DNA of 64,000 nt from Bacteriovoracaceae bacterium (GTDB lineage Bacteria > Bdellovibrionota > Bacteriovoracia > Bacteriovoracales > Bacteriovoracaceae), in contig JBBARF010000002.1 in NCBI GenBank assembly GCA_040399925.1, positions 3,213 through 67,212 of the forward strand, in the 5' to 3' direction. Below, one piece after another: positions 1 to 64,000 of the stretch (positions are counted from its first letter, which is position 1; each line of letters opens with the position of its first letter). The position numbers were made by a program, and so were the translations under genes. The notes under the pieces are model-generated. The model did not search any database. It saw only the letters and a list, made by a program, of their open reading frames with translations, and had not been told where the DNA came from.

Positions 1-2
1 GG

Positions 3-140
3 AAATCTAATATTTCAACAACCGGTCGCTATTCAGCCTCGATTCGAGAAGTCTCTGCTGACGGGATTATGCTTGGTGTTCAAACCTCTGACATGACCAG
101 TGGTACACGTTGCGGTATTCTTATTAACCAGGAAAATTAA
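3..140 (+). CDS. 3' end of an upstream gene (partial), C-terminus ...GVQTSDMTSGTRCGILINQEN*
   Basis: Frame 3 is open from the window edge to TAA at 138-140, which is followed 1 nt later by the ATG of the next gene (operon-like spacing). Confidence 0.6.
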   Translation, partial: KSNISTTGRYSASIREVSADGIMLGVQTSDMTSGTRCGILINQEN

Positions 141-141
141 G

Positions 142-3100
142 ATGAAGCATCACTTCCTGATTTATTTTTTCCTTCTGATTCTAGGTGCATGTAATACACC
201 AGGGACATCGGTTAAGGTGACATCTGGAGGAATCACGACGGATGCTCTTTACGCTCTTGATGGAAACAATGTAGATGGCAAGTTAGTTGACTTAGGTGAA
301 TATCTTTTGACAAGTGATCCGCGCGTGCTCACTATCAGCGTTTATAATAGTACTGCGAAAAGTTATACGGAACTTGATCTTAAAATCACTACCGAAGCCG
401 ATAAAGCTCCCTCGATTACTTTTGCTCCTACTAGTGATGGTGCCATTAATTACCCTGGTCAGGGTGGAACTTGTGGGAAAGAGCTGGGTGCAAATTCTGG
501 TTGCCTCATCAAGCTTTTGCTCACCCCAAGAGAAGGTCGCCGTTACCTCGAGACATTAACACTTAGTTTTAAAAACTTTATTGAAGTCGAAACTCATACT
601 GCCCAAGTTAAGTTTATTGCAGGGACTGCAGCATCGCTAGTTTTTACCAATGATAAAACTCAATACACTTTTGGGGCGCTTGTAGGAAGTGCCCAGACAC
701 CTGTTGTTGAGCGAGCGGAGAAACCAACTTTTAATGAAGAACTAGAGATCGTGAATGCTGGTGGATTACCAGCAAAAGATATTGTCGTCACTCTCGCAGA
801 AGTCTGTCTCTCAGCGATAAGTAATGACTGCCCAACAGGAATGATAGGGGCCTATTCATTTGAAAATAACTGCCCCGCTGTTCTTGAACCAGGCGACAAG
901 TGTAAAGTCATGATTCGTTACACGCCAAAAAACCAGGATATCGCAGGTGATCCTCTTAGATCGGAAATAGCAGAGATTAATTACCGCGCAACTTTAAATT
1001 TAGCCTTTAAAAAAGATCCCATGAACTCAAGCGGAGGCCTTAACGGTTATTTCCGTTCTGTCTCAACAACCATTGAAGCGCGTTTTAAAGTTTCTCAAGC
1101 GACGGTGAGTTTTGAAGCTCCAGTTATTTCAGGTAACCGAGACGTCCGCACCATGAGGATCAGCAACGTTGGTTACCAAGAAGGTGAGATCAAGGCAATT
1201 GCTGTGAGGGATAGTGGGGGAGTTCTCATGGGAACTTGTAGCGCTAGAGCGGGATTTGATTATCTTGTTTGCGTTGATCCTTCAAATACTCCTCTCTCTC
1301 TGGCGAGTTTCCCTTTTACAATAAAAGATAAAGATTCCTGTGTTGCTGTTTCGCCTCTGGTTGGAAAACTTGTTCCGGTTGGGTCAGGTTGCCTTATTGA
1401 TGTCACCTTTCAGCCCTCGGTAACCTATATCCGCGACTATGATACTGATTTTTTAAACTTACAGCCTGAAGTCATTTTTGATTCTCGCTGGCAGGGCACA
1501 ACTAAAATTGTCACGACAAAACTTTTTAATCTTTCGGCAAAAGCTAGAGCTGCGGCCAGAATAAGTGTAACAAGCGTGCTCCTAGATGGAACCAAATATC
1601 CAATCACAGCGGGAGTGAACCCGACTGCAGATTTAGGTCGACTTGCTCTTCAGTCTCCTCTCTATTTTAAAAGGGCCCCATTTGTTGTTACTTTCACCAA
1701 TAATGGTAGCATCTCGGCGACTAACATTTCTCTTCGAGATGGCTTGAATCGTACAATTCCGATTGGTGGCGCCGGAGCGAATCTAGGAGCAATGGCCCCA
1801 TTTTATTTTTCTGGAGCAGTGGCCAGTGATAGCTTCTGTACCGTGATTCCCCCTGCTGGATCATGCACAATCGTTACGAATTTTGCTCCCATCGGAATGG
1901 CCACAGGTGCACAAGAAGATGCAAATATGTTTGATGGCATTGGGCTTGACCTTAGACCCTATAAATCTTTTGAGCTCCTCTATGATAGTGGAGCCGCCTA
2001 TACTGATATTAATCGTGATAACAATATTCCAGATTATCCTCGCAGCTCTGCCAATGTGAGAGTCAATACACTTCTTGCCCGAAAGGGTCTGTTGATGAGA
2101 CTCAGTGATGATACTAGAAACGTTAATTCTTTCGGCGGAACCATTAATGCCGTAGGTGGCACTTTTATATCGAATATCTTTTTAACCAACATTGGAACAG
2201 GAACGATTCCTTATATCCGTTTACAGAATCCTCCGGTACCGACCGCCCCATCATTTCATTTTAATACCAATCTCATTCCGACTACAAACCCTGCTTCTCT
2301 TGGTGCAGACTATGATTGCTTGAGTATCACTGACCAAGATTTTACCTACGCAACACCTGCTGGTGCAGATCCATCAGTAAGAGCTGGAATGTTCGCAGGT
2401 CTCCCTAAAGACAAGTCTTGCGTCTATACCATCGAAATGAAAACTGCTGATAGGTTCCGCTTCGTTAATCCTACTTCGTGTACAAGTCTACTTCCTACCG
2501 ACTCAAATGAAGAAGAGGCAACAAGGCTTTTTAGCCGTTCGCTAGATTCCTCTGGAGGTACAAGTCTTTGGGAGTTTTGTAGTAATAATGCAGTAGCGAT
2601 TCTTTGGTCAAACATTGGCGTGACTTACTATGATGGCGATAATGAAGATCTTCTCGCAAGACCTTTTGGAAGAAGATTTAACTTACCTAATTACACTCAC
2701 TCCGTTAACCAGAGAGATGTTGCAAAACTCAGTCTCCATTCCTTTTTTCCACCTCTAACCTCGACCATGTATCGACCTGGTTTTACCTACCCGGCAATAT
2801 CAGGGACTCAAGTGGCAAGAATTATTCCAGAGATGTGGTTCTATGGACTTGGAAAGAATTTTAACTATCTTGCCAATGATCCCCTGCAAGTTTCTCCCTT
2901 TGTGAGAGGTAATGGCTCGAGGAACTTTGTTCCTACTCTTTCAGGGTTTGCTGATCGGGCCAACTATGACTTTATTCTTTATGTCGGAAGTTTTCCTCAA
3001 GGGTCTCCGGCGTTTGATCTTCCCATTGGCCTGGGAAACTTTGGAGAGCATCCGGCGAAAGTTCTGAGCTACACCAACACTCCAGATCCTAGTTTCACAG

Positions 3101-5391
3101 TACTTACTTCGCCTGAAACTTTCCCCGTCACGGTTCCAAGTAATTCTAATCTTTTGCCACTAACTTACAGATTTAATCCTTCCATCGCTGGAGAGCACCG
3201 GATGGAGATTGATCTGTCCTATGAAAATGGAAGACACTTAGTTCCTCTCATTTATAAATCTAGTAATGTCCCTTCGAATCTCGCAACAGCTACAAAAGAA
3301 GTGATGGACCTAAAAATTTTGGTTCTTGCTCACGTTCAGCAAGCCGGTACCCATCCACTGCTCACGATGAATGTGAGTGACTATGATGTGATTCAAAATG
3401 AATCTGGACCACCAACAGTTACTCTCGGCGATGCTTATCCCTCTTCACTTACATGGAATAGCAGTCCTCCCACCTCAAATCTTATTTTCGATACGATTAA
3501 ATTAACCGCTGCACCAACAGTAAATGATGCTTATGCTAAAAAGAAAATCGTCTTCAGCAATAATACCGCATTTCCACTTTTAGATCTGAGGAATATTTTT
3601 AGAGTCGATGCCTCGGCTTCGGCTTCTAGAACTGTTCCTTCAAGCTTTACATCCTCACTGGCGCAAGTTCCAATGGGTGAGACGCCTTGTACATCAGGAA
3701 TGACCCTAAATCCTTTTTCAAGTTGTACTCTCATTCTTATTTATCAGCCAACGGCTGCTGATTCGACGGAATCGTTTGTGTTGACCTCCATTTATAATAT
3801 GGGATCTATTGGAGGCCAGTACGTCATGCAAAATGTGGGTGTAAACCTACTACCTCGATCACCGGGCTTTGTCGTCGCCTCTGGACGAACGCTGGAGACT
3901 ATCAACTACAATGTTTCCCAAGGAAGTACAACCGTCCCTCGCTCATCATATGCGATGAATTTTGGTACTGTGAGTATGTCGACAATGCCTTTGAAATTTA
4001 ATTTTCAAGAACCAACTGGCCTCTATCAGAGATTAATTTTACGAAATACCCAAGCGACTAAGGCGTCGCTGCTGCTTGCCTATCAGAAAAATGTCACAAG
4101 ATATTCTTTGCGAGGGTATTCTCCAGGATCACCAGCTCCCACCAGTTTGATTCCATCTGCTGGAGAATATCGGAACTACGGAGGCCTTGACTACGCTGTC
4201 ATTTACTCCACCAAGTATGGCAATGGTGATAAAAAAGTCACGATGGAAGCCTCAAAGGGCTGTTTTTTTGGTGATGACGAAACGAATAATGCGATACCTG
4301 CCCATCAAAAGGGATTCAGTTCTACAACTATTACACCTTGCAATGTGCTTACATACTTCAGTGCTAATTTTGACTTCCTTCATAGAACCCTCTCCATTTC
4401 GAACGGCAACGACATGAGGGAGACTGCGGCTGAGCTCTGGTACTTCTCTGTGAACCGAAGTTCTACTTCTTCATTATGGGTCCATATGAAAGGGGTTATT
4501 ACTCCTGATCCATCAATTGCGAGTGGATCAGTAGGATCAGTTGCGGCTTTAGATAACCGAACTGTAAACTTTAGTACGCAAAAAATGACACCTACCAATT
4601 CAGATCTAGGTGATATCGTCGGATTAAGAATCATGTTTTCAAATTCAGCTGTAGGTCTTAATAACCCGTATAGCACAGCCATTACGAGCTATGTTGATAT
4701 TAGGCCTTATGTCGCAACATCCACTCAGTTTGCAAATATTACGACCGGTCTAGCTAATGGTCAGTATTTTTATTTTAGGATTGTTGCAATCCGAAGGGAT
4801 ACTCGATTTGTTGATGGAACACCTAAGCGGTTCCTAGGTATGAATCTTAATGAATATCTTTCAGCGGCAAATAATAATGCAACTCCAGTTAGCATTCTGG
4901 TACCACCAATCAACTTCCATTATTTCCACACCCAGAAGCTCCTTGTAGAAAAGAGTCTCACAGGCGGGATTGCTTACGACCCATTCATGACTTCCTCAAA
5001 CAGGTGCTCGCTACGAACGCAGCTCACACTTAAGAATCCTGGAAATATCAACCGCCCTTTTCAGTTGATTAACTCAGCTGCTTGGTCTCTACTGCTCAGC
5101 ACTCCAAGTGCTAATTCTTATGCAAACATGACCCAGATTCCCCATTGGATGGGAGATGCGGCTACTAACATTGATCTCTTATTTGGGAGTATGCCAGGTT
5201 TCATTCCAGGTACCTCATCCCAAATACTCCCTGGTAGCTCGGCTTTCTATATTAGAGACAGTGCTATTCCCAATGCTAATGTACGTATAGCACGTGGTGG
5301 AGTTCCAGGAACGACCTACGCTAACTATACTTCGCTCATTCATAGTACTATCATATATGGTTCTGCACGTTGCATGGTTTTATTACCTTAG
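142..5391 (+). CDS. Giant surface lipoprotein/adhesin with tandem ASH/choice-of-anchor-D-like Ig domains, an FN3-like domain and a C-terminal Cys-containing tip domain
   Basis: ATG142 (AGGA upstream) gives MKHHFLIYFFLLILGA-C, a lipobox. Repeats of a [LF]xNxG ... CxnCxIxxx[FY]xP motif occur about 7-8 times; TGLANGQYFYFRIVA is FN3-like. The track's GTG100 start overlaps the upstream gene and is unlikely. Confidence 0.75.
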   Translation: MKHHFLIYFFLLILGACNTPGTSVKVTSGGITTDALYALDGNNVDGKLVDLGEYLLTSDPRVLTISVYNSTAKSYTELDLKITTEADKAPSITFAPTSDGAINYPGQGGTCGKELGANSGCLIKLLLTPREGRRYLETLTLSFKNFIEVETHTAQVKFIAGTAASLVFTNDKTQYTFGALVGSAQTPVVERAEKPTFNEELEIVNAGGLPAKDIVVTLAEVCLSAISNDCPTGMIGAYSFENNCPAVLEPGDKCKVMIRYTPKNQDIAGDPLRSEIAEINYRATLNLAFKKDPMNSSGGLNGYFRSVSTTIEARFKVSQATVSFEAPVISGNRDVRTMRISNVGYQEGEIKAIAVRDSGGVLMGTCSARAGFDYLVCVDPSNTPLSLASFPFTIKDKDSCVAVSPLVGKLVPVGSGCLIDVTFQPSVTYIRDYDTDFLNLQPEVIFDSRWQGTTKIVTTKLFNLSAKARAAARISVTSVLLDGTKYPITAGVNPTADLGRLALQSPLYFKRAPFVVTFTNNGSISATNISLRDGLNRTIPIGGAGANLGAMAPFYFSGAVASDSFCTVIPPAGSCTIVTNFAPIGMATGAQEDANMFDGIGLDLRPYKSFELLYDSGAAYTDINRDNNIPDYPRSSANVRVNTLLARKGLLMRLSDDTRNVNSFGGTINAVGGTFISNIFLTNIGTGTIPYIRLQNPPVPTAPSFHFNTNLIPTTNPASLGADYDCLSITDQDFTYATPAGADPSVRAGMFAGLPKDKSCVYTIEMKTADRFRFVNPTSCTSLLPTDSNEEEATRLFSRSLDSSGGTSLWEFCSNNAVAILWSNIGVTYYDGDNEDLLARPFGRRFNLPNYTHSVNQRDVAKLSLHSFFPPLTSTMYRPGFTYPAISGTQVARIIPEMWFYGLGKNFNYLANDPLQVSPFVRGNGSRNFVPTLSGFADRANYDFILYVGSFPQGSPAFDLPIGLGNFGEHPAKVLSYTNTPDPSFTVLTSPETFPVTVPSNSNLLPLTYRFNPSIAGEHRMEIDLSYENGRHLVPLIYKSSNVPSNLATATKEVMDLKILVLAHVQQAGTHPLLTMNVSDYDVIQNESGPPTVTLGDAYPSSLTWNSSPPTSNLIFDTIKLTAAPTVNDAYAKKKIVFSNNTAFPLLDLRNIFRVDASASASRTVPSSFTSSLAQVPMGETPCTSGMTLNPFSSCTLILIYQPTAADSTESFVLTSIYNMGSIGGQYVMQNVGVNLLPRSPGFVVASGRTLETINYNVSQGSTTVPRSSYAMNFGTVSMSTMPLKFNFQEPTGLYQRLILRNTQATKASLLLAYQKNVTRYSLRGYSPGSPAPTSLIPSAGEYRNYGGLDYAVIYSTKYGNGDKKVTMEASKGCFFGDDETNNAIPAHQKGFSSTTITPCNVLTYFSANFDFLHRTLSISNGNDMRETAAELWYFSVNRSSTSSLWVHMKGVITPDPSIASGSVGSVAALDNRTVNFSTQKMTPTNSDLGDIVGLRIMFSNSAVGLNNPYSTAITSYVDIRPYVATSTQFANITTGLANGQYFYFRIVAIRRDTRFVDGTPKRFLGMNLNEYLSAANNNATPVSILVPPINFHYFHTQKLLVEKSLTGGIAYDPFMTSSNRCSLRTQLTLKNPGNINRPFQLINSAAWSLLLSTPSANSYANMTQIPHWMGDAATNIDLLFGSMPGFIPGTSSQILPGSSAFYIRDSAIPNANVRIARGGVPGTTYANYTSLIHSTIIYGSARCMVLLP

Positions 5392-5440
5392 AGGTTTTTT
5401 CCTCATTGTATAGAATCTGACTTCAACATAAGATTTTCTT

Positions 5441-6781
5441 ATGTGTAAGCTAGGTTTCAAATTCTCAATTCTCTTATTTTTATTCCTGAATCTTCAGGCC
5501 CATGCCAATGATTCACGGTTAATTTTAGTTAGGAAAATTCAAGGTCTTGAGCAATTATCCGATGCTCTCGGCAGGCAGATGCAAACTTTAACTTTAAAAG
5601 TTGCTTCGCAACAGCCGGGTCACCAGATACTTCTTTCTGGAAGTGATACTCCTGAGTCAACTACTGTGGACATGGTTGCGATGGAAGCAGAAGTAGGTCG
5701 CTCAGAGAATGGATATAAAATTGAAACTCGTCTTCTTGATCTCAGATCCAAAAAGCTTTTAACTAAAGCGTCCTTAGAAAACATTCGAGAAGAAAACCTC
5801 CTCCGCATGTTCCAAGGGGCCCTAGAGTCTTTATTTATTCTAGATGAAAAAAATCCCTCAAAAGTCCCTAAAGTAAAAACTCCTCAGCCGGTAATCAAGA
5901 AAGAGAATCTAAGATCAAAACCGTCGACGACGCAGGTAAATCAAGCCGATCCCCCAACGCTAAAATTTAGAGAACGAGTTTTGCAAATGAAAGCTGATGC
6001 CGATGAGAGTATTCAAAAGATCGTAAATGATAAGCAGAACGCAGCACCGAGCGCCGAAAAGCTCTCTGCTCCTTCAACTCAATCAAGCTCTATGGCCTCT
6101 CCGAACCAAGTTTCGGTCGCAGAGGATCCGGTCAAAAAAGCAGTCATCGAGAAAACGTATGCAAAAAGTTATGGATTAGCTGGGGGTTATGATTCTAGAG
6201 AAATTAAAAGTCAGTATCTCGTTGGAACAACAACCAAAGCTCAGCTGTTAACCTTAAAGGCATCAGCTTTTTTTCCGATGGCGTTCTCAAGCGGGAAGGT
6301 TGGTGGAGATTTTGATATGGCCTATAGCCGGGCGATCTCATCTCCTGTGGTGTTGCCATCAATTTATCAAATAGGAGCTTTTCTCACTTGGAAAGAAGAG
6401 CGCTGGACTCTTTCAACGGGGCTTCAGCAAGATTCATCTTTTTTTGTTAACCTCCCCTCAGCGGGAGAAGGACTTAAGCCACAAACCATTACGGGAACAT
6501 GGCTAAAATTAAAATCATCGTTTCGGTTTTATGCCAAAGGTTATTGGAAAGTGAATTTGGGTTACGGATCACCATTGTTAGCTCAGACGAACTATTCTCC
6601 TCTCAAAAAGGTAACTAAGTGGTCGGGACTTAACGCTGTTCTTTCTGTCGTTCCACCCTGGTCCTATCGTCAATGGCAAGCAAACTTTACGATTGAAAAA
6701 ATTAATCTCAATACATCGGGAGAAACGTCATTTACCTTAAACGAATCACGAACTGGCTTATTTGCTACTCGGCAGCTTTAA
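5441..6781 (+). CDS. Exported protein: N-terminal TolB-N/CsgG-like alpha/beta domain, Pro/Lys/Ser-rich linker, C-terminal outer-membrane beta-barrel
   Basis: Signal peptide ending AHA; motif YKIETRLLDLRSKKLL typical of CsgG/FlgO/TolB-N folds; low-complexity linker; amphipathic aromatic beta-strands in the last 200 aa. Confidence 0.55.
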   Translation: MCKLGFKFSILLFLFLNLQAHANDSRLILVRKIQGLEQLSDALGRQMQTLTLKVASQQPGHQILLSGSDTPESTTVDMVAMEAEVGRSENGYKIETRLLDLRSKKLLTKASLENIREENLLRMFQGALESLFILDEKNPSKVPKVKTPQPVIKKENLRSKPSTTQVNQADPPTLKFRERVLQMKADADESIQKIVNDKQNAAPSAEKLSAPSTQSSSMASPNQVSVAEDPVKKAVIEKTYAKSYGLAGGYDSREIKSQYLVGTTTKAQLLTLKASAFFPMAFSSGKVGGDFDMAYSRAISSPVVLPSIYQIGAFLTWKEERWTLSTGLQQDSSFFVNLPSAGEGLKPQTITGTWLKLKSSFRFYAKGYWKVNLGYGSPLLAQTNYSPLKKVTKWSGLNAVLSVVPPWSYRQWQANFTIEKINLNTSGETSFTLNESRTGLFATRQL

Positions 6782-6810
6782 TATTTTGTAGTCAGGTCTC
6801 AGCTTACGAG

Positions 6811-7368
6811 ATGATTCAGTCAGGACTCAAAAAGTCTGATGAGTTTTCTCTCATGATGGGAATGGCGAATATAAGTTTCACAGAGTCTCAGAGTGCTTTA
6901 AGTGGGCCTAATCAGCAAACTCCTGCCTCAGGATCTGTAGCAAGCATCAGTGGGATGCTCCACTATCGATTCAGAACGGATGGAAATAAGGCCTGGTATG
7001 GCCAGTTTACCTTTCCTCTCATAGCAAGCCAGGGAACCTACTTTTCGAGTGGTGGTGGGCTGGAGTATTACTTTGGCAATTCAAATGCTGCCAAGGTAAT
7101 CCTCCAAGATGCTACGACATCTCTTAGTATTACTCCAGTAACTCGCTATTTTCTTTTATCTGGACTTAACATGGCCTACATTTCTTACCTAACTGATACG
7201 GCAAAGAAAAACGATACCCTTTTAGAAATTGATTTAGGTGGGGGAGTAAGTCGTCGTTTTGAGAAGTGGACTTTAAGGGCCCAGGCAGAAATTGCCCGGG
7301 GGATTGGGATATCGACCACAACTTTAGCAATGAAGGCCATGGTAGGTGGCATTTATTTCCTCGATTAA
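6811..7368 (+). CDS. Small outer-membrane beta-barrel protein (true start probably upstream, near 6730)
   Basis: Alternating hydrophobic beta-strands, Gly/aromatic rich, ends GGIYFLD. The frame is open back to 6706 and encodes a signal-peptide-like stretch there. Confidence 0.6.
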   Translation: MIQSGLKKSDEFSLMMGMANISFTESQSALSGPNQQTPASGSVASISGMLHYRFRTDGNKAWYGQFTFPLIASQGTYFSSGGGLEYYFGNSNAAKVILQDATTSLSITPVTRYFLLSGLNMAYISYLTDTAKKNDTLLEIDLGGGVSRRFEKWTLRAQAEIARGIGISTTTLAMKAMVGGIYFLD

Positions 7369-7420
7369 GAAACCTTTCAAGGAATATGAGTTTTATTGGA
7401 TAATAGTACTGGAGACTATT

Positions 7421-8026
7421 ATGAAACGGCTTTTATTCATTACTTTTATTCTGTCAATCATCTTGAGCGATGTATCAATGGCAGCTAAATTAAACATTAA
7501 AAGTCAGCCAGATGCCGCTGAGATTTTTATTAGCACAAACGGTAAACCTATACGTCTGGGTGTGACTCCTTACGAAGCGAACCTAACTGAGGTTATGAAC
7601 GTATACGTTAAATCAAATAGCTTCGTACTTGAAATTAGAAAATCTGGTCATACTCCTTACCGAGTACTTTTAGCTAAAACGACGGACTCCGATCTGGAAC
7701 TCACGGCCAACCTTGAATTAGACAAGGCCATATCAAATATCAAAGAGCATGATTCACTGATGAACCAACTTTTTGATGTTCAAAAACTTGTGAGAGGTCG
7801 CAACTTCCGTGATGCACTTTCGAAGTTAGATGATCTTGAGAAAAAACATCCAACTCTCTCTATTATTCCTGAAATGAAGGCCACGGCCTACTACATGAAT
7901 AAAGAAGTTGAGAGTGCTCTTAGTTATTACCGTAAAGCCTTTTCATTAAATTCAGACAATCATGATGCCTATAGGATGAAACTTTATCTCGAGAAAAAAC
8001 TCGGGGTAGATTCAGACGTTCAATGA
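7421..8026 (+). CDS. Periplasmic PEGA-domain + TPR protein
   Basis: GGAG at 7411 then ATG7421; signal peptide MKRLLFITFILSIILSDVSMA; PEGA motif KSQPDAAEIFI...GVTP; TPR helices AYYMNKEVESALSYYRKAFSLN. Confidence 0.75.
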   Translation: MKRLLFITFILSIILSDVSMAAKLNIKSQPDAAEIFISTNGKPIRLGVTPYEANLTEVMNVYVKSNSFVLEIRKSGHTPYRVLLAKTTDSDLELTANLELDKAISNIKEHDSLMNQLFDVQKLVRGRNFRDALSKLDDLEKKHPTLSIIPEMKATAYYMNKEVESALSYYRKAFSLNSDNHDAYRMKLYLEKKLGVDSDVQ

Positions 8027-9942
8027 TGAAATTTTCCATTGCATTTCTAGTTTGTTTAATCAGCGGTAATGTCTTTTCTTTAGCCGGAAATTCTTTGACT
8101 TGGCAAAAACTTGCTTTGGAAGAAAAAGTCCAGTCTAAGTATAATTCAACTATTTCAGCGCTCCTAAAAGATAACCAGTATATGGTTGATGTTGAAGTTG
8201 AAGTCTCTGAACCAGCTGCTCCTAATTTCGGAAATAATGGACATAAAGGTGGACCACGCGTTTCAGATCTTTCAATGGCCGAAGCTAGAGGCGATTACAT
8301 CGCATTCTCTAAAATGGGGCTTGAAGTTCCAGTGGTCGAAAAATTTCTTGATGAAGACCGCACAAAGCTGATGAACCTTTATCGTTTTAACGAAACCTAT
8401 GATGTCTTTAAGAGCATTAACTCACTTAATATTACTGTTTATCTTAGTGATAAGATTACTTCAGACCTCGCAGAGATTGTTAAAAAAGTTGTTGGAAATA
8501 CCAGAATCTCTGTCTCTGGAATTAAGCCAAAAATTAAATTCGAAAGTATCACGATGGAATGGGTCGATCCTGCTCTGAAAAAAATCGCTGATGATAAAAA
8601 ACTAGAGAAAAAACCTGAAGAGCAAGAACCAAAAATTTGGGCAAAGGATTGGTACGAATGGGCTTCTCGCTGGGGAAATGCAGTTGGTCTCATTCTTGGA
8701 GCTCTCATTATCAGCCTCATCGCTCTGTCACTTTTTAAGCAATGGAAAGCTTTTATGGAGAAATTTGCAGCTCAGGCCAATCAACCAAAGCCTGAGGAGA
8801 AGAAAGAAGAAGATGAGAAAGAAGAGGAACTTGCTACTGCACAAGCAACGAATATACCTAAAGAGGAAGAAGAGATGGCAGCTTCACACGATTTCGAAAG
8901 ATTCCAGCAGTGTCTTGAACAGCATTCAGATGAAGCTGTTAACATGGTGAGAAATTGGTTGAACGAGGACGAGGAAGCGTCTCTCTTGGCGCTACGTGGA
9001 GTAGCTCAACAGGTGAATGCTGCAGATATGGAAAAACTAATGGCGGGTTTGTCATCTGAGCAACGTGATAAGTGGAAAAATCTGATCCATCATCTTGAAC
9101 CCAAAGACTTAGTTACTGCTAACAAGCACATCTTTCAAGAAGTGATTCGTTATTTCTTAGTTCCAACAAAGATCAAAGATGGTGAGCTCCTAAATCTCAT
9201 CATGGAACTTAACTCCAAAGCAACCTTTGAATTCATCAATGCTAATAAAATCCATACTGGTGCGATGATGAACTTATTAAATCCAGTCATCGTTGGAAAG
9301 ATTCTAGCTGAAGTTGATGACGACACTGCTGACAACTGGCTAGCGTTAGGCGCTCAGTTTGACATTAAGAGAATGGATGAAGTGCTTCCGACTCTCAAAG
9401 AGGCCCTCCGTGCCCACAAAGAGGCCAATGGTCCGGCTCCGTTTGCTCAACGAATCATGACAATGATCCCGACATCATCTCCGAAAAGAGAAGGAGTTCT
9501 TTTTAGAGCTCTGGCCAAAGCTGGCAATGCTGGAATGGTGACAGAAGTCGCCAAACGCCACTTTCCGAGTGAGCTTATCTTAGAACTTCCGGTTCCTTTT
9601 CTAAAAGAAGTTCTACAGTCTTATCCGATTTCAAAAAGGGTAGAGTTTTTACAAAGTCGTCCGGAAGATGTCCGAGCAAATTTGATTGATATACTTGCTG
9701 AAACTGGTACACCGGCACGGGACATGCTCGACATGGAACTTGAAAATATTTCCCATGACGCTTCTAAGCTCCAATCCATATCTGATCGTAGTGAAGATAT
9801 TTGGTACGACTTTGTTAAGCTTTCGAGAATGAGTCTAAGTAAAAATTCTTCTTATGCCACGATCTTAAATCAGCTCATTCAAGAATGGAGCTCTCAGCTT
9901 CAAGGTAAGCTTCAGTCGATTAAGGGTGGAAAAGCCGCATAG
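8023..9942 (+). CDS. Putative natural FliF-FliG fusion: signal peptide, FliF RBM3/SpoIIIAG-like ring motif, TM helix, FliF C-tail, FliG N/M/C domains
   Basis: Segments match the FliF/FliG consensus patterns in the correct order: LEEKVQSKY..LL...VDVEVEV; INSLNITVYL..IVKKVVG; TM AVGLILGALIISLIALSLF; HSDEAVNMVRNWLNE; FPSELILELPVPFLKEVLQSY; ARDMLDMELENI. Confidence 0.75.
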   Translation: MMKFSIAFLVCLISGNVFSLAGNSLTWQKLALEEKVQSKYNSTISALLKDNQYMVDVEVEVSEPAAPNFGNNGHKGGPRVSDLSMAEARGDYIAFSKMGLEVPVVEKFLDEDRTKLMNLYRFNETYDVFKSINSLNITVYLSDKITSDLAEIVKKVVGNTRISVSGIKPKIKFESITMEWVDPALKKIADDKKLEKKPEEQEPKIWAKDWYEWASRWGNAVGLILGALIISLIALSLFKQWKAFMEKFAAQANQPKPEEKKEEDEKEEELATAQATNIPKEEEEMAASHDFERFQQCLEQHSDEAVNMVRNWLNEDEEASLLALRGVAQQVNAADMEKLMAGLSSEQRDKWKNLIHHLEPKDLVTANKHIFQEVIRYFLVPTKIKDGELLNLIMELNSKATFEFINANKIHTGAMMNLLNPVIVGKILAEVDDDTADNWLALGAQFDIKRMDEVLPTLKEALRAHKEANGPAPFAQRIMTMIPTSSPKREGVLFRALAKAGNAGMVTEVAKRHFPSELILELPVPFLKEVLQSYPISKRVEFLQSRPEDVRANLIDILAETGTPARDMLDMELENISHDASKLQSISDRSEDIWYDFVKLSRMSLSKNSSYATILNQLIQEWSSQLQGKLQSIKGGKAA

Positions 9943-9967
9943 GTGGCAATCTCTACCATCTTTTTTT
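9942..9967 (+). terminator. Weak Rho-independent terminator candidate
   Basis: GGTGG-caatct-CTACC stem (one G-U pair) followed by ATC and T7, directly after the stop codon. Confidence 0.4.
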
Positions 9968-10025
9968 ACCTCATAGGCTATTCTAGAATGGTAATTGCTA
10001 CAGCTCACCAATGACAGGAGGTCTT

Positions 10026-10526
10026 GTGAGAGGTCCAGATTCAAATGCTATTGAAAATACTCAAAAAACACCTGACAAAGAAAAAAGTGCTCAAACGGTT
10101 TATGACTGGAAAGTCGTTCTTGATAAAGGTCTAGGTGATGATAAGAATGTCATCTACCAAGAAAAAGCATGGGCCCAATTATGTTCTAAGATGCGTGAGG
10201 CGTGCCCTGAAACAAATTGGTATGCGATCTCGGAGCGGGTCGAAAAATGCACACCTGACAGAGCAGTGACGATTGATGCGATAGGAAAATGGCTTAATAA
10301 TCTCCTTGCCTCATCTGAATGGCCTTTTCCCGAAAAAATTATTCTGGTTTCTGTTCAAAGACCAACACCGAGTTGGAAAATTATCTTTGAAGGTAATTAC
10401 AAAAAGCTCCCTTTTACGAATCCTCCCTTAAGTTTATCAGTCATCCCTTTTCGGGATAAATTCTCTTCTGGCTGGACTATCCACGAAATAGATTCATATA
10501 ACATTAGCAAAGTTGGCGAAGCATGA
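10026..10526 (+). CDS. Hypothetical cytoplasmic protein
   Basis: AGGAGG at 10016-10021 favours GTG10026 over ATG10011; 4-bp overlap with the next gene; no family recognised. Confidence 0.65.
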   Translation: MRGPDSNAIENTQKTPDKEKSAQTVYDWKVVLDKGLGDDKNVIYQEKAWAQLCSKMREACPETNWYAISERVEKCTPDRAVTIDAIGKWLNNLLASSEWPFPEKIILVSVQRPTPSWKIIFEGNYKKLPFTNPPLSLSVIPFRDKFSSGWTIHEIDSYNISKVGEA

Positions 10527-11743
10527 AATCTTGTTTTATTTTGATTTTGTGTCTATTTTTTATACCTTTATCCCATGGCTCGAATCCATCTTTGACTAAC
10601 CTGCTTAAAACCATCGATGGAAAAATTAAGCATGATGAAAAGATTAAAAAAACAGCAGCCAATGAAACTAAATCAGTTTCAATCCCCTGGGGAATTGTAG
10701 ATCGGCGCGAGAGAAATCTTTGGACCTCTATAGTTTACGCTTACGATCACTTGAAAAATTTTTCTGCCACTGAAAGATATAATTTTATGTATGAGGCGAT
10801 GCGTGCCACTTCTTTTGGTCACCCAAAAAGAGTCTATGCTCTTAAAGCATGGATTAAAAAAGAAGATGCTCGTATGGTAAGCAGAGGCATGCCAGCGAAT
10901 TTCTATCTAAATTGGACTAAGCATGTTTTCTCCATTAATAAAGCCATTGATGAAGTCGGTGCTCCTCGTCCAACTGTTAATATACAAAAAACAGAATTAG
11001 GAATGGGCCCTGAAACGATAAGCTTCATTAAAAACCTTCGCGCTCAAATTGATCAGATCAAACCTGAAGCCTCTAAAGAAAAGTTTTCAATAGGTGAAAA
11101 AGTCGCTGAAAAGAAATCAAGCGCTTCTTTACCGATAAATGTTTTAATGTCGACGGTACTTCTTTCAATCTTGGGTTTTTACTTTGGAAGAAAAAGCAAG
11201 CCTGCGAAAGTGATCATTAAAACGATCAAGGTTCCGGTTCCTAAAGAAAAGACTGAGGTGACACCTGTTATTGAGGCCCAAGCGGCGCAGGTAAGTTTAG
11301 AGCAAGAATTTCACAAGTTATTAACTGAAAACTATCATCTGTTAGAAGTTGCGCAGATTAATGTCAACTTGGGGAATCGCAGTCCTTTCAATAGTGATGT
11401 GAATGCACCTCGAGAGTCTGTGTATGAGGCCCTTAAATGGCTTTTAAAAGGGACTATCGCTATCGCTAATACAAGTGGTTCAAGAGTGTCTCATATGGAA
11501 TGGAACTGTAAAGAAAGCCAAGGCAGAGTAACATTTCAATTCACTCTTCACGGAATTGAGTGTGATAATGATTCCCTCTATATGAATGCCCTGATAGATG
11601 GTGAAAACTCAGCTCCGGCCCACTTTGGAAGAAGTGAGCAGGCATTATCTGGGCATCTACCTTTGATTCAGTTCACATCAGGCAACCGTAAGACGAGTGT
11701 TTCTTTAGGACTGGATTCAATTAGATCTTCAATGAATCAATAA
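10523..11743 (+). CDS. Membrane protein: signal peptide, periplasmic domain, one TM helix, degenerate HATPase_c (GHKL)-like cytoplasmic domain
   Basis: N-terminal signal; TM INVLMSTVLLSILGFYFG; C-terminal helix-strand order (YEALKWLLKGTI...VTFQFTLHGIE...TSVSLGL) mimics HATPase_c, but N-box, G-boxes and H-box are missing. Confidence 0.55.
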   Translation: MKSCFILILCLFFIPLSHGSNPSLTNLLKTIDGKIKHDEKIKKTAANETKSVSIPWGIVDRRERNLWTSIVYAYDHLKNFSATERYNFMYEAMRATSFGHPKRVYALKAWIKKEDARMVSRGMPANFYLNWTKHVFSINKAIDEVGAPRPTVNIQKTELGMGPETISFIKNLRAQIDQIKPEASKEKFSIGEKVAEKKSSASLPINVLMSTVLLSILGFYFGRKSKPAKVIIKTIKVPVPKEKTEVTPVIEAQAAQVSLEQEFHKLLTENYHLLEVAQINVNLGNRSPFNSDVNAPRESVYEALKWLLKGTIAIANTSGSRVSHMEWNCKESQGRVTFQFTLHGIECDNDSLYMNALIDGENSAPAHFGRSEQALSGHLPLIQFTSGNRKTSVSLGLDSIRSSMNQ

Positions 11744-11750
11744 TATAAAA

Positions 11751-11783
11751 AAAGCCCCTAGGAATGATTCCGAGAGGTTTTAT
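11751..11783. terminator. Bidirectional terminator candidate between convergent genes
   Basis: A-tract, imperfect stem GCCCCTAGGAA-tga-TTCCGAGAGGT, then T-rich tract. Confidence 0.5.
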
Positions 11784-12182
11784 TTATTGATCTTGTTTGA
11801 AAATATAGGCATCAGCTGAATTGTCTGCTCCTTCACCATCTTGGAACAAAGCACCCGCTCTTATCTTACCGTTGTGTTTGGCGATAGGTTCTAAGACTCT
11901 AATCACGGCACGTCGGTTAAGCTTCGCAATTTCTCTAGGTGACACTCCATTTTTTGCTTCCATCTTATATTCGGCCACTGGTTCTCGATCTCCCTTGGCC
12001 AAAGCAACGAGGTATTCAGTCTTAAATCCGAAGTATTCAAACCTTGCAATGACTTGAGCCGCTCTGGCAGCACTCAAGGACCAGTGGTTCATATTACCAG
12101 CAATTAAGGATTCATTCTTATCTGCGTGGCCTTCAATGAGAATTCGATACTCAGTGTGATGGGCCTTAATCATCTCAATCAG
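11784..12182 (-). pseudogene. motB: 5'-truncated MotB (OmpA-like peptidoglycan-binding domain only)
   Basis: ILIEGHAD...NHWSLSAARAAQV...LVALAKGDREPV...NRRAVI is the MotB/OmpA C-terminal signature. There is no TM or plug region, and the frame is closed by TGA at 12216-12218 inside the neighbouring GT gene. Confidence 0.8.
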
Positions 12183-13054
12183 CCCATGGCCTCGAGAACT
12201 ACTCGACCGAATTCTTCAATGCGGGCCGGGAGGACGAAGAGGTCGATAGCATTATAGAAATTTTGAATGTCATCAAGGGATGGCTGAAACTTTACCACGG
12301 AGTCGAGATTTTTAGTTGTGATGAGATCACGGAAAGGTCCGGGCTCATCTTTACCGATAATTCGCACATCAATTTTTTGAAGGGTTTCGGGTTTGAGTTT
12401 GGCCAGAGCTTCAACAAAAATATCAAGCCCACGTTTTTTAAAATTTCCCGACGTGATGAGACTCACCACGATTTTATCGGTGAAACCAAAACGCTTGCGC
12501 TGAAATTGTTTTTCCTGTTTTGAGAGGGGAAAAAACATTTTGGTATCAAGGGCCGGATAGATGACCTGAATTTTTTCTGCCGGTACTCCAAAACGTTTGA
12601 TGGTGTCGTTTTTCATTAGCTTGGAATTTGCGATCATGTAACGGAAGCTTTGATTCTTGAGCAGTGGTCCGTGAGTCAGGGCCATCTCGTGATCAGCCGG
12701 TAGAGCTTTGTTATTGATGAGTTCAGAGGCGTAGAACACACAGTTATGGAGAGTCACCACGTCCTGATCTTGGATGTCTCCGTGACCGACGGTGATAGTG
12801 GGACTCAGTTTTTGGCGAAGGTTTTGCACTTGCCAGTTATACCAACGGCGGCGAGTGATGCCGGTGCTTTTGAGCCATGGGAGCATTTTATGAGGGATGA
12901 CTGAGATCGATTTTAAGGCATCTTTGTCCATGGTCATAGCGGCGACATGAACGACGTAACCCTTAGATTGAAAATAACGAATATTTTCAAACGCGGTTCG
13001 GGCGGAACCGGAGTTCTTGTGGAGTTGGAGCATGCAGATGAGGGCGGTTTTCAT
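12179..13054 (-). pseudogene. GT4 (WaaG/RfaG-like) glycosyltransferase, 3'-truncated
   Basis: GT-B motifs KRGLDIF and FVLPARIEEFGRVVLEAMG. The ORF stops immediately after the E-x7-E motif, where intact GT4 enzymes continue (G.PV...) for tens of residues. Confidence 0.8.
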
Positions 13055-13095
13055 ACTGTTAATATGTCACCGTTCTGAAGCAAATTCAAAGATAA

Positions 13096-13407
13096 TTAGG
13101 CGGCGTTTTTAATCGCTGCGGTAATTTTGAGTAGTGTTTCAATGTTGTAGTTTGATCCTGCAGCAACACGGCGAATTGTAGCAATGGGAAGTTTTGAAAT
13201 TCTCGAGAGTTCGTCTTTGTTGATGATGCTTAGGTAACCCATAATTATTTCTTGAAATGCTTCTCTGTCGCCTTCCATGAGGGCCTGTGACAATGCCAAA
13301 GTTACCTTCTCTTCACTTCGGGAAAAATCTTTAGGAGTTATCTTAAACAACTTCACGTTTTTCTTTAATTTGAGAGGCTTCATCATTTTGATATTAAACT
13401 TTGTCAT
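13096..13407 (-). CDS. HTH antitoxin-like protein (HI1420/addiction-module antidote type), no adjacent toxin
   Basis: ALSQALMEGDREAF...ELSRISKL..ATIRRVAAGSNYNIETLLKI resembles the antidote-family HTH. Confidence 0.65.
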   Translation of the reverse strand: MTKFNIKMMKPLKLKKNVKLFKITPKDFSRSEEKVTLALSQALMEGDREAFQEIIMGYLSIINKDELSRISKLPIATIRRVAAGSNYNIETLLKITAAIKNAA

Positions 13408-13440
13408 TATGATTCCTCGGATACGTATTTGATTATTAGT

Positions 13441-13487
13441 TTTCTAATGATCTTGAATATTTCATATGAAGACTTTGAATGCTTATC
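13441..13487. repeat. 47-bp imperfect direct repeat, copy 1
   Basis: 42/47 identical to 15820-15866 by manual alignment; contains the ATG and upstream region of a truncated paralog (MKYSRSLEN*). Confidence 0.85.
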
Positions 13488-13511
13488 AATTTTACTTTAA
13501 ATAAAATTCTT

Positions 13512-13556
13512 AAAAAAAACTATGTCCAAAAGGTACATGGCACCTTTTGGACATAG
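13512..13556 (-). terminator. 15-bp perfect hairpin followed by U8 on the minus strand
   Basis: CTATGTCCAAAAGGT-acatggc-ACCTTTTGGACATAG (13520-13556), with A8 at 13512-13519. Confidence 0.65.
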
Positions 13557-13674
13557 AGACCTTACGACCTAGGATGTTTTCCAAGTATGAAAAGAAACGA
13601 CAGAGTCTTAAGTGAGAGGATTTCTTTTTGATAGATGTGAGATATTGCAATTAAGCCATTGATATTAATGATTA

Positions 13675-13716
13675 TTGATAATAATACAAAGATGGTATAT
13701 ACTATATGTGTATATA
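13675..13716 (+). promoter_or_regulatory. Sigma70-type promoter with overlapping palindromic operator
   Basis: TTGATA(13675)-17 nt-TATACT(13698); inverted repeat TATATAC-N7-GTATATA (13696-13716) overlaps the -10 box. Confidence 0.6.
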
Positions 13717-13733
13717 TCAGATTGGGACAAGGT

Positions 13734-14069
13734 ATGAATCCAAATCTGCCAATACACCGTCAACGCTTGACCACTGATCGACGAGGTTGAATTTGTAAAA
13801 TTGAAGTTAGTATTGAGCAGACTGCTGACTCGAATATCTATCAACCAGATGGTCAAAAATGTGTTTTTAAAGTTTTGAGAGAAAAGTTAAAAGGCGAAGA
13901 AGAATTTGAAATTGTTCTCTTAATTGATAGTCACAGTCCTTTTGGATTTCATAATCACTCAAAGCTACCGCTGAATCATGAAGTTCGAGAAACCATCCAT
14001 GCATCAAATTGGATCGAAGCGTGGCATATATTCGATAAGAAAGTTAGGGAGCTATTGGATGAAGCTTAA
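13734..14069 (+). pseudogene. DUF6516/TumE-like toxin candidate interrupted by an in-frame TGA at 13788-13790
   Basis: ATG13734 is in frame with the track ORF 13875-14069; a single TGA separates MNPNLPIHRQRLTTDRRG from ICKIEVSI...IDSHSPFGFHNH. It sits upstream of an HVO_A0114-type gene, the usual pairing. Confidence 0.6.
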
Positions 14070-14499
14070 AATTTTAAATGTCATTTTTTCTAGTCATGAT
14101 GAATTCATGGGAGAATTAAAAGAAGCTTTATTCAATGGTAAAAACTCAAATGAAGCGAATCAAACTCTTTCGTTTGATAGTTTTGAAACATTCAAAAGGT
14201 TGATGACGGCCAATAAACTTGAAATTTTAATGGCGATAGCGAGAATAAAGCCGACCTCAATAAATCAACTATCAAAAATTTTGAATCGTGAATATCCTCA
14301 TGTCTTAAAGGACTGTAACTCACTTCTCAATTTGGGATTCATTAAATTAGAAATAGTTGAGAGTGCAAGAAAACAGTTTGTGCCAAAACTTGCTTTTGAC
14401 TACGACATCATTGTTGTGAAATCCCGCATAGAAGAAATATTTTCCATTTCTGAAAAATCTAACAAGGTACTCTTAATGGCGAGAGTGAATAATTTATGA
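14059..14499 (+). CDS. HVO_A0114-family (MarR-like wHTH) DNA-binding protein, putative antitoxin
   Basis: TLSFDSFETFKRLMTANKLEILMAI..IKPTSINQLSKILNREYPHVLKDCNSLLNLGFI; GGGAG at 14047 supports ATG14059. Confidence 0.75.
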   Translation: MKLKILNVIFSSHDEFMGELKEALFNGKNSNEANQTLSFDSFETFKRLMTANKLEILMAIARIKPTSINQLSKILNREYPHVLKDCNSLLNLGFIKLEIVESARKQFVPKLAFDYDIIVVKSRIEEIFSISEKSNKVLLMARVNNL

Positions 14500-15101
14500 A
14501 AAAGAAATTAGAAGTCATAAAGACTAAGCCAAATGATAAAAAAATGATCTATCGCTTGAGAATTAGTCTTGATGAAACTGAACCCGAGGTCTGGAGACGC
14601 CTTCTTGTTCCGGGAAAGCTTAGCTTGGAGAAGCTGCATCTTATTTTTCAAATAGTCATGGGATGGGAGAATTCGCATCTCCATGAATTTAAGATTCACT
14701 CTAAAAGATATATTAATCCGCTGAATGATCCAGATGCTATTTACTCCTTCCCGCCATCTTTTGATGAAAGGAAAGTCAAAATCGCTGATGTTTTAAGTAA
14801 AAAAGATCGATTCACTTACGATTACGACTTTGGAGATAATTGGTCTCATTCAGTAGTCGTTGAGGATGTTCTAAGTCCAAATGAGATTTTTACCTATCCT
14901 GTTTGCCTCGACGGTGCGAATGCCTGTCCCCCCGAAGATAGTGGAGGCATTCATGGGTACTATGCCCTATTGGAAGATCTGGCACAGGAAGATTCAAAAG
15001 AGCATGAGAATGCGATGGCATGGGTCGGTGGGCAGTTTAATCCAAGTTCTTTTGATGCAAACCGAATCAATAGAGATGTCCTTTGGCTGTTGAAATGGTG
15101 A
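14496..15101 (+). CDS. Plasmid pRiA4b ORF-3 family protein
   Basis: Signature motifs VWRRLLVP..LSLEKLH, MGWENSHLHEF, YDYDFGDNW, GANACPPEDSGG. Confidence 0.9.
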   Translation: MKKKLEVIKTKPNDKKMIYRLRISLDETEPEVWRRLLVPGKLSLEKLHLIFQIVMGWENSHLHEFKIHSKRYINPLNDPDAIYSFPPSFDERKVKIADVLSKKDRFTYDYDFGDNWSHSVVVEDVLSPNEIFTYPVCLDGANACPPEDSGGIHGYYALLEDLAQEDSKEHENAMAWVGGQFNPSSFDANRINRDVLWLLKW

Positions 15102-15124
15102 CTTTTTAAACGAGCTCTATCATT

Positions 15125-15524
15125 TTATCTAAACTTTGAAAGTTTTCTACCTCTAGGTACTTCTTCAAACATGCTCAAAAACGCATTCGCTCTAGGAATT
15201 AACTTCGGAGAGCTTCCTTTCTTTTGGATTTTGTTGGTTGAAAATTTTTCAAGAGTTTTTAAGAGATACGCTTGTTCATAGAGTTTAAGATAATGTTTTA
15301 CGAGATCGACGTTTACCCCTCCTGGAGTTGACCTAAAAATTTATTAAGGCTTAAGACCTCTCCCGCATGTAAACAGGCCACTTCGTCCTAAGCCATTCAG
15401 GTTTTGAACTAAATACGGAATCAGCATTTTCATAAATGAAATGACGAAGGCCTAGGATAACTTGGATAAACCTAGTTTCTTCTAACAGGACTTGCTTTAA
15501 GTGAGATACAAAAGGTCTCTTCAT
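15125..15524 (-). pseudogene. Decayed AAA_14/DUF4143-type ATP-binding protein
   Basis: Three out-of-frame fragments: MKRPFVSHLKQVLLEETRFIQVILGLR (start of Walker A, broken), ACLHAGEVLSLNKFLGQLQ, and NVDLVKHYLKLYEQAYLLKTLEKFSTNKIQKKGSSPKL. Confidence 0.7.
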
Positions 15525-15622
15525 AAAATAGTAGGACAAGCTACTATTTTTAGTAGGTCAACCTATCAAAAAAGAATAGCTCTGGTTTAATTGATTAAAT
15601 ACAGGTGTTTGGGGTGTCTTTT

Positions 15623-15844
15623 TTATTGATTTAGGCGACGTGACTTTTTTGCAGCTTTTTCAAAATCATCAGCCAATTCTGAAAGTATTGCATCTAAAGC
15701 GCTCTCTGTGACAGGGAGATTGTTCTCTTGGAGCTCACTGACAGCGTTATAGACCGCGCCTGAAACAAAGTTTTTTGCTTCAATTGGTCCCATTTTACCA
15801 TTGATGATTTCGTATAATTTTTCTAATGATTTTGAGGATTTCAT
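15623..15844 (-). CDS. Small hypothetical helical protein (73 aa)
   Basis: Clean ORF downstream of brnA on the same strand; its 5' end is duplicated at 13441-13487. Confidence 0.6.
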   Translation of the reverse strand: MKSSKSLEKLYEIINGKMGPIEAKNFVSGAVYNAVSELQENNLPVTESALDAILSELADDFEKAAKKSRRLNQ

Positions 15845-15866
15845 ATGACGCCTTTGAATGCTTATC
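15820..15866. repeat. 47-bp imperfect direct repeat, copy 2
   Basis: 42/47 identical to 13441-13487. Confidence 0.85.
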
Positions 15867-15918
15867 GGTCTCTTTAGGGCTTTTGTTTAATTTTAACCTG
15901 CTAATCATTATAGTTCGT

Positions 15919-16161
15919 TTATGCTGTTTTATTTAAAGATTCCTCAAGTGAATTCCTTATCCATTTTTGGTAATCCAGGCCTTCTAATTCGGCTTTTTCT
16001 TTAATTGCTTCGAGCAGATCCTCACTCATACGTAGGGTTACTGTTTTGTTTTTAGGCTTTAGTTCAAAATTTACTTTTTTCCATCCTGGAAGATCGAACA
16101 AAGAGGTTAGATCCCGTTTAAGAGGATCTTTATTTTTTGAAGGTTTCTTTGAACTTTTCAT
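15919..16161 (-). CDS. brnA: BrnA/CopG-type RHH antitoxin
   Basis: C-terminal RHH motif KTVTLRMSEDLLEAIKEKAELEGLDYQKWI; overlaps the brnT stop. Confidence 0.8.
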   Translation of the reverse strand: MKSSKKPSKNKDPLKRDLTSLFDLPGWKKVNFELKPKNKTVTLRMSEDLLEAIKEKAELEGLDYQKWIRNSLEESLNKTA

Positions 16162-16411
16162 ATTTAGTAGCTTCTTTTGGTCTCATGAACCTTGCTGAAA
16201 TAACTCGTATTTTAGTATCCCTGAAAGTGAAACATACAAACATTGGCTTGCCGGATTTTCCTCGTCCAACCGCGATAAAGCGTTCCTCGGTTTTGGAATG
16301 ATTTGGGTCTGGGATAATCATTAAATCTTGTTGAAAAAACTCCTCTATTTCTTCAATAGGGAATCTTTTGAGGATTTTACCGATGTTCCCTTCATCCCAT
16401 TCAAAAATCAT
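16130..16411 (-). CDS. brnT: BrnT family ribonuclease toxin (DUF497)
   Basis: FEWDEGN...EEIEEFF...DPNHSKTEERFIAVG...VCFTFRDTKIRVISAR. Confidence 0.9.
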   Translation of the reverse strand: MIFEWDEGNIGKILKRFPIEEIEEFFQQDLMIIPDPNHSKTEERFIAVGRGKSGKPMFVCFTFRDTKIRVISARFMRPKEATKYEKFKETFKK

Positions 16412-16434
16412 TCTCTACCTCAATTAGACCATGA

Positions 16435-16463
16435 ATTACAAGAAATGTAAATACAAATGTAAA
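16435..16463 (-). promoter_or_regulatory. Putative brnTA promoter with tandem operator repeats
   Basis: On the minus strand TTTACA-17 nt-TGTAAT; 9-bp direct repeat AAATGTAAA at 16443 and 16455. Confidence 0.45.
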
Positions 16464-16540
16464 CACTCGGATTTGTAAAGATATTATAGATTAATGAAGG
16501 CGCGTTTTATAAGCTCAAAGAGAATTTTAGTGGAAGATTT

Positions 16541-17188
16541 TCAAAACCGATAAAGCAAATCAGTAAACACCGTCGATTCTTCATCAAAGTGATGCTTACT
16601 TTCAAGCACCCGTGCTGAAACAAAAGTGAAGTGGGGTTTCAAGAGTTTTTGGTACTTCTCCCGAGTGCGGTGGATGGCGTACTCGTCTTTAAAATCGAGC
16701 TCCGAAACCTGGCGGCCGAGCTCCACGTTGGTGGGAACGGTAAGATATAGGTACTTAATTCGTTGGGCGAGAATCGGGATAATTTCTTTGAGATCCTTAT
16801 CGCTCAGATACTGAAAAACCGAAGTGCAAATGCCGAGGTCGAAAGGTTTTGATTTCTTAGCATCTCCGCGGCACCAAGTAAGAAGATCCATTTCGAAAAG
16901 GCGCAGGTCAGTTGAGGGGACTGGGCGCAGTTTATCCAGTTTTGCCTTTTTAAAAATATAGGGCGAGGGTTCAATGCCGATGGCTGTGTGAGGAATGAAG
17001 GCCTTCATCATTTCGCGGAAAAGATGGCCGTAACCGAAACCGAGATCGACGATGGTACCGATGTCGACGTGCTCGATGGCGAAGAATGATTGGAGGTAAC
17101 GGGTGTGCTCTTTAGCATTGCCGATGCCGTCCATGGACATGGGGTCTGAGTAGTTTTTATCCCAGTAGGTTTTGTCGAAGGCTTTCAT
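16541..17188 (-). CDS. Class I SAM-dependent methyltransferase
   Basis: Motif I VDLGFGYG, motif II GIEPS, post-II FDLGICTSVFQY. ATG17188 (MKAFDKTYW) is preferred over the track start at 17248. Confidence 0.8.
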   Translation of the reverse strand: MKAFDKTYWDKNYSDPMSMDGIGNAKEHTRYLQSFFAIEHVDIGTIVDLGFGYGHLFREMMKAFIPHTAIGIEPSPYIFKKAKLDKLRPVPSTDLRLFEMDLLTWCRGDAKKSKPFDLGICTSVFQYLSDKDLKEIIPILAQRIKYLYLTVPTNVELGRQVSELDFKDEYAIHRTREKYQKLLKPHFTFVSARVLESKHHFDEESTVFTDLLYRF

Positions 17189-17357
17189 GTGTAAAAATGT
17201 ACAGTTCAAACCCGCATTTTGACTACAATCAAATCCTTTAATTCCCAATATTCGTTTAAATTCCCTATTGGAAAATTTTTGTTAACTGTTCTGAAAAAAC
17301 TGTGACTCTGGGCCAAGCACTGCTAATAATCACGTAAATACAGGCGTTTGATGAGTA

Positions 17358-17401
17358 TTGATATAAACTGATAATCGGCTATAATGTAAACTAGGTTTAC
17401 A
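17358..17401 (+). promoter_or_regulatory. Sigma70 promoter with perfect palindromic operator
   Basis: TTGATA(17358)-16 nt-TATAAT(17380); TGTAAAC-tag-GTTTACA (17385-17401) covers the transcription start region. Confidence 0.7.
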
Positions 17402-17419
17402 CCGATAAGAAGGTGGGAT

Positions 17420-17761
17420 GTGGCGACATCAAGAAGAAAACCAGAAAAAAAGAGCGATCTAAGTTTGTTTGAATTGGTAGAAAGGAGAGTTGAAAATGTT
17501 GACTACATTTTTCTACCACACGCAAAAGCAAGATTGTCGGAGAGAGATATTTTAGAACCGGCCGTTCTGGATATCCTCGAAGGTAGGCATGGAAGGAAAC
17601 GGAAAAGAAATAAGAGAAAAGATGCTTACAAAGATGGCAATAAGGATTGGAATTATTGTATTGAAGGAGTCTCTCCTGATAATGAGAAAATTCGAATAAT
17701 ATTAAGCTTTGACGAAAAGATGATGCTTATCATAACTGTGATGTGGGTAGGGAAGGAATAA
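17420..17761 (+). CDS. DUF4258-family toxin-like protein
   Basis: YIFLPHAKARLSERDI....VLDIL...WNYCIEG....KIRIILSF...MLIITVM; located directly upstream of an HTH gene. Confidence 0.75.
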   Translation: MATSRRKPEKKSDLSLFELVERRVENVDYIFLPHAKARLSERDILEPAVLDILEGRHGRKRKRNKRKDAYKDGNKDWNYCIEGVSPDNEKIRIILSFDEKMMLIITVMWVGKE

Positions 17762-17762
17762 A

Positions 17763-18212
17763 ATGGAAACGAAAATTCAACAGAAGTATATTTATGAAGG
17801 TTTAGGTTTTCCTGTCGAACTTCATAACGTCATTATGGTAAAAGTAGGGAAAGAATGGGCACCAAAGATTGATGTAAGAAAAATTGCCAAGGATGCCTTA
17901 AAAGAAATTCCGACTCAACAAACCCGATTAACCGGCGCGCAAATTAGATTTGTTAGAGAGTCTTTTGGAATGTCTCTCCGAGTGTTCGCTACAAAAGTGG
18001 TCCATCAGTCCCACATGGCGGTCAGCAAATGGGAAAAATTTGACGATGAACCAACGAATATGGATGCAGCTACCGAGGTTGTGCTCAGACTATATGTCTT
18101 CCATGAGGTAACAGCAAAAAAACCAAAACAAGAAATGAAGTTTTTTCAGGCCTACGAAATAATAAGTTCCATGGTTTTTAAGGATTCTAAGTTAGTTGCT
18201 TTGAGCCTTTAA
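17763..18212 (+). CDS. MqsA/YgiT-like XRE HTH antitoxin (no Zn finger)
   Basis: LTGAQIRFVRESFGMSLRVFA...SHMAVSKWE HTH; 1-bp gap after the toxin. Confidence 0.8.
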   Translation: METKIQQKYIYEGLGFPVELHNVIMVKVGKEWAPKIDVRKIAKDALKEIPTQQTRLTGAQIRFVRESFGMSLRVFATKVVHQSHMAVSKWEKFDDEPTNMDAATEVVLRLYVFHEVTAKKPKQEMKFFQAYEIISSMVFKDSKLVALSL

Positions 18213-18223
18213 TTTTTTTAATA

Positions 18224-18406
18224 ATGAAACGAAGGCGTCATTCAGTAGAGTCTTCTGCGAAGAGACTTCTAGGCATGGTTGAAGCCCTGATCAAGTCTGG
18301 TGCAGATATTCGCTTGGAAGCTATATTTGAGGAAGTTAAGAAGAAAGTTGCGGGCCTTGATAAGAAGATAAGGCTTCATAGGAAAGTTGAATCGGTTAAT
18401 TATTGA
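18224..18406 (+). CDS. Short hypothetical ORF or gene fragment
   Basis: 60-aa ORF following the TA pair; weak RBS; no confident family. Confidence 0.3.
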   Translation: MKRRRHSVESSAKRLLGMVEALIKSGADIRLEAIFEEVKKKVAGLDKKIRLHRKVESVNY

Positions 18407-18425
18407 TAGTTTGTTTGTGGAGAGG

Positions 18426-19988
18426 TCATTGTTTCATCCATAGTTCATGGCCGCATTGTCCTACAAAAATCTTTCTGAATTCGACTCCTGATGGTGAAGT
18501 GACCGAAGTCTTATTTTTAAGATCGTTATAAAACCGTTTTTTCTCGTCCCAGTTCTCAACCATCTTTCCGTAGAAATCTTTGGGAGGATCATTAAGGTAT
18601 TGTGTTGAGTTATGTCTGGTGACACCGAAGAAAACTACTTTTTCAGTAATCTTGCTCCAGTCAATTCCCCAATGAGCGGAGGTGTATTTATCGATTTTTT
18701 CGTCGGTTGGGAAATACGGTTCTTTAGCTACAAGATGATTTTCAGAAACGGTGGAAGAAATAATTTTCGTGATCTGATCGTACTCACTAAAACATGCGTT
18801 TTGCATTTTCTTCATTGCAAAATAGTTAGGACTAATTCCAATCAGTTTTATTCCGACTAAAATCAAAACTGCCGCAGCAAGATTAGAATTTACTCGCCAA
18901 GGTAAATAATGAAGTACCAAAACAAGGACTAGTACCATAAATGCAATCACTAGTGGCATTGTATGATGATCGCCATTAAACGACATCTTTCTCATTAAAA
19001 TAGGAATGAAACTTATGATCACCAAGGCGACTATTTTAAAAGAAAATAATTTTTCTCGGTTTTGAGAAAAGATGCTACCAACAAGTATAATTGGAGCGAC
19101 ATAAATTAATTGGTTTCCTGCAATACCTAGAATCTTTGAAATAGACTCTAAATCACCTATAGAATGGACGCTGCTTTCAAGAAGCAAAAACCGAATGTGT
19201 TTATAGAAGCCGAAGTTTTGCGGAAAGCCTACTGCTAAGTAAGCCAAGAGCATGTAACTAACATACTTTAGTGTGAGAGAAAGATTTTTTTTATTTAAAG
19301 GTACTATGAGAAGTAACAAGATCCCAGGTATGAAAATGGAGGTTGACCGCTTTACCGCCATGGCCAAGCCCCAAGTGAAGGCTGAAATAATTAGAATACG
19401 AAGATTCTCTTTTTCCGACAGAAAGCGAGCAAACATATATACAGCGATAGCAGTAAAGACATTTAGGAGATGCTCGGGATGAGGCCGAAAAATCCATTCA
19501 GTCCACATCGGTATTTGTAGTGTCGAGAGAAGGAAGAACATTCCAAAAAGTGGAACGATATAAACAGTTCCAAAAAATACCCATCCTATAAACAGACCCA
19601 AACTATACAATGAGAAAAGCGAAACAAGCTTGAGAGCAAAATTATGAGACTTTTCTCTGCCTTCTAGAGATGTCAGATTACCATTTTGCAATGGTACTAA
19701 ATCGGCAATTGACTGAGAAAGCCGGTAATAAAGGTTTCCATACGGGGCAAAATGATTCGAATTGTACCATCTGGTGGCCATAGAAGTTTCAATGGCCCTC
19801 CCCCCATCATTGTCGCCAGCAAAGACATAGCCCTTGTGTGTTGAGGTCTCATAGAGCGGAATCGACAAGTTAATGAGCAAATAAGCTGAAATCATTAGCG
19901 AGAATAACCATGAAACAACTCTGAAGGTATCCGAGATTAAGTGGTGGCTTCTTAAGAGAGAAAACTGCTGTAAAATAAATGCTTTCAA
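18426..19988 (-). CDS. Polytopic membrane protein, GT-C (ArnT/PMT-like) glycosyltransferase candidate
   Basis: About 11 TM helices, first-loop acidic motif DNDGG, conserved-type GLAMAVK, soluble C-terminal domain. Confidence 0.55.
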   Translation of the reverse strand: MKAFILQQFSLLRSHHLISDTFRVVSWLFSLMISAYLLINLSIPLYETSTHKGYVFAGDNDGGRAIETSMATRWYNSNHFAPYGNLYYRLSQSIADLVPLQNGNLTSLEGREKSHNFALKLVSLFSLYSLGLFIGWVFFGTVYIVPLFGMFFLLSTLQIPMWTEWIFRPHPEHLLNVFTAIAVYMFARFLSEKENLRILIISAFTWGLAMAVKRSTSIFIPGILLLLIVPLNKKNLSLTLKYVSYMLLAYLAVGFPQNFGFYKHIRFLLLESSVHSIGDLESISKILGIAGNQLIYVAPIILVGSIFSQNREKLFSFKIVALVIISFIPILMRKMSFNGDHHTMPLVIAFMVLVLVLVLHYLPWRVNSNLAAAVLILVGIKLIGISPNYFAMKKMQNACFSEYDQITKIISSTVSENHLVAKEPYFPTDEKIDKYTSAHWGIDWSKITEKVVFFGVTRHNSTQYLNDPPKDFYGKMVENWDEKKRFYNDLKNKTSVTSPSGVEFRKIFVGQCGHELWMKQ

Positions 19989-20032
19989 TACTTAATCCTG
20001 AGTTCTAATTGGAGAAAAATTAGTTTAGTATT

Positions 20033-21373
20033 TTGACTACTAAAATACAAAATTTGATTTCTTTAAATAGGAGTTTTGCTTTGCGAAATAATGTCATTGA
20101 AGCATCAAAAGCTTTTTTTCAACAACAGGGCGTTAAGAAGATTGTTCCAGGCACGGATTATATCCCTGTATCTGGAAAAGTTCTGGAAGAAGACGATCTG
20201 ACCAATCTTATTGAATCTTGCCTCGACCTCTGGTTAACCACCGGTCGTTTTGCTAAAGATTTTGAAAAGCAGTTCGCTACTTTCATGGAACAAAAATACT
20301 GTTTACTCGTCAATTCTGGATCATCGGCCAATCTAGTTGCTTTCAGTGCTCTGACTTCACCAGTTCTTGGAAAAGATATGGTTAAAGTTGGGGATGAAGT
20401 TATTACGGTCGCTGCTGGTTTTCCAACGACGGTCAATCCGATCATTCAATGTGGCTGTATTCCAGTTTTCGTCGATGTCGAAGCTGATACCCACCAAGTG
20501 GACATTACTCTTTTAGAAAAAGCTTTAAGTCCTAAAACTTCAGCAGTGATGATTGCCCATACTCTGGGAAATCCTTTCAACGTTAAAGCGGTTAAAGAAT
20601 TTTGCGACAAGCATGATCTTTGGCTGGTTGAAGATTGTTGTGATGCTGTTGGTGCTCGCCACCACGGTAAGATGATAGGAACTTTCGGTGATATCGCTAC
20701 AGTGAGCTTTTATCCTGCTCACCATATGACTATGGGTGAAGGCGGAGCTGTTCTCATGTCTGAGCATCGTTTGAAAAAGATTGCAGAAAGTTTCCGTGAC
20801 TGGGGTCGTGACTGTTGGTGCCCGACTGGAAAAGATAACTCATGCAATAATCGTTTTGGTCAGAAAATGGGCGAATTGCCAGAAGGCTATGATCATAAAT
20901 ATATCTACACTCACATTGGTTACAATCTCAAAGTGACGGATATGCAAGCGGCCATTGGTCTGTCTCAACTTCGTAAGCTTCCTAAGTTTATTGAAATGAG
21001 AAATGCCAATGCAAAATATCTTTCAACTAAACTTGAACATCTTACCCAGTTCATTAACTTGCCTAAAGTTACTCCTGATAGTGAGCCGAGTTGGTTTGGA
21101 TATCCGATTACCATTAAGGATCCTCGCATTTCAAGAAACGCTCTGGTTAAATTTCTTGAAGCTAATAAAATTGGAACTCGTTTGCTCTTCGCTGGAAATC
21201 TTTTACGCCAACCTCTTTATGAGCATGCTCCCAAGAGAGTCGTGGGTGAACTGAAGAATACCGATAAAATTATGAATGATACTTTCTGGACTGGAGTTTA
21301 TCCGGCGATCAAAGAAGTTCACTTAGATTATATCGCTTTAAAAATTGAAGAAGGAATTAAGGCACAACTATGA
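20033..21373 (+). CDS. rfbH: CDP-4-keto-6-deoxyglucose 3-dehydrase E1 (RfbH/DdhC)
   Basis: IPVSGKV, NSGSSANL, SFYPAHHMTMGEGG, RDWGRDCWC Fe-S Cys motif, RLLFAGNL. Confidence 0.93.
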   Translation: MTTKIQNLISLNRSFALRNNVIEASKAFFQQQGVKKIVPGTDYIPVSGKVLEEDDLTNLIESCLDLWLTTGRFAKDFEKQFATFMEQKYCLLVNSGSSANLVAFSALTSPVLGKDMVKVGDEVITVAAGFPTTVNPIIQCGCIPVFVDVEADTHQVDITLLEKALSPKTSAVMIAHTLGNPFNVKAVKEFCDKHDLWLVEDCCDAVGARHHGKMIGTFGDIATVSFYPAHHMTMGEGGAVLMSEHRLKKIAESFRDWGRDCWCPTGKDNSCNNRFGQKMGELPEGYDHKYIYTHIGYNLKVTDMQAAIGLSQLRKLPKFIEMRNANAKYLSTKLEHLTQFINLPKVTPDSEPSWFGYPITIKDPRISRNALVKFLEANKIGTRLLFAGNLLRQPLYEHAPKRVVGELKNTDKIMNDTFWTGVYPAIKEVHLDYIALKIEEGIKAQL

Positions 21374-22140
21374 AAGTCGCAATTCTCGCAGGTGGATACG
21401 GAACAAGATTAAGTGAAGAGACCGACATTAAACCAAAACCAATGGTTGATATTGGTGGAAAGCCCATCATCTGGCACATCATGAAACACTATTCTCATTA
21501 CGGGCATAATGAATTCGTCATCCTTTGTGGTTACAAGAGCTATTACATTAAAGAATATTTCGCGAACTATTTTCTTCATCAGAGTGACGTTACGTTTGAT
21601 ATTAAAAATAATAAAATGGAAATTCACAACAACACTAGTGAACCATGGAAAGTGACTTTGGTTGATACCGGTCTTGAAACAATGACTGGCGGGCGTGTGA
21701 AACGGGCTGAGAAGTTTTTAAAAGATGATACCTTTCTTCTTACTTACGGTGATGGAGTGAGTGACATTGATCTTGAAAAATTGATCTCCTTCCATAAGAA
21801 GAATGGCAAGCTCATGACTCTGACTTCGGTTCAACCTGATGGCAGATTCGGAGCACTTGAACTTGAAGGAGATTTGATCCGTAAATTTGCCGAGAAACCA
21901 AAAGGCGACGGTTCTTGGATCAATGGCGGCTTCTTTGTATGTGAGCCGAAAATTTTTGATTACATTACTGAAGGTGACGCAACAATTCTCGAAAGATCTC
22001 CTCTGGAAAAACTCGCTAACGAAAGACAACTCGTGGCTTTCAAACACGAAGGATTCTGGAGACCAATGGACACTCTTAGAGATAAAGTTCAGCTGGAACA
22101 ACTATGGGCCGATAAGAAGGCTCCATGGAAGGTTTGGTAG
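21370..22140 (+). CDS. rfbF: Glucose-1-phosphate cytidylyltransferase
   Basis: ILAGGYGTRLSEET..KPKPMV, VDTGLETMTGGRVKR, LTYGDGVSD. Confidence 0.95.
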   Translation: MKVAILAGGYGTRLSEETDIKPKPMVDIGGKPIIWHIMKHYSHYGHNEFVILCGYKSYYIKEYFANYFLHQSDVTFDIKNNKMEIHNNTSEPWKVTLVDTGLETMTGGRVKRAEKFLKDDTFLLTYGDGVSDIDLEKLISFHKKNGKLMTLTSVQPDGRFGALELEGDLIRKFAEKPKGDGSWINGGFFVCEPKIFDYITEGDATILERSPLEKLANERQLVAFKHEGFWRPMDTLRDKVQLEQLWADKKAPWKVW

Positions 22141-23201
22141 TGAATAAGGCGTTCTGGAAAGGGAAAAGAGTTTTTGTTACCGGTCATACTGGCTTCAAAG
22201 GAAGCTGGTTAGTGATGATACTCAAAGATGCTGGCGCCGTTGTGGCCGGATATTCGCGAGATATCCCGACAACTCCATCGTTTTTTGAAACTTGTAAAGT
22301 AAGTGAGCTTTTAGAAAAAGATTATCGTGGTGATATTGTTAATCATCAAAAATTTAAACAAGACCTCTTTGATTTTTCTCCTGAGATCGTTTTCCACTTG
22401 GCGGCTCAGCCACTGGTTAGATTATCTTATGCAGACCCATTTGAAACCTACAACACAAACGTCATGGGCACACTTTCCGTCTTAATGGCGGCGAGCGAGT
22501 GCTTAAGTGTAAATACCATCGTCAATATTACGACCGACAAATGTTATGACAATAAAGAGTGGGCATGGGGCTATAGAGAAAATGATTCTCTAGGCGGGCA
22601 TGATCCTTATTCTAGCTCCAAAGCATGTGCTGAAATATTATCTGCCAGTATCAGAGATTCTTTTCTAACGAAGAGTCATAAGAAAATGGCCACTGCCCGC
22701 GCTGGAAATGTAATCGGTGGCGGTGACTGGGCACAGGACAGGATTGTTCCGGATTTTATGCGTGCCTTTGAATCAAAAACTAAAATACAAATTCGTAACC
22801 CCTATGCCACTCGTCCATGGCAACATGTGATTGAGCCTCTTGTAGGTTATATGACTTTGGCCGAGAAGCTTTATAATGATGGCAGCTACTCTGGTGCTTG
22901 GAATTTTGGTCCAGATGAGAAAGACTGTAAGAATGTTGAATACATTGTCTCCACACTTCATGAAATCGTTCCTGAACACAAGGGCATTGAAGTTCAGAAA
23001 AGTGCTCATCAACCGCATGAAGCTAATTTCTTAAAGCTTGATTGCAGTAAGGCCAAATCACAGCTTGGTTGGTATCCAAAGTTTGATGTCAAAGAAGCAC
23101 TCACTTTATCGGCTGACTGGTATGTGAAGTTCCTTCAGGGTGATGATATGCAGAAAGTTTCTTATGATCATATCAATCGATACTTTCAACATGAAAAATG
23201 A
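22125..23201 (+). CDS. rfbG: CDP-glucose 4,6-dehydratase
   Basis: FWKGKRVFVTGHTGFKGSWL, HLAAQPLVR, TTDKCY, DPYSSSK, RPWQHV. Confidence 0.95.
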   Translation: MEGLVVNKAFWKGKRVFVTGHTGFKGSWLVMILKDAGAVVAGYSRDIPTTPSFFETCKVSELLEKDYRGDIVNHQKFKQDLFDFSPEIVFHLAAQPLVRLSYADPFETYNTNVMGTLSVLMAASECLSVNTIVNITTDKCYDNKEWAWGYRENDSLGGHDPYSSSKACAEILSASIRDSFLTKSHKKMATARAGNVIGGGDWAQDRIVPDFMRAFESKTKIQIRNPYATRPWQHVIEPLVGYMTLAEKLYNDGSYSGAWNFGPDEKDCKNVEYIVSTLHEIVPEHKGIEVQKSAHQPHEANFLKLDCSKAKSQLGWYPKFDVKEALTLSADWYVKFLQGDDMQKVSYDHINRYFQHEK

Positions 23202-24177
23202 AGTTCTTGCGAAGTTAAATGGCAAACGTCTTTTCTTAACTGGTGGCACCGGTTATTTCGGTAAATCATTTTTGCAATGCCTGAAGTCGTATGATGTTGA
23301 ACTGAAAATCTTGACCCGCAACAGTCGTAGCTTTATCGAAAAATATCCTGGCTTATATGATTGTAAACGTATGTCCTTTATTGATGGTGATATCCAGACA
23401 TTTGATTTTCCCAAAGAACACTTTGATCACATCCTTCATTTTGCGACTCCCGCAGACGCAATTTGGAATGTCACTCATCCTCTTGAGATGTTTGATACGA
23501 TTGTAAACGGTACCCGCAGAGTTTTAGATTTCGCTGTAGAAGCGAAAATTAAGTCGGTGCTTTTTGCTAGTTCAGGTGCCGTTTATGGGAAGCAACCTCG
23601 GGAGTGTTCTCACATTCCTGAAGAGTATTTAGGTGCTCCGGACGTTACTCAGAATAATTCATCCTACGGTGAAGGCAAACGAGTCGCCGAGTATTTAGGA
23701 ACCTCCTATTCCCGCAAATATGGCTTCGATTTTAAGATTGCCCGCTGTTTTGCTTTTATCGGACCTCATCTTGATCCTGATGGAACCTATGCTATCGGCA
23801 ATCTTTTAAAAGATGCTGTTCAGGGCAAAACATTAACTATTCAGGGCGATGGAACGCCCTACAGATCGTTTCTCTATAGTGATGATCTGGTTTTATGGTT
23901 GGTGAAAATTCTGTGTGATGGTAAAAACTCCATCCCTTATAACGTAGGATCGGATCAAGATTTAAGCATCAAGGACCTGGCAGAGAAAATCGTAAAGACT
24001 CTCAATCTAAATAATGAAATCATAATTAAAAGTCAGACTACTCCTGGTAAACCGATCGAACGATATGTTCCATCTATCGAACGGGCCAAAAGGGACTTGG
24101 GTCTACAGGTATATACTTCTCTCGACGAATCCATCAAACTAACAGCTGCTTTTTATGCTGAAAAAATAGGCTTATAA
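23191..24177 (+). CDS. NAD-dependent epimerase/dehydratase (extended SDR), possible side-chain ketoreductase
   Basis: TGGTGYFG, ASSGAVYG, YGEGK, ARCFAFIGP. ATG23191 is preferred over 23140. Confidence 0.8.
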   Translation: MKNEVLAKLNGKRLFLTGGTGYFGKSFLQCLKSYDVELKILTRNSRSFIEKYPGLYDCKRMSFIDGDIQTFDFPKEHFDHILHFATPADAIWNVTHPLEMFDTIVNGTRRVLDFAVEAKIKSVLFASSGAVYGKQPRECSHIPEEYLGAPDVTQNNSSYGEGKRVAEYLGTSYSRKYGFDFKIARCFAFIGPHLDPDGTYAIGNLLKDAVQGKTLTIQGDGTPYRSFLYSDDLVLWLVKILCDGKNSIPYNVGSDQDLSIKDLAEKIVKTLNLNNEIIIKSQTTPGKPIERYVPSIERAKRDLGLQVYTSLDESIKLTAAFYAEKIGL

Positions 24178-24179
24178 AA

Positions 24180-26027
24180 ATGAATGATACGACTAAAATT
24201 AAAGTTTCAGACTACCTCGCGCAATTCTTGAAAGATAAAAAGATTGAACACGTTTTTGGAATCATTGGTTCCGGAAACGCTCATATTTTCGACTCAATCA
24301 ATAGTCTTGGCTATAGTGAGATCGTTTGTGTTCACCACGAGCAAGCCGCAGTTATGGCCGCTGGAACTTACTATCGTATGACCGGAAAAATTAGTGCCGT
24401 GTTGTTAACAACAGGTGCTGGCTCACTGAACGGGATTACAGGAAACATTAGTCTCTGGATGGATTCCATTCCGGCGTTAATTCTTTCTGGAAATGAAAAT
24501 TCGAAATTCACTACTCCTGAAAACAAATTACGTATCTGGGGTATCCAGGGCTACAACAGCACTAAGGTTGTTGAAGATTATAATAAATACGTTATGCGCG
24601 TAATGAATCCTGCATCGATAAGTCTTGAATTAGAAAAAGCTTATGACATTGCCGGGAAGGGCAGACCGGGTCCTGTTTGGCTTGATATTCCTATGAATAT
24701 CCAGGCGGCCCAGGTGGCAGTTGCTGAACTTCAGAAATACGATAAGCCAATTGAAACTTCTTTCAAACCAACTAAGAGCGTTCAGACTTTTGATCAAGGT
24801 ATTGATCAGATTGTAGCTGGTCTTCAAAATGCTAAACGTCCAGTTATCTGGCTGGGTCACGGCATACGTCTGGCCGGAGCTGTAGAATTAATTAAACCAC
24901 TACTCAAAAACTTAAATTCACCTGCGCTTATTACCTGGAACGGAATCGACATGCTTGATTCTGATCATCCATCTCTCTTTGGCAGAGCGGGAATCTATGG
25001 CCAGAGAGCTGGAAACTTTGTTCTTCAGAACTGTGATTATCTTTTAACGATTGGAACCAGACTCGCTATTCCGCAAGTAGGATATGAGATCAATGAACTC
25101 GCAAGAGACGCTAAAATTGCATGCATTGATGTCGATCATCTTGAAGTTGAAAAATATGCTCAGCGCTTTGAAACCTGTCTCTGTGTTGATGCCAAAGAGT
25201 TTATGGAAAAACTCATTCAGAAAACGGATTCCTTAAAAGGAACGTTCTCAGCTTCCTACAGCGACTGGTGGAAGCAATGTCATTTGTATAAAGAGCGTTT
25301 CCCATGGGTCATGCCAGAACATAAAGACAAAGACGGCTTCATCAACTCTTACCCGTTCATGGAAAAGCTCTCTAAACACCTTAAAAAAGATTCAATTGTT
25401 GTTACAGACATGGGGACTGCTCTCTTGAGTGGTCACCAGGTTTTGAAAATGAAAGATCAGCAAAGACTCATGACTTCAACCGGTCTTGGCGAAATGGGTT
25501 TTGGTTTGCCGGCTGCTATCGGTGCTTCTTTTGGAAGTAACCACGGTGAAGTGGTATGCCTAAACTGCGATGGCGGGATGATGATGAATTTGCAGGAACT
25601 GCAAACCATCGCTCATCACAAGCTTCCTGTTAAAATCATCATCTTCAATAATGATGGTTACCTGATGATTAAACATACTCAAAAAGCCCTCTTTCAAGGC
25701 CGGTACTCTGGTACCGATCAGAAATCAGGGGTTACGTGTCCTGACTTCACGGAGCTGGCTAAAGCCTTTAAATTTGAAAATTTCCAGATTCGCACATGGG
25801 AAAACTTCGATGAGGTCATCCCTAAAATGATGAACACCAAAGGTCCTACTATCGTCGAAGTGTTCATGCACCCAGAGCAGTTATTTGTTCCGAAGCTATC
25901 CCTTGCTCCTCAGAAAGATGGTTCAATCGTCTCTCCCCCGATGGAGGATTTGTTCCCGTTCCTGGATAGAGCAGTATTGAAAGAAAATATGATCATTGGA
26001 ATTCATCCAAAATCTGAAAAGGTTTAA
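24180..26027 (+). CDS. ThDP-dependent carboligase (YerE-like, acetolactate-synthase fold) with CDG motif
   Basis: HHEQAA, GRPGPVWLDIP, GEMGFGLPAAIG, cofactor motif CDG-x24-NN (C463 at 25566). Confidence 0.85.
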   Translation: MNDTTKIKVSDYLAQFLKDKKIEHVFGIIGSGNAHIFDSINSLGYSEIVCVHHEQAAVMAAGTYYRMTGKISAVLLTTGAGSLNGITGNISLWMDSIPALILSGNENSKFTTPENKLRIWGIQGYNSTKVVEDYNKYVMRVMNPASISLELEKAYDIAGKGRPGPVWLDIPMNIQAAQVAVAELQKYDKPIETSFKPTKSVQTFDQGIDQIVAGLQNAKRPVIWLGHGIRLAGAVELIKPLLKNLNSPALITWNGIDMLDSDHPSLFGRAGIYGQRAGNFVLQNCDYLLTIGTRLAIPQVGYEINELARDAKIACIDVDHLEVEKYAQRFETCLCVDAKEFMEKLIQKTDSLKGTFSASYSDWWKQCHLYKERFPWVMPEHKDKDGFINSYPFMEKLSKHLKKDSIVVTDMGTALLSGHQVLKMKDQQRLMTSTGLGEMGFGLPAAIGASFGSNHGEVVCLNCDGGMMMNLQELQTIAHHKLPVKIIIFNNDGYLMIKHTQKALFQGRYSGTDQKSGVTCPDFTELAKAFKFENFQIRTWENFDEVIPKMMNTKGPTIVEVFMHPEQLFVPKLSLAPQKDGSIVSPPMEDLFPFLDRAVLKENMIIGIHPKSEKV

Positions 26028-26030
26028 GAA

Positions 26031-26969
26031 ATGTCAGGCGCAGAATTTATCAGTATTGTTACACCTTGCTTCAATGAAGAAGGAAATATCGAAGAGTTGG
26101 TTAAACAAATCAGAGATGTTTTCATTAAGATGAATCACACGAACTATGAGCACATTATCATTGATAATGATTCACAGGATAATACTCAGAATCTTCTGCG
26201 TGAATTGGCGGCAAAAGACCCTAAGATCAAAGTGATCATGAATAACCGAAACTTCGGTCATATTCGTTCACCTTATTATGGTCTACTTCAAGCGAAGGGT
26301 GATGCTGCTGTCTTGATGGCCTCTGATCTGCAGGATCCGCCTGAGATGATTATCGATTTCGTTAAAAAATGGCGAGAAGGATATAAGGTCGTTCTGGGCG
26401 TGAAAACTCAGAGTGAAGAGTCGCCGATCATGTTCGCCATCCGCAAGGCCTATTACGATTTCGTGGCCCGTGTATCTGATACAAAACTTGTTAAAAACAA
26501 TACCGGTTTCGGACTGTATGACAAAAAAGTCATTCAGATCTTAAACGATATCCAGGACCCATATCCATACTTTCGTGGCTTAATCTCTGAATTAGGATTT
26601 AAGTCCGCTAAAATTGATTTCCACCAGCCGAGTCGCAAGCGTGGTGTAACCAGCAATAACTTTTATAAGCTCTACGATATCGCAATGCTGGGGATTACCA
26701 GTCACTCGAAAGTTCCGCTTAGAATGGCAACAATGTCAGGGTTCTTGTTATCGATTTTGAGTTTTATTACGGCCATGGTTTACTTCGTCTTGAAACTTAT
26801 CTTTTGGGATCAGTTCCAGCTGGGAATTGCCCCAATGCTCATTGGGATCTTCTTCTTTATGTCGATTCAGCTTTTTTTCATTGGCATTATAGGTGAATAC
26901 GTTGGATTCATCCATACACAGGTGATGAAGCGACCGCTGGTGACTGAAAAAGAACGTATTAACTTTTAA
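26031..26969 (+). CDS. GT2 polyprenol-phosphate glycosyltransferase (GtrB/DPM-like)
   Basis: SIVTPCFNEEGNI, IDNDSQD, RNFGH, MASDLQDPP, two C-terminal TM helices. Confidence 0.9.
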   Translation: MSGAEFISIVTPCFNEEGNIEELVKQIRDVFIKMNHTNYEHIIIDNDSQDNTQNLLRELAAKDPKIKVIMNNRNFGHIRSPYYGLLQAKGDAAVLMASDLQDPPEMIIDFVKKWREGYKVVLGVKTQSEESPIMFAIRKAYYDFVARVSDTKLVKNNTGFGLYDKKVIQILNDIQDPYPYFRGLISELGFKSAKIDFHQPSRKRGVTSNNFYKLYDIAMLGITSHSKVPLRMATMSGFLLSILSFITAMVYFVLKLIFWDQFQLGIAPMLIGIFFFMSIQLFFIGIIGEYVGFIHTQVMKRPLVTEKERINF

Positions 26970-26973
26970 GTTA

Positions 26974-28029
26974 TTACCTTCCTAAACGGTACCAACGAAT
27001 AGATTTCTCAATTGCTGTTTTAGTATCAATCTTCAATTTAACGTTGAAAGTACTTTCAAATTTACTGATTGATGGAAGAAACTTAGTTAAAAGTCCCGAG
27101 TGAACAGGCACTGTTGAAACGATGCCTGATTTTCCATCAAAGTTCTGATCAACGATCTGAGCGGTAGCTCTTAATGATTTACCGTCGTCACTTCCAATAT
27201 TAAACGATGCTCCTGAAGTTTTGTTAGAAAGCGCCAGAAGAGTCCAGAAGGCCATTTCTGTAGGATACATGTAACTACGAACAGTTTCCTCATCACCGAT
27301 AATTCTGATCGGCTGCGAGGCAAGACCGTCACGAATGAAATTATTGATCGCCCATGGACGCTCTAGCGACTGATAAGGTCCAATGAATGCGAAAGGGCGA
27401 AGAACTGTAAGTGGTATCTTAAAAGAACTTCTATAAGACTGTGCCATCGATTCTGCAGCTCGTTTAGATTCAGCGTATGTTGAATTTAGAGACGAACAGC
27501 TGAGACCATAGAACGATTCTTCTTTGATATTCTCAGAAGAATAGGGCTGCATGCCGTAAACAAGACCAGAACTATACTGAAGGAAGTTAGCTAAATTATC
27601 GAGTCTCGTGCTGGCATTTAAAATCTGGTTAGTTCCAGTAATAATATCGTTCATGACTCTGACCGGGTCAGAAGCATGCTCTCTATTATCGGGAGTTCCT
27701 GCGAGGTGAATAACATAAGAAACATCTCTATCGATTTCAGAAAGATTCTTAATGTCGCCCTGAAGGAGCTTGATATTTTTTTTATTGAAAACTTCCGGAA
27801 ACTCAACGGCCACAGAGTTCATTCTGCGAGAGTGAGCAATAACCTGGATATTAGAACTGTGGTTTTCATTCAGAAAATTAATTAATCCTATGATCCATTT
27901 TCCAACAAACCCAGAAGCCCCTGAAATAAAGATCTGCTTGTTTTTTAGGAAATCAAGACGGCTGACGTTCCCACTAGCAAGCATTTCAGTAATATCTAAA
28001 TTGAACGCATCAATCTGTTTTAAATTCAT
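26974..28029 (-). CDS. NAD-dependent epimerase/dehydratase (extended SDR)
   Basis: ISGASGFVG, SSGLVYG, YAESK, LRPFAFIGP. Confidence 0.85.
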   Translation of the reverse strand: MNLKQIDAFNLDITEMLASGNVSRLDFLKNKQIFISGASGFVGKWIIGLINFLNENHSSNIQVIAHSRRMNSVAVEFPEVFNKKNIKLLQGDIKNLSEIDRDVSYVIHLAGTPDNREHASDPVRVMNDIITGTNQILNASTRLDNLANFLQYSSGLVYGMQPYSSENIKEESFYGLSCSSLNSTYAESKRAAESMAQSYRSSFKIPLTVLRPFAFIGPYQSLERPWAINNFIRDGLASQPIRIIGDEETVRSYMYPTEMAFWTLLALSNKTSGASFNIGSDDGKSLRATAQIVDQNFDGKSGIVSTVPVHSGLLTKFLPSISKFESTFNVKLKIDTKTAIEKSIRWYRLGR

Positions 28030-29042
28030 GTGGTCATCCTTACTTGCTTAGAAAGCTCAATCGCAACTTCAACAATAACGTCTTCCTGACCGGCAACAAC
28101 TTTACGCTCACCGAGCTTAAAGAAAATATCACGAGGGTCAACGTTGTATTCTTTGGCAAGTCTGTTCACTGGAGCTGCGAAACCTGAGAATACGCCGGCA
28201 ATTCCACTTACGATACTTGTCGACTTGATACTAGGAACTTCAGTCATCAAATGCTTCTCAGCGATGTCTGCAGCATCTAATACGCTATAAAGATCAATCC
28301 CTGTAGAGAAGCCTTCTTTCTCTAATACCGGAACTAAAACTTCTAACTGAGTATTTCCCGCACCAGCACCGAAACCTCTGGCACATGCGTCTAAAATCGT
28401 TGCGCCGTTCTGGGCTGCAATGATTGAGTTAATCACGGCCATCCCTAGGTTGTTGTGACCATGGAAACCAACTCGGATCTTTAAATTAGCTACGAGAGCT
28501 TTAATTCTTTCTTCAATATCTCTCGGGAAGTAGGCACCAGCTGAATCCATGATAACCACAGCTTCGGCTCCGTAAGTTTCCATCTTTTTAGCTTCTTCAA
28601 CCAGAGTTTCCACGGAGGCCATGTGGCTCATCATCAGTACTCCGAAAACTTCTTTGCCTTTCTCACGAACATAACTGATGTGATTTCTTGTGACGTCAGC
28701 TTCGGTACAGTGAGAAGCAATTCTGAAAACATCTACACCAATATCCAGTGCCAGATTGATATCTTTTTTGATTGTCGCAAATCCAGGAATTACGTGAATG
28801 CTGAGTTTTGAATGATTGAGATTCTCACGAGCGGTTTCAAGAAGCGTCTTATCCGTTTCGCGACAAATACCAACCTGAATTGAAGAAGCACCCAAACCAT
28901 TTCCATGGCCAACTTCAATCACTGGAATACGCGCCTTATCAGCAGCTTTACAATAAAGGGCAATTTGCTCTTTAGTGAGTTGGTGTTTGATAGCGTGGTT
29001 TCCATCTCGTAGAGTAGGGTCACAAATTGTGATATGTTTCAT
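28026..29042 (-). CDS. dmpG: 4-hydroxy-2-oxovalerate aldolase (DmpG/MhpE family)
   Basis: DPTLRDGNH, IEVGHGNGLG, HCTEAD, DSAG, GFHGHNNLG, DPRDI. GGAG supports ATG29042. Confidence 0.92.
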   Translation of the reverse strand: MKHITICDPTLRDGNHAIKHQLTKEQIALYCKAADKARIPVIEVGHGNGLGASSIQVGICRETDKTLLETARENLNHSKLSIHVIPGFATIKKDINLALDIGVDVFRIASHCTEADVTRNHISYVREKGKEVFGVLMMSHMASVETLVEEAKKMETYGAEAVVIMDSAGAYFPRDIEERIKALVANLKIRVGFHGHNNLGMAVINSIIAAQNGATILDACARGFGAGAGNTQLEVLVPVLEKEGFSTGIDLYSVLDAADIAEKHLMTEVPSIKSTSIVSGIAGVFSGFAAPVNRLAKEYNVDPRDIFFKLGERKVVAGQEDVIVEVAIELSKQVRMTT

Positions 29043-29054
29043 TTGATTCTCCAA

Positions 29055-29927
29055 TTATTTATTTTTGGCGTATTCTTCGGCCATGCTGATGGCTGCACAG
29101 TTGATAATATCCAGATTCCCGGCATATTTTGGTAGGTAATCACCAAGTCCCTGAACGCGAACCATAACCATAATTCTACCGTTTTCAAAAACTGGAGGTA
29201 CTACAATTCTGTAGCCTGGAACATAAGCTTGAATTTTAGCTTCCATTTCGCGTATCGGACCTTCTAATTTCTTAGCGTCACACTCTTTAACTTTGGCAAA
29301 TACCGTTGTCTGCATATCGATGCACGGAACAGCAGGGTTAAGATTCAAAATCGCCTTAACGTTCTTGCAGCCAGACAATTCCTGAATACCCATTTCCGTA
29401 TTATCGATATATTCATCAATATTGGCACGAGTACCAGGACCAGCACTTCTTGAAGCAATGCTTGATACTGTTTCAATATACTCAATTCCTTCAACATGCT
29501 TCATAAGCGTATAAGCAAGGGGAGTAGAGGCCTGTCCACCACATGTAACCATGTTGATGTTATCGTAACCAAGGCAGTCTTTACCGTTGATTGCAGGCAC
29601 ACACATTTTTCCGAATTGAGACGGAGTCATGTCGATACATTTAATTCCAAGCTTTCGAAGAATTGGGGCATGGATGAGGTGTGAGGCTGCAGTTGTAGCA
29701 TCAAACACCAGATCACAAATGGTTGGGTTTTGTTGGATGGCCTCGATTCCCTGATCCGATATCGGAACATTTTTGGAATTGGCTTTTTGCATACCGGGAG
29801 AAGCGAGGTTTCGGCCGATGAACAATGTGCATTCAAGGTGCTCAGATCTTAGGATCTTAAGCAACAGATCTGTACCGATATTTCCACTGCCAAGAATGGC
29901 AACTCTTAGTTTTTTGCCCGATATCAA
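29055..29927 (-). CDS. dmpF: Acetaldehyde dehydrogenase (acylating) (DmpF/MhpF family)
   Basis: ILGSGNIGTDL, FDATTA, NMVTCGGQA, SAGPGTRANIDEY, YAGNLDI. Confidence 0.93.
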   Translation of the reverse strand: MISGKKLRVAILGSGNIGTDLLLKILRSEHLECTLFIGRNLASPGMQKANSKNVPISDQGIEAIQQNPTICDLVFDATTAASHLIHAPILRKLGIKCIDMTPSQFGKMCVPAINGKDCLGYDNINMVTCGGQASTPLAYTLMKHVEGIEYIETVSSIASRSAGPGTRANIDEYIDNTEMGIQELSGCKNVKAILNLNPAVPCIDMQTTVFAKVKECDAKKLEGPIREMEAKIQAYVPGYRIVVPPVFENGRIMVMVRVQGLGDYLPKYAGNLDIINCAAISMAEEYAKNK

Positions 29928-30141
29928 AAGAACCCCCTAAGGATGCATAACTTAATTTTTTTTATGAGATTATAACAAATAGGGAATGTTGTCGTGAGTA
30001 AAATAGACATTTGATACATGGCGTGAGCAAGGGGTATTTTTTTAATCAATTTAATTAGTTATTTATTAACAAGCTTAGATATATATCAATTTACGGTTCA
30101 TTTTTACCCTAATCCATGTAATCTCATTATGAGATAAATAA

Positions 30142-31683
30142 ATGACTTCAAATAAACCATATCTAAATCCTTACTTACAGATTCTTCTTGGAAGTCTGAT
30201 AGTCTTCTTTTTGGCCTATTGCTTTCACTTTAATGCGGATTTGAGTGATGAAGGGTTCTATCTCTACTATTTCCAGCAGGGCCACAAGGCCGTTTCCTTT
30301 AACTTTTATCATGTTTTTGTTTCACCGATCGGAAGTCTTTTTTCCCACTATTTGATTGGATATCGATATTTGAGGTTGGTTCTTATATTAGGATCTAGCT
30401 TATTCCTTTATTTCTCCATGCCGGTGGATAAGCGGAGAAATAACTGGCTTCTTCCCTTATGTCTTGGTCTCTTGTATTTCAATCTACTTTCTACCTTTTC
30501 ATACAATACGGCTGTTCTCTGTGGAGCAAGTCTTGCATTAGCTCTGAACATCAAAATTCAGTATTCGACATTCAAAAAAACGATTTCTTCCATCCTAGGA
30601 ATATTGTGCTTTTTTTCTTTTTCCGCCAGGTTTGGTTCTGGAATTATCATTCTTGTTTTGAGCTCAATTTCTTTTTTTCTTTATATAGAAAATAAACGAG
30701 AGGCGATGAAATGCATCGCACTTTTATGGGTCATGTTCACCCTTTGTTTCGTGATTTATTTGTTCATGTTCAAAGAAAACTTTTTTTTGATGCTTGAAAC
30801 CTTACCTGCAATTACAAAGAGTACTCATCTTGGACTTTTTGATAAGTATCTGAGTCAAACCACTAGATTCATCCTCAGAAGTGTCTTCCCGCCACTTTTA
30901 TTAGGCCTACTTTCATTAAAGTATTTCCCTCGCAAGTACTTTTCAGTTTTATTGGCCTATCTTAGCTGGTTCATTGTTAAAAATATTTTCTACGAGTACG
31001 ATTTTTCGAAGTTTGGGTATTATGCATCCGGCTTAATTCTCACTCTTGCGATCATAGAAATTTATACCAAATACACTAAAGAAACTTTTTTCTATCTTTT
31101 GTTTCCACTGGCGCTGTATTTTTCATCTTCTTTGGGGACGAATAATAATCTTTTTGAATTTGCCGCCTATAATTCACTTTTATTTTACCCTTTGATTGGC
31201 AGTTTAAGATTGAGTTCACTTAAATTTCAGATTTTAAGTAGTTTATTGTTCATCCTGGCATTGGTGGGAATTTATAAGAATCAGTATCATCAAACTTATC
31301 GATCTTTGCCTCGCTCAGAACTGACATTCGTCGCGAGCAATTATCCCGCGCTAAGAGGCATAAAAGTAAATCAAATGACTGAGTTGAAACTAGCTAATCT
31401 TACACAAATGCTGACGAGCTCAGGGTTCAACTTTCAATCAGATCAAATAGTGGTTTACCCTAATATGCCAGGCCTTGTTTCTTTCTTAAACCTCAAGGCT
31501 TTTGGGAATCCATGGAATATTGATATCTATCCTAAGTCTCATATTTCCAACTGCATATTCTATAAAGTTGAACCAATTAATGCCGAAGGTCGGGTTTTCC
31601 TTTACTCGGAAAAAGACCTACCGACTGAAATGACTGAATGTTTAAAAAGGCCAATGATTGAGCTTCATGGAAAGTCTCAATAG
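30142..31683 (+). CDS. Polytopic membrane protein, GT-C-like glycosyltransferase (or polymerase/ligase) candidate
   Basis: About 12 TM helices, acidic motif DLSDEGFY right after TM1, soluble C-terminal domain. Confidence 0.55.
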   Translation: MTSNKPYLNPYLQILLGSLIVFFLAYCFHFNADLSDEGFYLYYFQQGHKAVSFNFYHVFVSPIGSLFSHYLIGYRYLRLVLILGSSLFLYFSMPVDKRRNNWLLPLCLGLLYFNLLSTFSYNTAVLCGASLALALNIKIQYSTFKKTISSILGILCFFSFSARFGSGIIILVLSSISFFLYIENKREAMKCIALLWVMFTLCFVIYLFMFKENFFLMLETLPAITKSTHLGLFDKYLSQTTRFILRSVFPPLLLGLLSLKYFPRKYFSVLLAYLSWFIVKNIFYEYDFSKFGYYASGLILTLAIIEIYTKYTKETFFYLLFPLALYFSSSLGTNNNLFEFAAYNSLLFYPLIGSLRLSSLKFQILSSLLFILALVGIYKNQYHQTYRSLPRSELTFVASNYPALRGIKVNQMTELKLANLTQMLTSSGFNFQSDQIVVYPNMPGLVSFLNLKAFGNPWNIDIYPKSHISNCIFYKVEPINAEGRVFLYSEKDLPTEMTECLKRPMIELHGKSQ

Positions 31684-31773
31684 TTCTTTTGCCATGTGTT
31701 ATCCATCGATCTTTCATAGCTGAAAACCTCCTGTTTTGTTATAAAAGTAGTGTAAATTCAACACGGGATTTCC

Positions 31774-32832
31774 ATGAAGGCAAAATGCTTATTAGTTACT
31801 GGCGGTGCTGGCTTTATCGGCTCGGCCCTGATTCGACATTTAATCAAAACGACTGACTATACCGTAATTAATTTAGACAAGCTTACCTATGCGGGAAATC
31901 TAGAATCTCTGGCCGAAATTGAAAATTCAAACCGATACACCTTTGTTAAAGGTGATATTTGCGACAAAACGTTGGTCAGCAAACTTTTAAAAACCCATCA
32001 GCCCTCTGCAATCATGCATCTTGCAGCAGAGTCGCATGTGGATCGCTCTATCGATGGTCCGTCTGAGTTTATTCAAACAAACATCATCGGTACGTTCAAT
32101 CTTCTCGAATGCGCTTTAGAGTACTGGAAATCTGAAAATCAAAATCCAGATTTTAGATTTCAGCATATTTCGACGGATGAAGTTTATGGATCGCTTGGTG
32201 AAACAGGTCTCTTTAAAGAAACGACTCCCTATGATCCTAGTTCTCCCTATTCGGCCTCTAAAGCTTCTTCGGATCATCTCGTCAGAGCATGGGAACGCAC
32301 ATACGGTCTGCCAGTTCTCGTAACAAATTGCTCTAACAATTATGGTCCTTATCACTTTCCTGAAAAACTGATTCCCTTAATTATTCAAAATGCACTCCAA
32401 GGAAAACCTTTGCCTGTCTATGGTGATGGAAAACAAATTCGTGATTGGCTCTTTGTTGAAGATCATGCCAAGGCCCTTTTTGCGGTCCTTGAAAAAGGTA
32501 AAGTCGGCGAGACCTACAATGTAGGCGGGGATTCTGAGAGACAAAATATCGATGTCGTAAAAAAAATCTGCGGCTTTCTGGATGAATACGTTCCTGATTC
32601 TGCGTTCAGGCCTCATGCTCAACTCATTACCTACGTTGCTGATCGACCAGGGCATGACAGAAGATATGCCATTGATTGCAGTAAACTCAAAAATGAACTG
32701 GGTTGGAAACAAGAAGAGAACTTTGAGTCGGGCATAAAGAAAACAGTTCAATGGTTTCTTGATAACCAGGCATGGGTTAAACAGGTTCTTGCCAATAAAT
32801 ACTCTGGCGAAAGATTAGGATTAAAAAAATGA
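31774..32832 (+). CDS. rfbB: dTDP-glucose 4,6-dehydratase
   Basis: [45 protein letters not shown]. Confidence 0.97.
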
Positions 32833-33707
32833 AAGGTATTATTTTAGCGGGTGGAAGTGGTTCGAGACTTTTTCCAATTACTCGCGGAGTTTCAAAACAG
32901 CTTTTACCTATTTATGACAAGCCGATGATTTATTATCCGCTGTCGGTTTTGATGTTGGCGGGAATTCAGGACATTCTAATCATCACAACTCCTGAGGATG
33001 CCGATAGTTTTAAAAGGCTCTTGGGTAATGGTGAAATATTCGGAGTAAGACTCACTTACGCGGCTCAACCTAAACCTGATGGTCTTGCCCAAGCTTTCAT
33101 CATTGGCGAAGAATTCATTGGGAAAGATAACGTATGTTTAATTCTTGGGGATAATATTTTCTATGGTCAGGGTTTCACACCGATACTCAAGAGAGCGATC
33201 GAAAATAATAAGGGTGCAACAATCTTTGGTTATAAAGTTAAAGATCCTGAACGTTACGGTGTTGTTGAGTTTGATAAAAACATGAAGGTTATTTCGATTG
33301 AAGAAAAACCTACGAAGCCAAAATCTAATTACGCAGCCACTGGACTCTACTTTTACGATAACCGGGTTTCATCTATTGCGAAGACGATTAAGCCTTCTGC
33401 TAGAGGTGAGCTTGAGATCACAACTTTGAATAATGAATATCTAAAAATGGGCGAACTCAATACTGAAATCCTTGGTCGTGGATTTGCTTGGCTCGATACC
33501 GGAACTCATGACAGTTTGATTGAGGCCGGTCACTATGTTGAGACTATTCAAAATATGCAGGGACTAAAAGTGGCATGTTTGGAAGAGATTGGATGGCGTA
33601 TGGGATGGCTGAGCGATGCCGAGCTCGCTGAACAGGCCCAGTTCAATTCTAAGAATGAATACGGTCAGTATTTGAAACAACTCCTCATTGAAGCAGGAAA
33701 GGCATGA
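32829..33707 (+). CDS. rfbA: Glucose-1-phosphate thymidylyltransferase
   Basis: [46 protein letters not shown]. Confidence 0.97.
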
Positions 33708-34099
33708 GCAAAAAGTTAATGGATCTGAAAGGCCATACCGACGGAAGAGGACTACTTGTTGCTCTTGAGTCTAATAAGTCTGTACCGTTTGATATCAAAC
33801 GTATTTATTATCTGACAGATTTAAAAAAATCAGAACCGCGTGGATTTCACGCTCATAAAAACTTAAAGCAAGTTGCTATCTGTCTGCAAGGGAGCTGTCG
33901 CTTTATTCTGGATGACGGCAAGACACGTGAAGAATTTATTCTTTCAAGTGCTACACAAGGTTTACTCATTGAAGAAATGTATTGGCGTGAAATGGATCAA
34001 TTCAGTGATGGATGTGTGATCCTGGTTCTTGCAAGCGAGCTTTACGATGAGTCTGATTATATTCGTGACTACAATGAATTCAAAAAGCGAGTTCTCTAA
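33704..34099 (+). CDS. fdtA: dTDP-4-keto-6-deoxyhexose 3,4-ketoisomerase (FdtA/QdtA cupin)
   Basis: [27 protein letters not shown]. FdtA and QdtA cannot be separated by eye. Confidence 0.85.
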
Positions 34100-34554
34100 T
34101 GATTCATCCTTTGAGTGACGTGAAATCTCAAACTATTGGAACGAGTACAAATATTTGGCAATTCGTAGTTGTTTTACCCAAGGCTAAAATAGGTGAGAAT
34201 TGTAATGTTTGTTCTCATTGTTTTATCGAGAATGAAGTCGTCATTGGCAATAATGTGACCATTAAGAATAATGTCCAGATCTGGGATGGTATTACGATCG
34301 AAGATGATGTTTTTATCGGTCCGAATGCTACATTCACCAATGATGTTTATCCTCGCTCAAAGGTTTATCCGGATTCATTTCCGAAGACTCTTGTTCAAAA
34401 GGGTGCCTCCATTGGAGCGAATGCCACCATCCTTCCTGGTATTACGATCGGAGCAGGGGCGATGATTGGTGCTGGCTCTGTTGTAACCAAGGATGTACCT
34501 GCAAAAGCATTAGTCGTAGGGAATCCAGCTAAATTAGTAAGGATGTTAGAATGA
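34099..34554 (+). CDS. Left-handed beta-helix N-acetyltransferase (FdtC/QdtC/WxcM-like)
   Basis: [12 protein letters not shown], hexapeptide repeats, GNPA. Confidence 0.85.
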
Positions 34555-35660
34555 AGACGGTGGAATTTCTTAGTTTAAAAGAACTGAATGCTCAGTTTAA
34601 TGAAGAGCTCAAAGCTGCATCGAACAGAGTTATCGATTCTGGTTGGTATATTGGTGGTAGCGAATTAAGTCATTTTGAAAAAGAGTTTGCGACGTACTGT
34701 GGAGTCAAAGAGTGCATTGGTGTGGCCAATGGCCTTGATGCCCTTATCCTGACATTGAGAGCTTGGAAGGAAATGGGGAAACTCAAGGACGGTGATGAAG
34801 TCATCGTTCCGGCTAATACCTACATTGCAAGTGTTCTGGCAATTACTGAGAACAACCTCGTTCCCGTGTTGGTTGAGCCTGATGAGCAAACCTATAACCT
34901 TGACCCAAATTTAATTCGAAAAGCGATTACGCCTAAAACGAAAGTCATTCTTCCTGTTCATTTATATGGTCAGCTAGCGGATATGCCTGCGATCATGAAA
35001 ATTGCGAAGGAATTTAATCTCCTTGTTTTAGAAGATTCAGCACAGGCCCATGGTGCTCAGATTGATGGAATTAAAGCTGGGAACTGGGGAGATGCTTCAG
35101 GGTTTAGTTTTTATCCTGGTAAGAATCTTGGGGCACTCGGTGATGCAGGCGCTATTACCACCAATGATCCTCAGCTTGCGGACACTCTTCGCGCTCTAAG
35201 AAATTATGGTTCTCACGAAAAGTATAAAAATCTGTTTAAAGGTGTGAATAGTCGTTTGGATGAAATCCAAGCGGCATTCTTATCGGTGAAATTGAAGTAT
35301 CTTGATACTCATACAGAAATGCGAAGAAAAGTAATTGAGCAGTATCTGGAAGGGATTACTAATCCGCTGATTAAATTGCCGGTGGTATCTAATCCAGATC
35401 AGCATGTGTGGCATTTGTTTGTTGTTAGATGCGAATCTAGATCAAGTCTTATAGAACACTTGAAGAGAAATGATATTCAAACCTTGGTTCATTATCCGAT
35501 CCCTCCCCATAAACAGGATGCTTATAAAGAATTTAAGCACCTCTCGTTTTCATTAACAGAAAAAATTCACGATGAAGTTCTGAGTTTGCCACTCTCGCCG
35601 GTCATGACCGATGAAGATCTACTTAGGGTCATTGATGCGATCAATGCTTACCAAGCATGA
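34551..35660 (+). CDS. fdtB: dTDP-3-amino-3,6-dideoxyhexose aminotransferase (FdtB, DegT family)
   Basis: [43 protein letters not shown]. Confidence 0.88.
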
Positions 35661-36907
35661 GTTTAGTTAGAACCAGTCTCTTGAATGGTATCGCAGTCAT
35701 GGTCAGAATGCTGACTTTGCTGGGTATTAACAAAGTACTGGCTATTTATGTGGGACCTTTAGGGTTTGCAGTGGTGGGGCAATTCTATAATGCCGTTCAA
35801 ATGATTACGACTTTTGCCAGTGGGGCGATAAATATTGGCGTTGTTAGATATACAGCCGAGCATGCTCAGGATGAAGTGCTCCTTCGGAAGACTTGGCAGA
35901 CTTCGGGGAAGATAGCTTTATTTGGATCAGTTATCGCTTCAGTACTCATTATTGCTTTTCATACTCAATTAGCCGGCCTTTTTTTAAAGGATGAATCTTT
36001 AGGCAGTGTGTTTATTTGGTTCGGAGCTTCGCTTGTATTTTTTGTATTCAATACACTTTTACTAGCAATTCTTAATGGTAAAAAAGAAATCCGTCGATTT
36101 GTAATAGCCAATATTGTCGGCAGTTTGCTTTCGCTTATTCTGACTTCGTGGCTGGCAATTACATATAAACTTTACGGATCCCTAGTGGCTCTTGGGATTT
36201 ATCAATCAATTGCATTCTTTGGAACTCTATCATTGTGCCTAAGAACAAACTGGTTCAAGATCTCTTACCTTTATGGTGAGATTGATTGGACTATTGCTCG
36301 AAATCTCGCCAAATATACAATCATGGCCTTAACCTCAGCTATTTTTGTTCCCTTAAGCCAGATTTTTATTCGGAATCATATTGGTACTAACATTAGTTGG
36401 GTCGCTGCTGGTTATTGGGAAGCGATGTGGAAATTTAGTTCTGCGTACTTGTTGTTTATAACATCCACCCTTAGCGTTTATTATTTGCCTCGAATTTCAG
36501 AAATCAATAAACCAGAAGAGTTAAGAAAAGAAATTTTTAATTGCTTTAAGTTTGTTATTCCTCTTTCGATAGTCGGAGGAGTCCTTGCCTACAATCTAAG
36601 AGATGTAATCATTGGTATTCTCTTTACCTCGGAATTTTCGTTGGTCAGAGATCTTTTCTTTTGGCAGTTAATCGGGGATACCTTGAAGGTCGCTAGCTGG
36701 ATTTTGGGATTTGTTTATTTAGCGAAGGGATATGTAAAGTGGTACGTCGCTTCGGAAATATTCTCATGTTTTACCTTCTACATACTTGTGGTCCTATTAC
36801 AGCCGAAATATGGCCTTGAAGCTTCGGCCATTGCCCATGCGATCAATTATTTAGTATATTTTGGTGTCGTGTATATTGGTCTTCGACCCAAAGGCTACGT
36901 TAGATGA
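35657..36907 (+). CDS. wzx: O-antigen flippase (Wzx)
   Basis: About 12 TM helices; [20 protein letters not shown] typical of Wzx linked to fdt genes. Confidence 0.88.
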
Positions 36908-37800
36908 ACTCAAGTCCTAAAGTCTCTATTATAGTGCCTTGTTACAATCATCGTATCTTCATTGAGAAGCTAATCGATTCTATTTATCGTCAAACATTTA
37001 AAGATTTTGAACTCATTGTATTGGATGATGGTTCTAAAGATGGTTCAGCAGAACTTCTGAAAACCCTCTCTGAGAAGCACCATTTCTATTTAAAGATCAA
37101 AGATAATGAAGGTCTATGCAAAACCCTAAATCAAGGTCTAGCGCTCGCTAAGGGCGAATATATAACGATTATTGCCAGTGATGATTTTATTCCTGAGTAT
37201 CGACTTGAGGAACAGGTGAACTTTTTTAATGATCGACCCGAAATAGATGTGGTCGCAGGTTGTATGACAGTCGTTGATATAAATAATAATGAAACGAACT
37301 ATAAAAACACTGCAGTTAAAGGACTCGTTTCTTTGCATGAGATGCTTAAGAGAAATCGTGTATTTGCAGCTACAGCGATGATCAGAATGAGTACCTATAA
37401 AAAGTTTGGAAACTATAACGAAAATCATGTTTTTGAAGACTTTGGAATGTGGTTGAAAATCTTGAAGGGTAACGGGAAAATATTTAATACTTCACAAATG
37501 TGGGCATTTTATAGGATTGATAATCGTGATTTAGAGAGAAAATTTAACTGGTATTTTAAAGGGATAATGCAAGTCCTTGAAGATTATTCGGATTATCCCT
37601 CAATAAAACAGATTCGATATCGTCATACCATGACTTTTTTAATTAAAGTGGCATTGCTTCTTGGAAATGAAGCAGTTAAAAAATATCCAAAGGTATACAC
37701 TTCAGTAGATTTGAAAGGTCGAATCTTAGTAAATCTTGTTTCGCTATCGCCTTCGATAATAAGACAAGGTGTCATGACCTTCTTGAAATTAAGAAGTTAA
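36904..37800 (+). CDS. GT2 glycosyltransferase
   Basis: VSIIVPCYN, DDGSKD, IASDD, EDFGMW. Confidence 0.9.
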   Translation: MNSSPKVSIIVPCYNHRIFIEKLIDSIYRQTFKDFELIVLDDGSKDGSAELLKTLSEKHHFYLKIKDNEGLCKTLNQGLALAKGEYITIIASDDFIPEYRLEEQVNFFNDRPEIDVVAGCMTVVDINNNETNYKNTAVKGLVSLHEMLKRNRVFAATAMIRMSTYKKFGNYNENHVFEDFGMWLKILKGNGKIFNTSQMWAFYRIDNRDLERKFNWYFKGIMQVLEDYSDYPSIKQIRYRHTMTFLIKVALLLGNEAVKKYPKVYTSVDLKGRILVNLVSLSPSIIRQGVMTFLKLRS

Positions 37801-38888
37801 AAATAATTTTCTGTGATGTGTTTCGCGATGGCTGGAGCCGAAGTCAGACCGGGTGATTCTATACCAAGACATTCGATGTAATTTTTAACAGGTGACTTGA
37901 TCCAGAAGTCAGTAAAAAGTTTCTTATCATCTTTAAACCTGATTTTACTGCGGCAACCAGCATAGTCCCAATGAAGCTTTTCTTTCTCGATATTCTTAAA
38001 ATAAAAACCAATCAAGTTTTCCATTTCTTCAAGTGCATCTAGGGGAGGAGTGTAGCTGACATTAGTAATCTCTTCTGTATTCGGGCCAAATTTAACTTTC
38101 CCATCCAAATCAATAGTAGAATGAACTCCCAGTCCTTTTAAATCAGCAGGAGGAATTGGATAATAAAGAGTTTCATACTTTAATTTTTGGGTTGTTGAAA
38201 GATAGTGGCCTCTAACGAAATAATTTTCTAGGTCATTTAAACCAAGCTTCTCTCTCAGGCTTATGGCCCCTAATCCCCCGGCGTTGATAACTTTGCTCGC
38301 TTTTAGATCGAAAGCCGGAAATTTAATAATGAATTCAGCATTGGTGAAACTTAAAGAATCTACTTGGCTAAGAAGAAATACATTCACACCTCTGGCCTCC
38401 AAATTGTATTTCAATTTAGTGATCGCTTCTGAAACATTTATAATTCCAGTAGAAGGAGAACTGATAGCATTGAATGCATTTACATCCGTTTGAAGAATCT
38501 GAAGTTCTTTTTTTGAAGCCCACTCTATAGGAACATCATTCTTGGCAGCATTTTTAATTAATTCGTCAAGATTTGAGTCTTCAGATTCCGAATTTGAGAA
38601 AATTAATTTTCCGCATTTTCTGAAACCAATTTCTAAATCCGAAGCCAGCTTCTTCCAAAGTTGATTTCCTTCCAGACATAATAAATGTTTTAAACTTTTA
38701 TTCGGATAATATAAACCGGCATGTAAAACGCCACTGTTCCGCCCGCTAGAATGCTCCCCTAAGTAGGGTTCTTTATCAAATACTGCAATTTCACAATCAG
38801 GGAATTGATTTTTAATTTCATAGGCGAGAGTCAAGCCTATGATGCCTGCTCCAATAATTGCTACATCAACAGCAACAGTCTCTTGCAT
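37797..38888 (-). CDS. lhgO: FAD-dependent oxidoreductase, L-2-hydroxyglutarate oxidase (LhgO) family
   Basis: IIGAGIIG, HSSGRNSGVLHAGLYY, GVHSTIDLDG, GIESPGLTSAPAIA. Confidence 0.8.
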   Translation of the reverse strand: MQETVAVDVAIIGAGIIGLTLAYEIKNQFPDCEIAVFDKEPYLGEHSSGRNSGVLHAGLYYPNKSLKHLLCLEGNQLWKKLASDLEIGFRKCGKLIFSNSESEDSNLDELIKNAAKNDVPIEWASKKELQILQTDVNAFNAISSPSTGIINVSEAITKLKYNLEARGVNVFLLSQVDSLSFTNAEFIIKFPAFDLKASKVINAGGLGAISLREKLGLNDLENYFVRGHYLSTTQKLKYETLYYPIPPADLKGLGVHSTIDLDGKVKFGPNTEEITNVSYTPPLDALEEMENLIGFYFKNIEKEKLHWDYAGCRSKIRFKDDKKLFTDFWIKSPVKNYIECLGIESPGLTSAPAIAKHITENYF

Positions 38889-39980
38889 TTATTTGATGGC
38901 GTTAAAAAGACACTCAACAACTTTGTCCTGTGTTTTTTCATCGAGGTATGGGTGCATCGGTAAACTCATGACTCTTTCGCCAGCTCTTTCCGAATGAGGG
39001 AAATCTCCTAATTTATAACCAATATTTTTGTAAACCGGTTGTAAATGCATTGGAATCGGATAATGGACTGCAGTCGGTACGCCCATTTCATTTAATCGAG
39101 CTTGAACCACTTTTCTATTATCCACCTCAACCGTATATTGAGCGTAGACATTCGTCTGGTTAGAGGGAACTTTTTGGATTTTTAATTGGTCACCAATTAG
39201 TTTTGAATACCTAGCACCAATCTTTTCACGCAACTTAACTTCTTCTTCGAAGATTTCCATTTTGGCCAAAAGGATTGCTGCTTGAAGGGTGTCCATTCTT
39301 CCGTTGATACCCACCTGGGTGTGGTAGTAACGACTTTCTTGACCATGAACACGAAGCTCTTTCATTTTTTGGGCCAGACCATCATCATTTGTAAAACAAG
39401 CCCCGCTATCACCATATCCACCCAGAGGTTTAGATGGAAAAAAGCTAGTGCAACCAACGGTTGTCAAAGAACAAGCTTTCTTGCCCTTGTAAGTAGAACC
39501 GAAACTTTGGGCCGCATCTTCGAATACGGGGATTTTGTGCTTTGCTGCAATTTGATTAATAGGGTCAAAATCAGCAGAAAGGCCATAAAGACTGACCGGC
39601 ACAATTGCTTTGGTTTTATTTGTAATGGCCGCTTCTATTTTCTTAGGGTCTAAATTGTAAGTGTCAGGATCTATGTCTACTAATACGAGCTTAGCCCCGA
39701 TTAAAGAGATCATTTCGCCAGTTGCGAAGAATGTGAATGGTGTTGTGATAATTTCATCACCTGGTCCAATATTCATGGCCATCATTGCAAGTAACAAAGC
39801 ATCTGTTCCACTCGAGTTAGAAATGCAGTGTTTCGAACCGACATAATTGCTTAAAACTGCTTCAAGTTCAGCAATTTCAGGACCCATTATGTATTGCCCA
39901 TGGTCGAGGACTTTCATCATCCTACTATCTATGCTTTTTCGAATTTTTGATTGTTGGGTTTTTAGATCGATAAATTCCAT
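38889..39980 (-). CDS. wbpE: UDP-3-keto-GlcNAcA aminotransferase (WbpE/WlbC)
   Basis: MEFIDLKTQ, SFFPSKPLGGYGDSGA, GINGRMDTLQAA, SLPMHPY. Confidence 0.88.
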   Translation of the reverse strand: MEFIDLKTQQSKIRKSIDSRMMKVLDHGQYIMGPEIAELEAVLSNYVGSKHCISNSSGTDALLLAMMAMNIGPGDEIITTPFTFFATGEMISLIGAKLVLVDIDPDTYNLDPKKIEAAITNKTKAIVPVSLYGLSADFDPINQIAAKHKIPVFEDAAQSFGSTYKGKKACSLTTVGCTSFFPSKPLGGYGDSGACFTNDDGLAQKMKELRVHGQESRYYHTQVGINGRMDTLQAAILLAKMEIFEEEVKLREKIGARYSKLIGDQLKIQKVPSNQTNVYAQYTVEVDNRKVVQARLNEMGVPTAVHYPIPMHLQPVYKNIGYKLGDFPHSERAGERVMSLPMHPYLDEKTQDKVVECLFNAIK

Positions 39981-40043
39981 TTTTCCCTCTTAAATAAGAC
40001 TTTTTCATTTACGAAAGTCATGACGTACAGCTAATATCTGGCT

Positions 40044-40057
40044 TCAAAATATTTTGA
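40044..40057. promoter_or_regulatory. Perfect 14-bp palindrome in the divergent wbpE/wbpA intergenic region
   Basis: TCAAAATATTTTGA; AT-rich, so significance is limited. Confidence 0.3.
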
Positions 40058-40070
40058 GAGGAAATGTAGC

Positions 40071-41372
40071 ATGAATCAGCTGATTACATCATTAAAAAAT
40101 ACGAACTCAAAAATCGGGATTGTTGGTCTGGGTTATGTGGGTCTTCCCCTAATGCTTCGCTATCAAGAAGAAGGTTATAAAGTAATTGGTTTTGATATTG
40201 ATGAATTTAAAGTCTCTCGTTTGATGAAGGGTGAAAGTTATATTGAACACATCCGTTCTGAAAAAATTAAACTCGCTGTATCTCAAGGGTTTGAAGCAAC
40301 TTTGGATTTCAAAAGAATCAAAGAAGTTGACGCAATTATTCTTTGCGTTCCAACACCGCTTAATAAATATCGTGAACCGGATCTTAGTTTTGTTTTAAAT
40401 ACTGTTGATTCAATTGTTCCTCATCTTCGCGCAGGTCAGATTGTTTCACTTGAAAGTACTACTTACCCAGGAACAACAGAAGAAGAACTTCTTCCAAGAA
40501 TCGAATCTCGTGGCTTGAAAGTTGGACAAGATGTTTACTTAGTATTCTCGCCGGAAAGAGAAGATCCAGGACGTGGTGATTATACTACAAAAACAACTCC
40601 TAAGGTTGTTGGTGGTCAAACTAAGAACTGTCTTGAAGTAGGAATGGCCCTATACGGAAAAGTCATTGATCAGGTTGTACCAGTGAGTTCAACCAAAGCT
40701 GCTGAGATGACAAAATTGTTAGAAAATATTCACAGAGCAGTAAATATTGGTCTAGTAAATGAAATGAAAATCGTTTGTGATAAAATGGGTATCGACATTC
40801 ACGAAGTCATTGATGCCGCTGCAACTAAACCATTTGGTTTCGTAGCTTATCGTCCAGGCCCTGGTCTTGGCGGTCACTGCATTCCTATCGATCCCTTTTA
40901 CTTAACGTGGAAAGCGCGTGAGTACGGTGTACATACGCGTTTCATTGAACTTGCAGGTGAAATCAATTCATCTATGCCTTCATATGTTCTGAAAAAGATC
41001 GCAAAGTCTTTAAACGAAAGAAAAAAATCAATCAACGGTTCAAAAATCCTTATTCTTGGAATTTCATACAAGAAGAATGTTGATGATATGAGAGAGTCTC
41101 CATCTGTTTTTTTGATGGAAAAGCTTAGAGCAGAAGGTGCAGAGATCAGTTACTCAGATCCTCACGTTCCAGTCTTCCCAAAAATGCGTGAGCACAAATT
41201 TGACTTGAAATCAGTGGAGCTAAATGCTGCTACTTTGAAATCATACGATTGTATCGTGCTAACAACGGATCATGATCGATTTGATTATAAGTTGATCATT
41301 GATAATGCTTCTCTGATTATCGACACACGCGGAAAGTATCGTGATCAATCTGACAACCTGGTTAGAGCTTAA
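40071..41372 (+). CDS. wbpA: UDP-GlcNAc 6-dehydrogenase (WbpA)
   Basis: [44 protein letters not shown]. Confidence 0.9.
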
Positions 41373-42259
41373 TGAAAAACTTTGCTGTCATTGGAGTAGG
41401 TGGATATATAGCTCCAAGACATCTTGAAGCTATCAAGGTAACCGGCAACAAGATGGTAGCCGCTTATGATACAAAGGATTCTGTAGGAATCCTTGATCGA
41501 TATTTCCCTGACTGCAAATTTTTTACTGATTTCGAAAGATTTGAATCATATGTTGAGTCTTTGAAAAACACTAAAGACCAGCTTGATTATGTTTCAATTT
41601 GCTCACCTAATTACCTTCATTCTTCACATATCAAGTTTGCTCTTCGACATGGGGCCAATGCTATTTGTGAGAAGCCATTAGTACTTCTTGAAAGTGACGT
41701 GGATGAATTAGCTGCTTATGAAAAAAAGTTTGATAAGAAGGTTTATACTGTTCTTCAGCTTCGCGTGCACGAAGCCATCATCAATCTAAAAGCGAAAGTA
41801 GATAAAGCTAATAAAACTGATCATAAGGTTGAGCTTACTTATTTAACTTCTCGTGGAAACTGGTATTTCGAATCTTGGAAAGGCGACGATAAAAAGTCGG
41901 GTGGTCTTTCTACAAATATCGGAGTTCATTTCTTTGATATGTTGACCTGGATTTTTGGGACGATGAAGAATGTCGAAATTATTGAAAAATCCCCATCCAT
42001 AGAAAGAGGGTTTGTAGAGCTTGAGAAGGCTAAAGTTAACTGGATGCTTTCGGTTGATAGGAACTTACTCCCTGCTGATGCTGTTGCTTCGGGAAAAACA
42101 ACTTTTCGCTCAATAAAAATTGATGGAGAAGAGTTTGAGTTCTCTGAAGGTTTCACAGAGCTTCATAATACTGTTTACAAAGAAATCCTTGCCGGTAAGG
42201 GCTACGGCCTTGAAGCTGCCCGAATTGCAATTCGAATTGTAGAAAACTTAAGGAAATAA
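41372..42259 (+). CDS. wbpB: UDP-GlcNAcA 3-dehydrogenase (WbpB/WlbA, P. aeruginosa-like)
   Basis: [58 protein letters not shown]. Confidence 0.92.
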
Positions 42260-42261
42260 TA

Positions 42262-42846
42262 ATGACACTTCTCTATACGAAACATGAAACGGCTATTGTC
42301 GACGAAGGTGCACAGATTGGTGCAGGTTCTCGAGTCTGGCATTGGGTTCATATTTCTGGGAAAGCAAAAATTGGTGAGAAGTGCTCATTTGGACAAAATG
42401 TTTTTGTTGGAAACAACGTTGTTATCGGTAACAACTGCAAAATCCAAAACAATGTTTCAATCTACGATAATGTTTTCCTTGAAGATGATGTTTTTTGTGG
42501 ACCAAGTATGGTTTTCACGAATGTTTATAATCCTCGTTCAGCTATCGTTCGTAAGGACGAGTATAGAAATACTTACGTTAAGAAAGGTGTGACGATTGGA
42601 GCTAATGCAACAATCGTGTGTGGTGTTACTCTGGGGGAATTTTCATTCATTGCTGCGGGTGCAGTGATAAACAAAGACGTTAAGCCATTCGCACTCATGG
42701 CCGGTGTTCCGGCTAAGCAAATTGGTTGGATGAGTAAATATGGAGAACAAATTAAACTTCCTCTTGAAGGGAAGGGCGAGTTTGTTTGCACCAATACAAA
42801 AGAAAAGTATGTATTGAATGGATCAAAGCTCGAGGTATATAGCTAA
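42262..42846 (+). CDS. wbpD: UDP-GlcNAc3NA N-acetyltransferase (WbpD/WlbB)
   Basis: [32 protein letters not shown]. Confidence 0.92.
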
Positions 42847-44759
42847 TGTGCGGAATTGCTGGAGCGATCAATTTAGGTTACTCGAAGGTTAATAAGCTCA
42901 AGAAAAGTATTGAGGTTATGAACCAGCTTCAGCACCATCGTGGTCCTGACGGTGAAGGCATATGGCAACACTCTAAAGAATTTATCGGTTTCGGCCATAA
43001 GCGTTTAGCGATTATTGATCTTTCTACAGGTCATCAGCCCATGTCTAATGAGGCAGGCTGCACGATTACTTATAACGGCGAAATCTACAATTACCTGGAA
43101 CTCAGAAAAGACCTTTCTCACGATTATTCATTCAAAACTAATTCCGATACAGAAGTTATCCTTGCTGCTTATCTTAAGTGGGGAGTTGATTGTGTAAAGC
43201 ACTTTAGAGGAATGTTCGCCTTTGCTCTCTGGGATGAGAAGAAAGGTCGTTTGTTCTGTGCCCGCGATCAGTTTGGGATTAAGCCTTTCTATTACACGAT
43301 TGTTGATGGAACGCTTTATTTTGCTTCAGAGATGAAGGCACTCTTGCCTATTATACCAAAGCTCGAGATTGAAGATACTGCACTCAGAGATTATCTGGTA
43401 TTCCAACTATACCTAGGCCACAAAACTCCATTTAAAGGTGTAAATGAACTTAAAGCTGCTCATCATCTTGTTATCGAAAACGGAAATCTGAATTTTGAGA
43501 GATACTGGGAAGTTTACTACACTCAGGATTGGTCTCATTCTCATAGTTATTTTGAAGAGAAGCTCCGCTCATTAATTGATGAGTCTGTAGAAATGCACTT
43601 GAGAAGTGATGTGCCTGTTGGTGCTTACGTTTCTGGTGGTATTGATTCAAGTTCGATCGCGGGTCTCGCTAAAAAACATACTGGTAAAGATGTCGTCGGT
43701 TTTGTCGGGAAGTTTGCCAATGAAGGTGATCTTTACGATGAATCTTCTTATGCAAGGTCTGCCTGTAAAATGCACGGCATGGAACTTCATGAGAGAAATA
43801 TAACGGCTGACGATTTTAAAAAGAATATCGAGAGCGTAATTTATCATCTCGATTGTCCAATAGCTGGTCCCGGTTCATTCCCTCAATATTGTGTATCTGA
43901 ACTGGCGTCGAAGCATAGAAAAGTTGTTCTTGGTGGTCAGGGTGGGGATGAGATCTTTGGTGGTTACACCAGATATCTTGTTGCTTACTTCGAGCAGTGT
44001 ATTAAGGGTGCTATTGATGGTTCATTGGGTAACGGGAATTATGTTGTAACATACGAATCGATTATTCCAAATCTCCAGGCACTTTCGAATTACAAACCCA
44101 TGATCAAAGAGTTTTTCTCTCAGGGATTATTTGATCCGATGGATAAACGCTATTACCAGCTTATTAATCGTGCTCCGAGCTTGGGTAGCGAGATTAACTG
44201 GAATGAATTTTCAGCTTATAGTCCGTTTGATTCATTCAGTAAGATCTTCAATGGAACGAATGTTGGTAAAGAATCTTTCTTTGATAAAATGACCCATTTT
44301 GATTTTAAAACACTGCTCCCTGGACTTTTACAGGTGGAAGATAGAATGAGCATGGCCCATAGTATTGAATCTCGTGTGCCGTTGATTGAGAGTAAGATTG
44401 TAGAGTTTGCGGCTACTATGCCTGCAGATATCAAATTCAAAGATGGAACGCTCAAACTCATATATACAAATACAATTAAAGACATGCTTCCTCCCGATAT
44501 TTTGGCGAGAAAGAACAAGATGGGATTCCCTGTGCCGTTCAATCAATGGATGAAGCATGATATTAAGGATTTCGTTTTTGATATTATGAGCTCGAGCTCA
44601 GCTAAGCACCGTCAGTATATTTCAAATGAAAAAGTTATAGATCAAATCGATAATCAAAGTGAATTCGGTCGTAAGATCTGGGGGCTATTGTCTCTAGAGA
44701 TTTGGCAGAGAGAATTTTTTGATAATCACCACAAATTTAAAGAGTTATTGAATTCCTAG
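42846..44759 (+). CDS. asnB: Asparagine-synthase-type amidotransferase, copy 1 (uronamide formation)
   Basis: N-terminal MCGI, HRGPD, GHKRLAIID, SGGIDSS, GQGGDE, ESRVP. Confidence 0.9.
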   Translation: MCGIAGAINLGYSKVNKLKKSIEVMNQLQHHRGPDGEGIWQHSKEFIGFGHKRLAIIDLSTGHQPMSNEAGCTITYNGEIYNYLELRKDLSHDYSFKTNSDTEVILAAYLKWGVDCVKHFRGMFAFALWDEKKGRLFCARDQFGIKPFYYTIVDGTLYFASEMKALLPIIPKLEIEDTALRDYLVFQLYLGHKTPFKGVNELKAAHHLVIENGNLNFERYWEVYYTQDWSHSHSYFEEKLRSLIDESVEMHLRSDVPVGAYVSGGIDSSSIAGLAKKHTGKDVVGFVGKFANEGDLYDESSYARSACKMHGMELHERNITADDFKKNIESVIYHLDCPIAGPGSFPQYCVSELASKHRKVVLGGQGGDEIFGGYTRYLVAYFEQCIKGAIDGSLGNGNYVVTYESIIPNLQALSNYKPMIKEFFSQGLFDPMDKRYYQLINRAPSLGSEINWNEFSAYSPFDSFSKIFNGTNVGKESFFDKMTHFDFKTLLPGLLQVEDRMSMAHSIESRVPLIESKIVEFAATMPADIKFKDGTLKLIYTNTIKDMLPPDILARKNKMGFPVPFNQWMKHDIKDFVFDIMSSSSAKHRQYISNEKVIDQIDNQSEFGRKIWGLLSLEIWQREFFDNHHKFKELLNS

Positions 44760-44765
44760 GAGGAA

Positions 44766-45716
44766 ATGATGAGAGTTTTAATTACTGGAGGATCAGGTTT
44801 CGTTGGTTCTCATACAGCCGACAGATTATTAGCTTCAGGACACGAAGTATTCGTCATTGATAACTTTGCAACTGGACGTAAAGATAACCTGCGTGCTCAT
44901 AAAAATCTTCAAGTCGCTGAAGGCACTATCGCAGACGCTAAGTTCGTAAATGAATGCTTTACTAAATTTAAGCCTGAAGTTGTAGTTCATGCCGCTGCTG
45001 CTTATAAAGATCCGGAAGCTTGGGAAGAAGATACTCAAACAAACGTATTGGGATCTATTAACGTTGTACGTGCTGCTAAAGCCGTAAATGCTAAAAGAGT
45101 TATCTACTTCCAAACCGCTCTTTGTTACGGCCTTAAGCCAATTCAACAGCCGATTACTTTCACGCACCCGTTGTTCTCAGGCGGCTATGAAGGTGGAAGT
45201 TCTTATGCAATCTCTAAAACTGGTGGAGAACAATATATTGAGCTATCAGGTCTAGATTTCATTTCTTTCCGTCTTGCAAATGCTTACGGTCCAAGAAATA
45301 TCAGTGGTCCACTTCCAACATTCTTTGCTCGTCTTACAACTGGTAAGTCATGCTTCTGCATGGATACACGTCGTGACTTCATTTACATCCAGGATCTGGT
45401 TGATGTTGTTGAAAAAGCAATTCATGGCGAAGGTAAACGTGGATACTACCATATCTCTACTGGTAGCGATTATTCGATCAAAGAACTTTACGACGCGACA
45501 ATTAAGGCTCTGAATATGCCTGAAAAAGCTGACGTTCCTATAACTCCACGGAATCCAGATGATGTTTACACAATTCTCATCGATCCATCTAAAACTGAGA
45601 AAGATTTCAATTGGAAACCTAAAACTCAATTAGAAGACGGGATTGCGGCAGCGATTAATTACTATAAAGAATATGGTATCAATCAAACTTACACTCATCT
45701 TAAAGAAACTAAGTAG
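44766..45716 (+). CDS. Extended SDR, WbmG/WbmH-like
   Basis: IDNFATG, HAAAAYKDP, FQTALCYG.KPIQQP, GPLPTFF, YTHL: motifs shared with Bordetella WbmG/H. Confidence 0.8.
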   Translation: MMRVLITGGSGFVGSHTADRLLASGHEVFVIDNFATGRKDNLRAHKNLQVAEGTIADAKFVNECFTKFKPEVVVHAAAAYKDPEAWEEDTQTNVLGSINVVRAAKAVNAKRVIYFQTALCYGLKPIQQPITFTHPLFSGGYEGGSSYAISKTGGEQYIELSGLDFISFRLANAYGPRNISGPLPTFFARLTTGKSCFCMDTRRDFIYIQDLVDVVEKAIHGEGKRGYYHISTGSDYSIKELYDATIKALNMPEKADVPITPRNPDDVYTILIDPSKTEKDFNWKPKTQLEDGIAAAINYYKEYGINQTYTHLKETK

Positions 45717-45721
45717 TCAGC

Positions 45722-45769
45722 TAGATCTTCGACAAAGATAGATCAATCTATCTTTGTCGAACTGATCTA
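45722..45769. repeat. Long intergenic inverted repeat (16-bp perfect core, 22 bp with a 2-nt bulge)
   Basis: TAGATC-TTCGACAAAGATAGAT-ca-ATCTATCTTTGTCGAA-ct-GATCTA; no U-tract. Confidence 0.85.
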
Positions 45770-46575
45770 TGGGTTTAAATATGGATGACATAAGTAAAAA
45801 GAATACAATTTTCTGGAATGAGATGTGTGGAAGCACATTGGCTAAGAAACTTGGTCTAAAAAATTTTTCCTCTCAGGAATTGAAAAAGTTTGATGACGAT
45901 TTTTTTAATGTTTATTGTTATTTATTAAACTACTTCAATGAAAATGAATTACGAACTTCTCAGGTTGCTGAATTTGGTCTTGGTTACGGCTCTCTCAGTC
46001 AGTTTTTAGCTACCAAATCTAAAAGCTACACTGGTGTCGATATAGCACAGGGACCAGTTTCCATTGTTAACGACCGAATCTCTCAACAGAAATTAAATGA
46101 TAAAGCCTCTGCTCTTCAGGGGTCCGCACTTGAGATGCCATTCGAAGATAATAGTCTGGATTTGGTGGTCTCAATCGGCTGCTTTCACCATACGGGTAAT
46201 TTCAAAAAGTGCATTGATGAGACATACAGGGTCCTTCGTCCGGGCGGAAAGGCGATCCTTATGGTTTATAATAAATATTCTTATAGAAGATGGTTTGGAT
46301 GGCCTGTTAAGACTATGGCCAGTCTGCTTAAAATAAAAAACATTCAAGTAGATAGTGATGAACGAGCCGAGTATGACCTTGATACAAAAGGTAATTCAGC
46401 CCCCGAAACACAGTTCTATTCAATAGTCGAAGTGAAATCGATCTCTAAAAACTTCAGCAGTGTTCAAGTTCACAAAGAGAACTGGAGTTCAAAATATCCG
46501 AGTCTCCGTATCAAAACTTTCCCGAAGCTTGGTAACTTTTGTGGTTCAGATTTATATATAAAATTAGAAAAATAA
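45769..46575 (+). CDS. Class I SAM-dependent methyltransferase
   Basis: AEFGLGYG, GVDIA, GSALEMPFEDNSLDLV, HH, RVLRPGG. Confidence 0.88.
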   Translation: MGLNMDDISKKNTIFWNEMCGSTLAKKLGLKNFSSQELKKFDDDFFNVYCYLLNYFNENELRTSQVAEFGLGYGSLSQFLATKSKSYTGVDIAQGPVSIVNDRISQQKLNDKASALQGSALEMPFEDNSLDLVVSIGCFHHTGNFKKCIDETYRVLRPGGKAILMVYNKYSYRRWFGWPVKTMASLLKIKNIQVDSDERAEYDLDTKGNSAPETQFYSIVEVKSISKNFSSVQVHKENWSSKYPSLRIKTFPKLGNFCGSDLYIKLEK

Positions 46576-47633
46576 GAAAAAATAAGGGTTTTATGAAAAG
46601 TTTCAATAATACTAAAGTATTAATCGTTGGCGGCGCAGGATTTGTAGGAAGCAACTTAACAAAGATGATTCTTAATGAAAACAAAGATGCAACTGTTTGG
46701 ATTGTAGATAACCTCCTTTCTGCCGAGAGAGAGAATCTTCCTGAAGACTCACGTATAAAGTTTATTTTAGGTTCAATTGCTGACGATAAAATTCTCTCCC
46801 TCCTCGATGATTCATTTGATTATGTTTTTCATCTTTCAACTTTTCACGGAAACCAGAGCTCGATTCATGATCCAATCAAAGATCATGAAAATAATACCCT
46901 GACGACTTTGAAACTGATGAACCACATGAAGGATTACAAATTTCTTAAAAAGATGGTTTATTCAGCGGCCGGTTGTTCTGCTGCGAAGAAAACTTATGGT
47001 GAAGCGGAGGCTACTACTGAAGAAGCTCCTCTTTCAGTCATGCAAGATAGTCCATATTCGATCTCTAAAGTCATTGGTGAGTATTACGCTGTTTATTTTA
47101 ATAAACAGCATGGATTACCTACAGTGAGAGCAAGATTCCAGAACGTATATGGTCCAGGTGAAGTCCTTGGAGCTGGAGAATGGCGAGGAACCGTACACAC
47201 TGTTTGGAGAAATGTTACGCCGACTTTTGTTTATAAGTCACTGAAAGGAGAAAAACTTCCATTACATAATGGTGGTGATGCTTCCAGGGATTTCATTTTT
47301 GTTGATGATATTTGTAAAGGTTTAATGGCTTGCGCTCTTAAAGGGACTGCCGGGGATGTTTATAATATTGCTTCTGGGAACGAGGTAACGATCAGAGAAT
47401 GGGCAGAGCTTATTTGTGAACTCACTGACAATCTTCGAGGGGTAGAACTCTTACCTAAGCGCGACTGGGACACATCAGGTAAGAGATTTGGATCCACTGA
47501 CAAAGCAGAAAAAGAATTAGGATTCAAGGCCAGAATTCATTACAAAGATGGAATTAAAACTACGGTTGAATGGACTAAGGCGAATCTATCCAGAATCGAT
47601 AAAACAATTCAAAAACATTCTAAATATCTCTAA
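46539..47633 (+). CDS. wbmF: Extended SDR, WbmF-like putative 3,5-epimerase
   Basis: DNLLSAE, HGNQSSIHDP..DHENNTLTTLKL, YSAAGCS, GAGEWRGT..TVWRNVTPTF, WDTSGKRFGS. The real start may be ATG46593. Confidence 0.85.
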   Translation: MWFRFIYKIRKIRKNKGFMKSFNNTKVLIVGGAGFVGSNLTKMILNENKDATVWIVDNLLSAERENLPEDSRIKFILGSIADDKILSLLDDSFDYVFHLSTFHGNQSSIHDPIKDHENNTLTTLKLMNHMKDYKFLKKMVYSAAGCSAAKKTYGEAEATTEEAPLSVMQDSPYSISKVIGEYYAVYFNKQHGLPTVRARFQNVYGPGEVLGAGEWRGTVHTVWRNVTPTFVYKSLKGEKLPLHNGGDASRDFIFVDDICKGLMACALKGTAGDVYNIASGNEVTIREWAELICELTDNLRGVELLPKRDWDTSGKRFGSTDKAEKELGFKARIHYKDGIKTTVEWTKANLSRIDKTIQKHSKYL

Positions 47634-47660
47634 CCTCAATTCGGATCAGAAGTAGGTCTT

Positions 47661-49394
47661 ATGTGCGGAATTGCGGGTATAGTTCTAAGTAAGCCCAGCT
47701 CAGGCAAATCAGCCGAGCTAGGGCAGCTCATAGACCTTTTAAAACACCGGGGTCCTGACGCTAAAGGATTGTGGTCTTCAAAAGATAATAAAGCTCATTT
47801 TAGCCATGCTCGACTTTCGATTTTAGACTTAAGTGATGTCGGGAATCAGCCTTTTGTATCGGTAGACGATAGATTTACAATTGTTTTCAACGGTGAAATT
47901 TATAACTACAAAGCACTTAGAATTGAGTGTGAAAACCTGGGTTCTCAGTTTAAGAGCAATAGCGATACTGAAGTTGTCATTGAAATGTACAGGCACTTTG
48001 GAATTGGTTGTTTTAAAAAATTCCGTGGTATGTGGGCTATTGTTCTGCATGACCAAATAAAGCAGCAAGTTATTGTTTCCCGCGATCCATTCGGGATTAA
48101 GCCGTTATATTATAGTCTGTCGGAAGGTGAGTTCTATTTTGCTTCAGAACCCTCTGCTCTGAGTAAGGTCATAAAAAACGGTAGACAGGTAGATGAGGTA
48201 TCAAAAGAGCTTTATCTAGATCATGGAGTATTAGACAGAGGCCAATGGACTTTCTTCAAGAAAATCAAAAAAGTTCCTCAAAGTTGTTACTCAATTCTCA
48301 ATTTGAATGGAGAACTTGATCAAATAGTATTCAGTACCTATTGGGATTTTGACGATTATCCTAAATTGAAATTTAACAATCTCGATGAATGGACAGATGC
48401 TTTTAAGAAAAAGTTAAAAGAATCGATAGAACTCCATACAGTTTCAGACGTTGAAATCGGGGCTACCCTGAGCGGAGGTCTGGATTCTTCAAGTATAGTA
48501 GCCTTTCTTCATTCAAATAGTCATAAATTCAAAACCTTCTCATCTGATTTTTCTTCAGTGGATAAAAATATTGATGAAACTCATTTTGTAGATTTGGTAT
48601 GTAATTCACTAAAGATTCAAAATTACAAAACTGCTCCCGAGATCAAGGATTTCGAGCGTTGCTTTGATGAAGTCGTCTCAGCCCAGGGTGAACCATTTCC
48701 AACATGCAGTATCTTGTCTCAGTTTTTTGTATATAAATTGATTGCAGACAATAAAGTGAAAGTTGTTCTTGGTGGACAAGGTGCAGATGAAACTTTAGGA
48801 GGATATTCATATCTTCAAAAGTTAATTATAGATGAGTTCAAAAGAATAAATCCGTTCAGATATGTCTACGAATTGATACTTTTCTATTTTATTCATAAAC
48901 AAAAGCCTGTCATCAAAAATTCTTTTTATTCTCATTCCAGTCATTCGTCCCAGGTTAAAGACTTCATTAATTTTACTTACGACGGAACTGTGGCTGAAAG
49001 ATTGAAATCTTTGAACTTTAAACCTCAGGGTTACAACGAATATTTGAAGTACTTAGTTTTCGAATCCAACCTTCCTCAAATTCTAAGATATGAAGATCGA
49101 AACTCCATGCATTTCTCCATTGAGAGCAGAGTTCCATTCCTGGATCCTGAACTGGTGAATCTTTGTTTCCAAATACCAGTAGGTTTCCGTTATAAAGCAG
49201 GTTTTTCGAAATTACTTTTAAGAGAGGTTTTGAAAGGATTAGTTCCAGAAGCCGTCAGGACAAGACGTGGTAAGTTAGGATTTCCTGGTCCTGATCAGCA
49301 GGTATTCAAGAAATTAACTGGTAAAGATCTTGATTCAACGGGTAGTAGGTTGTGGCGCCAAATGTCTTATGATTATTGGGAAAAAAAACTATGA
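47661..49394 (+). CDS. asnB: Asparagine-synthase-type amidotransferase, copy 2
   Basis: MCGIAG, HRGPD, SGGLDSS, GQGADE, EDRNSM..SIESRVPFLD. Confidence 0.9.
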   Translation: MCGIAGIVLSKPSSGKSAELGQLIDLLKHRGPDAKGLWSSKDNKAHFSHARLSILDLSDVGNQPFVSVDDRFTIVFNGEIYNYKALRIECENLGSQFKSNSDTEVVIEMYRHFGIGCFKKFRGMWAIVLHDQIKQQVIVSRDPFGIKPLYYSLSEGEFYFASEPSALSKVIKNGRQVDEVSKELYLDHGVLDRGQWTFFKKIKKVPQSCYSILNLNGELDQIVFSTYWDFDDYPKLKFNNLDEWTDAFKKKLKESIELHTVSDVEIGATLSGGLDSSSIVAFLHSNSHKFKTFSSDFSSVDKNIDETHFVDLVCNSLKIQNYKTAPEIKDFERCFDEVVSAQGEPFPTCSILSQFFVYKLIADNKVKVVLGGQGADETLGGYSYLQKLIIDEFKRINPFRYVYELILFYFIHKQKPVIKNSFYSHSSHSSQVKDFINFTYDGTVAERLKSLNFKPQGYNEYLKYLVFESNLPQILRYEDRNSMHFSIESRVPFLDPELVNLCFQIPVGFRYKAGFSKLLLREVLKGLVPEAVRTRRGKLGFPGPDQQVFKKLTGKDLDSTGSRLWRQMSYDYWEKKL

Positions 49395-51769
49395 ACATCT
49401 CGAAATTAGAAAATTTTGACTGCGTTATCATGCTTACCTTTTCCGATTGGTTTACTGAAATGCGTAGCAATCGCTTCCATTATGCAAAAAGATTTGGTCA
49501 AAACACGAAAGTTTTTTTTATTCAAGTAAACGGCTCAAGTAGTACCTTGAGATTTTACGATACAGAATTTCCGAATGTTCAGGTTCTGAGAATTAACGCT
49601 GCTGAAAGTATTGATGGCTTCAATCGGGCCTTGAAACACATTCGAGATGCAAGTTATAAGAAGCCATTGTTTTGGGTCTACAATCCAAATTTTTCTAACC
49701 TCTTAATGGCCCTAAAAAACCCTCAGGTTGTTTATCATGCCACTGAAGATTATTTTTCTCCTGAGTTTCATCATGACTATTCATTCATTAGAAAAGTTAA
49801 AGAGATCGTCTCTATGTCCTGCTTGGTTGTTGCTGTTTCTGATGGAGTCGCTGAAAGCATTCTTAAAAATACATCAACTTCTAATAAACTTATCGTTGCC
49901 CCAAATGGTTGTGATTTTGAGACATGGAGCGCTTGTAAAGATGTTCCCAAAAAACGAGCGGTTGTTTATCAGGGTGGCATTAATAAGAAATTAGACTTTG
50001 AATTGTTAGAATTTATTGTAGACGACAATCCTGAGACTGAATTTGTCTTTTACGGGATGGTAAATAGCATTGTTAAAGGATGGGACAAGCTTCTCTCAAA
50101 AAAAAATGTAGTCTTCAAAGGCAAGTTTCCTATTGAAGATCTTGTCAAAGAGGTCTCTTCTTATAAAGTGGGGATAATTCCTTTCTTGAAAACTGACCTG
50201 ATGGTTAAAAGATCTTTACCCCTTAAGTTTTATGAATATTTGAGTGCTGGATTAGATGTCGTATCAATATCAATCGATAGTCTCCCTAAGAGCCTGTATC
50301 ATTCTGCCGATACCTATAAGGATTTCTCTGATGAGATCAAGAAAGCCCTGGCCCGTACTCTTTCCCCTGAGGTTATTGAATCGAATTTACAATCTTGTAA
50401 GAAATCTGATTACAGTTCAGCCTTCAATTTGGTTTCAAAAACATTGAATGAGTCACCCCCTAAGATGACCAAGAGACTTAGGGGAATTCTATTAGTAGAC
50501 ATCGATTCATTGGCCAACCAGGCAGTTAAGCAACATGTAGACGGCATTATCTCTGCATCATCATTTGAAATTGAGATAATGGATATAAGATATTTTTCCC
50601 GACTTAAGCCTGAAAACCTTCATTTCGTAGATGTAATCTTTGTTCATTTTTGTTTAAGAGTTTTTGGCACGCTCTTCACTCCCAGAACTATCAAATTGCT
50701 CAGACGCTTTGAGGGCCATAAGGCACTCTTTATTCAGGATGAGTACGATGAATTTCTGAAGACTCGTAAGCGATTGTTGGCGATGCAGTTTAGTGTTATT
50801 TATACCTGCGTTCCTGAAAAATTCGTTGAAACTGTTTATCCTAAGAAGATTTTCTCAGACACTCAATTCCTAACTTGTTTCACTGGCTACATTACTCAGG
50901 AGCTTCTGGACTTAAAAGCGAAGCTTGCTTTGAGAAAAGAGGAAAGAACTATTGATATCTTTTATCGTGGGCGAATTCTCCCTCTGGAGTATGGAAGCCT
51001 GGGTTATCAAAAGTATATTATTGGTAAGCATCTGAAGGAATTATTGATCAAAGACGGAAGAGATCTATCATCTGATATAGAAGTTGACGATTCTCTCCGT
51101 ATCTATGGCAATGAGTGGTATGTAAGACTATTAAAATCTAAAACTATGCTTGGTACAGAGAGTGGATCTAATGTTTTTGATTTTGATGGTAAGTTATCTC
51201 AATGTCTGCAGGAACTAAGACAATCAAACATGGAGTTGAAGAAGAAGATTGAGGTTCTTTCTAGCAAGTATGAAGGTTTGGTAGAGATGAATCAAGTTTC
51301 TCCAAAAATATTTGAAATGTTTGCATCAGGATGTGTTCCTATACTCTTCAAAGGTAATTACTCCGGACTCATTACCCCTAACGACAATTACATAAGTCTC
51401 GAGCACGACTTTAGTAATCTCGATGAAGTTTTAAAACTGGTAAAAGATAATAAGGAATTAGACCAAATTCGCGAAAACAATTTTAGATTTATTGAAAATC
51501 GAAAAGATGTTTATTTCGAAAACTTTGTCGGGTCGAAAGTATCCGATTATCTGAATAATTCCATCGTTTTTTATCCTAAAAAGAATGAAGAAAAAATCTA
51601 CCTGGTTATGAGGGAGAATCTCTCATTGATGCTTTCGCCAACGAATGTGAAGAATTTTATTAAACGAAGCCTGGTCATTTCACTTAAGCGAACGCTCATG
51701 ACTTCTTCGAAGTATTTTAAATTCGATCCTGATCAAGTCTACGATCGAATTAAATCTTTGCTTGCATAG
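49391..51769 (+). CDS. Two-domain glycosyltransferase-like protein (TuaH/GT4-like N-terminal half, second GT-B-like C-terminal half)
   Basis: N-terminal half: WVYNP, YHATED, PNGCD, GIIPF, PLKFYEYL. C-terminal half: FIQDEY, IFYRG, ESGSNVFDFDG, SPKIFE. ATG49391 gives a 4-bp overlap with the upstream gene. Confidence 0.7.
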   Translation: MNISKLENFDCVIMLTFSDWFTEMRSNRFHYAKRFGQNTKVFFIQVNGSSSTLRFYDTEFPNVQVLRINAAESIDGFNRALKHIRDASYKKPLFWVYNPNFSNLLMALKNPQVVYHATEDYFSPEFHHDYSFIRKVKEIVSMSCLVVAVSDGVAESILKNTSTSNKLIVAPNGCDFETWSACKDVPKKRAVVYQGGINKKLDFELLEFIVDDNPETEFVFYGMVNSIVKGWDKLLSKKNVVFKGKFPIEDLVKEVSSYKVGIIPFLKTDLMVKRSLPLKFYEYLSAGLDVVSISIDSLPKSLYHSADTYKDFSDEIKKALARTLSPEVIESNLQSCKKSDYSSAFNLVSKTLNESPPKMTKRLRGILLVDIDSLANQAVKQHVDGIISASSFEIEIMDIRYFSRLKPENLHFVDVIFVHFCLRVFGTLFTPRTIKLLRRFEGHKALFIQDEYDEFLKTRKRLLAMQFSVIYTCVPEKFVETVYPKKIFSDTQFLTCFTGYITQELLDLKAKLALRKEERTIDIFYRGRILPLEYGSLGYQKYIIGKHLKELLIKDGRDLSSDIEVDDSLRIYGNEWYVRLLKSKTMLGTESGSNVFDFDGKLSQCLQELRQSNMELKKKIEVLSSKYEGLVEMNQVSPKIFEMFASGCVPILFKGNYSGLITPNDNYISLEHDFSNLDEVLKLVKDNKELDQIRENNFRFIENRKDVYFENFVGSKVSDYLNNSIVFYPKKNEEKIYLVMRENLSLMLSPTNVKNFIKRSLVISLKRTLMTSSKYFKFDPDQVYDRIKSLLA

Positions 51770-51778
51770 GCAGCAGGG

Positions 51779-52693
51779 TTAAAGCTTTCTTATTTCAAAG
51801 ACAGCGTCGATTCCTGCGACATTGTTCTTCCATGATGGAATAAGCTTAGAATCATAGGTCAAATCGAGAAGAAACTTTCTGCTTTCAGCTGGAAGATCCT
51901 GGTGCATAAGAGCGACAGGAATGTCTTTGATCAAACTTAATTCAAAAAGCGATGCAGCAGCTCCACAGAATTTGGCTTCAAATCCAGATTCCTGGAGAAT
52001 CTTTATGAATTCTTCGGGGGTGTAGCACTTAGCAATCGGACAATTAATTCCGTCAGTCGTTTTTGTGAATGCTTGTTTAAGGCTAAGATCTTTGAAGCTC
52101 GGATCACAAATCTTTTTGGTATAGGCCACGTAAAGATGTACCCAGATACTGTCGTAGTTATAAATCATTATTCTACCAGTTCCACCCGGCTTCAAAATAC
52201 GGTGGAATTCTTTGATGACGCTTTTTTCGTCATCGATATGATGCAGCACGCCCGAACAATTGATATAATCAACTGAGTTTTCAGGAATTTCTATTTGAGA
52301 TTTTTTCGGATCAATAGCAATCAAATCGGCTTCAATTTTATGCATATTGAGCCGTTTTTTGGATTCTTCAAGGGATACTCTGGAAACGTCAGCACCTATC
52401 AATTTCTTGGGTTTTGAGAAGGTTCCTAGACCTACAAGATCATGACCGGGGCCACAGCCGTAATCAAGAATAGTTAAATTATCAAAATTTCTATGAGGCA
52501 TTAATTCAATGTATCCAGGATACTGGTCATTTCTCCAATCCAGGTAGTTCAGAGACTCAGCCACTGTTAGAAATTCTTTGTGCTGTGTAACATTGTGATC
52601 TTCCCAGTACTTTCTAACTTCCACGACAGAAGTGAGAAAAGGAAGGTTATTACCCAATATCTTTTTTACAACTTTACGAAGCATAATCACCAA
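51779..52693 (-). CDS. Class I SAM-dependent methyltransferase
   Basis: ILDYGCGPG, GADVS, GVLHH, RILKPGG. Confidence 0.9.
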   Translation of the reverse strand: MVIMLRKVVKKILGNNLPFLTSVVEVRKYWEDHNVTQHKEFLTVAESLNYLDWRNDQYPGYIELMPHRNFDNLTILDYGCGPGHDLVGLGTFSKPKKLIGADVSRVSLEESKKRLNMHKIEADLIAIDPKKSQIEIPENSVDYINCSGVLHHIDDEKSVIKEFHRILKPGGTGRIMIYNYDSIWVHLYVAYTKKICDPSFKDLSLKQAFTKTTDGINCPIAKCYTPEEFIKILQESGFEAKFCGAAASLFELSLIKDIPVALMHQDLPAESRKFLLDLTYDSKLIPSWKNNVAGIDAVFEIRKL

Positions 52694-52808
52694 TCCACTT
52701 TAGTTAGGGTGCACAGCATTGATATTCTGATTTAGTAAATATACTATGCTTTTTAAATGAAGTAATTTGAAAAAACTGTATTGAGTTGGCTTAGTAACTG
52801 GAAAATGA

Positions 52809-54137
52809 ATGCACAAAAGTCTCTTATTTGTAGGCCAATGTTATTACAATAACTTTTTTCTCTCTCAAGCCTTGAGAGAAAGAGATTGGCACGTAGAATC
52901 TCTAAGCATAGATCCGAATCCTGAATCTCAAAAATATTACTGGAGCCAGGACCCACTTCTTCCGCAGGATAAAGATGCAAGAATTGAGTTTTTTCTTAAT
53001 TCCCTTTTAAAATTTCAAATATTTCATTTTGCTAATCGTGGTGGAATATCTTTCATAACTTCCTATTCAAATGAAGATCTAACACCTTCTGAAATTGCGA
53101 AATATATTTTTCTGCTGCCCCTTTGGTTCTCTTTTAGAATTGTATTTAGATATAATATAAAACTATTTCTTAATCTGTTGAGTTTTATGGGATTAGGAAA
53201 GATAGAGCTTAACAAGTTTACAGTTTCATACCGACATAAAAAAATTCATAGAATTACGCATGTTTTTTATGATTTCTTACCAAGACATTGGGATCTTATG
53301 ATTCTTAAGGCTCTTGGAAAAAAAATTGTTTATACCAACAATGGTTGTCATGATGGGGTAACACCAAAAACTTTTTCAACATGGGGCCCGCATAATGTGT
53401 GCAGTATCTGTGCTTGGAATGGCACAAAAGTGTGTACAAATTCTGATGCTGAGAGATGGGGTAAATTCAGGAATTTTATGTCTGATTTTCAGATTCTTTC
53501 TGGAGGTAACAGAGCTGACTATAATCTCAACTCTAGTATACATGAGGTCCCTGAGTTTTACTGTCTTGATAAAGAATTATGGAAGCCGAACCTTGAAATT
53601 CCAGAGAAATATAAGCTAAATTTCCCCAAGGATGTAGTTAAGATTTATCATTCAGTGGGGAACTACAACGCTAGAACAAAAGATGGAGTGAACATCAAAT
53701 GCAGTCATATTTACTTTCCTTTGATTGAGGAACTTAAAAGAGAAGGCTACAAGGTTGAACTCGTGTTTTGTGAAGGCATCCCAATTAAAGATGTTCGATT
53801 CATTATGGGGCAATGTGATATCATTGCTGACATGTTAACTTTTGGATGGTTTGGAGCGAATGTTAGAGAAGGACTCATGCTAGGTATACCTACAATTTGC
53901 TTCTTAAGGCCTGAATGGTTAGCTAGTGCTAATCGAGAAAAACCAGACTATGTAAAAGAACTTCCAATTATAAATGCTTCACCAGAGAACATAAAAAAAT
54001 ATCTTATTGAGTTGATATGTAATGAGGCTTTAAGAAAGGAAGTCGGTAGGAAATCGCGTAAATTTGCAATCAAGTGGCATTCTAAAGAGGTTGGTGGCGA
54101 AATAATGGACCAGATCTACACAAATCTTATGAGTTAA
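52809..54137 (+). CDS. GT-B-fold glycosyltransferase-like protein
   Basis: C-terminal CDIIADML..GWFG....EGLMLGIPTI..PIINASPE is GT4-like. Confidence 0.65.
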   Translation: MHKSLLFVGQCYYNNFFLSQALRERDWHVESLSIDPNPESQKYYWSQDPLLPQDKDARIEFFLNSLLKFQIFHFANRGGISFITSYSNEDLTPSEIAKYIFLLPLWFSFRIVFRYNIKLFLNLLSFMGLGKIELNKFTVSYRHKKIHRITHVFYDFLPRHWDLMILKALGKKIVYTNNGCHDGVTPKTFSTWGPHNVCSICAWNGTKVCTNSDAERWGKFRNFMSDFQILSGGNRADYNLNSSIHEVPEFYCLDKELWKPNLEIPEKYKLNFPKDVVKIYHSVGNYNARTKDGVNIKCSHIYFPLIEELKREGYKVELVFCEGIPIKDVRFIMGQCDIIADMLTFGWFGANVREGLMLGIPTICFLRPEWLASANREKPDYVKELPIINASPENIKKYLIELICNEALRKEVGRKSRKFAIKWHSKEVGGEIMDQIYTNLMS

Positions 54138-54140
54138 AAG

Positions 54141-54953
54141 CTATAAAACAATACGCTTTATCGAAGAAATATCTCCTTCCGACACCATACTCCGAACTGC
54201 TTCAACTTCTTCCATTGATAATCTTTTTCCAAATCTAATAGTTTCATTTTCGGTCTCTAGATAGGCGCCAGCTAATGGTGGAATTTGAGCTCGTATGATG
54301 TTGAATATTGTTCTATCTGTCATATTGCTAAAGTCAATTTTTGGAAAATCGGAATTTAAGCGCGGATTGGTTGTAGCATCTTGTTCCTGTTGAGTTACAG
54401 GCAACAACTTATTAATCAATATCTCATCAAGCTTACTTTCGATGATTTGATTGGAAGCTTCTTTCAGTTTTACCATCAACGTTACCCATGTGTCGTGTTC
54501 TTCAATCAACACTGTTTCTTGATATAGAATAGGACCCTGATCAATTGTGTCACTCAGGTGGTGGACTGTAACTCCAGTTTCAAATTCGTTTTTTATAATT
54601 GACCATTGGATTGGATTCGGTCCTCTATTCTTGGGTAATTTTGACCAATGAATATTAATAGCTCTATCTGGAAATTTTTCTAATAAGTTTTGTCTAATGA
54701 TAAGTGAATATTGATTTGAGATTATGTGAGACAGATTAAGATCTAAAATTTTCTTCGAGAATGTTTCATATTCTGGCGAATCATAGGGAGGCTGAGTGAG
54801 TATTTCGATGTTGTTAATCGAGCAGAATTTGTCCATTTCTTCTAGTTTCTCAAACCGATTGTGAGCTCTGACCACCAATTTGATTTTCTCTTTCAGAGGG
54901 GATCTTTCGAATTGAAAAAGTCCCAGGTAATTAGTGAATAAGGCAATTTTCAT
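54141..54953 (-). CDS. Sugar N-formyltransferase (Fmt-like; WbmR/WbmU-type)
   Basis: INIHWSKLPKNRGPNP, GVTVH, IDQGPI, followed by a Formyl_trans_C-like region. Confidence 0.8.
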   Translation of the reverse strand: MKIALFTNYLGLFQFERSPLKEKIKLVVRAHNRFEKLEEMDKFCSINNIEILTQPPYDSPEYETFSKKILDLNLSHIISNQYSLIIRQNLLEKFPDRAINIHWSKLPKNRGPNPIQWSIIKNEFETGVTVHHLSDTIDQGPILYQETVLIEEHDTWVTLMVKLKEASNQIIESKLDEILINKLLPVTQQEQDATTNPRLNSDFPKIDFSNMTDRTIFNIIRAQIPPLAGAYLETENETIRFGKRLSMEEVEAVRSMVSEGDISSIKRIVL

Positions 54954-55086
54954 TTCAAATTCTTCCTGGGATTACGGATACTTTTAGAGCCTGGACATGG
55001 TGCGTCGCAAAGTAATCTTATAGGTTTTAAATATCATTTTTAGAACAATTAATGTAAATTTTGAAGTCAATTTTAATCATGCAATT

Positions 55087-55968
55087 ATGCGAGTCCAAAC
55101 AATGACGCAATCTCTCGTTAGTGAGGCAAAAGTATATCTTCCTCAGTCTGTTTTGAGAGAGCCGAATGTTTTTTTTAGATCAGCCCTTAAGGATCTTGGC
55201 CTTTCATTCCATATTGCGTGGGCAATCTTTTACAGAGATTTTTCTGCGAAATATCGCCAGACTTTTACTGGTTACTTAAGTGCGATTGTCCCTGTACTCA
55301 TCACAACCATCAGTTTTGTTTTTTTACAAAAATCCAATATTATTAATTTTTCGGAAGCAAATATTGATTATGGTAGTTTTATATTCATCAATACAATTTT
55401 CTGGGAACTTTTTTCAGAAAGTTGCTTAGGGCCTACCCGAGAAATTCAAAATAATGTTTCATCAATTATTAGATTGAATTTTCCAAGAGAATCAATTTTT
55501 CTGGCAAGTTTTTTAAATGTCATGTCGAACTTTATTGTAAAAATTCTGATTGCTCTTGTTTTCTCTTATTTCTTGCAAATTAAATTGTCATGGAATTTGG
55601 TACTCCTCATACCAATGTTAATTGGATTACTCACCTTTGGATTTTTAATAGGTCTTTTAGTTCTGCCTCTCTCTATACTTTATTCTGATTTTAAGCTTGT
55701 AGTTGATGTAATTTTGAGATTGGCTTTTTTCTTAACTCCTATAACTTATCAAATTGATTATGCAAAGCTTGGTCATTCTTGGATTCCTAAATTCAATATC
55801 CTTGGTTACTATTTCACAAATATAAAAGAGATTATCTTCCTAGGTCAGTTTCCACCCAATTTGAATTTGATATGTTTATTTTCTCTCCTGAGTTTTTCTT
55901 TTCTTTTTTTTGGTTGGATACTTTATCGAATTTCTATTCCCATCCTGATTGAGAGAATGCCCTCATGA
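55087..55968 (+). CDS. wzm: ABC-2 polysaccharide export permease (Wzm)
   Basis: RDFSAKYRQT, NFPRE, AFFLTPITY, about 6 TM helices. Confidence 0.9.
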   Translation: MRVQTMTQSLVSEAKVYLPQSVLREPNVFFRSALKDLGLSFHIAWAIFYRDFSAKYRQTFTGYLSAIVPVLITTISFVFLQKSNIINFSEANIDYGSFIFINTIFWELFSESCLGPTREIQNNVSSIIRLNFPRESIFLASFLNVMSNFIVKILIALVFSYFLQIKLSWNLVLLIPMLIGLLTFGFLIGLLVLPLSILYSDFKLVVDVILRLAFFLTPITYQIDYAKLGHSWIPKFNILGYYFTNIKEIIFLGQFPPNLNLICLFSLLSFSFLFFGWILYRISIPILIERMPS

Positions 55969-57155
55969 ATAAAGACATTGTTTTAAGTTTCAATCAGGTT
56001 TCTAAAAAATTCTCTCGCAATTTAAAAAGATCCCTCTATTACGGAGTTAAAGATCTTTTGGGGGAAATATTCCTCAATGATTCAAAGCGAGGAGAACTTC
56101 GACCACAAGAGTTTTGGGCCCTCAAAAATATCAGTTTTGATCTTAAGAAAGGTGAGTCCATCGGTATAGTTGGCCACAATGGAGCAGGTAAAACTACGAC
56201 ACTGAAGTTAATCAACGGACTTATAAAGCCTAATACCGGTAAAATTTTTGTCAAAGGTAAGGTAGGTGCACTAATTGCATTGGGGGCTGGATTCAATCCC
56301 ATTCTTACTGGGAGAGAAAATATACGAGTTGCTGGAGCAATGCTAGGTTACACCTCGGATGAAATTAAAACTAAAGAGCAGGACATCATTGATTTTAGTG
56401 AAGTTGGTGAATTTATCGATTCTCCAGTTCAGTCATACAGCAGCGGAATGATGGCAAGACTCGGCTTCTCGGTAGCGATACATTCCGATCCTGAGATTCT
56501 TTTGGTTGATGAAGTATTATCAGTGGGTGATTTGAATTTTGTAATTAAATGCTTCAGAAAAATTTTTGAATATCAGCATAATGGGGGAGCAATGCTCCTT
56601 GTAAGTCATAACATTTACAATATAAGAGCGAATTGTTCGCGAGCCCTATGGATTGAAAAAGGTGAGCTTCAGATGTTTGGGCCTGTAAATGAAGTTTGCG
56701 ATGCTTACGAAGCAAGCGTTGCCCAGCAAAACACAGAGGGGGCTCAGGGTGAACTATTCAATGATGAAAGGGTTCATGTTAGCGATGTTAAGTATCCTCT
56801 TTTATTTGCTTCCGGAAACGATCTAGAATTATCTTTTTCTCTAAATTCAGCCGTTAAAATTCAAAAACCCATACTGATGGCTGCTGTTTTTACATTAACT
56901 GGTGTAAATATAGTTTCTTCCATTCAAGAGATGGAAAGTTTTGATATTGGACTTCATAAAATGAAACTCAAAATACCCAATTTGATAATTTCCAGTGGTT
57001 CGTATTCTCTGAATTTAGTCATTGCCGATACTCAGATTAATAACCAATTATACGCGAGCACCAACCAGAACAAGTTTACAATCACTGGTACGACTAATGA
57101 ATATGGTGCAGGCCTTTTGAAACTTGCATCATCTTGGGTCCATGAAAAGATATGA
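55965..57155 (+). CDS. wzt: Polysaccharide ABC transporter ATPase (Wzt) with C-terminal carbohydrate-binding domain
   Basis: EFWALK, GHNGAGKTT, YSSGM..RLGF, DEVLSVGD, VSH; about 140-aa Wzt_C extension. Confidence 0.93.
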   Translation: MNKDIVLSFNQVSKKFSRNLKRSLYYGVKDLLGEIFLNDSKRGELRPQEFWALKNISFDLKKGESIGIVGHNGAGKTTTLKLINGLIKPNTGKIFVKGKVGALIALGAGFNPILTGRENIRVAGAMLGYTSDEIKTKEQDIIDFSEVGEFIDSPVQSYSSGMMARLGFSVAIHSDPEILLVDEVLSVGDLNFVIKCFRKIFEYQHNGGAMLLVSHNIYNIRANCSRALWIEKGELQMFGPVNEVCDAYEASVAQQNTEGAQGELFNDERVHVSDVKYPLLFASGNDLELSFSLNSAVKIQKPILMAAVFTLTGVNIVSSIQEMESFDIGLHKMKLKIPNLIISSGSYSLNLVIADTQINNQLYASTNQNKFTITGTTNEYGAGLLKLASSWVHEKI

Positions 57156-57850
57156 TCTTAGCTGCTCATCAACCCAATTTTTTCCCTTGGCTAGGTTACT
57201 TTAACAAAATACATCGCTCCGATGTTTTTGTTCTTCTAGATGACGTTCAAATGGTAAAAACTGGTTCTACTTGGTTCAATCGAACCTATTTACTAATCAA
57301 TAAAGAAGCCAGATTCATCACCGTTCCAGTGGCCAGGCCTTCCGGTACAGTCTCCATCAAAGACTCCCTCGTTTTAGACTTCAAATGGAAGAAGCGAGTC
57401 TTATCTTCATTGGAATCTTCTTACGGACGTCATCCTTATTTCAAAAATTATATTCCCGATATTTCCCTGTTAGTTGAGAATAGTTCGGAAAGCCTCTGCT
57501 CCTTTAACTTAAACGCGATATATCATTTTATTGATTTATTTGAGATGGATAAATCCAAGCTCGTTCTCTCATCAACCCTAAATGTGCAATCGTCTTCGAC
57601 TCGGCGCCTAATTGATTTAACGAAAGCGACTGGTTGTGATTCCTACCTTGAAGGTGGGGGTGCTACAGGATACCAGGAAGATAGTCTGTTCCAGGCCGAA
57701 GGTGTATCTCTGGTTAAGCAAAACTTCGTCCATCCTAAGTATCCTCAGAAGGGATCAGACCAATTCGTAATGGGTTTGAGTGTCCTGGATGCCCTTTTTA
57801 ATTGTGGTATAGACGAGACGAAGAAACTTATAATGGCTGGCGTTCTATAA
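57152..57850 (+). CDS. WbqC-family protein
   Basis: HQPNFFPWLGYF.KI...DVFV.LDDVQ, YL.G.GA..Y, LSVLDALFN.G. Confidence 0.88.
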   Translation: MILAAHQPNFFPWLGYFNKIHRSDVFVLLDDVQMVKTGSTWFNRTYLLINKEARFITVPVARPSGTVSIKDSLVLDFKWKKRVLSSLESSYGRHPYFKNYIPDISLLVENSSESLCSFNLNAIYHFIDLFEMDKSKLVLSSTLNVQSSSTRRLIDLTKATGCDSYLEGGGATGYQEDSLFQAEGVSLVKQNFVHPKYPQKGSDQFVMGLSVLDALFNCGIDETKKLIMAGVL

Positions 57851-57863
57851 TAGGAGTTCTAAA

Positions 57864-58874
57864 GTGGATTTGAAAGGTAAGCGGTTCTTGGTCATTGGCG
57901 GTGCAGGTTTCATTGGCTCGCATGTCGTAGATCAATTGCTCAAGGAAGATGTGGCTGAAGTTGTTATCTACGACAATTTTTTTCGTGGTCGCATGGATAA
58001 TATCGAAACGGCTTTGATGGATCCGAGATGTACTGTTTTTCCACATGGTGGAGATATTCTCTATCCGGATATCTTATCTAAAGCAATGGAAGGAATGGAT
58101 GGTGTATTCCACCTCGCTGCTCTTTGGATTCTTCAATGTCATGAGTATCCGAGAACTGCATTTGAAGTAAATGTCCAAGGGACTTTCAATGTTGTAGAAG
58201 CTGCGATTAAGAATAATATTAAGAAAGTTGTTTATTCTTCAAGCGCATCTGTTTACGGCAATGCTCTTGAACTTCCCATGACCGAAGATCATCCATACAA
58301 CAACTTCACTTTTTATGGTGCAAGTAAGATTGCGGGGGAGCATTTTTTCAAGTCTATGGCTGATCGTTATAAGTTTGATTGGGTAGGTCTTCGTTACATG
58401 AATGTTTATGGCCCCCGTCAAGATTATACAGGAGCATACACAGCAGTAATGCATAAAATCTTGGATAAAATTGATTCAGGTGAAAAGCCTCAAGTTTATG
58501 GAGATGGAAGCCAGCAATACGATTTTATCGATGTGGATGATATCGCTCGCTGTAATATTCTTGCTATGAAATCTTCAGCAACAGGTGAGTGTTACAACGT
58601 GGGTAGAGGAATTGGAACCTCCATCAAAGAATTATCTGAAATGCTCCTAAAGATTACTAATTGTAAAACTGGTATTGAATTCCTACCTCAAGGTTTAACT
58701 TTTGTTACAAACCGTGTTGGCTGTCCAGTCAAAGCTAAAAAAGACTTAGGATTCGATTGGACAATTGATTTAGAGAAAGGCATGCAGAGATTAGTGGACT
58801 GGCGAAAATCGGACAAGTCAGCGATTGATTCAAGAAGAAAACAAGTGAAAGGTGTTGGTCACGATAATAGATAG
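57864..58874 (+). CDS. NAD-dependent epimerase/dehydratase (extended SDR)
   Basis: [35 protein letters not shown]. Confidence 0.9.
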   Translation: MDLKGKRFLVIGGAGFIGSHVVDQLLKEDVAEVVIYDNFFRGRMDNIETALMDPRCTVFPHGGDILYPDILSKAMEGMDGVFHLAALWILQCHEYPRTAFEVNVQGTFNVVEAAIKNNIKKVVYSSSASVYGNALELPMTEDHPYNNFTFYGASKIAGEHFFKSMADRYKFDWVGLRYMNVYGPRQDYTGAYTAVMHKILDKIDSGEKPQVYGDGSQQYDFIDVDDIARCNILAMKSSATGECYNVGRGIGTSIKELSEMLLKITNCKTGIEFLPQGLTFVTNRVGCPVKAKKDLGFDWTIDLEKGMQRLVDWRKSDKSAIDSRRKQVKGVGHDNR

Positions 58875-58883
58875 AGTAAAGAC

Positions 58884-60755
58884 ATGTGCGGAATTATCGG
58901 AATTATAAATCAGAAAGAAAAATCAGTTTCGCATGAAAATGTGGAAGGGATGCTTAATACTATCTCCCATCGTGGACCTGATGGGCGCGGTATTTTTCTA
59001 GATAGAAACATTGGTTTAGGTCATAATCGGTTATCGATTATTGATTTAGCGAAGGTTTCCAATCAACCTATGGTTTCAAATGATGGTCGTTTTACGATTA
59101 GTTACAATGGTGAAATTTACAACTACCGTGAGCTTCGAAAACTTCTCGAACTTGAAGGATTTGTTTTCAAAACCAATTCCGACACTGAAGTACTGTTGTA
59201 TTCGTTCATTAAGTGGAAAGAGAAGTGCCTACATAAATTCAACGGTATGTTCGCATTTCTTATCTGGGATAAAGTTGAGCAGCAAATGTTTGTTGCTCGT
59301 GACAGATATGGTATCAAACCTCTTTATTACACTAATCAAAATAGCAGTCTATATTTTGCCTCTGAGAATAAAGCATTTGATGCAATATCGGGCTTCAAAC
59401 GAGAAGTAGATAAGTCGTCACTCGTTGAATACATGACTTTTCAGAATTTTTTCAGAAAAGAAACTTTATTTAAAAATGTTTTTATCTTTCCGGCCGGGCA
59501 CTTCGCCTTCATCAAAGATCCATCTGCATCGTTGAAGCTTTTTCAGTTTTGGGATTTCTCATTCAAGAGTGATCCGGTTGATAAACAGCTGACTGAAGGG
59601 GAATATCTCGAAGAATTGGATTCGCTGGTTAAAAATGCAGTTAATCGCCAATTAGTTTCAGATGTGGAAATAGGATCTTACTTAAGTGGTGGGATGGACT
59701 CTGGTTCAATCACGGCAATTGCAGCCAAGGAATTGCCCTACATTAAGACTTTCACTGTAGGATTCGATCTAAGTTCTGCATCTGGTGTTGAGCTGGCGTA
59801 TGACGAACGTGAGAAAGCGGAAAGAATGTCGTATCTCTTCAAAACAGAGCATTATGAAATGGTTCTGAAGTCCGGAGATATGGAACGATGTTTACCAAGG
59901 GTTGCTTACCATCTTGATGAGCCAAGGGTTGGGCAAAGCTATCCCAACTTCTATGCTGCTAAACTAGCAAGCAAGTTTACAAAAGTCGTACTTTCAGGGT
60001 GTGGAGGAGATGAGATTTTTGCTGGCTATCCGTGGAGATATTACCACGGACAAAATAATCTAAATTTCGATCAATACATCGATGCATATTATGCTTATTG
60101 GCAGAGACTTGTTCCCAATAGTGAGATGAGAGAATTCTTTGATCCAATTTGGACTGATGTTAAACAAGTTGATACAAAAGAAATTTTCCGTTTTGTTTTC
60201 AATAATCAATCACCTTCTATAAAGAGCAATGAGGATTTGATTAATTCTTCCCTTTATTTTGAAGCTAAAACTTTTCTTCATGGTCTTTTGGTTGTTGAAG
60301 ATAAGCTAAGTATGGCCCATTCATTGGAAACCAGAGTGCCGCTGTTGGACAATGATCTAGTGGATTTTGGAATGAAGTTGCCACTAAGATTCAAGCTGAA
60401 TAATTTGGATAAACAACACAAAATCAATGAGAATGAGGTTTCTGAAAAATTCTCACAAATCCAAAGAACATCAGATGGGAAAATGTTATTCCGAAAACTA
60501 ATGAAAAAGTATATTCCAGAGGAAGTTGCCAATAGAGAGAAACAGGGGTTTTCAGCTCCTGATGCAAGTTGGTTTAAAGGTGAGAGCATCGACTTCACAA
60601 AGAAAATTTTATTAGAGAACGATTCTCCGATTTATAATTATTTATCAAAAAAGAAAGTTGAATCTGCCCTGGAAAATCACATTAATGGAAGAGAAAATAA
60701 ACGTCTACTTATCTGGTCATTACTGAATCTGCATATGATCTTAAGTAAGAACTAA
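58884..60755 (+). CDS. asnB: Asparagine-synthase-type amidotransferase, copy 3
   Basis: MCGIIG, HRGPD, SGGMDSG, GCGGDE, EDKLSMAHSLETRVP. Confidence 0.9.
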   Translation: MCGIIGIINQKEKSVSHENVEGMLNTISHRGPDGRGIFLDRNIGLGHNRLSIIDLAKVSNQPMVSNDGRFTISYNGEIYNYRELRKLLELEGFVFKTNSDTEVLLYSFIKWKEKCLHKFNGMFAFLIWDKVEQQMFVARDRYGIKPLYYTNQNSSLYFASENKAFDAISGFKREVDKSSLVEYMTFQNFFRKETLFKNVFIFPAGHFAFIKDPSASLKLFQFWDFSFKSDPVDKQLTEGEYLEELDSLVKNAVNRQLVSDVEIGSYLSGGMDSGSITAIAAKELPYIKTFTVGFDLSSASGVELAYDEREKAERMSYLFKTEHYEMVLKSGDMERCLPRVAYHLDEPRVGQSYPNFYAAKLASKFTKVVLSGCGGDEIFAGYPWRYYHGQNNLNFDQYIDAYYAYWQRLVPNSEMREFFDPIWTDVKQVDTKEIFRFVFNNQSPSIKSNEDLINSSLYFEAKTFLHGLLVVEDKLSMAHSLETRVPLLDNDLVDFGMKLPLRFKLNNLDKQHKINENEVSEKFSQIQRTSDGKMLFRKLMKKYIPEEVANREKQGFSAPDASWFKGESIDFTKKILLENDSPIYNYLSKKKVESALENHINGRENKRLLIWSLLNLHMILSKN

Positions 60756-61510
60756 AAGAATTTCCGGTTATATTTTTCACATACATTTTTGTACCAGTTC
60801 GTAAAATGTTCATCTGAAGAGGTTAAGGCGTTTTTAAGTCTTGTCTTAGGTGTACCAGGTTTGTGATCCCACCATACTGGATGCGTGAGGAGGTAAATGT
60901 TTTCATCACAGTTTTTATCCATAAAAGACTTCAATGTTTCGTGTCTCCAGTAACCATTACTATCCGAAAGATACTTAAATTTGTTGAAAAGAGTTTCACT
61001 GTAATAATTTGATAATCCGAGGTAGCTATCAGATTTATTCTCAAGGATTTTTGGATTGGGCATATGGTAAGAGAAGCACTCAGGAGTAGTGTTTGTGAAT
61101 TTTTCGAAGAATAGAATTTCCTTTTCTAATGCTCCTTGAACTTCACTTTCACTCGTTAGCTCCTTCGAGGTTAAATGAATTCCTATTGAGTGCCCGAGTT
61201 TTTTGAGCGTCGAGATTAACTCCAAGCCTTCATCTGAAATTAAGTTATATTTGTCGGCGTTCGATAGAAAAAAGTAAGTTGCCTGAATATCCAGAGACTT
61301 TTCAAGTGTGGCCATCTCTAGAACAGGATTAAGAAGAAAATCTACATCATGACGAATGATTGAAAAATGGGATTCTTTGTTAAGGCTTGAAAAATCAATT
61401 TTTCCGGCAAGGAATGCTGGATTACGCGCCTTGATAATATTTAGCGCTGCTTTGTAGTTTTCGTAGATCAATGCCTCATCCATTGAATTCAATAAATTTT
61501 TGCAATCCAT
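60752..61510 (-). CDS. Polysaccharide-deacetylase-like protein (WbmS-type)
   Basis: IIRHDVD, ATYFF, GHSIGIH, FSYHMP, LLTHPVWW. Confidence 0.7.
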   Translation of the reverse strand: MDCKNLLNSMDEALIYENYKAALNIIKARNPAFLAGKIDFSSLNKESHFSIIRHDVDFLLNPVLEMATLEKSLDIQATYFFLSNADKYNLISDEGLELISTLKKLGHSIGIHLTSKELTSESEVQGALEKEILFFEKFTNTTPECFSYHMPNPKILENKSDSYLGLSNYYSETLFNKFKYLSDSNGYWRHETLKSFMDKNCDENIYLLTHPVWWDHKPGTPKTRLKNALTSSDEHFTNWYKNVCEKYNRKFF

Positions 61511-62339
61511 TTTCTAGCCTGGTTTTAAATTTAAAATTTATCTCATTAACTAATTTCGTGGGTCTAGCGATCATATCGTATTTATTTGCATCTAATGATT
61601 CCTGAATTATTAGATCTTTTTTTGATATTTTTGAAATCATATCAATAACTTTCCTGAAATTGACTACTTCATCTCCTCCGAGGTTAAACGTTCCCTGAGG
61701 TGCTTGCTTCAAAGACTCAATCAGAGCGAAACAAATATCATCTAAGTATATGGGATTGAAACTAAAGTCTTTACCAGGGTAGATCTTGATCGGCTGATCG
61801 TTTTGGATTTGTTTTACAATCCTTGAGAAAAATTTATCTCCCAGGTTTGGTCCGTAGGGGTTAAATAATCTAAGGATCGTCGTTTTAAAAAATTTCGAAT
61901 ACAAGTTGATTAGATTTTCAGACGTAAGTTTGCTGAACGAATAATAATCTGAAACCTGTGTAGAACTTTCCTCGGTGATAGGGGATTTAGAAAGATCATA
62001 GACGGATCCACTTGAAACATAAAGAAAGTGTTTGACCTGGTTTTTGAGTGCTAGATCTAAAAGTTGCTGGGTCAATAGAATGTTACAATCAAAAATGGAT
62101 CTGGCCTGCTTAGGGAAGTCTCTATAGTTTCTTTCCTGGGCCAGGTGGATTATGGAGTCAAATTGATCCTGGAATTCATTGAATGATTGTGATGAGATGA
62201 TTGTATATGGGGTTCTTAGTTCATATGAAGCTTTGGAGTTAGCCAGTATATAAAAATGCGTAGACAGTCCCAGCTCATCTAGGAGCTGAAGTAATCGAGA
62301 ACCAATGAATCCTGAACCACCTGTAATTAGAATCTTCAT
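61476..62339 (-). CDS. NAD-dependent epimerase/dehydratase (extended SDR)
   Basis: MKILITGGSGFIG, SSGSVY, YSFSK, LRLFNPYGP. Confidence 0.88.
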   Translation of the reverse strand: MKILITGGSGFIGSRLLQLLDELGLSTHFYILANSKASYELRTPYTIISSQSFNEFQDQFDSIIHLAQERNYRDFPKQARSIFDCNILLTQQLLDLALKNQVKHFLYVSSGSVYDLSKSPITEESSTQVSDYYSFSKLTSENLINLYSKFFKTTILRLFNPYGPNLGDKFFSRIVKQIQNDQPIKIYPGKDFSFNPIYLDDICFALIESLKQAPQGTFNLGGDEVVNFRKVIDMISKISKKDLIIQESLDANKYDMIARPTKLVNEINFKFKTRLENGLQKFIEFNG

Positions 62340-63118
62340 TAACTGTCTTTCACAGCACACAGATAAAGGGATTCTCGATGATCGTTATCTTTCCAAACGT
62401 CTTTGAACAGATATGAGATTTTGAAATTTTCCAGAACTGTCATTAACTGGTTTTCACGGAAATGATGAAAATGATTAGTGTCGTTAAATAATTCCGCTCT
62501 TTTTGTCCAAATTAGTGATGAGAATAATAATTTTCCACCGGGTTTTAATACACGGTAAGCCTCATCTATAGCCTTGTGATAATCTAAAACATGATCCAAG
62601 CTCGACATCATAAGCACGTTGTCAAAAGTACTATCCTTGAAAGGTAATAGTTCAGCTATTCCAATCACTCGAAATTCATCAGTAATAGTGAAAGAAGGAT
62701 CGAGTCCAACATAACTAATATCTTTCGAATGAAGATTGATATTGATACTTGGAGTGTCACAGCCAATATCTAAAAGCAGCCCATCATTGCAATGGCCGTA
62801 TAGCCTCTTGCAGTTATCCATATGTCTTTTGTACCAATAATCATTATGGTCACTATTAATAGTGGGATGATTCTGCTTGATTGAACTAATAAGGAAATAT
62901 TGAACGAATTTTTCGAGTGCTTGATCCATCGGTATTTCAATGCGCCCATTTTTTATGAAAGGCTGCAGTTTAGCGGGTAGAAGAATAGGCAGTTCTTTAA
63001 TTAACGGATATTTGTTTTCTCCATCAGTGAGTTCATTCATACCAATAGTGAGGTTCCTGTCGCAATCGGGTGATTTCAGTGTTTCAGCAAAGTCTTTTAG
63101 TCTTAATATTTTTTTCAC
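62339..63118 (-). CDS. Class I SAM-dependent methyltransferase with Trm112-like N-terminus
   Basis: LKSPD...YPLIKELPILL; LLDIGC; GLDPS; AELLPFKDSTFD; RVLKPGG. Confidence 0.85.
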   Translation of the reverse strand: MKKILRLKDFAETLKSPDCDRNLTIGMNELTDGENKYPLIKELPILLPAKLQPFIKNGRIEIPMDQALEKFVQYFLISSIKQNHPTINSDHNDYWYKRHMDNCKRLYGHCNDGLLLDIGCDTPSININLHSKDISYVGLDPSFTITDEFRVIGIAELLPFKDSTFDNVLMMSSLDHVLDYHKAIDEAYRVLKPGGKLLFSSLIWTKRAELFNDTNHFHHFRENQLMTVLENFKISYLFKDVWKDNDHRESLYLCAVKDS

Positions 63119-63148
63119 GTATTTCCCTTCAAAAATTTATAGTAAATT

Positions 63149-64000
63149 TTATCTTTTAATTCCAAGCTGCGCAAAGCGATTATTGTAAAGTCGAAGCATG
63201 AGATAAGCTATACAGCTTCCTGTCTTAACGCGGAGGCTTTGTAGGACCGTCATTCTACCATTTGGAGCAAAATCCCACTTATTGAAAAAGGTTTTTATAA
63301 AGTGCGAATAGCTTAAGCTGGGATTATTTATTACATCATTTCTAAAATTTGTAATAACCTCCTGAACATAAGCTTCATTTTTGATGAGCTCTTTTACTTC
63401 ATCTAAATTGTCTAATTCTACTGATACAGGGATGTAATGTTTGTACTTGGTTAAAATATTTGAATAATTTCCCTCTACAAGGATCTGGCAGCAGTTGAAC
63501 ATTCCTGCTTCAAATATTCTTGGCGAAATGACTTCTAGTTTATAATCTTGAGAGATGTTCTTGGCCTCAAATAATTGTGTAAGCTCAGCAATATCATAGT
63601 TCTGTTTTTTGGCCAGAAGTGAAGATATGGATCCATCAACATCTAATACATTGGAACCTGAGGGAACACCAAGGGTGAAGCGCGATCTGGCCAAAAGTTC
63701 AAACCAGCTATTGCCCGTTAAAAAACCACTACCTACTTGGATATCTGAATTTGGAATATTCAATCTATTTCCGAAATCTGCAATTCTATACTTAAGCCAA
63801 CCCACTTTCCCGAGGACCGCCATTTGTGGTCCCGGGTATGCAGTACGATAAGAAATTCCAATGTCCTTGGATTTTCGAGCCAAAATGTCATTGGCTTCTT
63901 TAACATCATCATCTGAAATGTAACCTGTAAGATACAAAGTCATGTTTTCTTTTAAAACATCAGGGTAGATTTTGTTCCATTCATTTTCAGGTACGACAGT
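63149..64000 (-). CDS. GT-B-like protein, partial (continues past the window), paralog of the C-terminal half of 49391-51769
   Basis: Frame open to the window edge; shares VVPE..YP..LTGY, GSNV.D.DG, ISPRIFE, GNYS and NLDEV motifs. Confidence 0.75.
   Translation of the reverse strand, partial: TVVPENEWNKIYPDVLKENMTLYLTGYISDDDVKEANDILARKSKDIGISYRTAYPGPQMAVLGKVGWLKYRIADFGNRLNIPNSDIQVGSGFLTGNSWFELLARSRFTLGVPSGSNVLDVDGSISSLLAKKQNYDIAELTQLFEAKNISQDYKLEVISPRIFEAGMFNCCQILVEGNYSNILTKYKHYIPVSVELDNLDEVKELIKNEAYVQEVITNFRNDVINNPSLSYSHFIKTFFNKWDFAPNGRMTVLQSLRVKTGSCIAYLMLRLYNNRFAQLGIKR

Follow-up and report, generated by a model that had tools for sequence, protein, structure and literature searches.

Can a flagellar-type rotor and its stator occur without the type III export apparatus? 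This question, which would give a new handle on the evolution of the flagellar motor, is raised by a stretch of 64,000 nucleotides from a Bacteriovoracaceae bacterium (assembly GCA_040399925.1, contig JBBARF010000002.1, positions 3,213-67,212 of the forward strand), referred to below as the window. The original prediction, which was made from the DNA sequence, proposed that a co-oriented block at one end of the window encodes a non-flagellar rotary or secretion machine spanning the cell envelope. The best explanation of the data presented here is that the window contains the larger part of a gene cluster, conserved in Bacteriovoracales, for a machine that spans the envelope and has a flagellar-type rotor and stator but no flagellum. 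Literature searches turned up no account of a cluster of this kind.

Results

Layout of the gene cluster

The co-oriented block, placed by the original prediction at 142-12182, is real and strongly conserved. It consists of seven genes on the forward strand, named G1 to G7 in the order in which they occur, at 142-11743. The cluster extends past the block as it was first noted, since the 3' end of another giant gene, fn3A, occupies bases 1-140 upstream of G1, and since in the real genome the block is followed by motBA and then by genes encoding a 451-aa membrane protein (H451) and a 645-aa fn3 lipoprotein (H645). H451 was considered as a FliG-like protein, but this assignment was dropped, and the protein is instead an LRR-like membrane protein. 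The remainder of the window, from 12.2 to 64 kb, is a polysaccharide-biosynthesis locus, and no flagellar structural gene is found within the 64 kb, as had been claimed.

The block is also covered by a contig from a relative (L004; 98.4% identical), to which the window aligns from base 1955 of that contig onward. Scanning L004 for promoters and terminators was uninformative because the number of sites was no higher than in shuffled sequence.

The motB gene and a false join

The 3' part of motB, encoding an OmpA-like peptidoglycan-binding domain, is located at 11784-12182 on the reverse strand. It had been described as a motB remnant (11784-12173) converging on the block, a description that turned out to reflect an artefact. 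The match between the window and the 98.4%-identical contig breaks off after base 12182, and in three independent runs contigs from either side continue into different sequence exactly at this base, with no contig spanning 12182/12183. Because no run supports the junction, a real deletion of motB was ruled out, and the junction at 12182-12183 is a false join that arose by contig concatenation or mis-assembly. The continuation from the left side supplies the remainder of motB (30/30 bases), whereas the continuation from the right side extends a GT4 glycosyltransferase gene (12179-13054; '..EAMGTGLPVITTDK') that is likewise cut by the junction. In the true locus, as seen in contigs from relatives, an intact motB (252 aa) is followed by an intact motA (265 aa).

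In Pfam, the linked stator proteins match MotA_ExbB (PF01618) and, for MotB, the MotB_plug and OmpA families. The best NCBIfam match of the linked MotA is MotP/PomA with 124 bits, which is under the equivalog cut-offs of 341-394. In the PDB, it matches flagellar MotA (3e-32) and PomA (1e-26) best and no ExbB or TolQ structure at E <= 1e-3. The channel aspartate of MotB is located in the motif WLxSYADLM. MotA retains the RK pair at the position of PomA R88/K89, and the acidic residues of its torque loop are shifted and partly conserved in an alignment that is ambiguous in this region. Together, these sequence matches support a stator of the flagellar (PomA/MotA) type, with a MotB that carries the plug, the channel aspartate, and an OmpA-like domain. 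No other proteins of the cluster are as conserved as MotA and MotB (65-82% identity).

G5, a candidate rotor protein

G5 (8023-9942, forward strand) encodes a 639-aa inner-membrane protein in which the original prediction saw a rotor resembling FliF and FliG. Searches with the single sequence (Pfam, NCBIfam, and phmmer against the PDB) gave nothing relevant, with FliG models below threshold, and the likeness to FliF and FliG was revealed only by family profiles and fold search. When the G5 profile A6 was compared with the PDB, matches were obtained to FliG-MC (E = 4.1e-6), to a Vibrio FliF-FliG fusion chain (8z4d; E = 2.1e-4), to Salmonella FliG (E = 1e-3), and to TM2 and the C-tail of Salmonella FliF (E = 3.7e-3); the narrower profile A1 gave E = 7.9e-4. 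The regions of the fusion chain matched by A6 comprise the start of RBM3, the FliF tail, and FliG. Foldseek, run with an AF2 model of G5 (pLDDT 77), returned full-length FliG as the top match, with a probability of 1.0 over ~327 columns.

From its N terminus, G5 comprises a periplasmic RBM3-like domain (aa 24-176, 8092-8550), for which the AF2 secondary structure and pLDDT indicate the order a-b-[insert]-a-b-a-b; a transmembrane helix (aa 219-238, 8677-8736) that aligns to FliF TM2; the motif FERFxxxLxxxxxEAxxxVRNWL (8893-8961), which aligns to the C-terminal, FliG-binding tail of FliF; and a FliG-like N/M/C region (8965-9906) found by both profile and Foldseek. The alignment of the FERF motif comes from the matches to domain 2 of the Vibrio fusion chain and to residues 466-559 of Salmonella FliF. 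The similarity of the periplasmic part to the RBM3/S-ring region of FliF is weak, with E = 0.12-1 for the start of RBM3 in the profile comparison and E-values of about 0.5-1 in Foldseek, at probabilities of 0.5-0.93. The insert within this domain (aa 62-106, containing GDYIAFSKxGLExP) is highly conserved, with invariant residues at 64-103, and is modeled by AF2 with low confidence; it may have a collar-like role.

Two features of the flagellar proteins are missing from G5. RBM1 and RBM2, which house the export gate in FliF, are absent because the periplasmic part is only ~190 residues long and has a single RBM-like unit. The EHPQR motif of FliG_M, which binds FliM, is not kept; G5 has NKIH at aa 408-411 and the family consensus is 'kkee', compared with EHPQ in T. 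maritima. Few parts of the protein are as well conserved and as well modeled as its C-terminal FliG-like domain (pLDDT > 90). In FliG, a charged ridge on the torque helix (R281, D288, D289, and R297 in E. coli) faces R90/E98 of MotA. The helix of G5 aligned to it is PARDMLDMELEN (aa 564-575), in which R566 and E572 are near-invariant. The charge pattern is partly conserved, in a register that is ambiguous because of a 3-residue gap in the alignment.

Profiles and structure models taken together support the view that G5 is a true, very divergent homolog of a FliF-FliG fusion, with one RBM3-like domain, TM2, the C-tail, and FliG-like N/M/C domains, as the original prediction had suggested. The family encompasses 447 representative clusters (50% identity) at E <= 1e-3 and is annotated as hypothetical throughout.

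Envelope proteins encoded alongside G5

The stop codon of G4 (7421-8026, forward strand) overlaps the start of G5 by 4 nt. In 55/55 loci G5 comes directly after G4, no more than 80 nt away, and the two genes are translationally coupled. G4 has a signal peptide, and PEGA and TPR matches were found in 12/19 (best E = 1.3e-5) and 18/19 of its orthologs, consistent with the periplasmic PEGA-TPR protein that had been proposed.

G2 (5441-6781, forward strand) encodes an exported protein with a C-terminal outer-membrane beta-barrel. The AF2 model (pLDDT 78) shows an alpha/beta N-domain (aa 26-130) with the order b-a-b-b-b-b-a, then a linker that is disordered except for one helix, and finally a 10-strand barrel (aa 243-445). 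The top Foldseek matches were OpcA (E = 3e-7), OmpT, and Pla, with E-values ranging from 3e-7 to 2e-5. The barrel had been predicted to come with a CsgG/FlgO-like domain, and this second part of the claim was not supported, as 0/23 G2 orthologs match any CsgG/FlgO Pfam family at E <= 1 and the G2 profile had no match in the PDB.

G3 (6730-7368, forward strand) encodes a 212-aa exported protein that is probably a small outer-membrane barrel. Translation from the listed start (6811-7368) yields a protein without a signal peptide, whereas translation from an ATT codon at 6730 adds one. This codon has an AGGAG Shine-Dalgarno sequence in front of it, and the first 52 nt of the frame that it opens are shared with the end of G2. 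The ATT start is conserved: in 12 sequences (11 related loci and the window), AGGAG or GGGAG stands 6-7 nt ahead of the ATT, and translation from the ATT begins with a signal peptide. More distant G3 orthologs have ordinary start codons and signal peptides.

Three giant lipoproteins belong to the cluster. G1 (142-5391, forward strand) is a 1749-aa protein with Ig-like repeats, recognized through a weak HYDIN/ASH-type match; its lipobox cysteine is conserved in 11 orthologs, its C terminus carries the conserved sequence ...SARCMVxLP, and the gene is syntenic in 27 loci, all in agreement with the giant Ig-repeat lipoprotein of the original prediction. The second, fn3A (1-140, forward strand), is represented in the window by its tail, whose translation ends in ...SGTRCGILINQEN and a stop; the corresponding gene in L004 reaches L004 base 2094, which equals window base 140. 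In relatives, fn3A is about 1780-1850 aa long, and a full-length ortholog matches fn3 with E = 5e-19. fn3A and the third protein, H645, share the sequence CVGTV[EQ][ED] directly after the lipid-modified cysteine, and a C-terminal 'RC' motif is common to all three giants. Either motif could serve as a recognition signal. The giants may be located at the cell surface or on the periplasmic face of the outer membrane.

The last two genes of the block are both on the forward strand. G6 (10011-10526), which is found in the closer clade only, encodes a cytoplasmic protein of about 170 aa with conserved CPETxW and WPFP motifs and without a PDB (profile) or Pfam match. G7 (10523-11743) encodes a bitopic membrane protein composed of a signal/anchor, a helical periplasmic domain, a transmembrane helix, and a conserved cytoplasmic domain of about 150 aa, and its profile had no match in the PDB. 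By eye, the C-terminal domain of G7 had been read as histidine-kinase-like, an assignment that was unsupported and was dropped.

Conservation and genomic linkage

The original prediction hinged on whether the neighborhood, including an intact motA-motB pair, is conserved, and it is kept in about 50 distinct Bacteriovoracales loci. These loci come from MAGs and from metagenome contigs, the metagenomes having been scanned with alignment A3, and the neighborhood persists where G5 identity drops to about 22% and where the gene order has been shuffled. G5 is usually linked to G2 (the 10-strand barrel), G3, and a stator pair of the PomA/MotA type, as well as to two to three giant lipoproteins with Ig/fn3 domains. 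Gene orientation varies (convergent, divergent, or same-strand), yet the set remains together. Among 17 fully flanked loci, MotAB is encoded <=10 kb away in 10 and not in seven; in at least one further locus the pair lies just past the giant genes, and in some lineages (e.g., L029 and L031) it is absent from the 10-kb neighborhood. In one locus (L059), the genes for rotor and stator occur together in a same-strand operon, G4-G5-G5c-MotA-MotB.

In the loci for which Pfam annotation had been precomputed, the +-10 kb flanks contain no fli, flg, or flh gene, and thereby none for the T3SS export gate or ATPase, rod, hook, FliM/N, or flagellin. Cultured Bacteriovorax have a separate canonical fliF/fliG cluster, and the cultured strains Bacteriovorax HI3 and H. 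marinus SJ have been reported to carry one motAB pair each.

Discussion

A proposed stator-driven ring outside the flagellum

With a probability of about 50%, we propose that the cluster encodes a ring that is driven by stators, acts on giant lipoproteins, and is not part of a flagellum. Because the cluster contains no genes for flagellar export, the rod, the hook, or the filament, it may represent an undescribed ion-driven rotary machine. In the proposed mechanism, G5 would oligomerize in the inner membrane into an assembly resembling the MS-ring and FliG ring, and peptidoglycan-anchored MotAB units would use ion flow to turn this ring via its FliG_C-like domain. The motion would be relayed through the periplasm by the RBM3-like collar and G4 to the outer-membrane barrels and the giant lipoproteins, which would thereby be moved, rotated, or displayed, leading to surface motility or prey contact. 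We infer ring formation by G5, its rotation, and all protein contacts. Such a ring would have no switch complex because the FliM-binding EHPQR motif is missing.

At somewhat under even odds, the cluster stands for a previously unrecognized class of envelope machine that is widespread in uncultured Bacteriovoracales, namely a FliF/FliG-MotAB module without type III export or an axial filament and coupled to lipoproteins. In this class, the PEGA-TPR adaptor and the outer-membrane barrels would provide the coupling to the giant lipoproteins. To our knowledge, FliG-MotA torque interfaces occur in flagella only, and the non-flagellar stator relatives that we know of (ExbBD, TolQR, AglRQS, GldLM, and ZorAB) all act on other partners. 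If the proposal is true, the cluster would be the first non-flagellar use of this interface, and it could either derive from the flagellar motor or reveal how rotor and stator existed independently of the export apparatus. A cluster that keeps the rotor-stator pair while all else is replaced would show that the motor module is reusable. It would also point to an organelle, as yet unstudied, of obligate bacterial predators; how these predators attach and behave on surfaces is poorly understood.

Alternative explanations

Among the alternatives, the one that survives best, although we regard it as unlikely, is that the cluster encodes an accessory structure of the flagellar motor, i.e., periplasmic and outer-membrane scaffolds round the sheathed, fast flagellum of a predator, comparable to the Vibrio H/T rings or the Campylobacter disks. 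The linked MotAB would then be the flagellar stator, and G5 would form a paralogous ring with a role in recruiting, storing, or positioning them. The linked pair may indeed be the flagellar stator itself, because cultured Bacteriovoracales (HI3 and SJ) reportedly have a single motAB pair; moreover, the linked MotA resembles genuine flagellar MotA/PomA as much as these resemble each other, and a periplasmic TPR protein, outer-membrane lipoproteins, and an OmpA-like anchor are part types of known scaffolds. However, no known scaffold has a second FliF-FliG-like ring, no match to the FlgO, FlgP, FlgT, MotX/Y, or PflA/B families was found, and in no locus is a flagellar gene linked. G5 also retains the FliF tail motif and all of the FliG-like N/M/C region, features needed by a rotor rather than by a scaffold.

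A lower probability is given to the idea that MotAB and G5 use ion-motive force to power, across the periplasm, the export or assembly of the giant lipoproteins, in the manner of PorLM/GldLM in type IX secretion or ExbBD-TonB in outer-membrane transport. In this scenario, fn3A, G1, and H645 would be inserted, flipped, or released through the G2 and G3 barrels instead of being continuously moved. While there are two candidate barrels, and two to three giant lipoproteins with shared motifs that might act as recognition signals are usually encoded next to the motor genes, folded Ig arrays could not pass through a barrel of only 10 strands. Furthermore, no homolog of known secretion-system components was detected with Pfam/NCBIfam, and the known systems that energize the outer membrane from the inner membrane all use GIT-type (ExbB/TolQ/GldL) stators, which do not engage FliG.

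It seems improbable that the complex does not rotate at all and is a static envelope anchor or signaling complex, in which G5 would be a degenerate relic serving as a ring scaffold and the linkage to MotAB would reflect only shared regulation. The near-invariance of R566 and E572 in a C-terminal domain that is well conserved and modeled with pLDDT > 90, the 65-82% identity that makes MotA and MotB the best conserved genes of the cluster, and the single operon for rotor and stator genes in L059 all argue against a static complex, even though the EHPQR motif is lost, the charge patterns of the torque helix and the MotA loop are only partly conserved, and L029 and L031 have no MotAB in the 10-kb neighborhood. 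Finally, functional FliF-FliG fusions, natural and engineered, do exist (one such chain being 8z4d), but it is very improbable that G5 is the organism's own MS-ring/C-ring protein in a very divergent flagellum, given the ~190-aa periplasmic part with one RBM-like domain and neither RBM1 nor RBM2, the missing EHPQR motif, the lack of linked export, rod, hook, and switch genes, the ordinary fliF and fliG of cultured relatives, and the failure of Pfam/NCBIfam flagellar models to recognize G5.

Comparison with known systems

The scaffolds of high-torque motors (FlgO/FlgP/FlgT and MotX/MotY in Vibrio; FlgP and PflA/PflB in Campylobacter) are built from similar types of parts, with periplasmic TPR proteins, outer-membrane lipoproteins, and an association with stators in common with the cluster. 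No family matches were found in the cluster, FlgO having been tested in 23 G2 orthologs, and these scaffolds, unlike the cluster, are encoded with flagellar genes and have no second FliF/FliG-like ring.

The original prediction also drew an analogy with the T9SS/Gld and Agl-Glt gliding systems, which is one of function and not of homology. The gliding/T9SS machinery of the Bacteroidota (GldLM/PorLM, GldKN, SprA, and SprB) follows the same logic as that proposed here, with an ion-driven inner-membrane motor acting on large repetitive proteins, and both also have periplasm-spanning parts and outer-membrane components. The phylum is a different one, the stator of the cluster is of the FliG-engaging (FIT) type and not of the GldL type, and searches of the cluster proteins with Pfam and NCBIfam revealed neither a homolog of GldL, GldM, GldK, GldN, or SprA nor a C-terminal domain of the T9SS kind. 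The Agl-Glt system of Myxococcus and Bdellovibrio, which are related predatory lineages, brings together a stator-like motor, TPR proteins in the periplasm, outer-membrane barrels, and an adhesin that is an outer-membrane lipoprotein. AglRQS are TolQR-like (GIT, CCD3) stators without a FliG-like rotor, whereas the stator of the cluster matches flagellar MotA/PomA only; neither equivalents of the TonB-like GltG/J nor similarity to Glt proteins was found in the cluster with Pfam and NCBIfam.

With the flagellar basal body, the cluster shares actual homology, in that G5 corresponds to the N, M, and C domains of FliG and probably to RBM3, TM2, and the C-tail of FliF, and the stator is of the MotA/PomA type. 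It differs from the basal body in that the rotor proteins are fused, RBM1/RBM2 are absent, EHPQR is not conserved, and there are no linked genes for FliM/N, FlhA/B, FliPQR, FliHIJ, rod, hook, L/P ring, or flagellin. In their place, the partners of the rotor and stator in the cluster are a PEGA-TPR protein, outer-membrane barrels, and giant lipoproteins.

A false join interrupts the gene block

The block at 142–11743 consists of seven tightly packed genes in one orientation, separated, in order from G1 to G7, by +49, −52, +52, −4, +68, and −4 nt. They encode a 1749-aa lipoprotein (G1, 142–5391), an outer-membrane (OM) barrel protein (G2, 5441–6781), a small exported protein (G3, 6730–7368, start corrected), a PEGA-TPR protein (G4, 7421–8026), a FliF–FliG-like protein (G5, 8023–9942), a cytoplasmic protein without a recognized fold (G6, 10011–10526), and a bitopic membrane protein (G7, 10523–11743). 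The terminal part of a further giant gene lies at 1–140, and the OmpA-like C-terminal half of MotB, without the rest, lies at 11784–12173 on the strand opposite to G1–G7.

Logan contig L004 (SRR14578333) is 98.4% identical to window 1–12182, and the match ends at 12182. When contigs from three independent metagenome runs were placed on 10500–14000, left-hand contigs passed 12182 into unlike sequence and right-hand contigs entered from unlike sequence in all three runs; no contig from these runs bridged 12182/12183. The left continuation corresponds to L004 14158–14187 (30/30 bases), i.e., the remainder of motB, and the right continuation restores a glycosyltransferase (“...EAMGTGLPVITTDK”). 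Position 12182/12183 is a false join of two unrelated contigs, produced by concatenation or misassembly, which breaks off motB to its left and, to its right, a GT4 glycosyltransferase gene (12179–13054), and creates the stop codon of the latter reading frame. Since the contigs diverge at 12182 and their continuations restore both genes, the join accounts for the apparent remnant of motB, for the truncation of the GT4 gene, and for the stop codon of that gene, all of them artifacts. The original prediction had a motB remnant converging on the block; in the real genome, G7 is followed by intact motB (252 aa; MotB_plug and OmpA) and motA (265 aa; MotA_ExbB), and then by genes for a 451-aa membrane protein (H451) and a 645-aa fn3 lipoprotein (H645), and G1 is preceded by a gene for an fn3 lipoprotein of ~1780 aa (fn3A). 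H451 is missing from the window because of the join.

The join also leaves the physical linkage of 12183–64000 to the gene block unproven. The region from 12.2 to 64 kb, in which no flagellar genes were found, is an unrelated polysaccharide/O-antigen locus plus a few toxin–antitoxin-like genes. Separating the GT4 gene from the sugar genes, a small mobile or toxin–antitoxin-type island (13096–18212) encodes an HVO_A0114-like HTH protein (13978–14499), PRiA4_ORF3 (14496–15101), a BrnT-like toxin (16130–16411), a methyltransferase (16541–17248), and a DUF4258 protein (17420–17761). The large polysaccharide/O-antigen locus (18426–63943) encodes three DegT-type aminotransferases, three AsnB-like amidotransferases, many NAD epimerases, FdtA/WxcM, WbqC, a formyltransferase, several methyltransferases, GT2 enzymes, a flippase, and an ABC transporter ATPase. 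A 797-aa ORF (49376–51769) has no Pfam match.

The cluster is conserved in Bacteriovoracales

A scan of GTDB species yielded 20 loci, all from Bacteriovoracaceae, Halobacteriovoraceae, or Bacteriovoracales MAGs/SAGs; a G4 scan of JGI metagenomes added 33 loci and look-ups another 11. With HMMs built from orthologs, G5 was located no more than 80 nt after G4 in all 55 of the 55 cases. The order fn3A-G1-G2-G3-G4-G5-G6-G7-<motB-<motA-H451-H645 is kept down to about 45% G5 identity, and more distant loci retain this set but arrange it differently: motBA is divergent and situated upstream in L050 and L054, and past the giant genes in L027+L021, L059 reads G4-G5-G5c-motA-motB on one strand, and L032 combines a 781-aa G5 (about 24% identity) with convergent motBA. 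G5c, a separately encoded version of the cytoplasmic (FliF-tail plus FliG-like) region of G5, 368–398 aa long, sits beside motA in some lineages (L027 7225–8331 and L028 8646–9842, minus strand; L059 12211–13344, plus strand). Of the 17 loci having 8 kb or more on both sides, 10 have MotAB within 10 kb of G5, and in at least one of the other seven (“negatives”) MotAB is about 12 kb away. The expectation that this neighborhood, including intact motA–motB, would be conserved in relatives was borne out, order or set being retained across Bacteriovoracales loci. Where loci carry precomputed Pfam annotation, their flanks contain no flagellar families.

The most distant G4–G5 pair examined, L029 (ENA 2.08-Mb scaffold, 9368–22214), has a 737-aa G5 with 22% identity, and in place of the usual partners there is a 4661-aa invasin-like giant along with HEAT-repeat proteins; motAB was not found within 10 kb. 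At another locus (CAVVFE010000011.1), G1 and G5 are each broken into several ORFs, which are either pseudogenes or indel errors of long-read assembly.

G5 is related to FliF and FliG

Single-sequence searches with G5 returned nothing relevant. Its full-length relatives (89 after 90% clustering, about 620–655 aa) are unnamed proteins from Bacteriovoracaceae-type MAGs, and an exhaustive profile search gave 447 representative clusters at E ≤ 1e-3, 259 of these at E ≤ 1e-30; the matches listed are mostly about 600–800 aa, with some of 220–500 aa. A profile of 35 relatives matched Thermotoga maritima FliG-MC (E = 7.9e-4). Matches to the PDB were stronger with a profile of 50, which hit the M and C domains of FliG-MC (E = 4.1e-6), separate stretches (RBM3 start, FliF C-terminal tail, and FliG) of a Vibrio FliF–FliG fusion chain (8z4d, E = 2.1e-4), Salmonella FliG (E = 1e-3), and residues 466–559 of Salmonella FliF, comprising TM2 and the FliG-binding tail (E = 3.7e-3).

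The AlphaFold2 model (pLDDT 76.7) starts with a hydrophobic helix, a periplasmic a-b-[insert]-a-b-a-b domain (aa 24–176), and one TM helix (219–238). A disordered acidic linker then leads into ~340 aa of cytoplasmic, entirely helical structure, which exceeds pLDDT 90 in its C-terminal part. Foldseek against the PDB ranked full-length FliG first (8umx_B, 3hjl, and 8wo5; about 327 aligned columns, probability 1.0), with weaker FliF S-ring/RBM3 entries (probability 0.5–0.93, E = 0.5–1). There is one RBM-like unit, without RBM1 or RBM2. The insert (aa 62–106) is the most conserved stretch of G5 (invariant P64, P67, V80, G90, D91, A94–K97, G99–E101, and P103) yet is modeled at pLDDT below 50, as would be expected of a segment that folds only in the oligomer, like the FliF β-collar. 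The FliM-binding EHPQR motif is not retained. R566 and E572 are near-invariant in the helix that aligns, in an ambiguous register, with the FliG torque helix.

Envelope partners

G4 has a signal peptide, with PEGA in 12 of 19 orthologs (best E = 1.3e-5), TPRs in 18 of 19 (consensus TPR E = 6e-7), and 44–80% identity across the set. G2 comprises an N-terminal α/β domain, a linker, and a 10-strand barrel that most closely resembles OpcA and OmpT/Pla; the CsgG/FlgO-like domain once ascribed to it was found neither with a G2 profile against the PDB nor in a Pfam scan of orthologs. G3 starts at an ATT located 6–7 nt past AGGAG, within the 3′ end of G2, and the signal peptide is encoded next; the ATG at 6811 would yield a protein without it. 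The window and 11 related loci (among L003–L015), 12 sequences in all, share this ATT, a hint that translation may be kept low on purpose or be sensitive to IF3; distant orthologs begin at ordinary start codons and likewise carry signal peptides.

A lipobox Cys is present in G1, fn3A, and H645, and directly past it the two fn3 lipoprotein families (fn3A and H645) share CVGTV[EQ][ED]. The three giant lipoproteins have a conserved C-terminal “RC” motif (..GTRCGILINQEN, ..SARCMVLLP, and ..LKRCSVNY..; genes at L003 15867-, L004 16777-, window 142-, and window 1–140). Both motifs may be sorting or recognition signals. G6 and G7 are confined to the closer clade and have no detectable relatives of known structure. 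The H451 family (L004 15425–16780 and orthologs; 451–550 aa), which has no family match, combines an acidic N-terminus, a long leucine-rich-repeat-like region, a hydrophobic segment, and a conserved C-domain.

A candidate stator-driven machine

The conserved cluster thus combines a homolog of FliF–FliG fusions with a stator of the flagellar type, a PEGA-TPR protein in the periplasm, one or more OM barrels, and giant lipoproteins; it includes no flagellar export or axial genes. The original prediction of a nonflagellar machine, shorn of the motB remnant and the CsgG/FlgO domain, is partly supported and is the favored reading. G5 would assemble into a ring turned by MotAB, and the motion would be relayed across the periplasm to the OM proteins and lipoproteins.

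The best NCBIfam models for the linked MotA are MotP/PomA (124 bits, under the equivalog cut-offs), and its best solved structures are flagellar MotA (3e-32) and PomA (1e-26); no ExbB/TolQ structure matched it at E ≤ 1e-3. MotA retains the RK pair at PomA R88/K89, with acidic residues displaced, and MotB has preserved its plug, its OmpA-like domain, and the channel Asp (in WLxSYADLM). By the scheme of PMC12505986, the stator is more like the flagellar (“FIT”) class than like a generic stator. Two cultured relatives, Bacteriovorax sp. HI3 and H. marinus SJ, reportedly have canonical fliF/fliG and only one motAB pair, so the linked pair could in fact be the flagellum's own stator, whether or not it is shared. 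This single pair speaks for the cluster being a flagellar accessory, which we nevertheless consider unlikely. That the cluster energizes export is a doubtful proposition, and a static relic seems improbable.

Comparison with known systems

No published description of such a cluster was found in the literature searched; source names for its proteins are “hypothetical” or, once, “DUF305 family,” and most have none. The flagellar rotor–stator is the nearest system in terms of homology. Compared with the flagellum as a system, the cluster departs in RBM1/2, EHPQR, and gene association, and an ordinary MS/C-ring is a scarcely credible identity for G5. T9SS/gliding and Agl–Glt offer analogy only, their defining proteins being absent from the cluster. 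We regard the putative motor as a variant of the ion-driven FliG–MotA motor, and there is a substantial chance that the whole machine is of a new kind.

Follow-up and report, generated by a model that had tools for sequence, protein, structure and literature searches.

The open reading frame at positions 8023–9942 encodes a natural fusion of the FliF–FliG type. It lies in the window, by which we mean the whole 64,000-nt stretch of DNA that was analyzed (Bacteriovoracaceae bacterium, assembly GCA_040399925.1, contig JBBARF010000002.1, positions 3,213–67,212 of the forward strand). The assignment is confirmed; direct observations cover its homology, the order of its domains, the conservation of its residues and the linkage of the genes. 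The encoded protein is probably a single-polypeptide rotor subunit that descends from the flagellar motor and forms the stator-driven, non-switching ring of a new non-flagellar envelope machine. To our knowledge, the searchable literature places the FliG–MotAB rotor–stator pair only inside flagella, on a type III secretion core. In the conserved family described here, a minimal FliF–FliG polypeptide occurs together with flagellar-type stators of its own and with envelope and surface proteins that are entirely non-flagellar. The elements of the fusion gene are as follows.

8023..9942, plus strand: FliF(RBM3–TM–tail)–FliG(N–M–C) fusion gene, an ORF of 639 aa with an ATG start
8023..8085, plus strand: signal-peptide-like N-terminus, residues 1–21, end S-L-A↓G, read from the sequence
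8092..8550, plus strand: ring-building motif resembling FliF RBM3 (α1-β1, insertion, β2-α2-β3), from AF2 models
8206..8415, plus strand: ~70-aa insertion, residues 62–131, between β1 and β2 at the FliF β-collar position, with low pLDDT in monomer models
8680..8736, plus strand: single transmembrane helix equivalent to FliF TM2, core 220–238 (AF2 helix 207–252)
8890..8967, plus strand: FliF C-terminal tail (the FliG-binding segment in canonical FliF), joined covalently to FliG-N, from alignments
8974..9177, plus strand: FliG-N-like helical domain, from Foldseek and a weak sequence alignment
9184..9573, plus strand: FliG-M-like domain, helix MC and ARM-C, ending in the Pro hinge, from profile alignments
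9574..9906, plus strand: FliG-C-like helical bundle, with an AF2 helix order that matches FliG-C
9706–9756, plus strand: candidate torque helix, residues 562–578, with conserved charges

Every element that the initial annotation had listed for this gene was located at its position by the ORF, the AlphaFold models and the alignments. The start of the gene overlaps the stop of its upstream neighbor (ATGA), and the N-terminal segment of fusion homologues ends in an A-x-A-like sequence. The ring-building motif consists of α1 (24–45), β1 (53–61), β2 (132–142), α2 (147–159) and β3 (170–176), and its core has a pLDDT >90 in a domain-only AlphaFold model. The insertion between β1 and β2 differs in length between homologues and contains the conserved motif GDYIAFSKxGLEVP; K97, G99 and P103 show ≥90% conservation in a 36-sequence N-terminal alignment. 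The transmembrane helix is followed by a K/E-rich, acidic linker (residues ~253–289) and by SDEAVNMVRNWLNE (residues 302–315, nt 8926–8967), which pairs with the very end of the E. coli FliF chain, ...VVALVIRQWINND. Residues 318–628 are helical throughout.

Kinship with FliG and FliF was probed using a profile of 133 diverse fusion-family members, searched against 177,635 PDB sequences. The only matches with E < 1 were FliG and FliF chains. Similarity to FliG is significant (T. maritima FliG-MC, 3ajc, the best match at 1.1e-8; 8umx, 1.2e-5), and FliF itself was matched by 8z5s (0.01) and 6scn (0.011). An engineered Vibrio FliF–FliG fusion (8z4d, 1.5e-6) was matched in four stretches: the start of RBM3, TM2 with the tail, FliG-N and FliG-MC. 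In E. coli, the profile aligned with FliF 458–551 and FliG 108–277. When the AlphaFold model was submitted to Foldseek, ranks 1–12 were all FliG (best E 3e-4, probability 1.0 at the top ranks), with its three-domain, armadillo-type N-M-C organization. The match to 8umx_B (Salmonella FliG, 328 residues) spans 326 alignment columns, and that to 3hjl is also full-length. TM-scores for these matches were low (0.2–0.37), as expected when domains are oriented differently. Profile and structure searches had been named as the test of the initial annotation, and the PDB profile and Foldseek do recover the FliG armadillo fold. The RBM3-like domain, the transmembrane helix, the FliF tail and the complete N-M-C architecture of FliG are backed by profile, structure and collinearity.

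We considered whether a generic armadillo- or TPR-like repeat and a common α/β fold in an otherwise unrelated protein might account for these matches. Single-sequence Pfam and NCBIfam scans were negative, the window protein being unrecognized by the curated models of either collection, and hhalign comparisons with individual FliG and FliF sequences from E. coli gave no significant result. The FliG_C Pfam model matched 1 of 51 members (0.013, below the gathering threshold), and MgtE_N, a member of the FliG clan, gave weak scores in 18 of the 51, which counts towards homology. The C-terminal sub-profile alone matched only armadillo repeats, including designed armadillo proteins, and MgtE, and the N-terminal model matched OsmC. 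An unrelated origin is nevertheless highly improbable. Five segment correspondences follow the FliF-then-FliG order from N- to C-terminus, with the extreme C-terminal motif of FliF exactly in front of the FliG-N-like domain. The exclusive FliG and FliF matches in the PDB, the full-length Foldseek alignments and the repeated linkage to flagellar-type stators in independent arrangements also argue against it.

In the FliF-like half, profile positions 220–313 align with the E. coli segment given above, with Salmonella FliF 466–559 and with Vibrio FliF 447–579. The alignments thus place a FliG-binding tail in the fusion protein, and the tail is conserved among the 133 members (G290 in 100, R293 in 113, F294 in 119 and W312 in 128). 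Profile positions 32–76 can be aligned to the beginning of RBM3 in the FliF proteins of Vibrio and E. coli. The domain-only N-terminal model had FliF as its top Foldseek match (9a67_A, E 8e-3) and many FliF S-ring entries at lower ranks (E 0.2–0.4), but OsmC decoys scored similarly and the domain-only RBM3 profile matched FliF with an E of about 1. This region had originally been described as an RBM3/SpoIIIAG pattern. The RBM topology and the top FliF match favor the first part of that description, whereas SpoIIIAG was absent from the top 50 Foldseek matches; PrgK and EscJ were weak matches. The RBM3 assignment is, we stress, the weakest element of the architecture and marginal when taken alone. 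Where FliF has two transmembrane segments, the fusion has one internal helix (220–238) and the signal-peptide-like N-terminus. Its ~150 periplasmic residues correspond to one RBM, and YscJ_FliF (RBM1/RBM2, the SctJ-homology region) had no match in Pfam or NCBIfam, in agreement with the earlier proposal that RBM1 and RBM2 are missing. In FliF, these two domains house the export gate.

In the FliG-like half, the FliG-N region gives a weak, in-register sequence alignment with E. coli FliG 13–43, and the FliG-M-like domain aligns at profile level with FliG of T. maritima, Salmonella, Vibrio and E. coli. The EHPQR motif, which in FliG-M forms the surface that binds FliM, is not preserved; positions 407–410 are variable (E in 39 of 133, N in 48, P in 52 and E in 46), and the R160-equivalent column is unconserved in the profile consensus. 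The MFXF hinge is replaced by [F/L/Y]514-P515-[S/A]516-x-L518, in which P515 is present in all 133 sequences. Given the unconserved EHPQR motif and an invariant proline in place of the MFXF hinge, the rotor is therefore probably non-switching. The absence of a switch ring, as first suggested, also fits a cluster content without FliM/FliN. The fourth helix after the hinge is the candidate torque helix, with K564, R566, D/E567, D/E570 and E/D572; among the 133 sequences, position 564 is basic in 93 and position 566 in 107, and the acidic residues at 567 and 572 are kept in 128 and 131, respectively. In E. coli FliG, the charged torque-helix residues that face MotA are R281, D288 and D289; a single HMMER alignment pairs K564 with R281 and E572 with D289, a register that the sub-profile does not reproduce.

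At E ≤ 1e-3 the fusion-family profile retrieved 442 cluster representatives, of which 257 also passed E ≤ 1e-30. In the window, the gene is surrounded by the following neighbors.

1–96: GiantA, a giant fn3 protein, 3′ end only
142..5391, plus strand: GiantB, a giant Ig-like repeat lipoprotein with the lipobox LILGAC and a HYDIN/VesB Ig-like Pfam match
5441..6781, plus strand: p446, a secreted protein conserved in the cluster, signal peptide ...AHA↓ND
6811..7368, plus strand: p185, a conserved protein found in most loci, including the distant L028–L030
7421..8026, plus strand: PEGA-TPR periplasmic protein, ORF as called from 7346, likely start M26 at 7421
10011..10526, plus strand: p171, a probably cytoplasmic, Trp-rich protein conserved in the clade at ≥44% identity
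10523..11743, plus strand: p406, a probably bitopic membrane protein with a conserved C-terminal domain, in the same clade as p171

The PEGA-TPR gene, whose stop overlaps the fusion-gene start, lies directly upstream of it in 28 of 28 loci, and its product is the best-conserved member of the cluster (59% mean column identity). Within this family, 13 of 20 members match PEGA and 19 of 20 match TPR, with weak matches to TPR_Slam and HrpB1_HrpK. Giant Ig/fn3 genes, and genes whose products lack known relatives, lie near the fusion gene in most loci, and GiantA and GiantB are conserved upstream of the cluster. No match was found for p185 in Pfam, NCBIfam or the PDB by sequence, for p446 among families or the PDB, or for p171 and p406 in the PDB or Pfam. 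Contigs from a lake metatranscriptome cover parts of GiantB, the fusion gene, p171 and p406. With a PEGA-TPR gene abutting in every locus and a p185 homologue in most, the rotor ring made of one protein that was initially put forward is too strong a claim.

No export gate, rod, hook, FliM/FliN or FlgH/I was recognized in ~24 clusters and their 10-kb flanks, a negative result that covers recognizable families; several cluster proteins have no recognizable relatives. The prediction that a type III export gate is missing fits this content, as no gate gene was recognized in the window or in related loci. With RBM1/RBM2, export gate, rod, hook and FliM/FliN all unrecognized, the machine is therefore probably non-flagellar.

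The linked stator genes are the strongest clue to what the fusion protein may do. Of 24 non-redundant loci, ~15 carry PomA/MotB-type stator genes no more than 10 kb away from the fusion gene, in at least four arrangements, which include L022, L028, L029 and L030 (~20–26% identical to the window protein). About one-third of the loci, including a clade at ~32% identity, are without motAB within 10 kb. The cluster MotA proteins align over their full length with PomA/MotP NCBIfam models (6e-37 to 5e-42) and retain PAFGMMGT and the P222 equivalent. The cluster MotB has plug and OmpA domains and keeps the channel Asp in SYADLMSLL. FliG works with MotA/MotB, and for the fusion protein it is genetic linkage that points to such a partnership. 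The occurrence of its own MotAB-type stators together with giant surface lipoproteins in a non-flagellar cluster suggests a flagellar-type rotor outside the flagellum.

The same stators, which are flagellar-type (PomA/MotP-like, with a MotB plug), could also place the protein in a real flagellum, either as a divergent replacement for the MS ring and FliG or as an accessory or second ring that recruits extra stators to a sheathed polar motor. All detectable homology is to flagellar rotor proteins, and TPR scaffold proteins occur in some complex flagellar motors. Moreover, Bacteriovoracaceae are flagellated (PMC3526173). We regard a flagellar role as quite unlikely, however. The sequenced isolate B. 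marinus SJ carries a complete set of motility genes but only one motAB pair (PMC3526173), which shows that one stator pair is enough for a flagellum in this order. No expected flagellar component was recognized in the clusters and flanks surveyed above, the fusion protein lacks the export-gate housing of FliF, and its conserved neighbors belong either to the giant Ig/fn3 proteins or to no known family.

For a non-flagellar rotor, the following mechanism can be proposed; ring formation, rotation, the direction of force and the biological role are what we infer. The protein would be exported by Sec, probably with cleavage of the signal peptide, leaving the RBM3-like domain and its collar-like insertion in the periplasm. 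One helix would cross the inner membrane, with the FliF tail and the complete FliG (N, M and C) in the cytoplasm, and the FliF-tail/FliG-N interaction of flagella would have become covalent. By analogy with FliF and the engineered fusions, many copies may assemble into a membrane ring bearing a FliG ring on its cytoplasmic face. PomA/MotB-type stators anchored to peptidoglycan would push the charged FliG-C-like helix, such that ion flow turns the ring. The periplasmic output might pass to the PEGA-TPR protein, then to p185/p446 and on to the giant Ig/fn3 proteins, at least one of which is a lipoprotein. The purpose of the machine could be surface movement, adhesion or prey handling.

The cluster, whose partner proteins have no recognizable fold, showed no protein resembling an axle able to transmit rotation through the peptidoglycan. 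This speaks for a non-rotating transducer or scaffold, in which the FliG-like domain is a docking site for MotAB-type motors that pull on or energize an envelope-spanning complex, much as TonB works with ExbBD or TolA with TolQR, for the display, secretion or tensioning of giant lipoproteins. A Tol-Pal-like flavor is given by the TPR protein, the OmpA-like anchor and possibly outer-membrane proteins; the weak TPR_Slam and HrpB1_HrpK matches of PEGA-TPR members and the exchange of the flexible MFXF hinge for an invariant proline are in the same vein. We consider such a static complex unlikely. The stators are of the flagellar type rather than the ExbB/TolQ type, and the ring-building motif, the collar-position insertion, the complete FliG and the charged helix are all kept across very divergent members, which is expected if rotor geometry matters.

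The non-flagellar rotor reading can be extended to a stand-alone, one-direction, PomAB-driven rotary machine without a type III core, which would drive or tension a Sec-exported assembly of PEGA-TPR and giant proteins; this fuller version is a tentative one. Envelope proteins of unknown fold would also be among the partners in this stand-alone machine. If correct, it would represent a new surface-motility or prey-handling apparatus in predatory Bacteriovoracales, and the flagellar rotor–stator module would be able to work independently of the export apparatus.

Compared with canonical FliF and FliG of Salmonella, Vibrio and E. coli, the fusion shares a probable RBM3-type motif with its β1/β2 insertion, TM2, the tail motif ...K/R-x-W-I/L, the FliG N-M-C helices, a charged helix at the candidate torque-helix position and a genetic link to PomA/MotB-type stators. 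It differs in being one polypeptide rather than two, with a signal-peptide-like start in place of TM1, no RBM1/RBM2, an unconserved EHPQR motif, an invariant Pro motif for MFXF and scores below Pfam/NCBIfam thresholds. Canonical loci also differ in their neighbors; here, PEGA-TPR, giant Ig/fn3 and unknown-family proteins are found, with no recognizable export gate, rod, hook, FliM/FliN or flagellin genes nearby. Engineered Salmonella FliF–FliG fusions form rings and support rotation (Francis 1992 and Thomas 2001, as cited in PMC4768692 and PMC6079021). These, and the Vibrio fusions 8z4d/8z4g, have the same head-to-tail junction of the FliF tail with FliG-N, but they contain full-length FliF (RBM1–3, two transmembrane segments) within a complete flagellum, whereas the fusion described here is natural, truncated and conserved across many genomes in a cluster of its own.

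A natural FliF–FliG fusion is already known in Chlamydiaceae, and it is shorter and differently built: ~330 aa, two transmembrane segments, RBM2 with one further RBM, no SpoIIIAG-like RBM3 and a FliG-M-like region only, with linked stators undescribed (PMC4768692, Bergeron 2016). Both are natural combinations of a shortened FliF with FliG-like sequence in a setting without a flagellum. By its published description, the Chlamydiaceae protein keeps the opposite part of FliF; the present one has the RBM3-like domain, TM2 and tail, and a complete FliG. SpoIIIAG, whose RBM carries a large insertion (PMC4768692), and SctJ (PrgK/EscJ) share the α-β-β-α-β RBM topology but have no cytoplasmic FliG-like domain, and the sequence signal here points to FliF instead. 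In the GldLM/T9SS gliding and AglRQS-Glt machines, an ion-driven inner-membrane motor of the 5:2 type acts through periplasmic proteins on outer-membrane components and serves very large surface adhesins (PMC9389320, PMC13104615). The Bacteroidota and Myxococcus/Bdellovibrio systems offer a possible functional analogy only; their motors are of the GldL/ExbB/TolQ type with no FliG- or FliF-like rotor, and homology to Gld or Glt proteins was not detected in the fusion cluster.

If the ring rotates, a single gene would supply both the MS ring and the FliG ring, and this natural minimal rotor would be attractive for structural and single-molecule work. It would also provide direct evidence that the torque-generating module is separable from the export apparatus, a point of interest for the long-standing debate about how evolution put the flagellar motor together. 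A natural no-switch FliG (invariant Pro for MFXF, no EHPQR) would be useful for dissecting switching, and the machine might serve Bdellovibrio-like predators as a new device for motility, adhesion or predation. Even a static ring would make the protein the first FliG-like stator adaptor outside the flagellum.

The stator genes of the window itself are interrupted downstream of p406, where two features meet.

11784..12182, minus strand: motB 3′ half, OmpA-like domain only (OmpA Pfam match), cut at the window junction
12182..12211, no strand: 30-nt word common to two assembly paths, with the left and right sides on different contigs

A tblastn search with the L001 MotB covers residues 105–253, of which the genuine motB, encoded below 12182, accounts for ~125–253. 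The glycosyltransferase at the junction (12179–13054) is truncated too. In X1, X2 and X3, the left and right sides of the window lie on separate contigs that overlap only in 12182–12211, and contigs of three runs depart from the window at 12182 and then run into motB-coding sequence. The window thus probably contains a chimeric join here, an assembly misjoin that breaks motB. In a near-identical (99%) genome, p406 is followed directly by motB and motA, both intact.

The fusion gene is an ATG-initiated open reading frame on the plus strand (8023–9942) that encodes 639 amino acids, and an ATGA overlap joins its start codon to the stop codon of the gene upstream. Secondary structure was taken from two AlphaFold2 models, one of the full-length protein (mean pLDDT 76; helical C-terminal half, 80–94) and one of the N-terminal domain alone (mean pLDDT 83; RBM core, >90). 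Every element listed for this frame in the initial annotation is present, in the claimed order:

Residues 1–21, hydrophobic N-terminus, ending S-L-A before G
α1 24–45, β1 53–61, β2 132–142, α2 147–159, β3 170–176, α/β module in the AlphaFold2 models
Between β1 and β2 of that module, insertion of about 70 residues in the AlphaFold2 models
Residues 220–238 (nt 8680–8736, +), hydrophobic TM core
Between the TM core and the FliF-tail motif, K/E-rich linker
Residues 302–315 (nt 8926–8967, +), FliF-tail motif SDEAVNMVRNWLNE
After the FliF-tail motif, to about residue 628, all-helical region in the AlphaFold2 models

Scanned as a single sequence against Pfam and NCBIfam, the fusion protein returned only noise. 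A word-indexed search found 89 full-length homologues, all unnamed or called 'hypothetical' except one with a 'DUF305 family' label; few have an organism name, and those that do belong to the Bacteriovoracaceae. The label ('uncharacterized protein (DUF305 family)', on member P0045) occurs on no other member, has no Pfam support and looks like a mis-annotation. Repeating the search with a diverse alignment gave the same 88 proteins again, without new names or taxa. An exhaustive profile search yielded 442 cluster representatives at E ≤ 1e-3, including 257 at E ≤ 1e-30; among the matches listed, most representatives are 600–800 amino acids long.

When a profile of 51 close members was searched against PDB sequences, the single match was T. 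maritima FliG-MC (E = 0.001). A profile of 133 diverse members gave 10 matches at E < 10, and whenever E was below 1 the match was FliG or FliF: 3ajc, FliG (1.1e-8); 8z4d, an engineered Vibrio FliF-FliG fusion (1.5e-6); 8umx, Salmonella FliG (1.2e-5); 8z5s, Vibrio FliF (0.01); and 6scn, Salmonella FliF (0.011). The engineered fusion 8z4d was matched in four stretches, in profile positions that closely track the residue numbers of the fusion protein:

Profile 32–76, start of FliF RBM3
Profile 178–313, FliF TM2, linker and C-terminal tail
Profile 407–464, FliG-N
Profile 393–571, FliG-MC

In the profile, the FliG-N and FliG-MC stretches share positions, probably reflecting the internal armadillo repeat of FliG, and the 8z4d match therefore leaves the FliG-N-like domain proper (318–385) without an assignment. 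Profile positions 220–313 align with residues 458–551 of E. coli FliF, its extreme C-terminal end, and positions 388–554 align with residues 108–277 of E. coli FliG, so that the junction looks like a FliF tail joined head-to-tail to FliG-N. Comparison of the 51-sequence alignment with single E. coli FliG or FliF sequences by hhalign was not significant; one short segment against FliF fell at the start of RBM3. MgtE_N, which we take to be a member of the FliG clan, scored weakly in 18 of the 51 family members.

With the full-length model as query, Foldseek placed FliG entries at ranks 1–12 in the PDB, among them Aquifex FliG and full-length Salmonella FliG (326 alignment columns for a 328-residue chain, E = 3e-4, probability 1.0), and FliF S-ring/RBM3 entries came next (E ∼0.7–2). 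FliG armadillo domains were thus recovered by both profile and structure. The FliF-then-FliG architecture is borne out by the 133-member profile, by Foldseek and by the collinear E. coli alignments, and the observation of a FliF-FliG fusion is confirmed. In our estimate, chance similarity to FliF and FliG is extremely improbable.

The RBM3 assignment is the weakest-founded element of the architecture. An N-terminal sub-profile reached FliF among PDB sequences only at E ∼1. With the domain-only model, the best Foldseek match was 9a67_A, a FliF model (E = 8e-3, probability 0.90), followed by many FliF RBM3/S-ring entries, PrgK and EscJ (E = 0.1–0.4) in the same range as OsmC decoys; no match reached 1e-3. 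Three features together support the RBM3 reading: the RBM topology, an insertion placed where FliF has its collar, and a collinear match of the sequence to the beginning of RBM3. A SpoIIIAG-like sporulation ring was rejected because SpoIIIAG drew no match among the 50 best Foldseek entries and because the host is a diderm predator.

Residue conservation was counted across the 133 diverse sequences. For the FliF-tail motif, G290 is conserved in 100, R293 in 113, F294 in 119, A305 in 106, K/R310 in 129 and W312 in 128. The positions aligned to EHPQ of FliG-M, which is FliM-binding, are variable, and [F/L/Y]-P-[S/A]-x-L stands in place of the MFXF switch hinge (P515 in 133 of 133); the family has thus lost its FliM-interface and switch-hinge signatures. 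The fourth helix after the hinge carries conserved, mostly charged residues (G562, 118; K/R564, 93; R/K566, 107; D/E567, 128; D/E570, 89; E/D572, 131). In one HMMER alignment with the 133-member profile, K564 corresponds to E. coli R281 and E572 to D289. R281 faces MotA E98, and D288/D289 face MotA R90 (PMC12505986). The residue register of this candidate torque helix, taken from that alignment and the helix order of the model, is uncertain. A C-terminal sub-profile, run against PDB sequences and against E. coli FliG, recovered designed armadillo repeats and MgtE but no FliG-C, and so provides no independent fix. The conserved charged helix suggests that the family keeps what stator contact needs. 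A pseudogene or relic was rejected in view of the 442 cluster representatives and the strongly conserved motifs.

Related loci were compared gene by gene with the cluster of the window, which reads as follows:

1–96, last 31 codons of a second giant gene, for an fn3 protein
142–5391 (+), giant 1,750-aa Ig-like repeat protein
5441–6781 (+), cluster protein p446
6811–7368 (+), cluster protein p185
7346–8026 (+), PEGA-TPR protein, as listed
8023–9942 (+), fusion protein
10011–10526 (+), cluster protein p171
10523–11743 (+), cluster protein p406
11784–12173 (−), motB, last 129 codons only

In 28 of 28 loci, the gene immediately before the fusion gene encodes a PEGA-TPR protein of ∼200 amino acids and usually overlaps it; within this family, PEGA was found in 13 and TPR in 19 of 20 members. 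The listed start in the window (GTG at 7346, 226 aa) is probably too far upstream and the frame overlong; homologues have ∼200 residues, and a Met with a signal peptide lies at 7421. Some members weakly match HrpB1_HrpK, a periplasmic protein of type III secretion, and TPR_Slam, a surface-lipoprotein assembly modifier; with a giant lipoprotein encoded nearby, TPR_Slam may be a lead. p185 occurs in most loci, the most distant included, and p446 and two giant proteins (1,700–1,850 aa, Ig/fn3 repeats) lie upstream in most. The giant protein of the window starts MKHHFLIYFFLLILGAC, a lipoprotein signal; the LILGAC signal applies if the start is the internal Met at 142 and not the GTG at 100.

Among members of the clade that share at least 44% identity, p171 and p406 come after the fusion gene, with convergent motB and motA next. 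p171 (invariant Trp residues and a PETxW motif) and p406 (signal/TM segment, periplasmic part, TM helix and conserved Cys/His-containing cytoplasmic domain) occur only in this clade; that they could be cytoplasmic partners standing in for the C-ring is pure conjecture. Profiles against PDB sequences and Pfam/NCBIfam returned no relatives of p171, p406, p446 or p185. Export-gate, rod, hook, L/P-ring, FliM/FliN and flagellin families were not detected in any cluster, a gene content that fits the original proposal of a system with neither type III export gate nor switch ring. The same content, together with the missing RBM1/2, disfavors the fusion protein being part of a true flagellum, which we judge distinctly unlikely.

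Contigs from a lake metatranscriptome lie on the genes for the giant lipoprotein, the fusion protein, p171 and p406, which is weak evidence for transcription. In locus L023 (10001–11803), from a MAG whose contigs are named in long-read style, the fusion and giant genes are broken into several ORF pieces, through either indel sequencing errors or decay of this copy. At a distance of a few genes from the cluster, loci L001 and L002 encode a 679-aa FHA plus YscD-cytoplasmic-domain protein (L001, 17739–19778) and large TPR proteins.

Of 24 non-redundant loci, about 15 have motA no more than 10 kb from the fusion gene, and a clade at ∼32% identity has no motA nearby. In four loci at ∼20–26% identity (L022, L028, L029 and L030), motA and motB are found within 0–2 genes in three further arrangements. 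Linkage kept in differing arrangements argues for functional coupling and not inherited synteny. Judged from sequence, the stators encoded in these clusters belong to the flagellar type. From end to end, MotA aligns with the PomA/MotP NCBIfam models (6e-37 to 5e-42, under the equivalog cut-offs) and retains PAFGMMGT and the P222 equivalent; MotB has MotB_plug and OmpA domains and retains the channel Asp within SYADLMSLL. The linked MotB of L030 (13528–15012) has 494 residues, about twice the usual length.

We consider it rather probable that the system is a homo-oligomeric, stator-driven membrane ring with output to envelope and surface proteins. The fusion protein would be its subunit, forming an RBM3-like ring and collar in the periplasm and a FliG ring in the cytoplasm, with the FliF-tail/FliG-N contact turned covalent by fusion. 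Dedicated PomAB-like stators would drive the ring via the conserved charged helix, with neither switch complex nor secretion core, and its output would pass through the PEGA-TPR protein. A non-rotating Ton/Tol-like transducer, in which FliG would serve as stator adaptor, fits the lack of a recognizable axle and is in our estimate unlikely. For the stator-driven ring, assembly is suggested by comparison with FliF and with the engineered FliF-FliG fusions that assemble into rings (PMC6079021, PMC4768692). The homology, domain order, conservation and gene linkage observed here support the architecture behind the rotor interpretation of the initial annotation, which the stator linkage and conserved partner genes extend; ring formation, rotation, the force-transmission path and the biological role are inferred.

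The closest known systems are canonical FliF and FliG, laboratory FliF-FliG fusions and the natural fusion of Chlamydiaceae. The chlamydial protein (∼330 aa) has RBM2, another RBM and a FliG-M-like region only (PMC4768692), and so retains the opposite part of FliF and far less of FliG. Unlike bona fide FliF, the fusion protein lacks RBM1/2, two TMs and a recognized export-gate association; unlike bona fide FliG, it lacks EHPQR, MFXF and recognized FliM/N partners. We therefore file it as a variant derived from both families and a member of neither. The searchable literature yielded no description of this family or of a non-flagellar FliG-stator system, and nothing on natural FliF-FliG fusions in Bdellovibrionota beyond the chlamydial case.

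The whole 64-kb window lacks motA; this absence and the truncation of motB very probably arose in assembly. In each of three independent metagenome runs, the contigs that match left of the junction depart from the window at 12182 into sequence that, as its reverse complement, codes for the upstream MotB residues (...PNTTSMVDT). What lies right of the junction is found on other contigs, and only a 30-nt word (12182–12211) is common to both. On a 62-kb contig that encodes a 99%-identical fusion protein, p406 is immediately followed by complete motB (252 aa) and motA (265 aa), and then by genes for a 451-residue protein and a 645-residue fn3 protein. At the shared word, the window looks either chimerically assembled or rearranged in a strain-specific way. 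Degradation of motB in this organism was rejected, as the truncation sits at the assembly junction. The junction affects 11784–13054, leaving motB without its 5′ half and a GT4 glycosyltransferase (12179–13054) without its C-terminus.

No flagellar genes were found in the window to the right of 12182. Positions 12179–64000 are mostly a large polysaccharide (O-antigen or capsule-type) biosynthesis island, with several glycosyltransferases, three DegT-type aminotransferases, many epimerases/dehydratases, a UDP-glucose dehydrogenase, a Wzx-like flippase, an ABC ATPase and three asparagine-synthase paralogues (42846–44759, 47661–49394 and 58884–60755). GC content is 0.35–0.41 to the right of the junction and 0.40–0.44 to the left. 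Immediately right of the junction are two small gene pairs that look mobile or defense-related. The first, at 13978–15101, comprises genes for an HVO_A0114-family protein and then a pRiA4b ORF-3-like protein (PF07929, 1e-62); the second, at 17420–18212, has a gene for a DUF4258 protein and then a 149-aa ORF, in a toxin-antitoxin-like arrangement.

Follow-up and report, generated by a model that had tools for sequence, protein, structure and literature searches.

A probable chimeric joint between a WaaG-like glycosyltransferase gene and motB in a draft Bacteriovoracaceae genome

Two truncated genes at a sharp joint

The stretch of DNA analyzed here (the window, 64,000 nt) corresponds to C2:3213–67212, i.e., to a part of contig C2 of the draft genome G000, which comprises 195 contigs and is 92% complete, with 2.9% estimated contamination. 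The homologues carry the label MAG Bacteriovoracaceae bacterium. The features relevant to the joint are as follows:

1–11743, plus strand: motor-like gene cluster, with a giant lipoprotein, a FliF-FliG fusion at 8023–9942, and others
11784–12181, minus strand: 3′ part of motB, consisting of 2 nt of codon 121 and codons 122–252 (full-length MotB, 252 aa), which encode the OmpA-like half that binds peptidoglycan
12179–12181, minus strand: TGA stop created by the join, closing the glycosyltransferase frame right after Gly291
12181–12182, no strand: junction at which two unrelated loci meet, sharing 1 nt (C) as microhomology; equivalent to C2:15393–15394, where contig C2 was probably misjoined
12182–12223, minus strand: overlap with contig C8, with 42 nt matching C8:1–42 exactly (exact-match search; blastn of contig ends)
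12182–13054, minus strand: 5′ part of a WaaG-like GT4 gene, codons 1–291 of a reconstructed 371-aa protein (Pfam)

Read on the minus strand, the sequence across the join is ...GTT CTC GAG GCC ATG GGC TGA TTG AGA TGA... A GT4 glycosyltransferase open reading frame (ORF) of 291 aa (12179–13054) ends here with the residues EAMG and a stop, and a second ORF of 129 aa (11784–12173), encoding the C-terminal part of an OmpA/MotB protein, starts 5 nt past that end. The frame overlapping the glycosyltransferase end reads GLIEMIKAHHTEYRILIEGHAD, with its stop at 11784. The first residues of the 129-aa ORF are MIKAHHTEYRILIEGHAD; as called, this ORF begins at the internal Met124 of MotB, with the frame being open back to GLIEM. 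Homology to the glycosyltransferases reached up to GGGC, and homology to MotB set in from (C)TGATTGAG, which places the cut between 12181 and 12182. At the DNA level, the glycosyltransferase side ends with ...GCCATGGGC, the motB side starts with (C)TGATTGAGATG, and the intact motB sequence runs ...GGTAGATACC directly into CTGATTGAG; in a side-by-side comparison of the three sequences, one base was common to both partners.

Pfam analysis of the glycosyltransferase ORF identified a Glyco_transf_4 domain (PF13439, 41.6 bits) and an incomplete Glycos_transf_1 domain, covering profile positions 5–113 of 172 and breaking off with the final residue that the ORF encodes. The EX7E motif, EEFGRVVLE, was read directly from the sequence within this 5′ part. 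On the MotB ORF, the OmpA domain (PF00691; 32.9 bits, cut-off 27.2) was matched at profile positions 27–93 of 98, starting from residue 7, and was thus cut at its 5′ side; no N-terminal transmembrane helix/plug (PF13677) was detected by Pfam in this ORF.

Glycosyltransferase orthologues in the same genus are 353–384 aa long, with identities of up to 70%, and the best database homologues besides the protein itself (n = 119) span 273–404 aa, nearly all of them 343–404 aa, with the tail covered; only the window product was short. With regard to MotB, orthologues of the same genus have 254–266 aa and are up to 75% identical, and an alignment of six of them together with a MotB fragment from contig C43 of the same assembly placed the beginning of the homology exactly at L-I-E-M. 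Since the homologues are full length (343–404 aa for the glycosyltransferase and 252–266 aa for MotB), both genes are cut in the contig. The first-pass annotation had described a sharp junction between a 3′-truncated GT4 gene and a 5′-truncated motB, with the cut at about 12180–12185; the ORFs, the Pfam matches and the homologue lengths bear out this description, and its own counter-case, namely that full-length homologues naturally end at EAMG and start at MIKAH, did not hold.

The missing gene parts in the assembly, in relatives and in independent assemblies

In order to locate motA and the missing halves of both genes in the assembly, as the first-pass annotation had proposed, genes of relatives were compared with the whole genome by tblastn. 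The tail of the glycosyltransferase, comprising 80 aa, was found at the very start of contig C8 (C8:1–270), while residues 1–84 of MotB were located at the very end of C43 (C43:26254–26505), with motA directly upstream (C43:25442–26251). The MotA encoded there matches the NCBIfam MotA/PomA/MotP models, with scores below the equivalog cut-offs.

The exact overlap with C8 stops at the junction. Where the window shows the stop, the same glycosyltransferase frame in C8 runs on with ACG GGT CTT... (TGLPVITTDK...), and past the 42-nt overlap the sequence reads in frame TGLPVITTDKVGGGELL...DKQR up to its stop codon. The resulting composite protein of 371 aa is 79% identical to the 369-aa P0001, without gaps and through the breakpoint (LEAMGTGLPVITTDKVG versus LEAMGSGLPVITTDKVG), and its Glycos_transf_1 domain was complete only once the C8 tail had been added. 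As reconstructed (371 aa), it has the same Glyco_transf_4 plus Glycos_transf_1 layout and the same EX7E motif as WaaG/RfaG-like GT4 enzymes; in the window, by contrast, its last 80 codons are lost to the join. Homologues with 44–67% identity are named UDP-glucose:(heptosyl)LPS alpha-1,3-glucosyltransferase by the automated annotation of JGI. Judged from its sequence, the reconstructed protein is an ordinary WaaG-like GT4 enzyme, for which the donor and acceptor assignment is predicted.

With respect to motB, only 108 nt (36 codons) are missing from the assembly. The corresponding 36 aa were not found in it, and were recovered from contigs of other assemblies, one from JGI (L037) and two from Logan (L040 and L042). 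The transmembrane/plug part was present in the C43-end fragment, as it was in the complete motB genes (252 aa) carried by L037, L040 and L042 (MotB_plug plus OmpA in precomputed Pfam), and motB lies directly downstream of motA in C43, in these three contigs and in the relatives, an arrangement that is not found in the window. The pair is composed like the MotA/MotB (PomA/PomB, MotP/MotS) stators, i.e., a MotA_ExbB protein of 265–269 aa and, after it, a MotB of 252 aa in which a MotB_plug domain is combined with an OmpA-like one. It differs from them in that only the C-terminal 131 codons of MotB are carried in the window, and in that the pair adjoins a non-flagellar FliF-FliG fusion cluster instead of being located in a flagellar operon. 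A second motA-motB pair is present at C6:39168–40778 in the same genome; its MotB open frame has 297 aa and is 40% identical to the fragment, and the pair is probably the canonical flagellar stator.

Independent assemblies contained the motB side in its intact form. The 406-aa neighbor of motB (window 10523–11743) is encoded identically on JGI contig Ga0574185_002398 from metagenome 3300057100 (L037), where it is followed by the 252-aa MotB (MotB_plug plus OmpA) and a 265-aa MotA. The match between L037 and C2 extends over 5660 nt at 100% identity and ends exactly at C2:15394 (window 12182); beyond the breakpoint, L037 continues with the 108 missing nt and then with the C43 end at 99.2% identity. 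The intact MotB protein is also encoded on L040 (SRR14578333, from a 62-kb contig) and on L042 (SRR27216430), the latter consisting of C43:25768–26505 at 100%, the 108 nt, and C2:15394–14066 at 100%. The matches of L037, L040, L041 and L042 to C2 all stop at C2:15394. A further contig of SRR27216430, L038, is 100% identical to the glycosyltransferase side over 5176 nt. The complete identity of L042 and L038 to the two sides indicates that SRR27216430 holds the same strain as G000, of which it is a candidate source run. In L042, an independent assembler joined C43 to the motB side of the window, with no branch at the breakpoint; as far as assembled sequence can tell, this contig is decisive for the motB side. 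In other samples, strain microdiversity was observed at the locus, with identities of 99.2–99.7% to C43 and 98.9% to C2. A patch of the FliF-FliG gene (window 9753–9795, in its 3′ part) held 14 of the 37 differences to L040 that were found over 3.4 kb, all within 43 nt; the patch is hypervariable or recombined, the strain of L040 being otherwise 99% identical.

On the glycosyltransferase side, none of the independent contigs passes through the breakpoint in intact form, with L038 and L039 ending 50–56 nt short of it. Exact-pattern scans of JGI metagenome contigs gave no match for a 26-mer from the glycosyltransferase side of the breakpoint or for a 30-mer from the tail; exact-product look-ups returned no record elsewhere for four proteins encoded on C8, and when the C-terminal 111 aa of the composite glycosyltransferase served as query, homology searching gave only matches of 64–68% identity. 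The intact glycosyltransferase gene of this strain is thus without an independent witness. The truncated products themselves, i.e., the glycosyltransferase and the MotB fragment, were likewise in no record elsewhere in exact-product look-ups. At window 12232–12238, Logan contigs of SRR27216430 and SRR10607563 that are 100% identical to the glycosyltransferase side both stop, which makes a recurring break inside the gene at 12232 and 12238, 50–56 nt from the junction; assembly near the junction on this side is evidently a general difficulty.

Comparison with relatives, another check that had been suggested, revealed that the flanks of the GT4 gene and of motB are separate loci there. Window positions 1–12173 match the motB-side locus (G015:C41, G008:C5, G016:C14 and G019:C44), positions 12179–24000 match the glycosyltransferase-side locus (G015:C24, G024:C46 and G018:C83), and in relatives with both loci these are always on different contigs. 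The motor-like cluster is collinear in G015, G008, G016 and G019 according to tblastn synteny, and is accompanied by a convergent intact motB-motA pair; in L037, L040 and L042, motA-motB also adjoin the motor-like cluster. Orthologues of C43 genes are found upstream of motB in relatives. Downstream of the glycosyltransferase gene, G024 carries an orthologue of the first gene of C8 (a DEAD-box helicase) and G015 an orthologue of C8:5339–6952. This gene order identifies C8 and C43 as the sequences into which the two loci continued ancestrally.

On the glycosyltransferase side, a small island with an HVO_A0114-family gene (PF25212) followed by a PRiA4_ORF3-domain gene (PF07929) (window 13978–15101, plus strand) sits between the glycosyltransferase gene and a toxin-antitoxin pair, and is missing from the glycosyltransferase loci of relatives. 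The toxin-antitoxin pair (window 15919–16411, minus strand) consists of overlapping genes for a BrnT toxin (93 aa) and a CopG/BrnA antitoxin (80 aa), as identified by precomputed Pfam on the identical L038. A methyltransferase gene at window 16541–17248 is present in one copy, and G018 has two copies of it on its contig C83 (L029; 4844–5485 and 7979–8614), with 79% and 74% identity.

Origin of the joint

In the assembly, dozens of contig ends share exactly 55 nt with another contig end, a few dead ends share less (e.g., 38 nt), and the smallest contig has 5063 nt. The 55-nt end overlaps and the absence of contigs below 5 kb are characteristic of a SPAdes-type de Bruijn assembly with k = 55 and a 5-kb filter. 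Four interior sites also match contig ends (of C4, C100, C140 and C17/C67) over 49–55 nt, namely C8:42759–42813, C45:2544–2598, C63:7457–7511 and C101:8721–8769; C8, C45, C63 and C101 were likewise carried through graph branch points, and further misjoins could be hidden there.

Taken from assembled contigs, this evidence makes it very probable that the join between 12181 and 12182 is a chimeric contig join and not the structure of the chromosome of the organism. Contig C2 would then consist of two real loci spliced at one point. The first would lead from C43 through the 108 nt missing from the assembly to window 12181 and down to position 1, and would carry motA, the intact 252-aa motB (transmembrane/plug plus OmpA-like) and the convergent FliF-FliG cluster. 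The second would lead from window 64000 down to 12182 and on into C8, with the intact 371-aa WaaG-like GT4 gene followed by the DEAD-box helicase gene. A chimeric read or fragment may have supplied the false bridge, or the assembler may have created it in choosing a path or in scaffolding. The overlap with C8, at only 42 nt and thus shorter than k, suggests that 55-mers were locally lacking on the true glycosyltransferase path at the junction; such a gap in coverage would have interrupted the contig in any case. The short true edge of motB (108 nt) may have been lost to the 5-kb contig filter.

Chimeric contigs are known from metagenome assemblies and MAGs that were built from short reads with de Bruijn graphs, and the joint resembles them in its sharpness, in the fact that the loci are separate in all relatives, in the dead-end true continuations within its own assembly, in the overlap shorter than k and in the intact form seen in other assemblies of the strain. 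In contrast to such contigs, the usual shared repeat at the joint is lacking, which leaves a chimeric fragment, or a path/scaffold decision in a coverage gap, as the assumed cause. A repeat-induced misjoin or an overlap created by the SPAdes gap closer was rejected: 1 nt is shared at the joint and no repeats of at least 20 nt occur elsewhere in the genome. A de Bruijn assembler writes a junction only if its k-mers exist in a read or in a contig from an earlier k; at least one sequenced molecule or chimeric fragment must thus have carried this joint, and that fragment could have come from a real minority variant. Against a chimera, the assembler chose the junction path over the intact glycosyltransferase path, which would fit a well-supported junction form too.

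We consider it unlikely that the joint represents a real structural variant present beside the intact form in the sampled population. Such a variant would be either a deletion that takes out at least 81 kb between the middle parts of the glycosyltransferase gene and motB, or the novel joint formed when the segment in between is duplicated in tandem or excised as a circle; illegitimate recombination at 1 nt of microhomology would have produced it. The orientation is compatible with it, since C8 and C43 are both oriented like the minus strand of C2, and an order of right part of C2, C8...C43 and left part of C2 with the middle removed would give exactly this joint. That the contig was carried through the joint while C8 and C43 were left separate is also as expected at a two-way branch, and the strain microdiversity at the locus would suit the coexistence of two forms. 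However, the assembly of SRR27216430, identical to both C2 and C43, is unbranched at the motB breakpoint, which indicates that the junction form is absent or rare in that sample. Furthermore, the DNA to be removed is ordinary chromosomal, with metH, mgtE, manC, pilT and cls among the genes of C8 and C43 and no mobile island, which argues against site-specific excision; the lack of records for the truncated products also speaks against a variant, and the overlap with C8, shorter than k, points to a local coverage gap and not to a clean branch. If the deletion variant were true, cells carrying it would be without this stator pair and without a functional copy of this glycosyltransferase.

A fixed deletion, in which the glycosyltransferase tail, the transmembrane/plug part of MotB and motA were truly lost and C8 and C43 were misbinned from another organism, is hardly tenable. 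The truncated ORFs in the deposited contig and the estimated contamination of the bin would be in line with it, but L042 ties C43 to the motB side of the window with full identity on both sides, C8 overlaps the glycosyltransferase side exactly and completes that gene in frame, and the gene order of both contigs corresponds to how each locus continues in the relatives. Their GC and tetranucleotide profiles are typical of the genome; since both halves of C2 and also C8 and C43 are Bacteriovoracaceae-like (38–42% GC), these profiles do not discriminate among the four. That there is no truncation and both are natural short genes is next to inconceivable: that both are open reading frames is all that speaks for it, against which stand the Pfam profiles cut at the ORF ends and the full length of all orthologues and of the 119 database homologues.

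Between the two explanations offered in the first-pass annotation, the assembly chimera is thus favored by the C8 and C43 contig ends and by the intact motA-motB of independent assemblies. The deletion proposed there, of the glycosyltransferase tail, the motB transmembrane region and probably motA, is at odds with the tail at the start of C8 and with motA and the MotB N-terminus at the end of C43. The rotor left without its local stator did not stand either, given that intact motA-motB genes adjoin sequence that is 100% identical to the motB flank of the window.

Implications for the genome and its motor-like cluster

The value of the chimeric reading lies mainly in quality control: contig C2 is to be split between C2:15393 and C2:15394 (window 12181 and 12182), and two predicted proteins, the 291-aa glycosyltransferase and the OmpA-family protein of 129 aa, are to be disregarded as artefacts of the annotation. 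Were the joint real in a sub-population instead, a Bacteriovoracaceae strain living beside an intact one would be missing at least 81 kb between the WaaG-like glycosyltransferase gene and the stator gene, or would carry the complementary segment in duplicated or circular form; this is quite improbable in our assessment, and if true, it would constitute a natural stator knock-out of an unusual non-flagellar FliF-FliG rotor cluster.

With the two loci restored, nothing new emerges biologically, as the genes are an ordinary WaaG-like GT4 gene and a MotA/MotB-type stator pair beside a FliF-FliG fusion cluster. On the evidence of gene order, this cluster keeps its predicted stator, an adjacent intact motA-motB pair, as it does in relatives. 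The FliF-FliG cluster is not an orphan rotor, and arguments drawn from a stator-less rotor or from a motB remnant in this genome fall.

Follow-up and report, generated by a model that had tools for sequence, protein, structure and literature searches.

Gene organization of the module

The window analysed here is a 64,000-nt stretch of contig JBBARF010000002.1 from a Bacteriovoracaceae bacterium, in which we studied a module at positions 18426-31683. The module comprises the following genes:

18426..19988, minus strand: P0122, GT-C-fold, PMT_2-like membrane protein (weak PF13231 match of 26 bits, and AF2 fold)
20033..21373, plus strand: RfbH/DdhC/E1, CDP-4-keto-6-deoxyglucose 3-dehydrase (NF011936, 697 bits, cut-off 423)
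21370..22140, plus strand: RfbF/DdhA, glucose-1-phosphate cytidylyltransferase (TIGR02623, 424 bits, cut-off 300)
22125..23201, plus strand: RfbG/DdhB, CDP-glucose 4,6-dehydratase (TIGR02622, 476 bits, cut-off 278)
23140..24177, plus strand: extended SDR no. 1 (PF01370; GGTGYFG and YGEGK motifs)
24180..26027, plus strand: P0001, JanthE-type YerE-like ThDP lyase (811 bits to JanthE, 8rph)
26031..26969, plus strand: polyprenyl-phosphate glycosyltransferase, GT2, GtrB/ArnC type (175 bits to GtrB, 5ekp)
26974..28029, minus strand: extended SDR no. 2, candidate branch ketoreductase (PF01370; GASGFVG and YAESK motifs)
28026..29054, minus strand: DmpG/BphI-type class II pyruvate aldolase (NF006049, 454 bits)
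29055..29927, minus strand: DmpF/BphJ-type acylating acetaldehyde dehydrogenase (TIGR03215, 368 bits)
30142..31683, plus strand: P0123, second GT-C-fold polytopic membrane protein (no Pfam match; AF2 fold)

The called P0122 gene is shorter than the open reading frame listed: its start lies about 93 nt inside, leaving 489 aa. Every gene that the initial annotation had named (rfbH-F-G, an SDR, a ThDP enzyme, a GT2, dmpFG with a further SDR and two GT-C genes) was found in its place. Scans of open reading frames, Pfam and NCBIfam place rfbH, rfbF, rfbG, SDR no. 1, the ThDP gene and the GT2 gene in a single operon (20033-26969). A second operon, dmpF-dmpG-SDR (29927-26974), is convergent with it, and the operon ends lie 4 bp apart. 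Within the operons, genes overlap or are 2-3 bases apart, and one GT-C-fold membrane protein is encoded at either end of the module. The description of the module as self-contained could not be upheld, because neither an E3/AscD-type reductase nor a GtrA-type flippase was found in the 92%-complete genome. An O-polysaccharide locus neighbours the module.

The ThDP enzyme belongs to the JanthE-type CDG lyases

P0001 contains the TPP_enzyme N, M and C domains of a three-domain ThDP enzyme (Pfam). Over 609 residues its identity to JanthE is 57%. JanthE is a ThDP lyase with a CDG motif from Janthinobacterium sp. HH01 (PDB 8rph; Lanza et al. 2024/2025, PMC12188165). The solved YerE homologue PpYerE (5ahk), in contrast, gave only 255 bits. 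The ThDP-binding motif at residue 463 reads CDG-x24-NN, with CDG replacing GDG, and C463, D464 and G465 are shared by all of the 12 diverse family members that we aligned. Of five JanthE active-site residues, Y268, P293, Y297 and K567 are identical in P0001 and V121 is replaced by Ile. By its sequence, P0001 is a JanthE-type CDG-motif lyase and a candidate for the branch-forming carboligase.

The best NCBIfam names for P0001 are acetolactate synthase (AHAS) large subunits, and public annotations give its homologues the same name, as would fit a plain acetolactate synthase whose gene neighbourhood is coincidental. However, the TIGR00118 score of 348 bits lies well short of the equivalog cut-off of 538, and P0001 is below the cut-off of every listed AHAS model. 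Its score of about 210 bits against AHAS I of E. coli compares with 811 bits against JanthE. With the cut-off missed and CDG in place of GDG, we rejected the biosynthetic AHAS large subunit as its identity. In addition, no other AHAS-like gene was found in the genome, and the conserved neighbours of the P0001 family are sugar genes, so we give this explanation hardly any credence.

Work on JanthE has treated it as a biocatalyst, and its natural substrates were described as unidentified. It accepts 4-hydroxy-2-oxovalerate and in vitro also takes pyruvate and other donors (PMC12188165), so that enzyme selectivity alone does not fix the donor. In contrast, the genomic context here points to 4-hydroxy-2-oxopentanoate and a CDP-ketosugar as substrates. 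Oxalobacteraceae loci related to the JanthE host (L058, L062, L065 and L080) likewise carry DmpF-DmpG-SDR-RfbFGH neighbours. What is new here is that the ThDP enzyme of such a module is of the JanthE type.

DmpF and a DmpG with a 4R-type signature

The DmpG-type aldolase matches DmpG (1nvm) with 278 bits and keeps all of the catalytic and pyruvate-binding residues R17, D18, H21, H200 and H202. We aligned 69 aldolases extracted from the window and from the cassette loci fetched from other genomes (see below). In all 69, including that of the window, BphI L87 is replaced by His and Y290 by Phe. Changes of L87 to N or W together with Y290F are known to switch BphI from 4S to 4R (PMC3962088). The window aldolase carries this 4R-type His/Phe signature, and its predicted product is probably (4R)-4-hydroxy-2-oxopentanoate. 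The DmpF-type dehydrogenase, with scores of 368-377 bits, retains the catalytic cysteine (TCGGQA) and the NAD motif GSGNIGTDL. The gene for SDR no. 2 shares 4 nt with the end of dmpG. Like SDR no. 1, SDR no. 2 has GxxGxxG and YxxxK motifs; it is a candidate branch ketoreductase with an ErwF/YerF-like role.

The pair shares its fold, catalytic residues, DmpG communication domain and dehydrogenase cysteine with the DmpFG/BphIJ enzymes of aromatic meta-cleavage, and aldehyde channelling is therefore likely kept. In contrast to those enzymes, it has His and Phe where Leu and Tyr enforce 4S specificity, it lacks hydratase and dioxygenase neighbours, and we propose that it works in the synthetic direction. 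No dmpE, second DmpFG or meta-cleavage context was found in the genome. A catabolic meta-cleavage pair was rejected on the replacement of Leu87 and Tyr290, the missing dmpE and the sugar genes next to it.

The cassette is conserved in other genomes

We scanned a genome collection for the ThDP gene and fetched the loci of the best 80 of 220 matches, all from other species and none from Pectobacterium. Among these best 80 of 220 matches, DmpF lies within 10 kb of the ThDP gene in 75 loci, DmpG in 74, an SDR no. 2-like gene, next to DmpG, in 77, and RfbF, RfbG and RfbH in 58-60. The linked loci span many phyla. Such a module had been thought unusual for a presumed predatory bacterium; this does not hold for the Bdellovibrionota, since at least six other MAGs of the lineage carry the cassette (L001, L007, L009, L011, L022 and L044). 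In one relative (L089), the ThDP enzyme is 94% identical and the biosynthetic genes are present, but GT2 and GT-C genes are absent alongside. This suggests that the lipid-carrier route is an add-on and not intrinsic to the cassette.

Genes for the CDP-ketosugar

RfbH/E1 enzymes depend on PMP and a [2Fe-2S] cluster. The RfbH of the module matches Yersinia E1 (3bcx) with 556 bits and keeps both the PAHH histidine and the iron-sulfur motif C...CxC-x7-C (CWCPTGKDNSC). Of the CDP-sugar gene set in NCBIfam, DdhA, DdhB and DdhC are present, and the full set, which includes DdhD, is not. The 92%-complete genome has no PF00175 domain anywhere, and the E3-like genes of other loci gave no tblastn match in it. 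Such E3-like genes are present in 13 of the 80 related loci (best 80 of 220 matches).

SDR no. 1 finds its best PDB matches among UXS-type enzymes and 4,6-dehydratases, at about 100 bits. Among the best 80 of 220 matches, about 17 loci have a clear orthologue, at 40-49% identity. SDR no. 1 is also present in L081, L083, L085 and L089, and travels with RfbHFG in the lineage. It is a candidate epimerase or second reductase.

A GtrB/ArnC-like GT2 and two GT-C-fold proteins

Besides GtrB, the GT2 matches ArnC (9hwj, 113 bits) and, in NCBIfam, PgfS (190 bits) and ArnC (125 bits). It has two C-terminal TM helices, starting at residues 232 and 261. Its similarity to GtrB and ArnC suggests that the sugar is probably transferred via polyprenyl phosphate to the GT-C enzymes. 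We know of no GtrB-type enzyme documented with a CDP-sugar donor. Ten related loci have a GtrA-like gene next to that for the GT2; the 92%-complete genome studied here yielded neither a PF04138 match nor another obvious flippase.

The AF2 model of P0122 (pLDDT 89.5) has ALG12, ArnT, STT3 and AftA as its top PDB folds, at probability 1.0, and its best 19 PDB matches are all GT-C enzymes. Most of its 40 homologues have PF13231, and the family conserves the motif D59-N-D61-G-G-R of loop 1, in which D61 and G63 never vary. In L081 and L083 the homologues are divergently oriented to RfbH. P0122 is a candidate periplasmic transferase for a lipid-linked branched sugar. For P0123 (pLDDT 92.5), the top folds are AglB, ArnT, STT3, EmbC and Pmt4, and GT-C enzymes make up 7 of the best 9 PDB matches. 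The GT-C matches of both proteins mostly have probabilities of 0.9-1.0, with best TM-scores of about 0.4-0.5. P0123 belongs to a small, unannotated family (92 homologues among 1.8 billion representatives) with an acidic motif in the first periplasmic loop, D33..D36-E37. D36 never varies in this motif, and at least 90% of sequences keep D33 and E37. P0123 homologues follow a GtrB-like GT2 in L085/L086. Overall, P0122 and P0123 homologues are found beside GtrB-like GT2s in deoxysugar modules, which are of the branched-sugar type in L081, L083 and L085/L086.

This arrangement resembles the GtrA/GtrB/GtrC, ArnC/ArnT and PgfS/PgfM systems in its GtrB/ArnC-homologous GT2 with two C-terminal TM helices and in the GT-C-fold transferases beside it. 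It differs from them in that a branched C10 sugar activated by CDP would serve as donor, that GtrA was not found and that two unrelated GT-C enzymes accompany one GT2.

Comparison with known branched-sugar pathways

The erwiniose-type pathway has been known since 2022, and the module adds to a widespread, known kind. The erwiniose cluster of the plant pathogen Pectobacterium atrosepticum SCRI1043 encodes the ThDP lyase ErwE, the reductase ErwF, the aldolase ErwI and the acetaldehyde dehydrogenase ErwJ (WP_011093010-13; Steitz et al. 2022, PMC9306805). In this route, DmpFG-type enzymes provide 4-hydroxy-2-oxopentanoate, the YerE-like lyase joins this acid to CDP-4-keto-3,6-dideoxyglucose, and reduction of the branch by an SDR yields erwiniose. 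ErwE, whose chemistry was shown with a model ketone, uses 4-hydroxy-2-oxopentanoate, rejects pyruvate and selects the 4R enantiomer (PMC9306805). Judged by the published enzyme set rather than by sequence, the module is alike in having an aldolase and a dehydrogenase beside a YerE-like lyase, a candidate reductase and CDP-sugar genes, and the measured 4R preference of ErwE agrees with the 4R donor predicted here. Unlike the Erw cluster, the module has a CDG-type ThDP enzyme, two SDRs and no detected E3; its host is a Bacteriovoracaceae-like predator and not an enterobacterium; and a GtrB/ArnC-like GT2 with two GT-C enzymes replaces the ordinary glycosyltransferase proposed for P. atrosepticum (PMC9306805). 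Because the published scheme needs one SDR, the final sugar may differ from erwiniose.

The yersiniose A pathway of Yersinia pseudotuberculosis (YerE/YerF) shares the DdhA-C/E1 route to the acceptor sugar as well as ThDP-dependent C4 branching followed by SDR reduction. However, YerE uses pyruvate as donor and makes a C2 branch, the aldolase/dehydrogenase pair is missing there, and Yersinia encodes the E3 (DdhD) that this module lacks.

Proposed pathway and alternative explanations

We propose, with a probability of about 0.6, that the module makes CDP-3,6-dideoxy-4-C-(1,3-dihydroxybutyl)-hexose (erwiniose or a stereoisomer, C10), which would then probably be attached periplasmically to an envelope glycoconjugate. 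What the analysis shows is the identity of the genes, their catalytic motifs, the folds and the linkage across species; the product remains a prediction, as do its stereochemistry, its loading on a lipid carrier and the choice of acceptor. RfbF, RfbG and RfbH would turn glucose-1-phosphate into CDP-4-keto-3,6-dideoxy-D-glucose, with electrons for the E1 iron-sulfur cluster coming from a reductase encoded outside the module. DmpF would convert acetyl-CoA to acetaldehyde, which the aldolase would join with pyruvate, probably to (4R)-4-hydroxy-2-oxopentanoate. The ThDP lyase would decarboxylate this acid and add the 3-hydroxybutanoyl unit to the C4 ketone, giving a tertiary alcohol. SDR no. 2 would reduce the branch ketone, and SDR no. 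1 may epimerise or further tailor the sugar. The GT2 could then shift the sugar from CDP to polyprenyl phosphate, and after flipping one or both GT-C enzymes may pass it on; the O-polysaccharide of the adjacent locus, the core and lipid A are possible acceptors. The initial annotation had already expected an erwiniose-type C10 sugar from DmpFG-derived 4-hydroxy-2-oxovalerate, a YerE-like carboligase and CDP-4-keto-3,6-dideoxyglucose. This prediction gains support from the near-obligate linkage of the ThDP enzyme with DmpF, DmpG, the SDR and RfbFGH, from the 4R-type aldolase signature and from its match to the experimentally backed ErwE/F/I/J scheme (PMC9306805).

The order of the branching steps might be reversed, with the ThDP lyase adding acetyl from pyruvate, as for yersiniose, and the aldolase using acetaldehyde from DmpF to lengthen this branch to an identical 3-hydroxybutanoyl unit. 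In favour of this order, pyruvate is accepted by JanthE (PMC12188165) but not by ErwE, and an acetyl-branched sugar could conceivably chelate the aldolase metal through its alpha-hydroxy ketone, as pyruvate does. However, this order was tested and rejected for ErwE by Steitz et al. (PMC9306805). Moreover, the pyruvate-binding and catalytic residues of DmpG are all kept, and the only changes in the aldolase fall on the two residues that sense the C4 stereocentre in a free 4-hydroxy-2-oxo acid; a bulky CDP-sugar would be expected to require a far more remodelled pocket. We consider the reversed order improbable. Slightly more improbable still is a yersiniose-type C2-branched sugar or an unbranched 3,6-dideoxyhexose, with DmpFG as an unrelated metabolic neighbour. 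The use of pyruvate by JanthE in vitro would agree with such a product, as would SDR no. 1 if it were an abequose/paratose synthase-type 4-ketoreductase, and the lack of E3 may keep the pathway from running as proposed. Against this reading, the ThDP family has DmpF and DmpG beside it across many phyla, in 74-75 of the best 80 of 220 matches. The pair belongs to one operon with an SDR of the sugar type and shows a family-wide altered stereo-signature, and the genome offers no meta-cleavage context.

The biosynthesis could also be as proposed while a Leloir glycosyltransferase from the adjacent O-polysaccharide locus uses the CDP-sugar directly in the cytoplasm and the GT2 and GT-C enzymes serve another sugar. 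The ordinary glycosyltransferase of the P. atrosepticum proposal, the cassette of L089 with neither GT2 nor GT-C, the missing flippase and the pairing of a P0123 homologue with a GtrB-like GT2 in a dTDP-sugar module (L084) all speak for such a split. On the other hand, the GT2 gene begins 3 nt past the end of the ThDP gene in the same operon, and it is the only GtrB-like GT2 gene in the 64-kb window. Furthermore, of the 32 loci with such a GT2, 22 have it abutting a cassette gene (20 of the 22 on the same strand), and both GT-C families recur beside branched-sugar modules. We regard this alternative as unlikely but deserving of weight, and favour the erwiniose-type sugar with periplasmic transfer.

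Bdellovibrio lipid A carries neutral mannoses in place of phosphates. A wider reading, which as a whole we hold to be speculative and rather doubtful, would make JanthE-type CDG lyases family-wide the branching enzymes of a pan-bacterial 4-C-(1,3-dihydroxybutyl)-3,6-dideoxyhexose cassette, fed with (4R)-4-hydroxy-2-oxopentanoate by a natural 'stereo-inverted' DmpG. The predatory lineage would load the sugar on undecaprenyl phosphate, and two unrelated GT-C enzymes would serve two envelope sites, which could be both ends of lipid A. Exchange of the branch-forming block among relatives would diversify the cell surface. Close relatives do swap this block: the module has a CDG lyase, one relative has a GDG lyase with an HpaI aldolase, and others have a split transketolase.

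Organisation of the locus

ORF mapping together with Pfam and NCBIfam scans recovered every gene that the initial annotation had listed, in the positions given there. The locus is organised as follows:

18426-19988, minus strand: polytopic membrane protein P0122, facing outward at one end of the module
20033-26969, plus strand: six-gene operon encoding RfbH/E1, the 3-dehydrase (NF011936, 697 bits, cut-off 423); RfbF, glucose-1-phosphate cytidylyltransferase (TIGR02623, 424 bits); RfbG, CDP-glucose 4,6-dehydratase (TIGR02622, 476 bits); an extended SDR (SDR no. 1); the three-domain ThDP enzyme P0001; and a GT2
29927-26974, minus strand: convergent three-gene operon encoding a DmpF-type acetaldehyde dehydrogenase (368 bits), a DmpG-type aldolase (454 bits) and a second extended SDR (SDR no. 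2)
30142-31683, plus strand: polytopic membrane protein P0123, facing outward at the other end
31774-60755: O-polysaccharide region with dTDP-3-acetamido-sugar genes, WbpA/B/D/E-like genes, amidotransferases and Wzm/Wzt

The genes of the plus-strand operon overlap or are separated by gaps of 2-3 nt, and 4 bp lie between the stop codons of the two convergent operons. The branched-sugar module thus described sits at the edge of the long O-polysaccharide region. A promoter and terminator scan of 18000-32000 was uninformative, as promoter-like sites were less frequent than in shuffled sequence and convincing terminators were absent.

The same enzyme set is known from the erwiniose cluster of Pectobacterium atrosepticum, which encodes the ThDP lyase ErwE, the reductase ErwF, the BphI-like aldolase ErwI and the BphJ-like acetaldehyde dehydrogenase ErwJ, alongside the enzymes that make CDP-4-keto-3,6-dideoxyglucose (Steitz et al. 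2022, PMC9306805). The four Erw proteins carry the accessions WP_011093010-13. ErwE was shown to join 4-hydroxy-2-oxopentanoate to a model cyclic ketone; it is selective for the 4R enantiomer and does not use pyruvate (PMC9306805). The initial annotation had proposed that DmpFG supply this donor for an erwiniose-type C10 sugar; this was correct in substance and equals the scheme of Steitz et al. 2022 (PMC9306805). The locus is confirmed and its interpretation supported, but the pathway type was already known and the basic picture of 2022 is unchanged. What appears noteworthy here, judging from sequence, is the context given to a CDG-type lyase, a natural 4R-type aldolase signature, a putative lipid-carrier delivery route and the swapping of branch modules.

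The predicted branch-forming ThDP enzyme

P0001 scored 348 bits against the 538 bits of TIGR00118 and stayed under every acetolactate synthase cut-off, so that we rejected a plain acetolactate synthase. Among solved structures, 8rph is clearly its closest relative (811 bits), with PpYerE (5ahk) at 255 bits and E. coli AHAS I at about 210. 8rph is JanthE from Janthinobacterium sp. HH01, a YerE-like lyase in which an unusual CDG replaces the GDG ThDP-binding motif (PMC12188165). P0001 shares 57% identity with JanthE across 609 residues, carries the motif as C463-D-G-x24-NN and retains four of the five active-site residues of Lanza et al. (Y268, P293, Y297 and K567), V121 being replaced by Ile. 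The donors of JanthE include 4-hydroxy-2-oxovalerate, and its physiological substrates were stated as not yet identified (PMC12188165). The Oxalobacteraceae loci nearest to the host of JanthE (L058, L062, L065, L080) have the same neighbours as the window cassette. For JanthE, which is being engineered for chiral tertiary alcohols, our data give a testable natural role.

The aldolase/dehydrogenase pair and the proposed order of the pathway

When aligned to DmpG (1nvm), the window aldolase keeps the catalytic Arg17, Asp18 and His21 as well as the His200/His202 pair. DmpF keeps the catalytic cysteine (TCGGQA) and the NAD motif. The aldolase differs from the references at two positions, having His at DmpG Leu88 (BphI Leu87) and Phe at DmpG Tyr291 (BphI Tyr290). 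His/Phe is found in all 69 of the 69 extractable cassette-linked aldolases, that of the window included, whereas two catabolic reference aldolases carry Leu/Tyr. In BphI, Leu87 and Tyr290 flank the C4 stereocentre; Y290F abolishes stereocontrol, and combining it with L87N or L87W inverts the product from 4S to 4R (PMC3962088). Since these engineered variants give 4R, we infer that the natural His/Phe pair would likewise yield a 4R product. ErwE uses this same enantiomer, and erwiniose has this configuration (PMC9306805). The invariant pair could thus mark a ready-made natural 4R-selective pyruvate aldolase, and may serve as a sequence marker for predicting branch stereochemistry.

Two other readings were weighed. 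A catabolic role of DmpFG was rejected, given the His/Phe pair in place of the Leu/Tyr of the catabolic references and a genome without dmpE: the window's own assembly (G000, 92% complete) contains one DmpFG pair only, and neither a dmpE hydratase nor further AHAS-like genes were found in it. The pathway might also run in the other order, with acetyl branching by a pyruvate-accepting lyase first and aldol extension second. This fits poorly, because the aldolase has kept its pyruvate site in full. The favoured order remains the one in which the aldolase provides the donor of the ThDP lyase. SDR no. 1 may act as an epimerase or as another reductase, and the product may therefore be a stereoisomer or derivative of erwiniose.

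P0001 is the sole acetolactate-synthase-like gene found in G000, which fits a predator without branched-chain amino acid synthesis.

RfbH and its electron donor

RfbH aligned with the Yersinia E1 (3bcx) at 556 bits. It keeps the PAHH histidine in place of the usual lysine and the [2Fe-2S] cysteine pattern of E1 (EDCC...C-W-C-x7-C), and is therefore a genuine 3-dehydrase, dependent on an external two-electron donor. An E3 reductase was sought by homology and by domain, and none was found in the module or in the 92%-complete genome. No protein of the whole assembly matched NAD_binding_1 (PF00175, ferredoxin-NADP reductase type), a domain that our control search detected in 11 of 14 reference genomes. 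Moreover, tblastn of the genome with the FNR-plus-ferredoxin reductases of some related clusters gave no match. E3-like genes also occur in only 13 of the 80 best of 220 related loci. The module had been described as self-contained, which does not hold, because the electron donor of E1 is not encoded in it. The related dehydrase SpnQ runs on general cellular ferredoxin or flavodoxin reductases, so a missing E3 is not fatal.

In the Bacteroidota versions of the cluster (L002-L006, L016, L033, L041, L053, L059, L063; at about 6000-7080 in most), a candidate reductase composed of an FNR-like part at the N-terminus and a 2Fe-2S ferredoxin domain at the C-terminus apparently takes the place of E3. 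The domain order of the classical AscD/DdhD is the opposite.

Distribution of the cassette

Relatives of P0001 were sought in one genome per species, and 220 carry the CDG motif. The family is very conserved, with about 60% identity across phyla. Neighbours within 10 kb were counted by tblastn with the window proteins in the best 80 of these 220 loci. DmpF was found in 75/80, DmpG in 74/80, an SDR no. 2-like protein in 77/80 and RfbF, RfbG and RfbH in 58-60/80, many of the misses coinciding with contig ends. Judging from the window locus and at least 220 relatives, the erwiniose-type cassette appears to be spread across many phyla. Cultivated carriers include Mucilaginibacter, Duganella and Leptospira ilyithenensis strains. 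To our knowledge, long-branched sugars such as erwiniose have been recorded from very few organisms, a scarcity that stems from their hard chemical detection.

Several Bacteriovoracaceae, Bdellovibrio and Pseudobdellovibrio MAGs are among the closest named relatives in the loci listed (L001, L007, L009, L011, L022, L044). The initial annotation had called the sugar unusual for a presumed predatory bacterium; with the cassette in several Bdellovibrionota MAGs, it is not unusual for this group.

An FkbM-family methyltransferase gene (about 312 aa) occurs in 17 related loci (cluster c7: L006, L007, L010, L015, L021, L029 and 11 more). In some of them (L010, L015) its insertion separates dmpF from dmpG, suggesting O-methylated versions of the branched sugar.

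Exchange of branch-forming modules

In syntenic loci of close relatives, RfbHFG-SDR no. 1 and the GT2 are kept and the branch-forming block is exchanged. In L081 (4103-5814) and L083 (1756-3469), a split transketolase with N-terminal and pyrimidine/C-terminal subunits takes the place of ThDP-DmpFG-SDR no. 2 between RfbHFG-SDR and a GtrB-like GT2, so that the same dideoxy sugar may receive another branch there, probably of two carbons. L085 (3242-8709) and L086, which resemble each other in layout, encode an HpcH/HpaI aldolase and a ThDP enzyme of the GDG type that shares only 34% identity with P0001. In both, DmpG retains the His/Phe signature and is, by eye, about 85% identical to that of the window. 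The presence of two aldolases per module could point to a longer branch, as in caryophyllose or gastriose. L089, with a ThDP enzyme 94% identical to P0001, has the whole biosynthetic set without GT2 or GT-C genes beside it. Together with the block exchange, this indicates that the biosynthetic cassette and the delivery genes are separable.

Proposed transfer of the sugar

The GT2 of the module (26031-26969) scored 175 bits to GtrB (5ekp) and 113 bits to ArnC and has two C-terminal TM helices, a predicted polyprenyl-phosphate glycosyltransferase architecture. These same features led us to reject an ordinary Leloir repeat-unit enzyme. The other GT2 of the window (36904-37800) lacks TM helices. 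Of the 80 best of 220 loci, 32 contain GtrB-like GT2 genes; in 22 of the 32 the distance to a cassette gene is at most 150 bp, in 20 with both genes on the same strand. A GtrA-like gene (about 135 aa) is co-located in ten loci and adjoins the GT2 in those inspected; GtrA was not found in the window's own 92%-complete genome.

The structure models of P0122 (pLDDT 89.5; top PDB matches ALG12, ArnT, STT3, AftA and PglB) and P0123 (pLDDT 92.5; AglB, ArnT, STT3, EmbC and Pmt4) matched these folds with TM-scores of about 0.43-0.48 at probability 1.0. Both are thus modelled as GT-C folds, and each has a conserved acidic motif right behind the first TM helix. They showed no similarity to each other in BLASTP and hence are not paralogues. 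In L081 and L083, P0122 homologues are encoded divergently from RfbH-RfbF-RfbG-SDR-...-GT2. Those of P0123 directly follow a GtrB-like GT2 (59% identical to that of the window) in L085/L086 and accompany another one in L084. These neighbourhoods support a functional link to the sugar module and its GT2. Among ten large membrane proteins encoded next to GT2 genes in other loci, Pfam assigned PMT_2 to one, Na+/H+ exchanger to one and GT8 to one, with no match for seven; with a single PMT_2, the GT2 and GT-C pairing in other phyla is suggestive, not established.

The most economical reading is that the GT2 would shift the sugar from CDP to polyprenyl phosphate, that the lipid-linked sugar would be flipped across the membrane and that one or both GT-C enzymes would join it to a periplasmic acceptor. 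For this acceptor, the ABC-transporter-type O-polysaccharide encoded next door is the natural candidate. The link of the cassette to a GtrB-like GT2 and to GT-C proteins suggests that CDP-activated branched sugars can enter a lipid-carrier route of periplasmic glycosylation.

Neighbouring genes

A block at 31774-37800 contains rmlB, rmlA, fdtA, an acetyltransferase gene, fdtB, a Wzx-like flippase gene and the soluble GT2, which jointly would lead to a dTDP-3-acetamido-3,6-dideoxyhexose. The block is flanked by P0123 and the DAO/WbpE genes and is missing from the syntenic locus L085, so that it looks like an inserted cassette. The O-polysaccharide locus also encodes a 442-aa protein without Pfam match or predicted TM helix (52809-54137) and one of 797 aa whose sole matches are faint and GT1-like (49376-51769).

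Between the module and the upstream genes, at 17420-18212, a DUF4258 protein is directly followed by a 149-aa protein without Pfam match that is HTH-like by eye; the pair looks like a toxin-antitoxin module. Together with a PRiA4_ORF3-like gene (14496-15101), this pair marks the interval that separates the glycan locus from the motor-like cluster upstream as variable or mobile.
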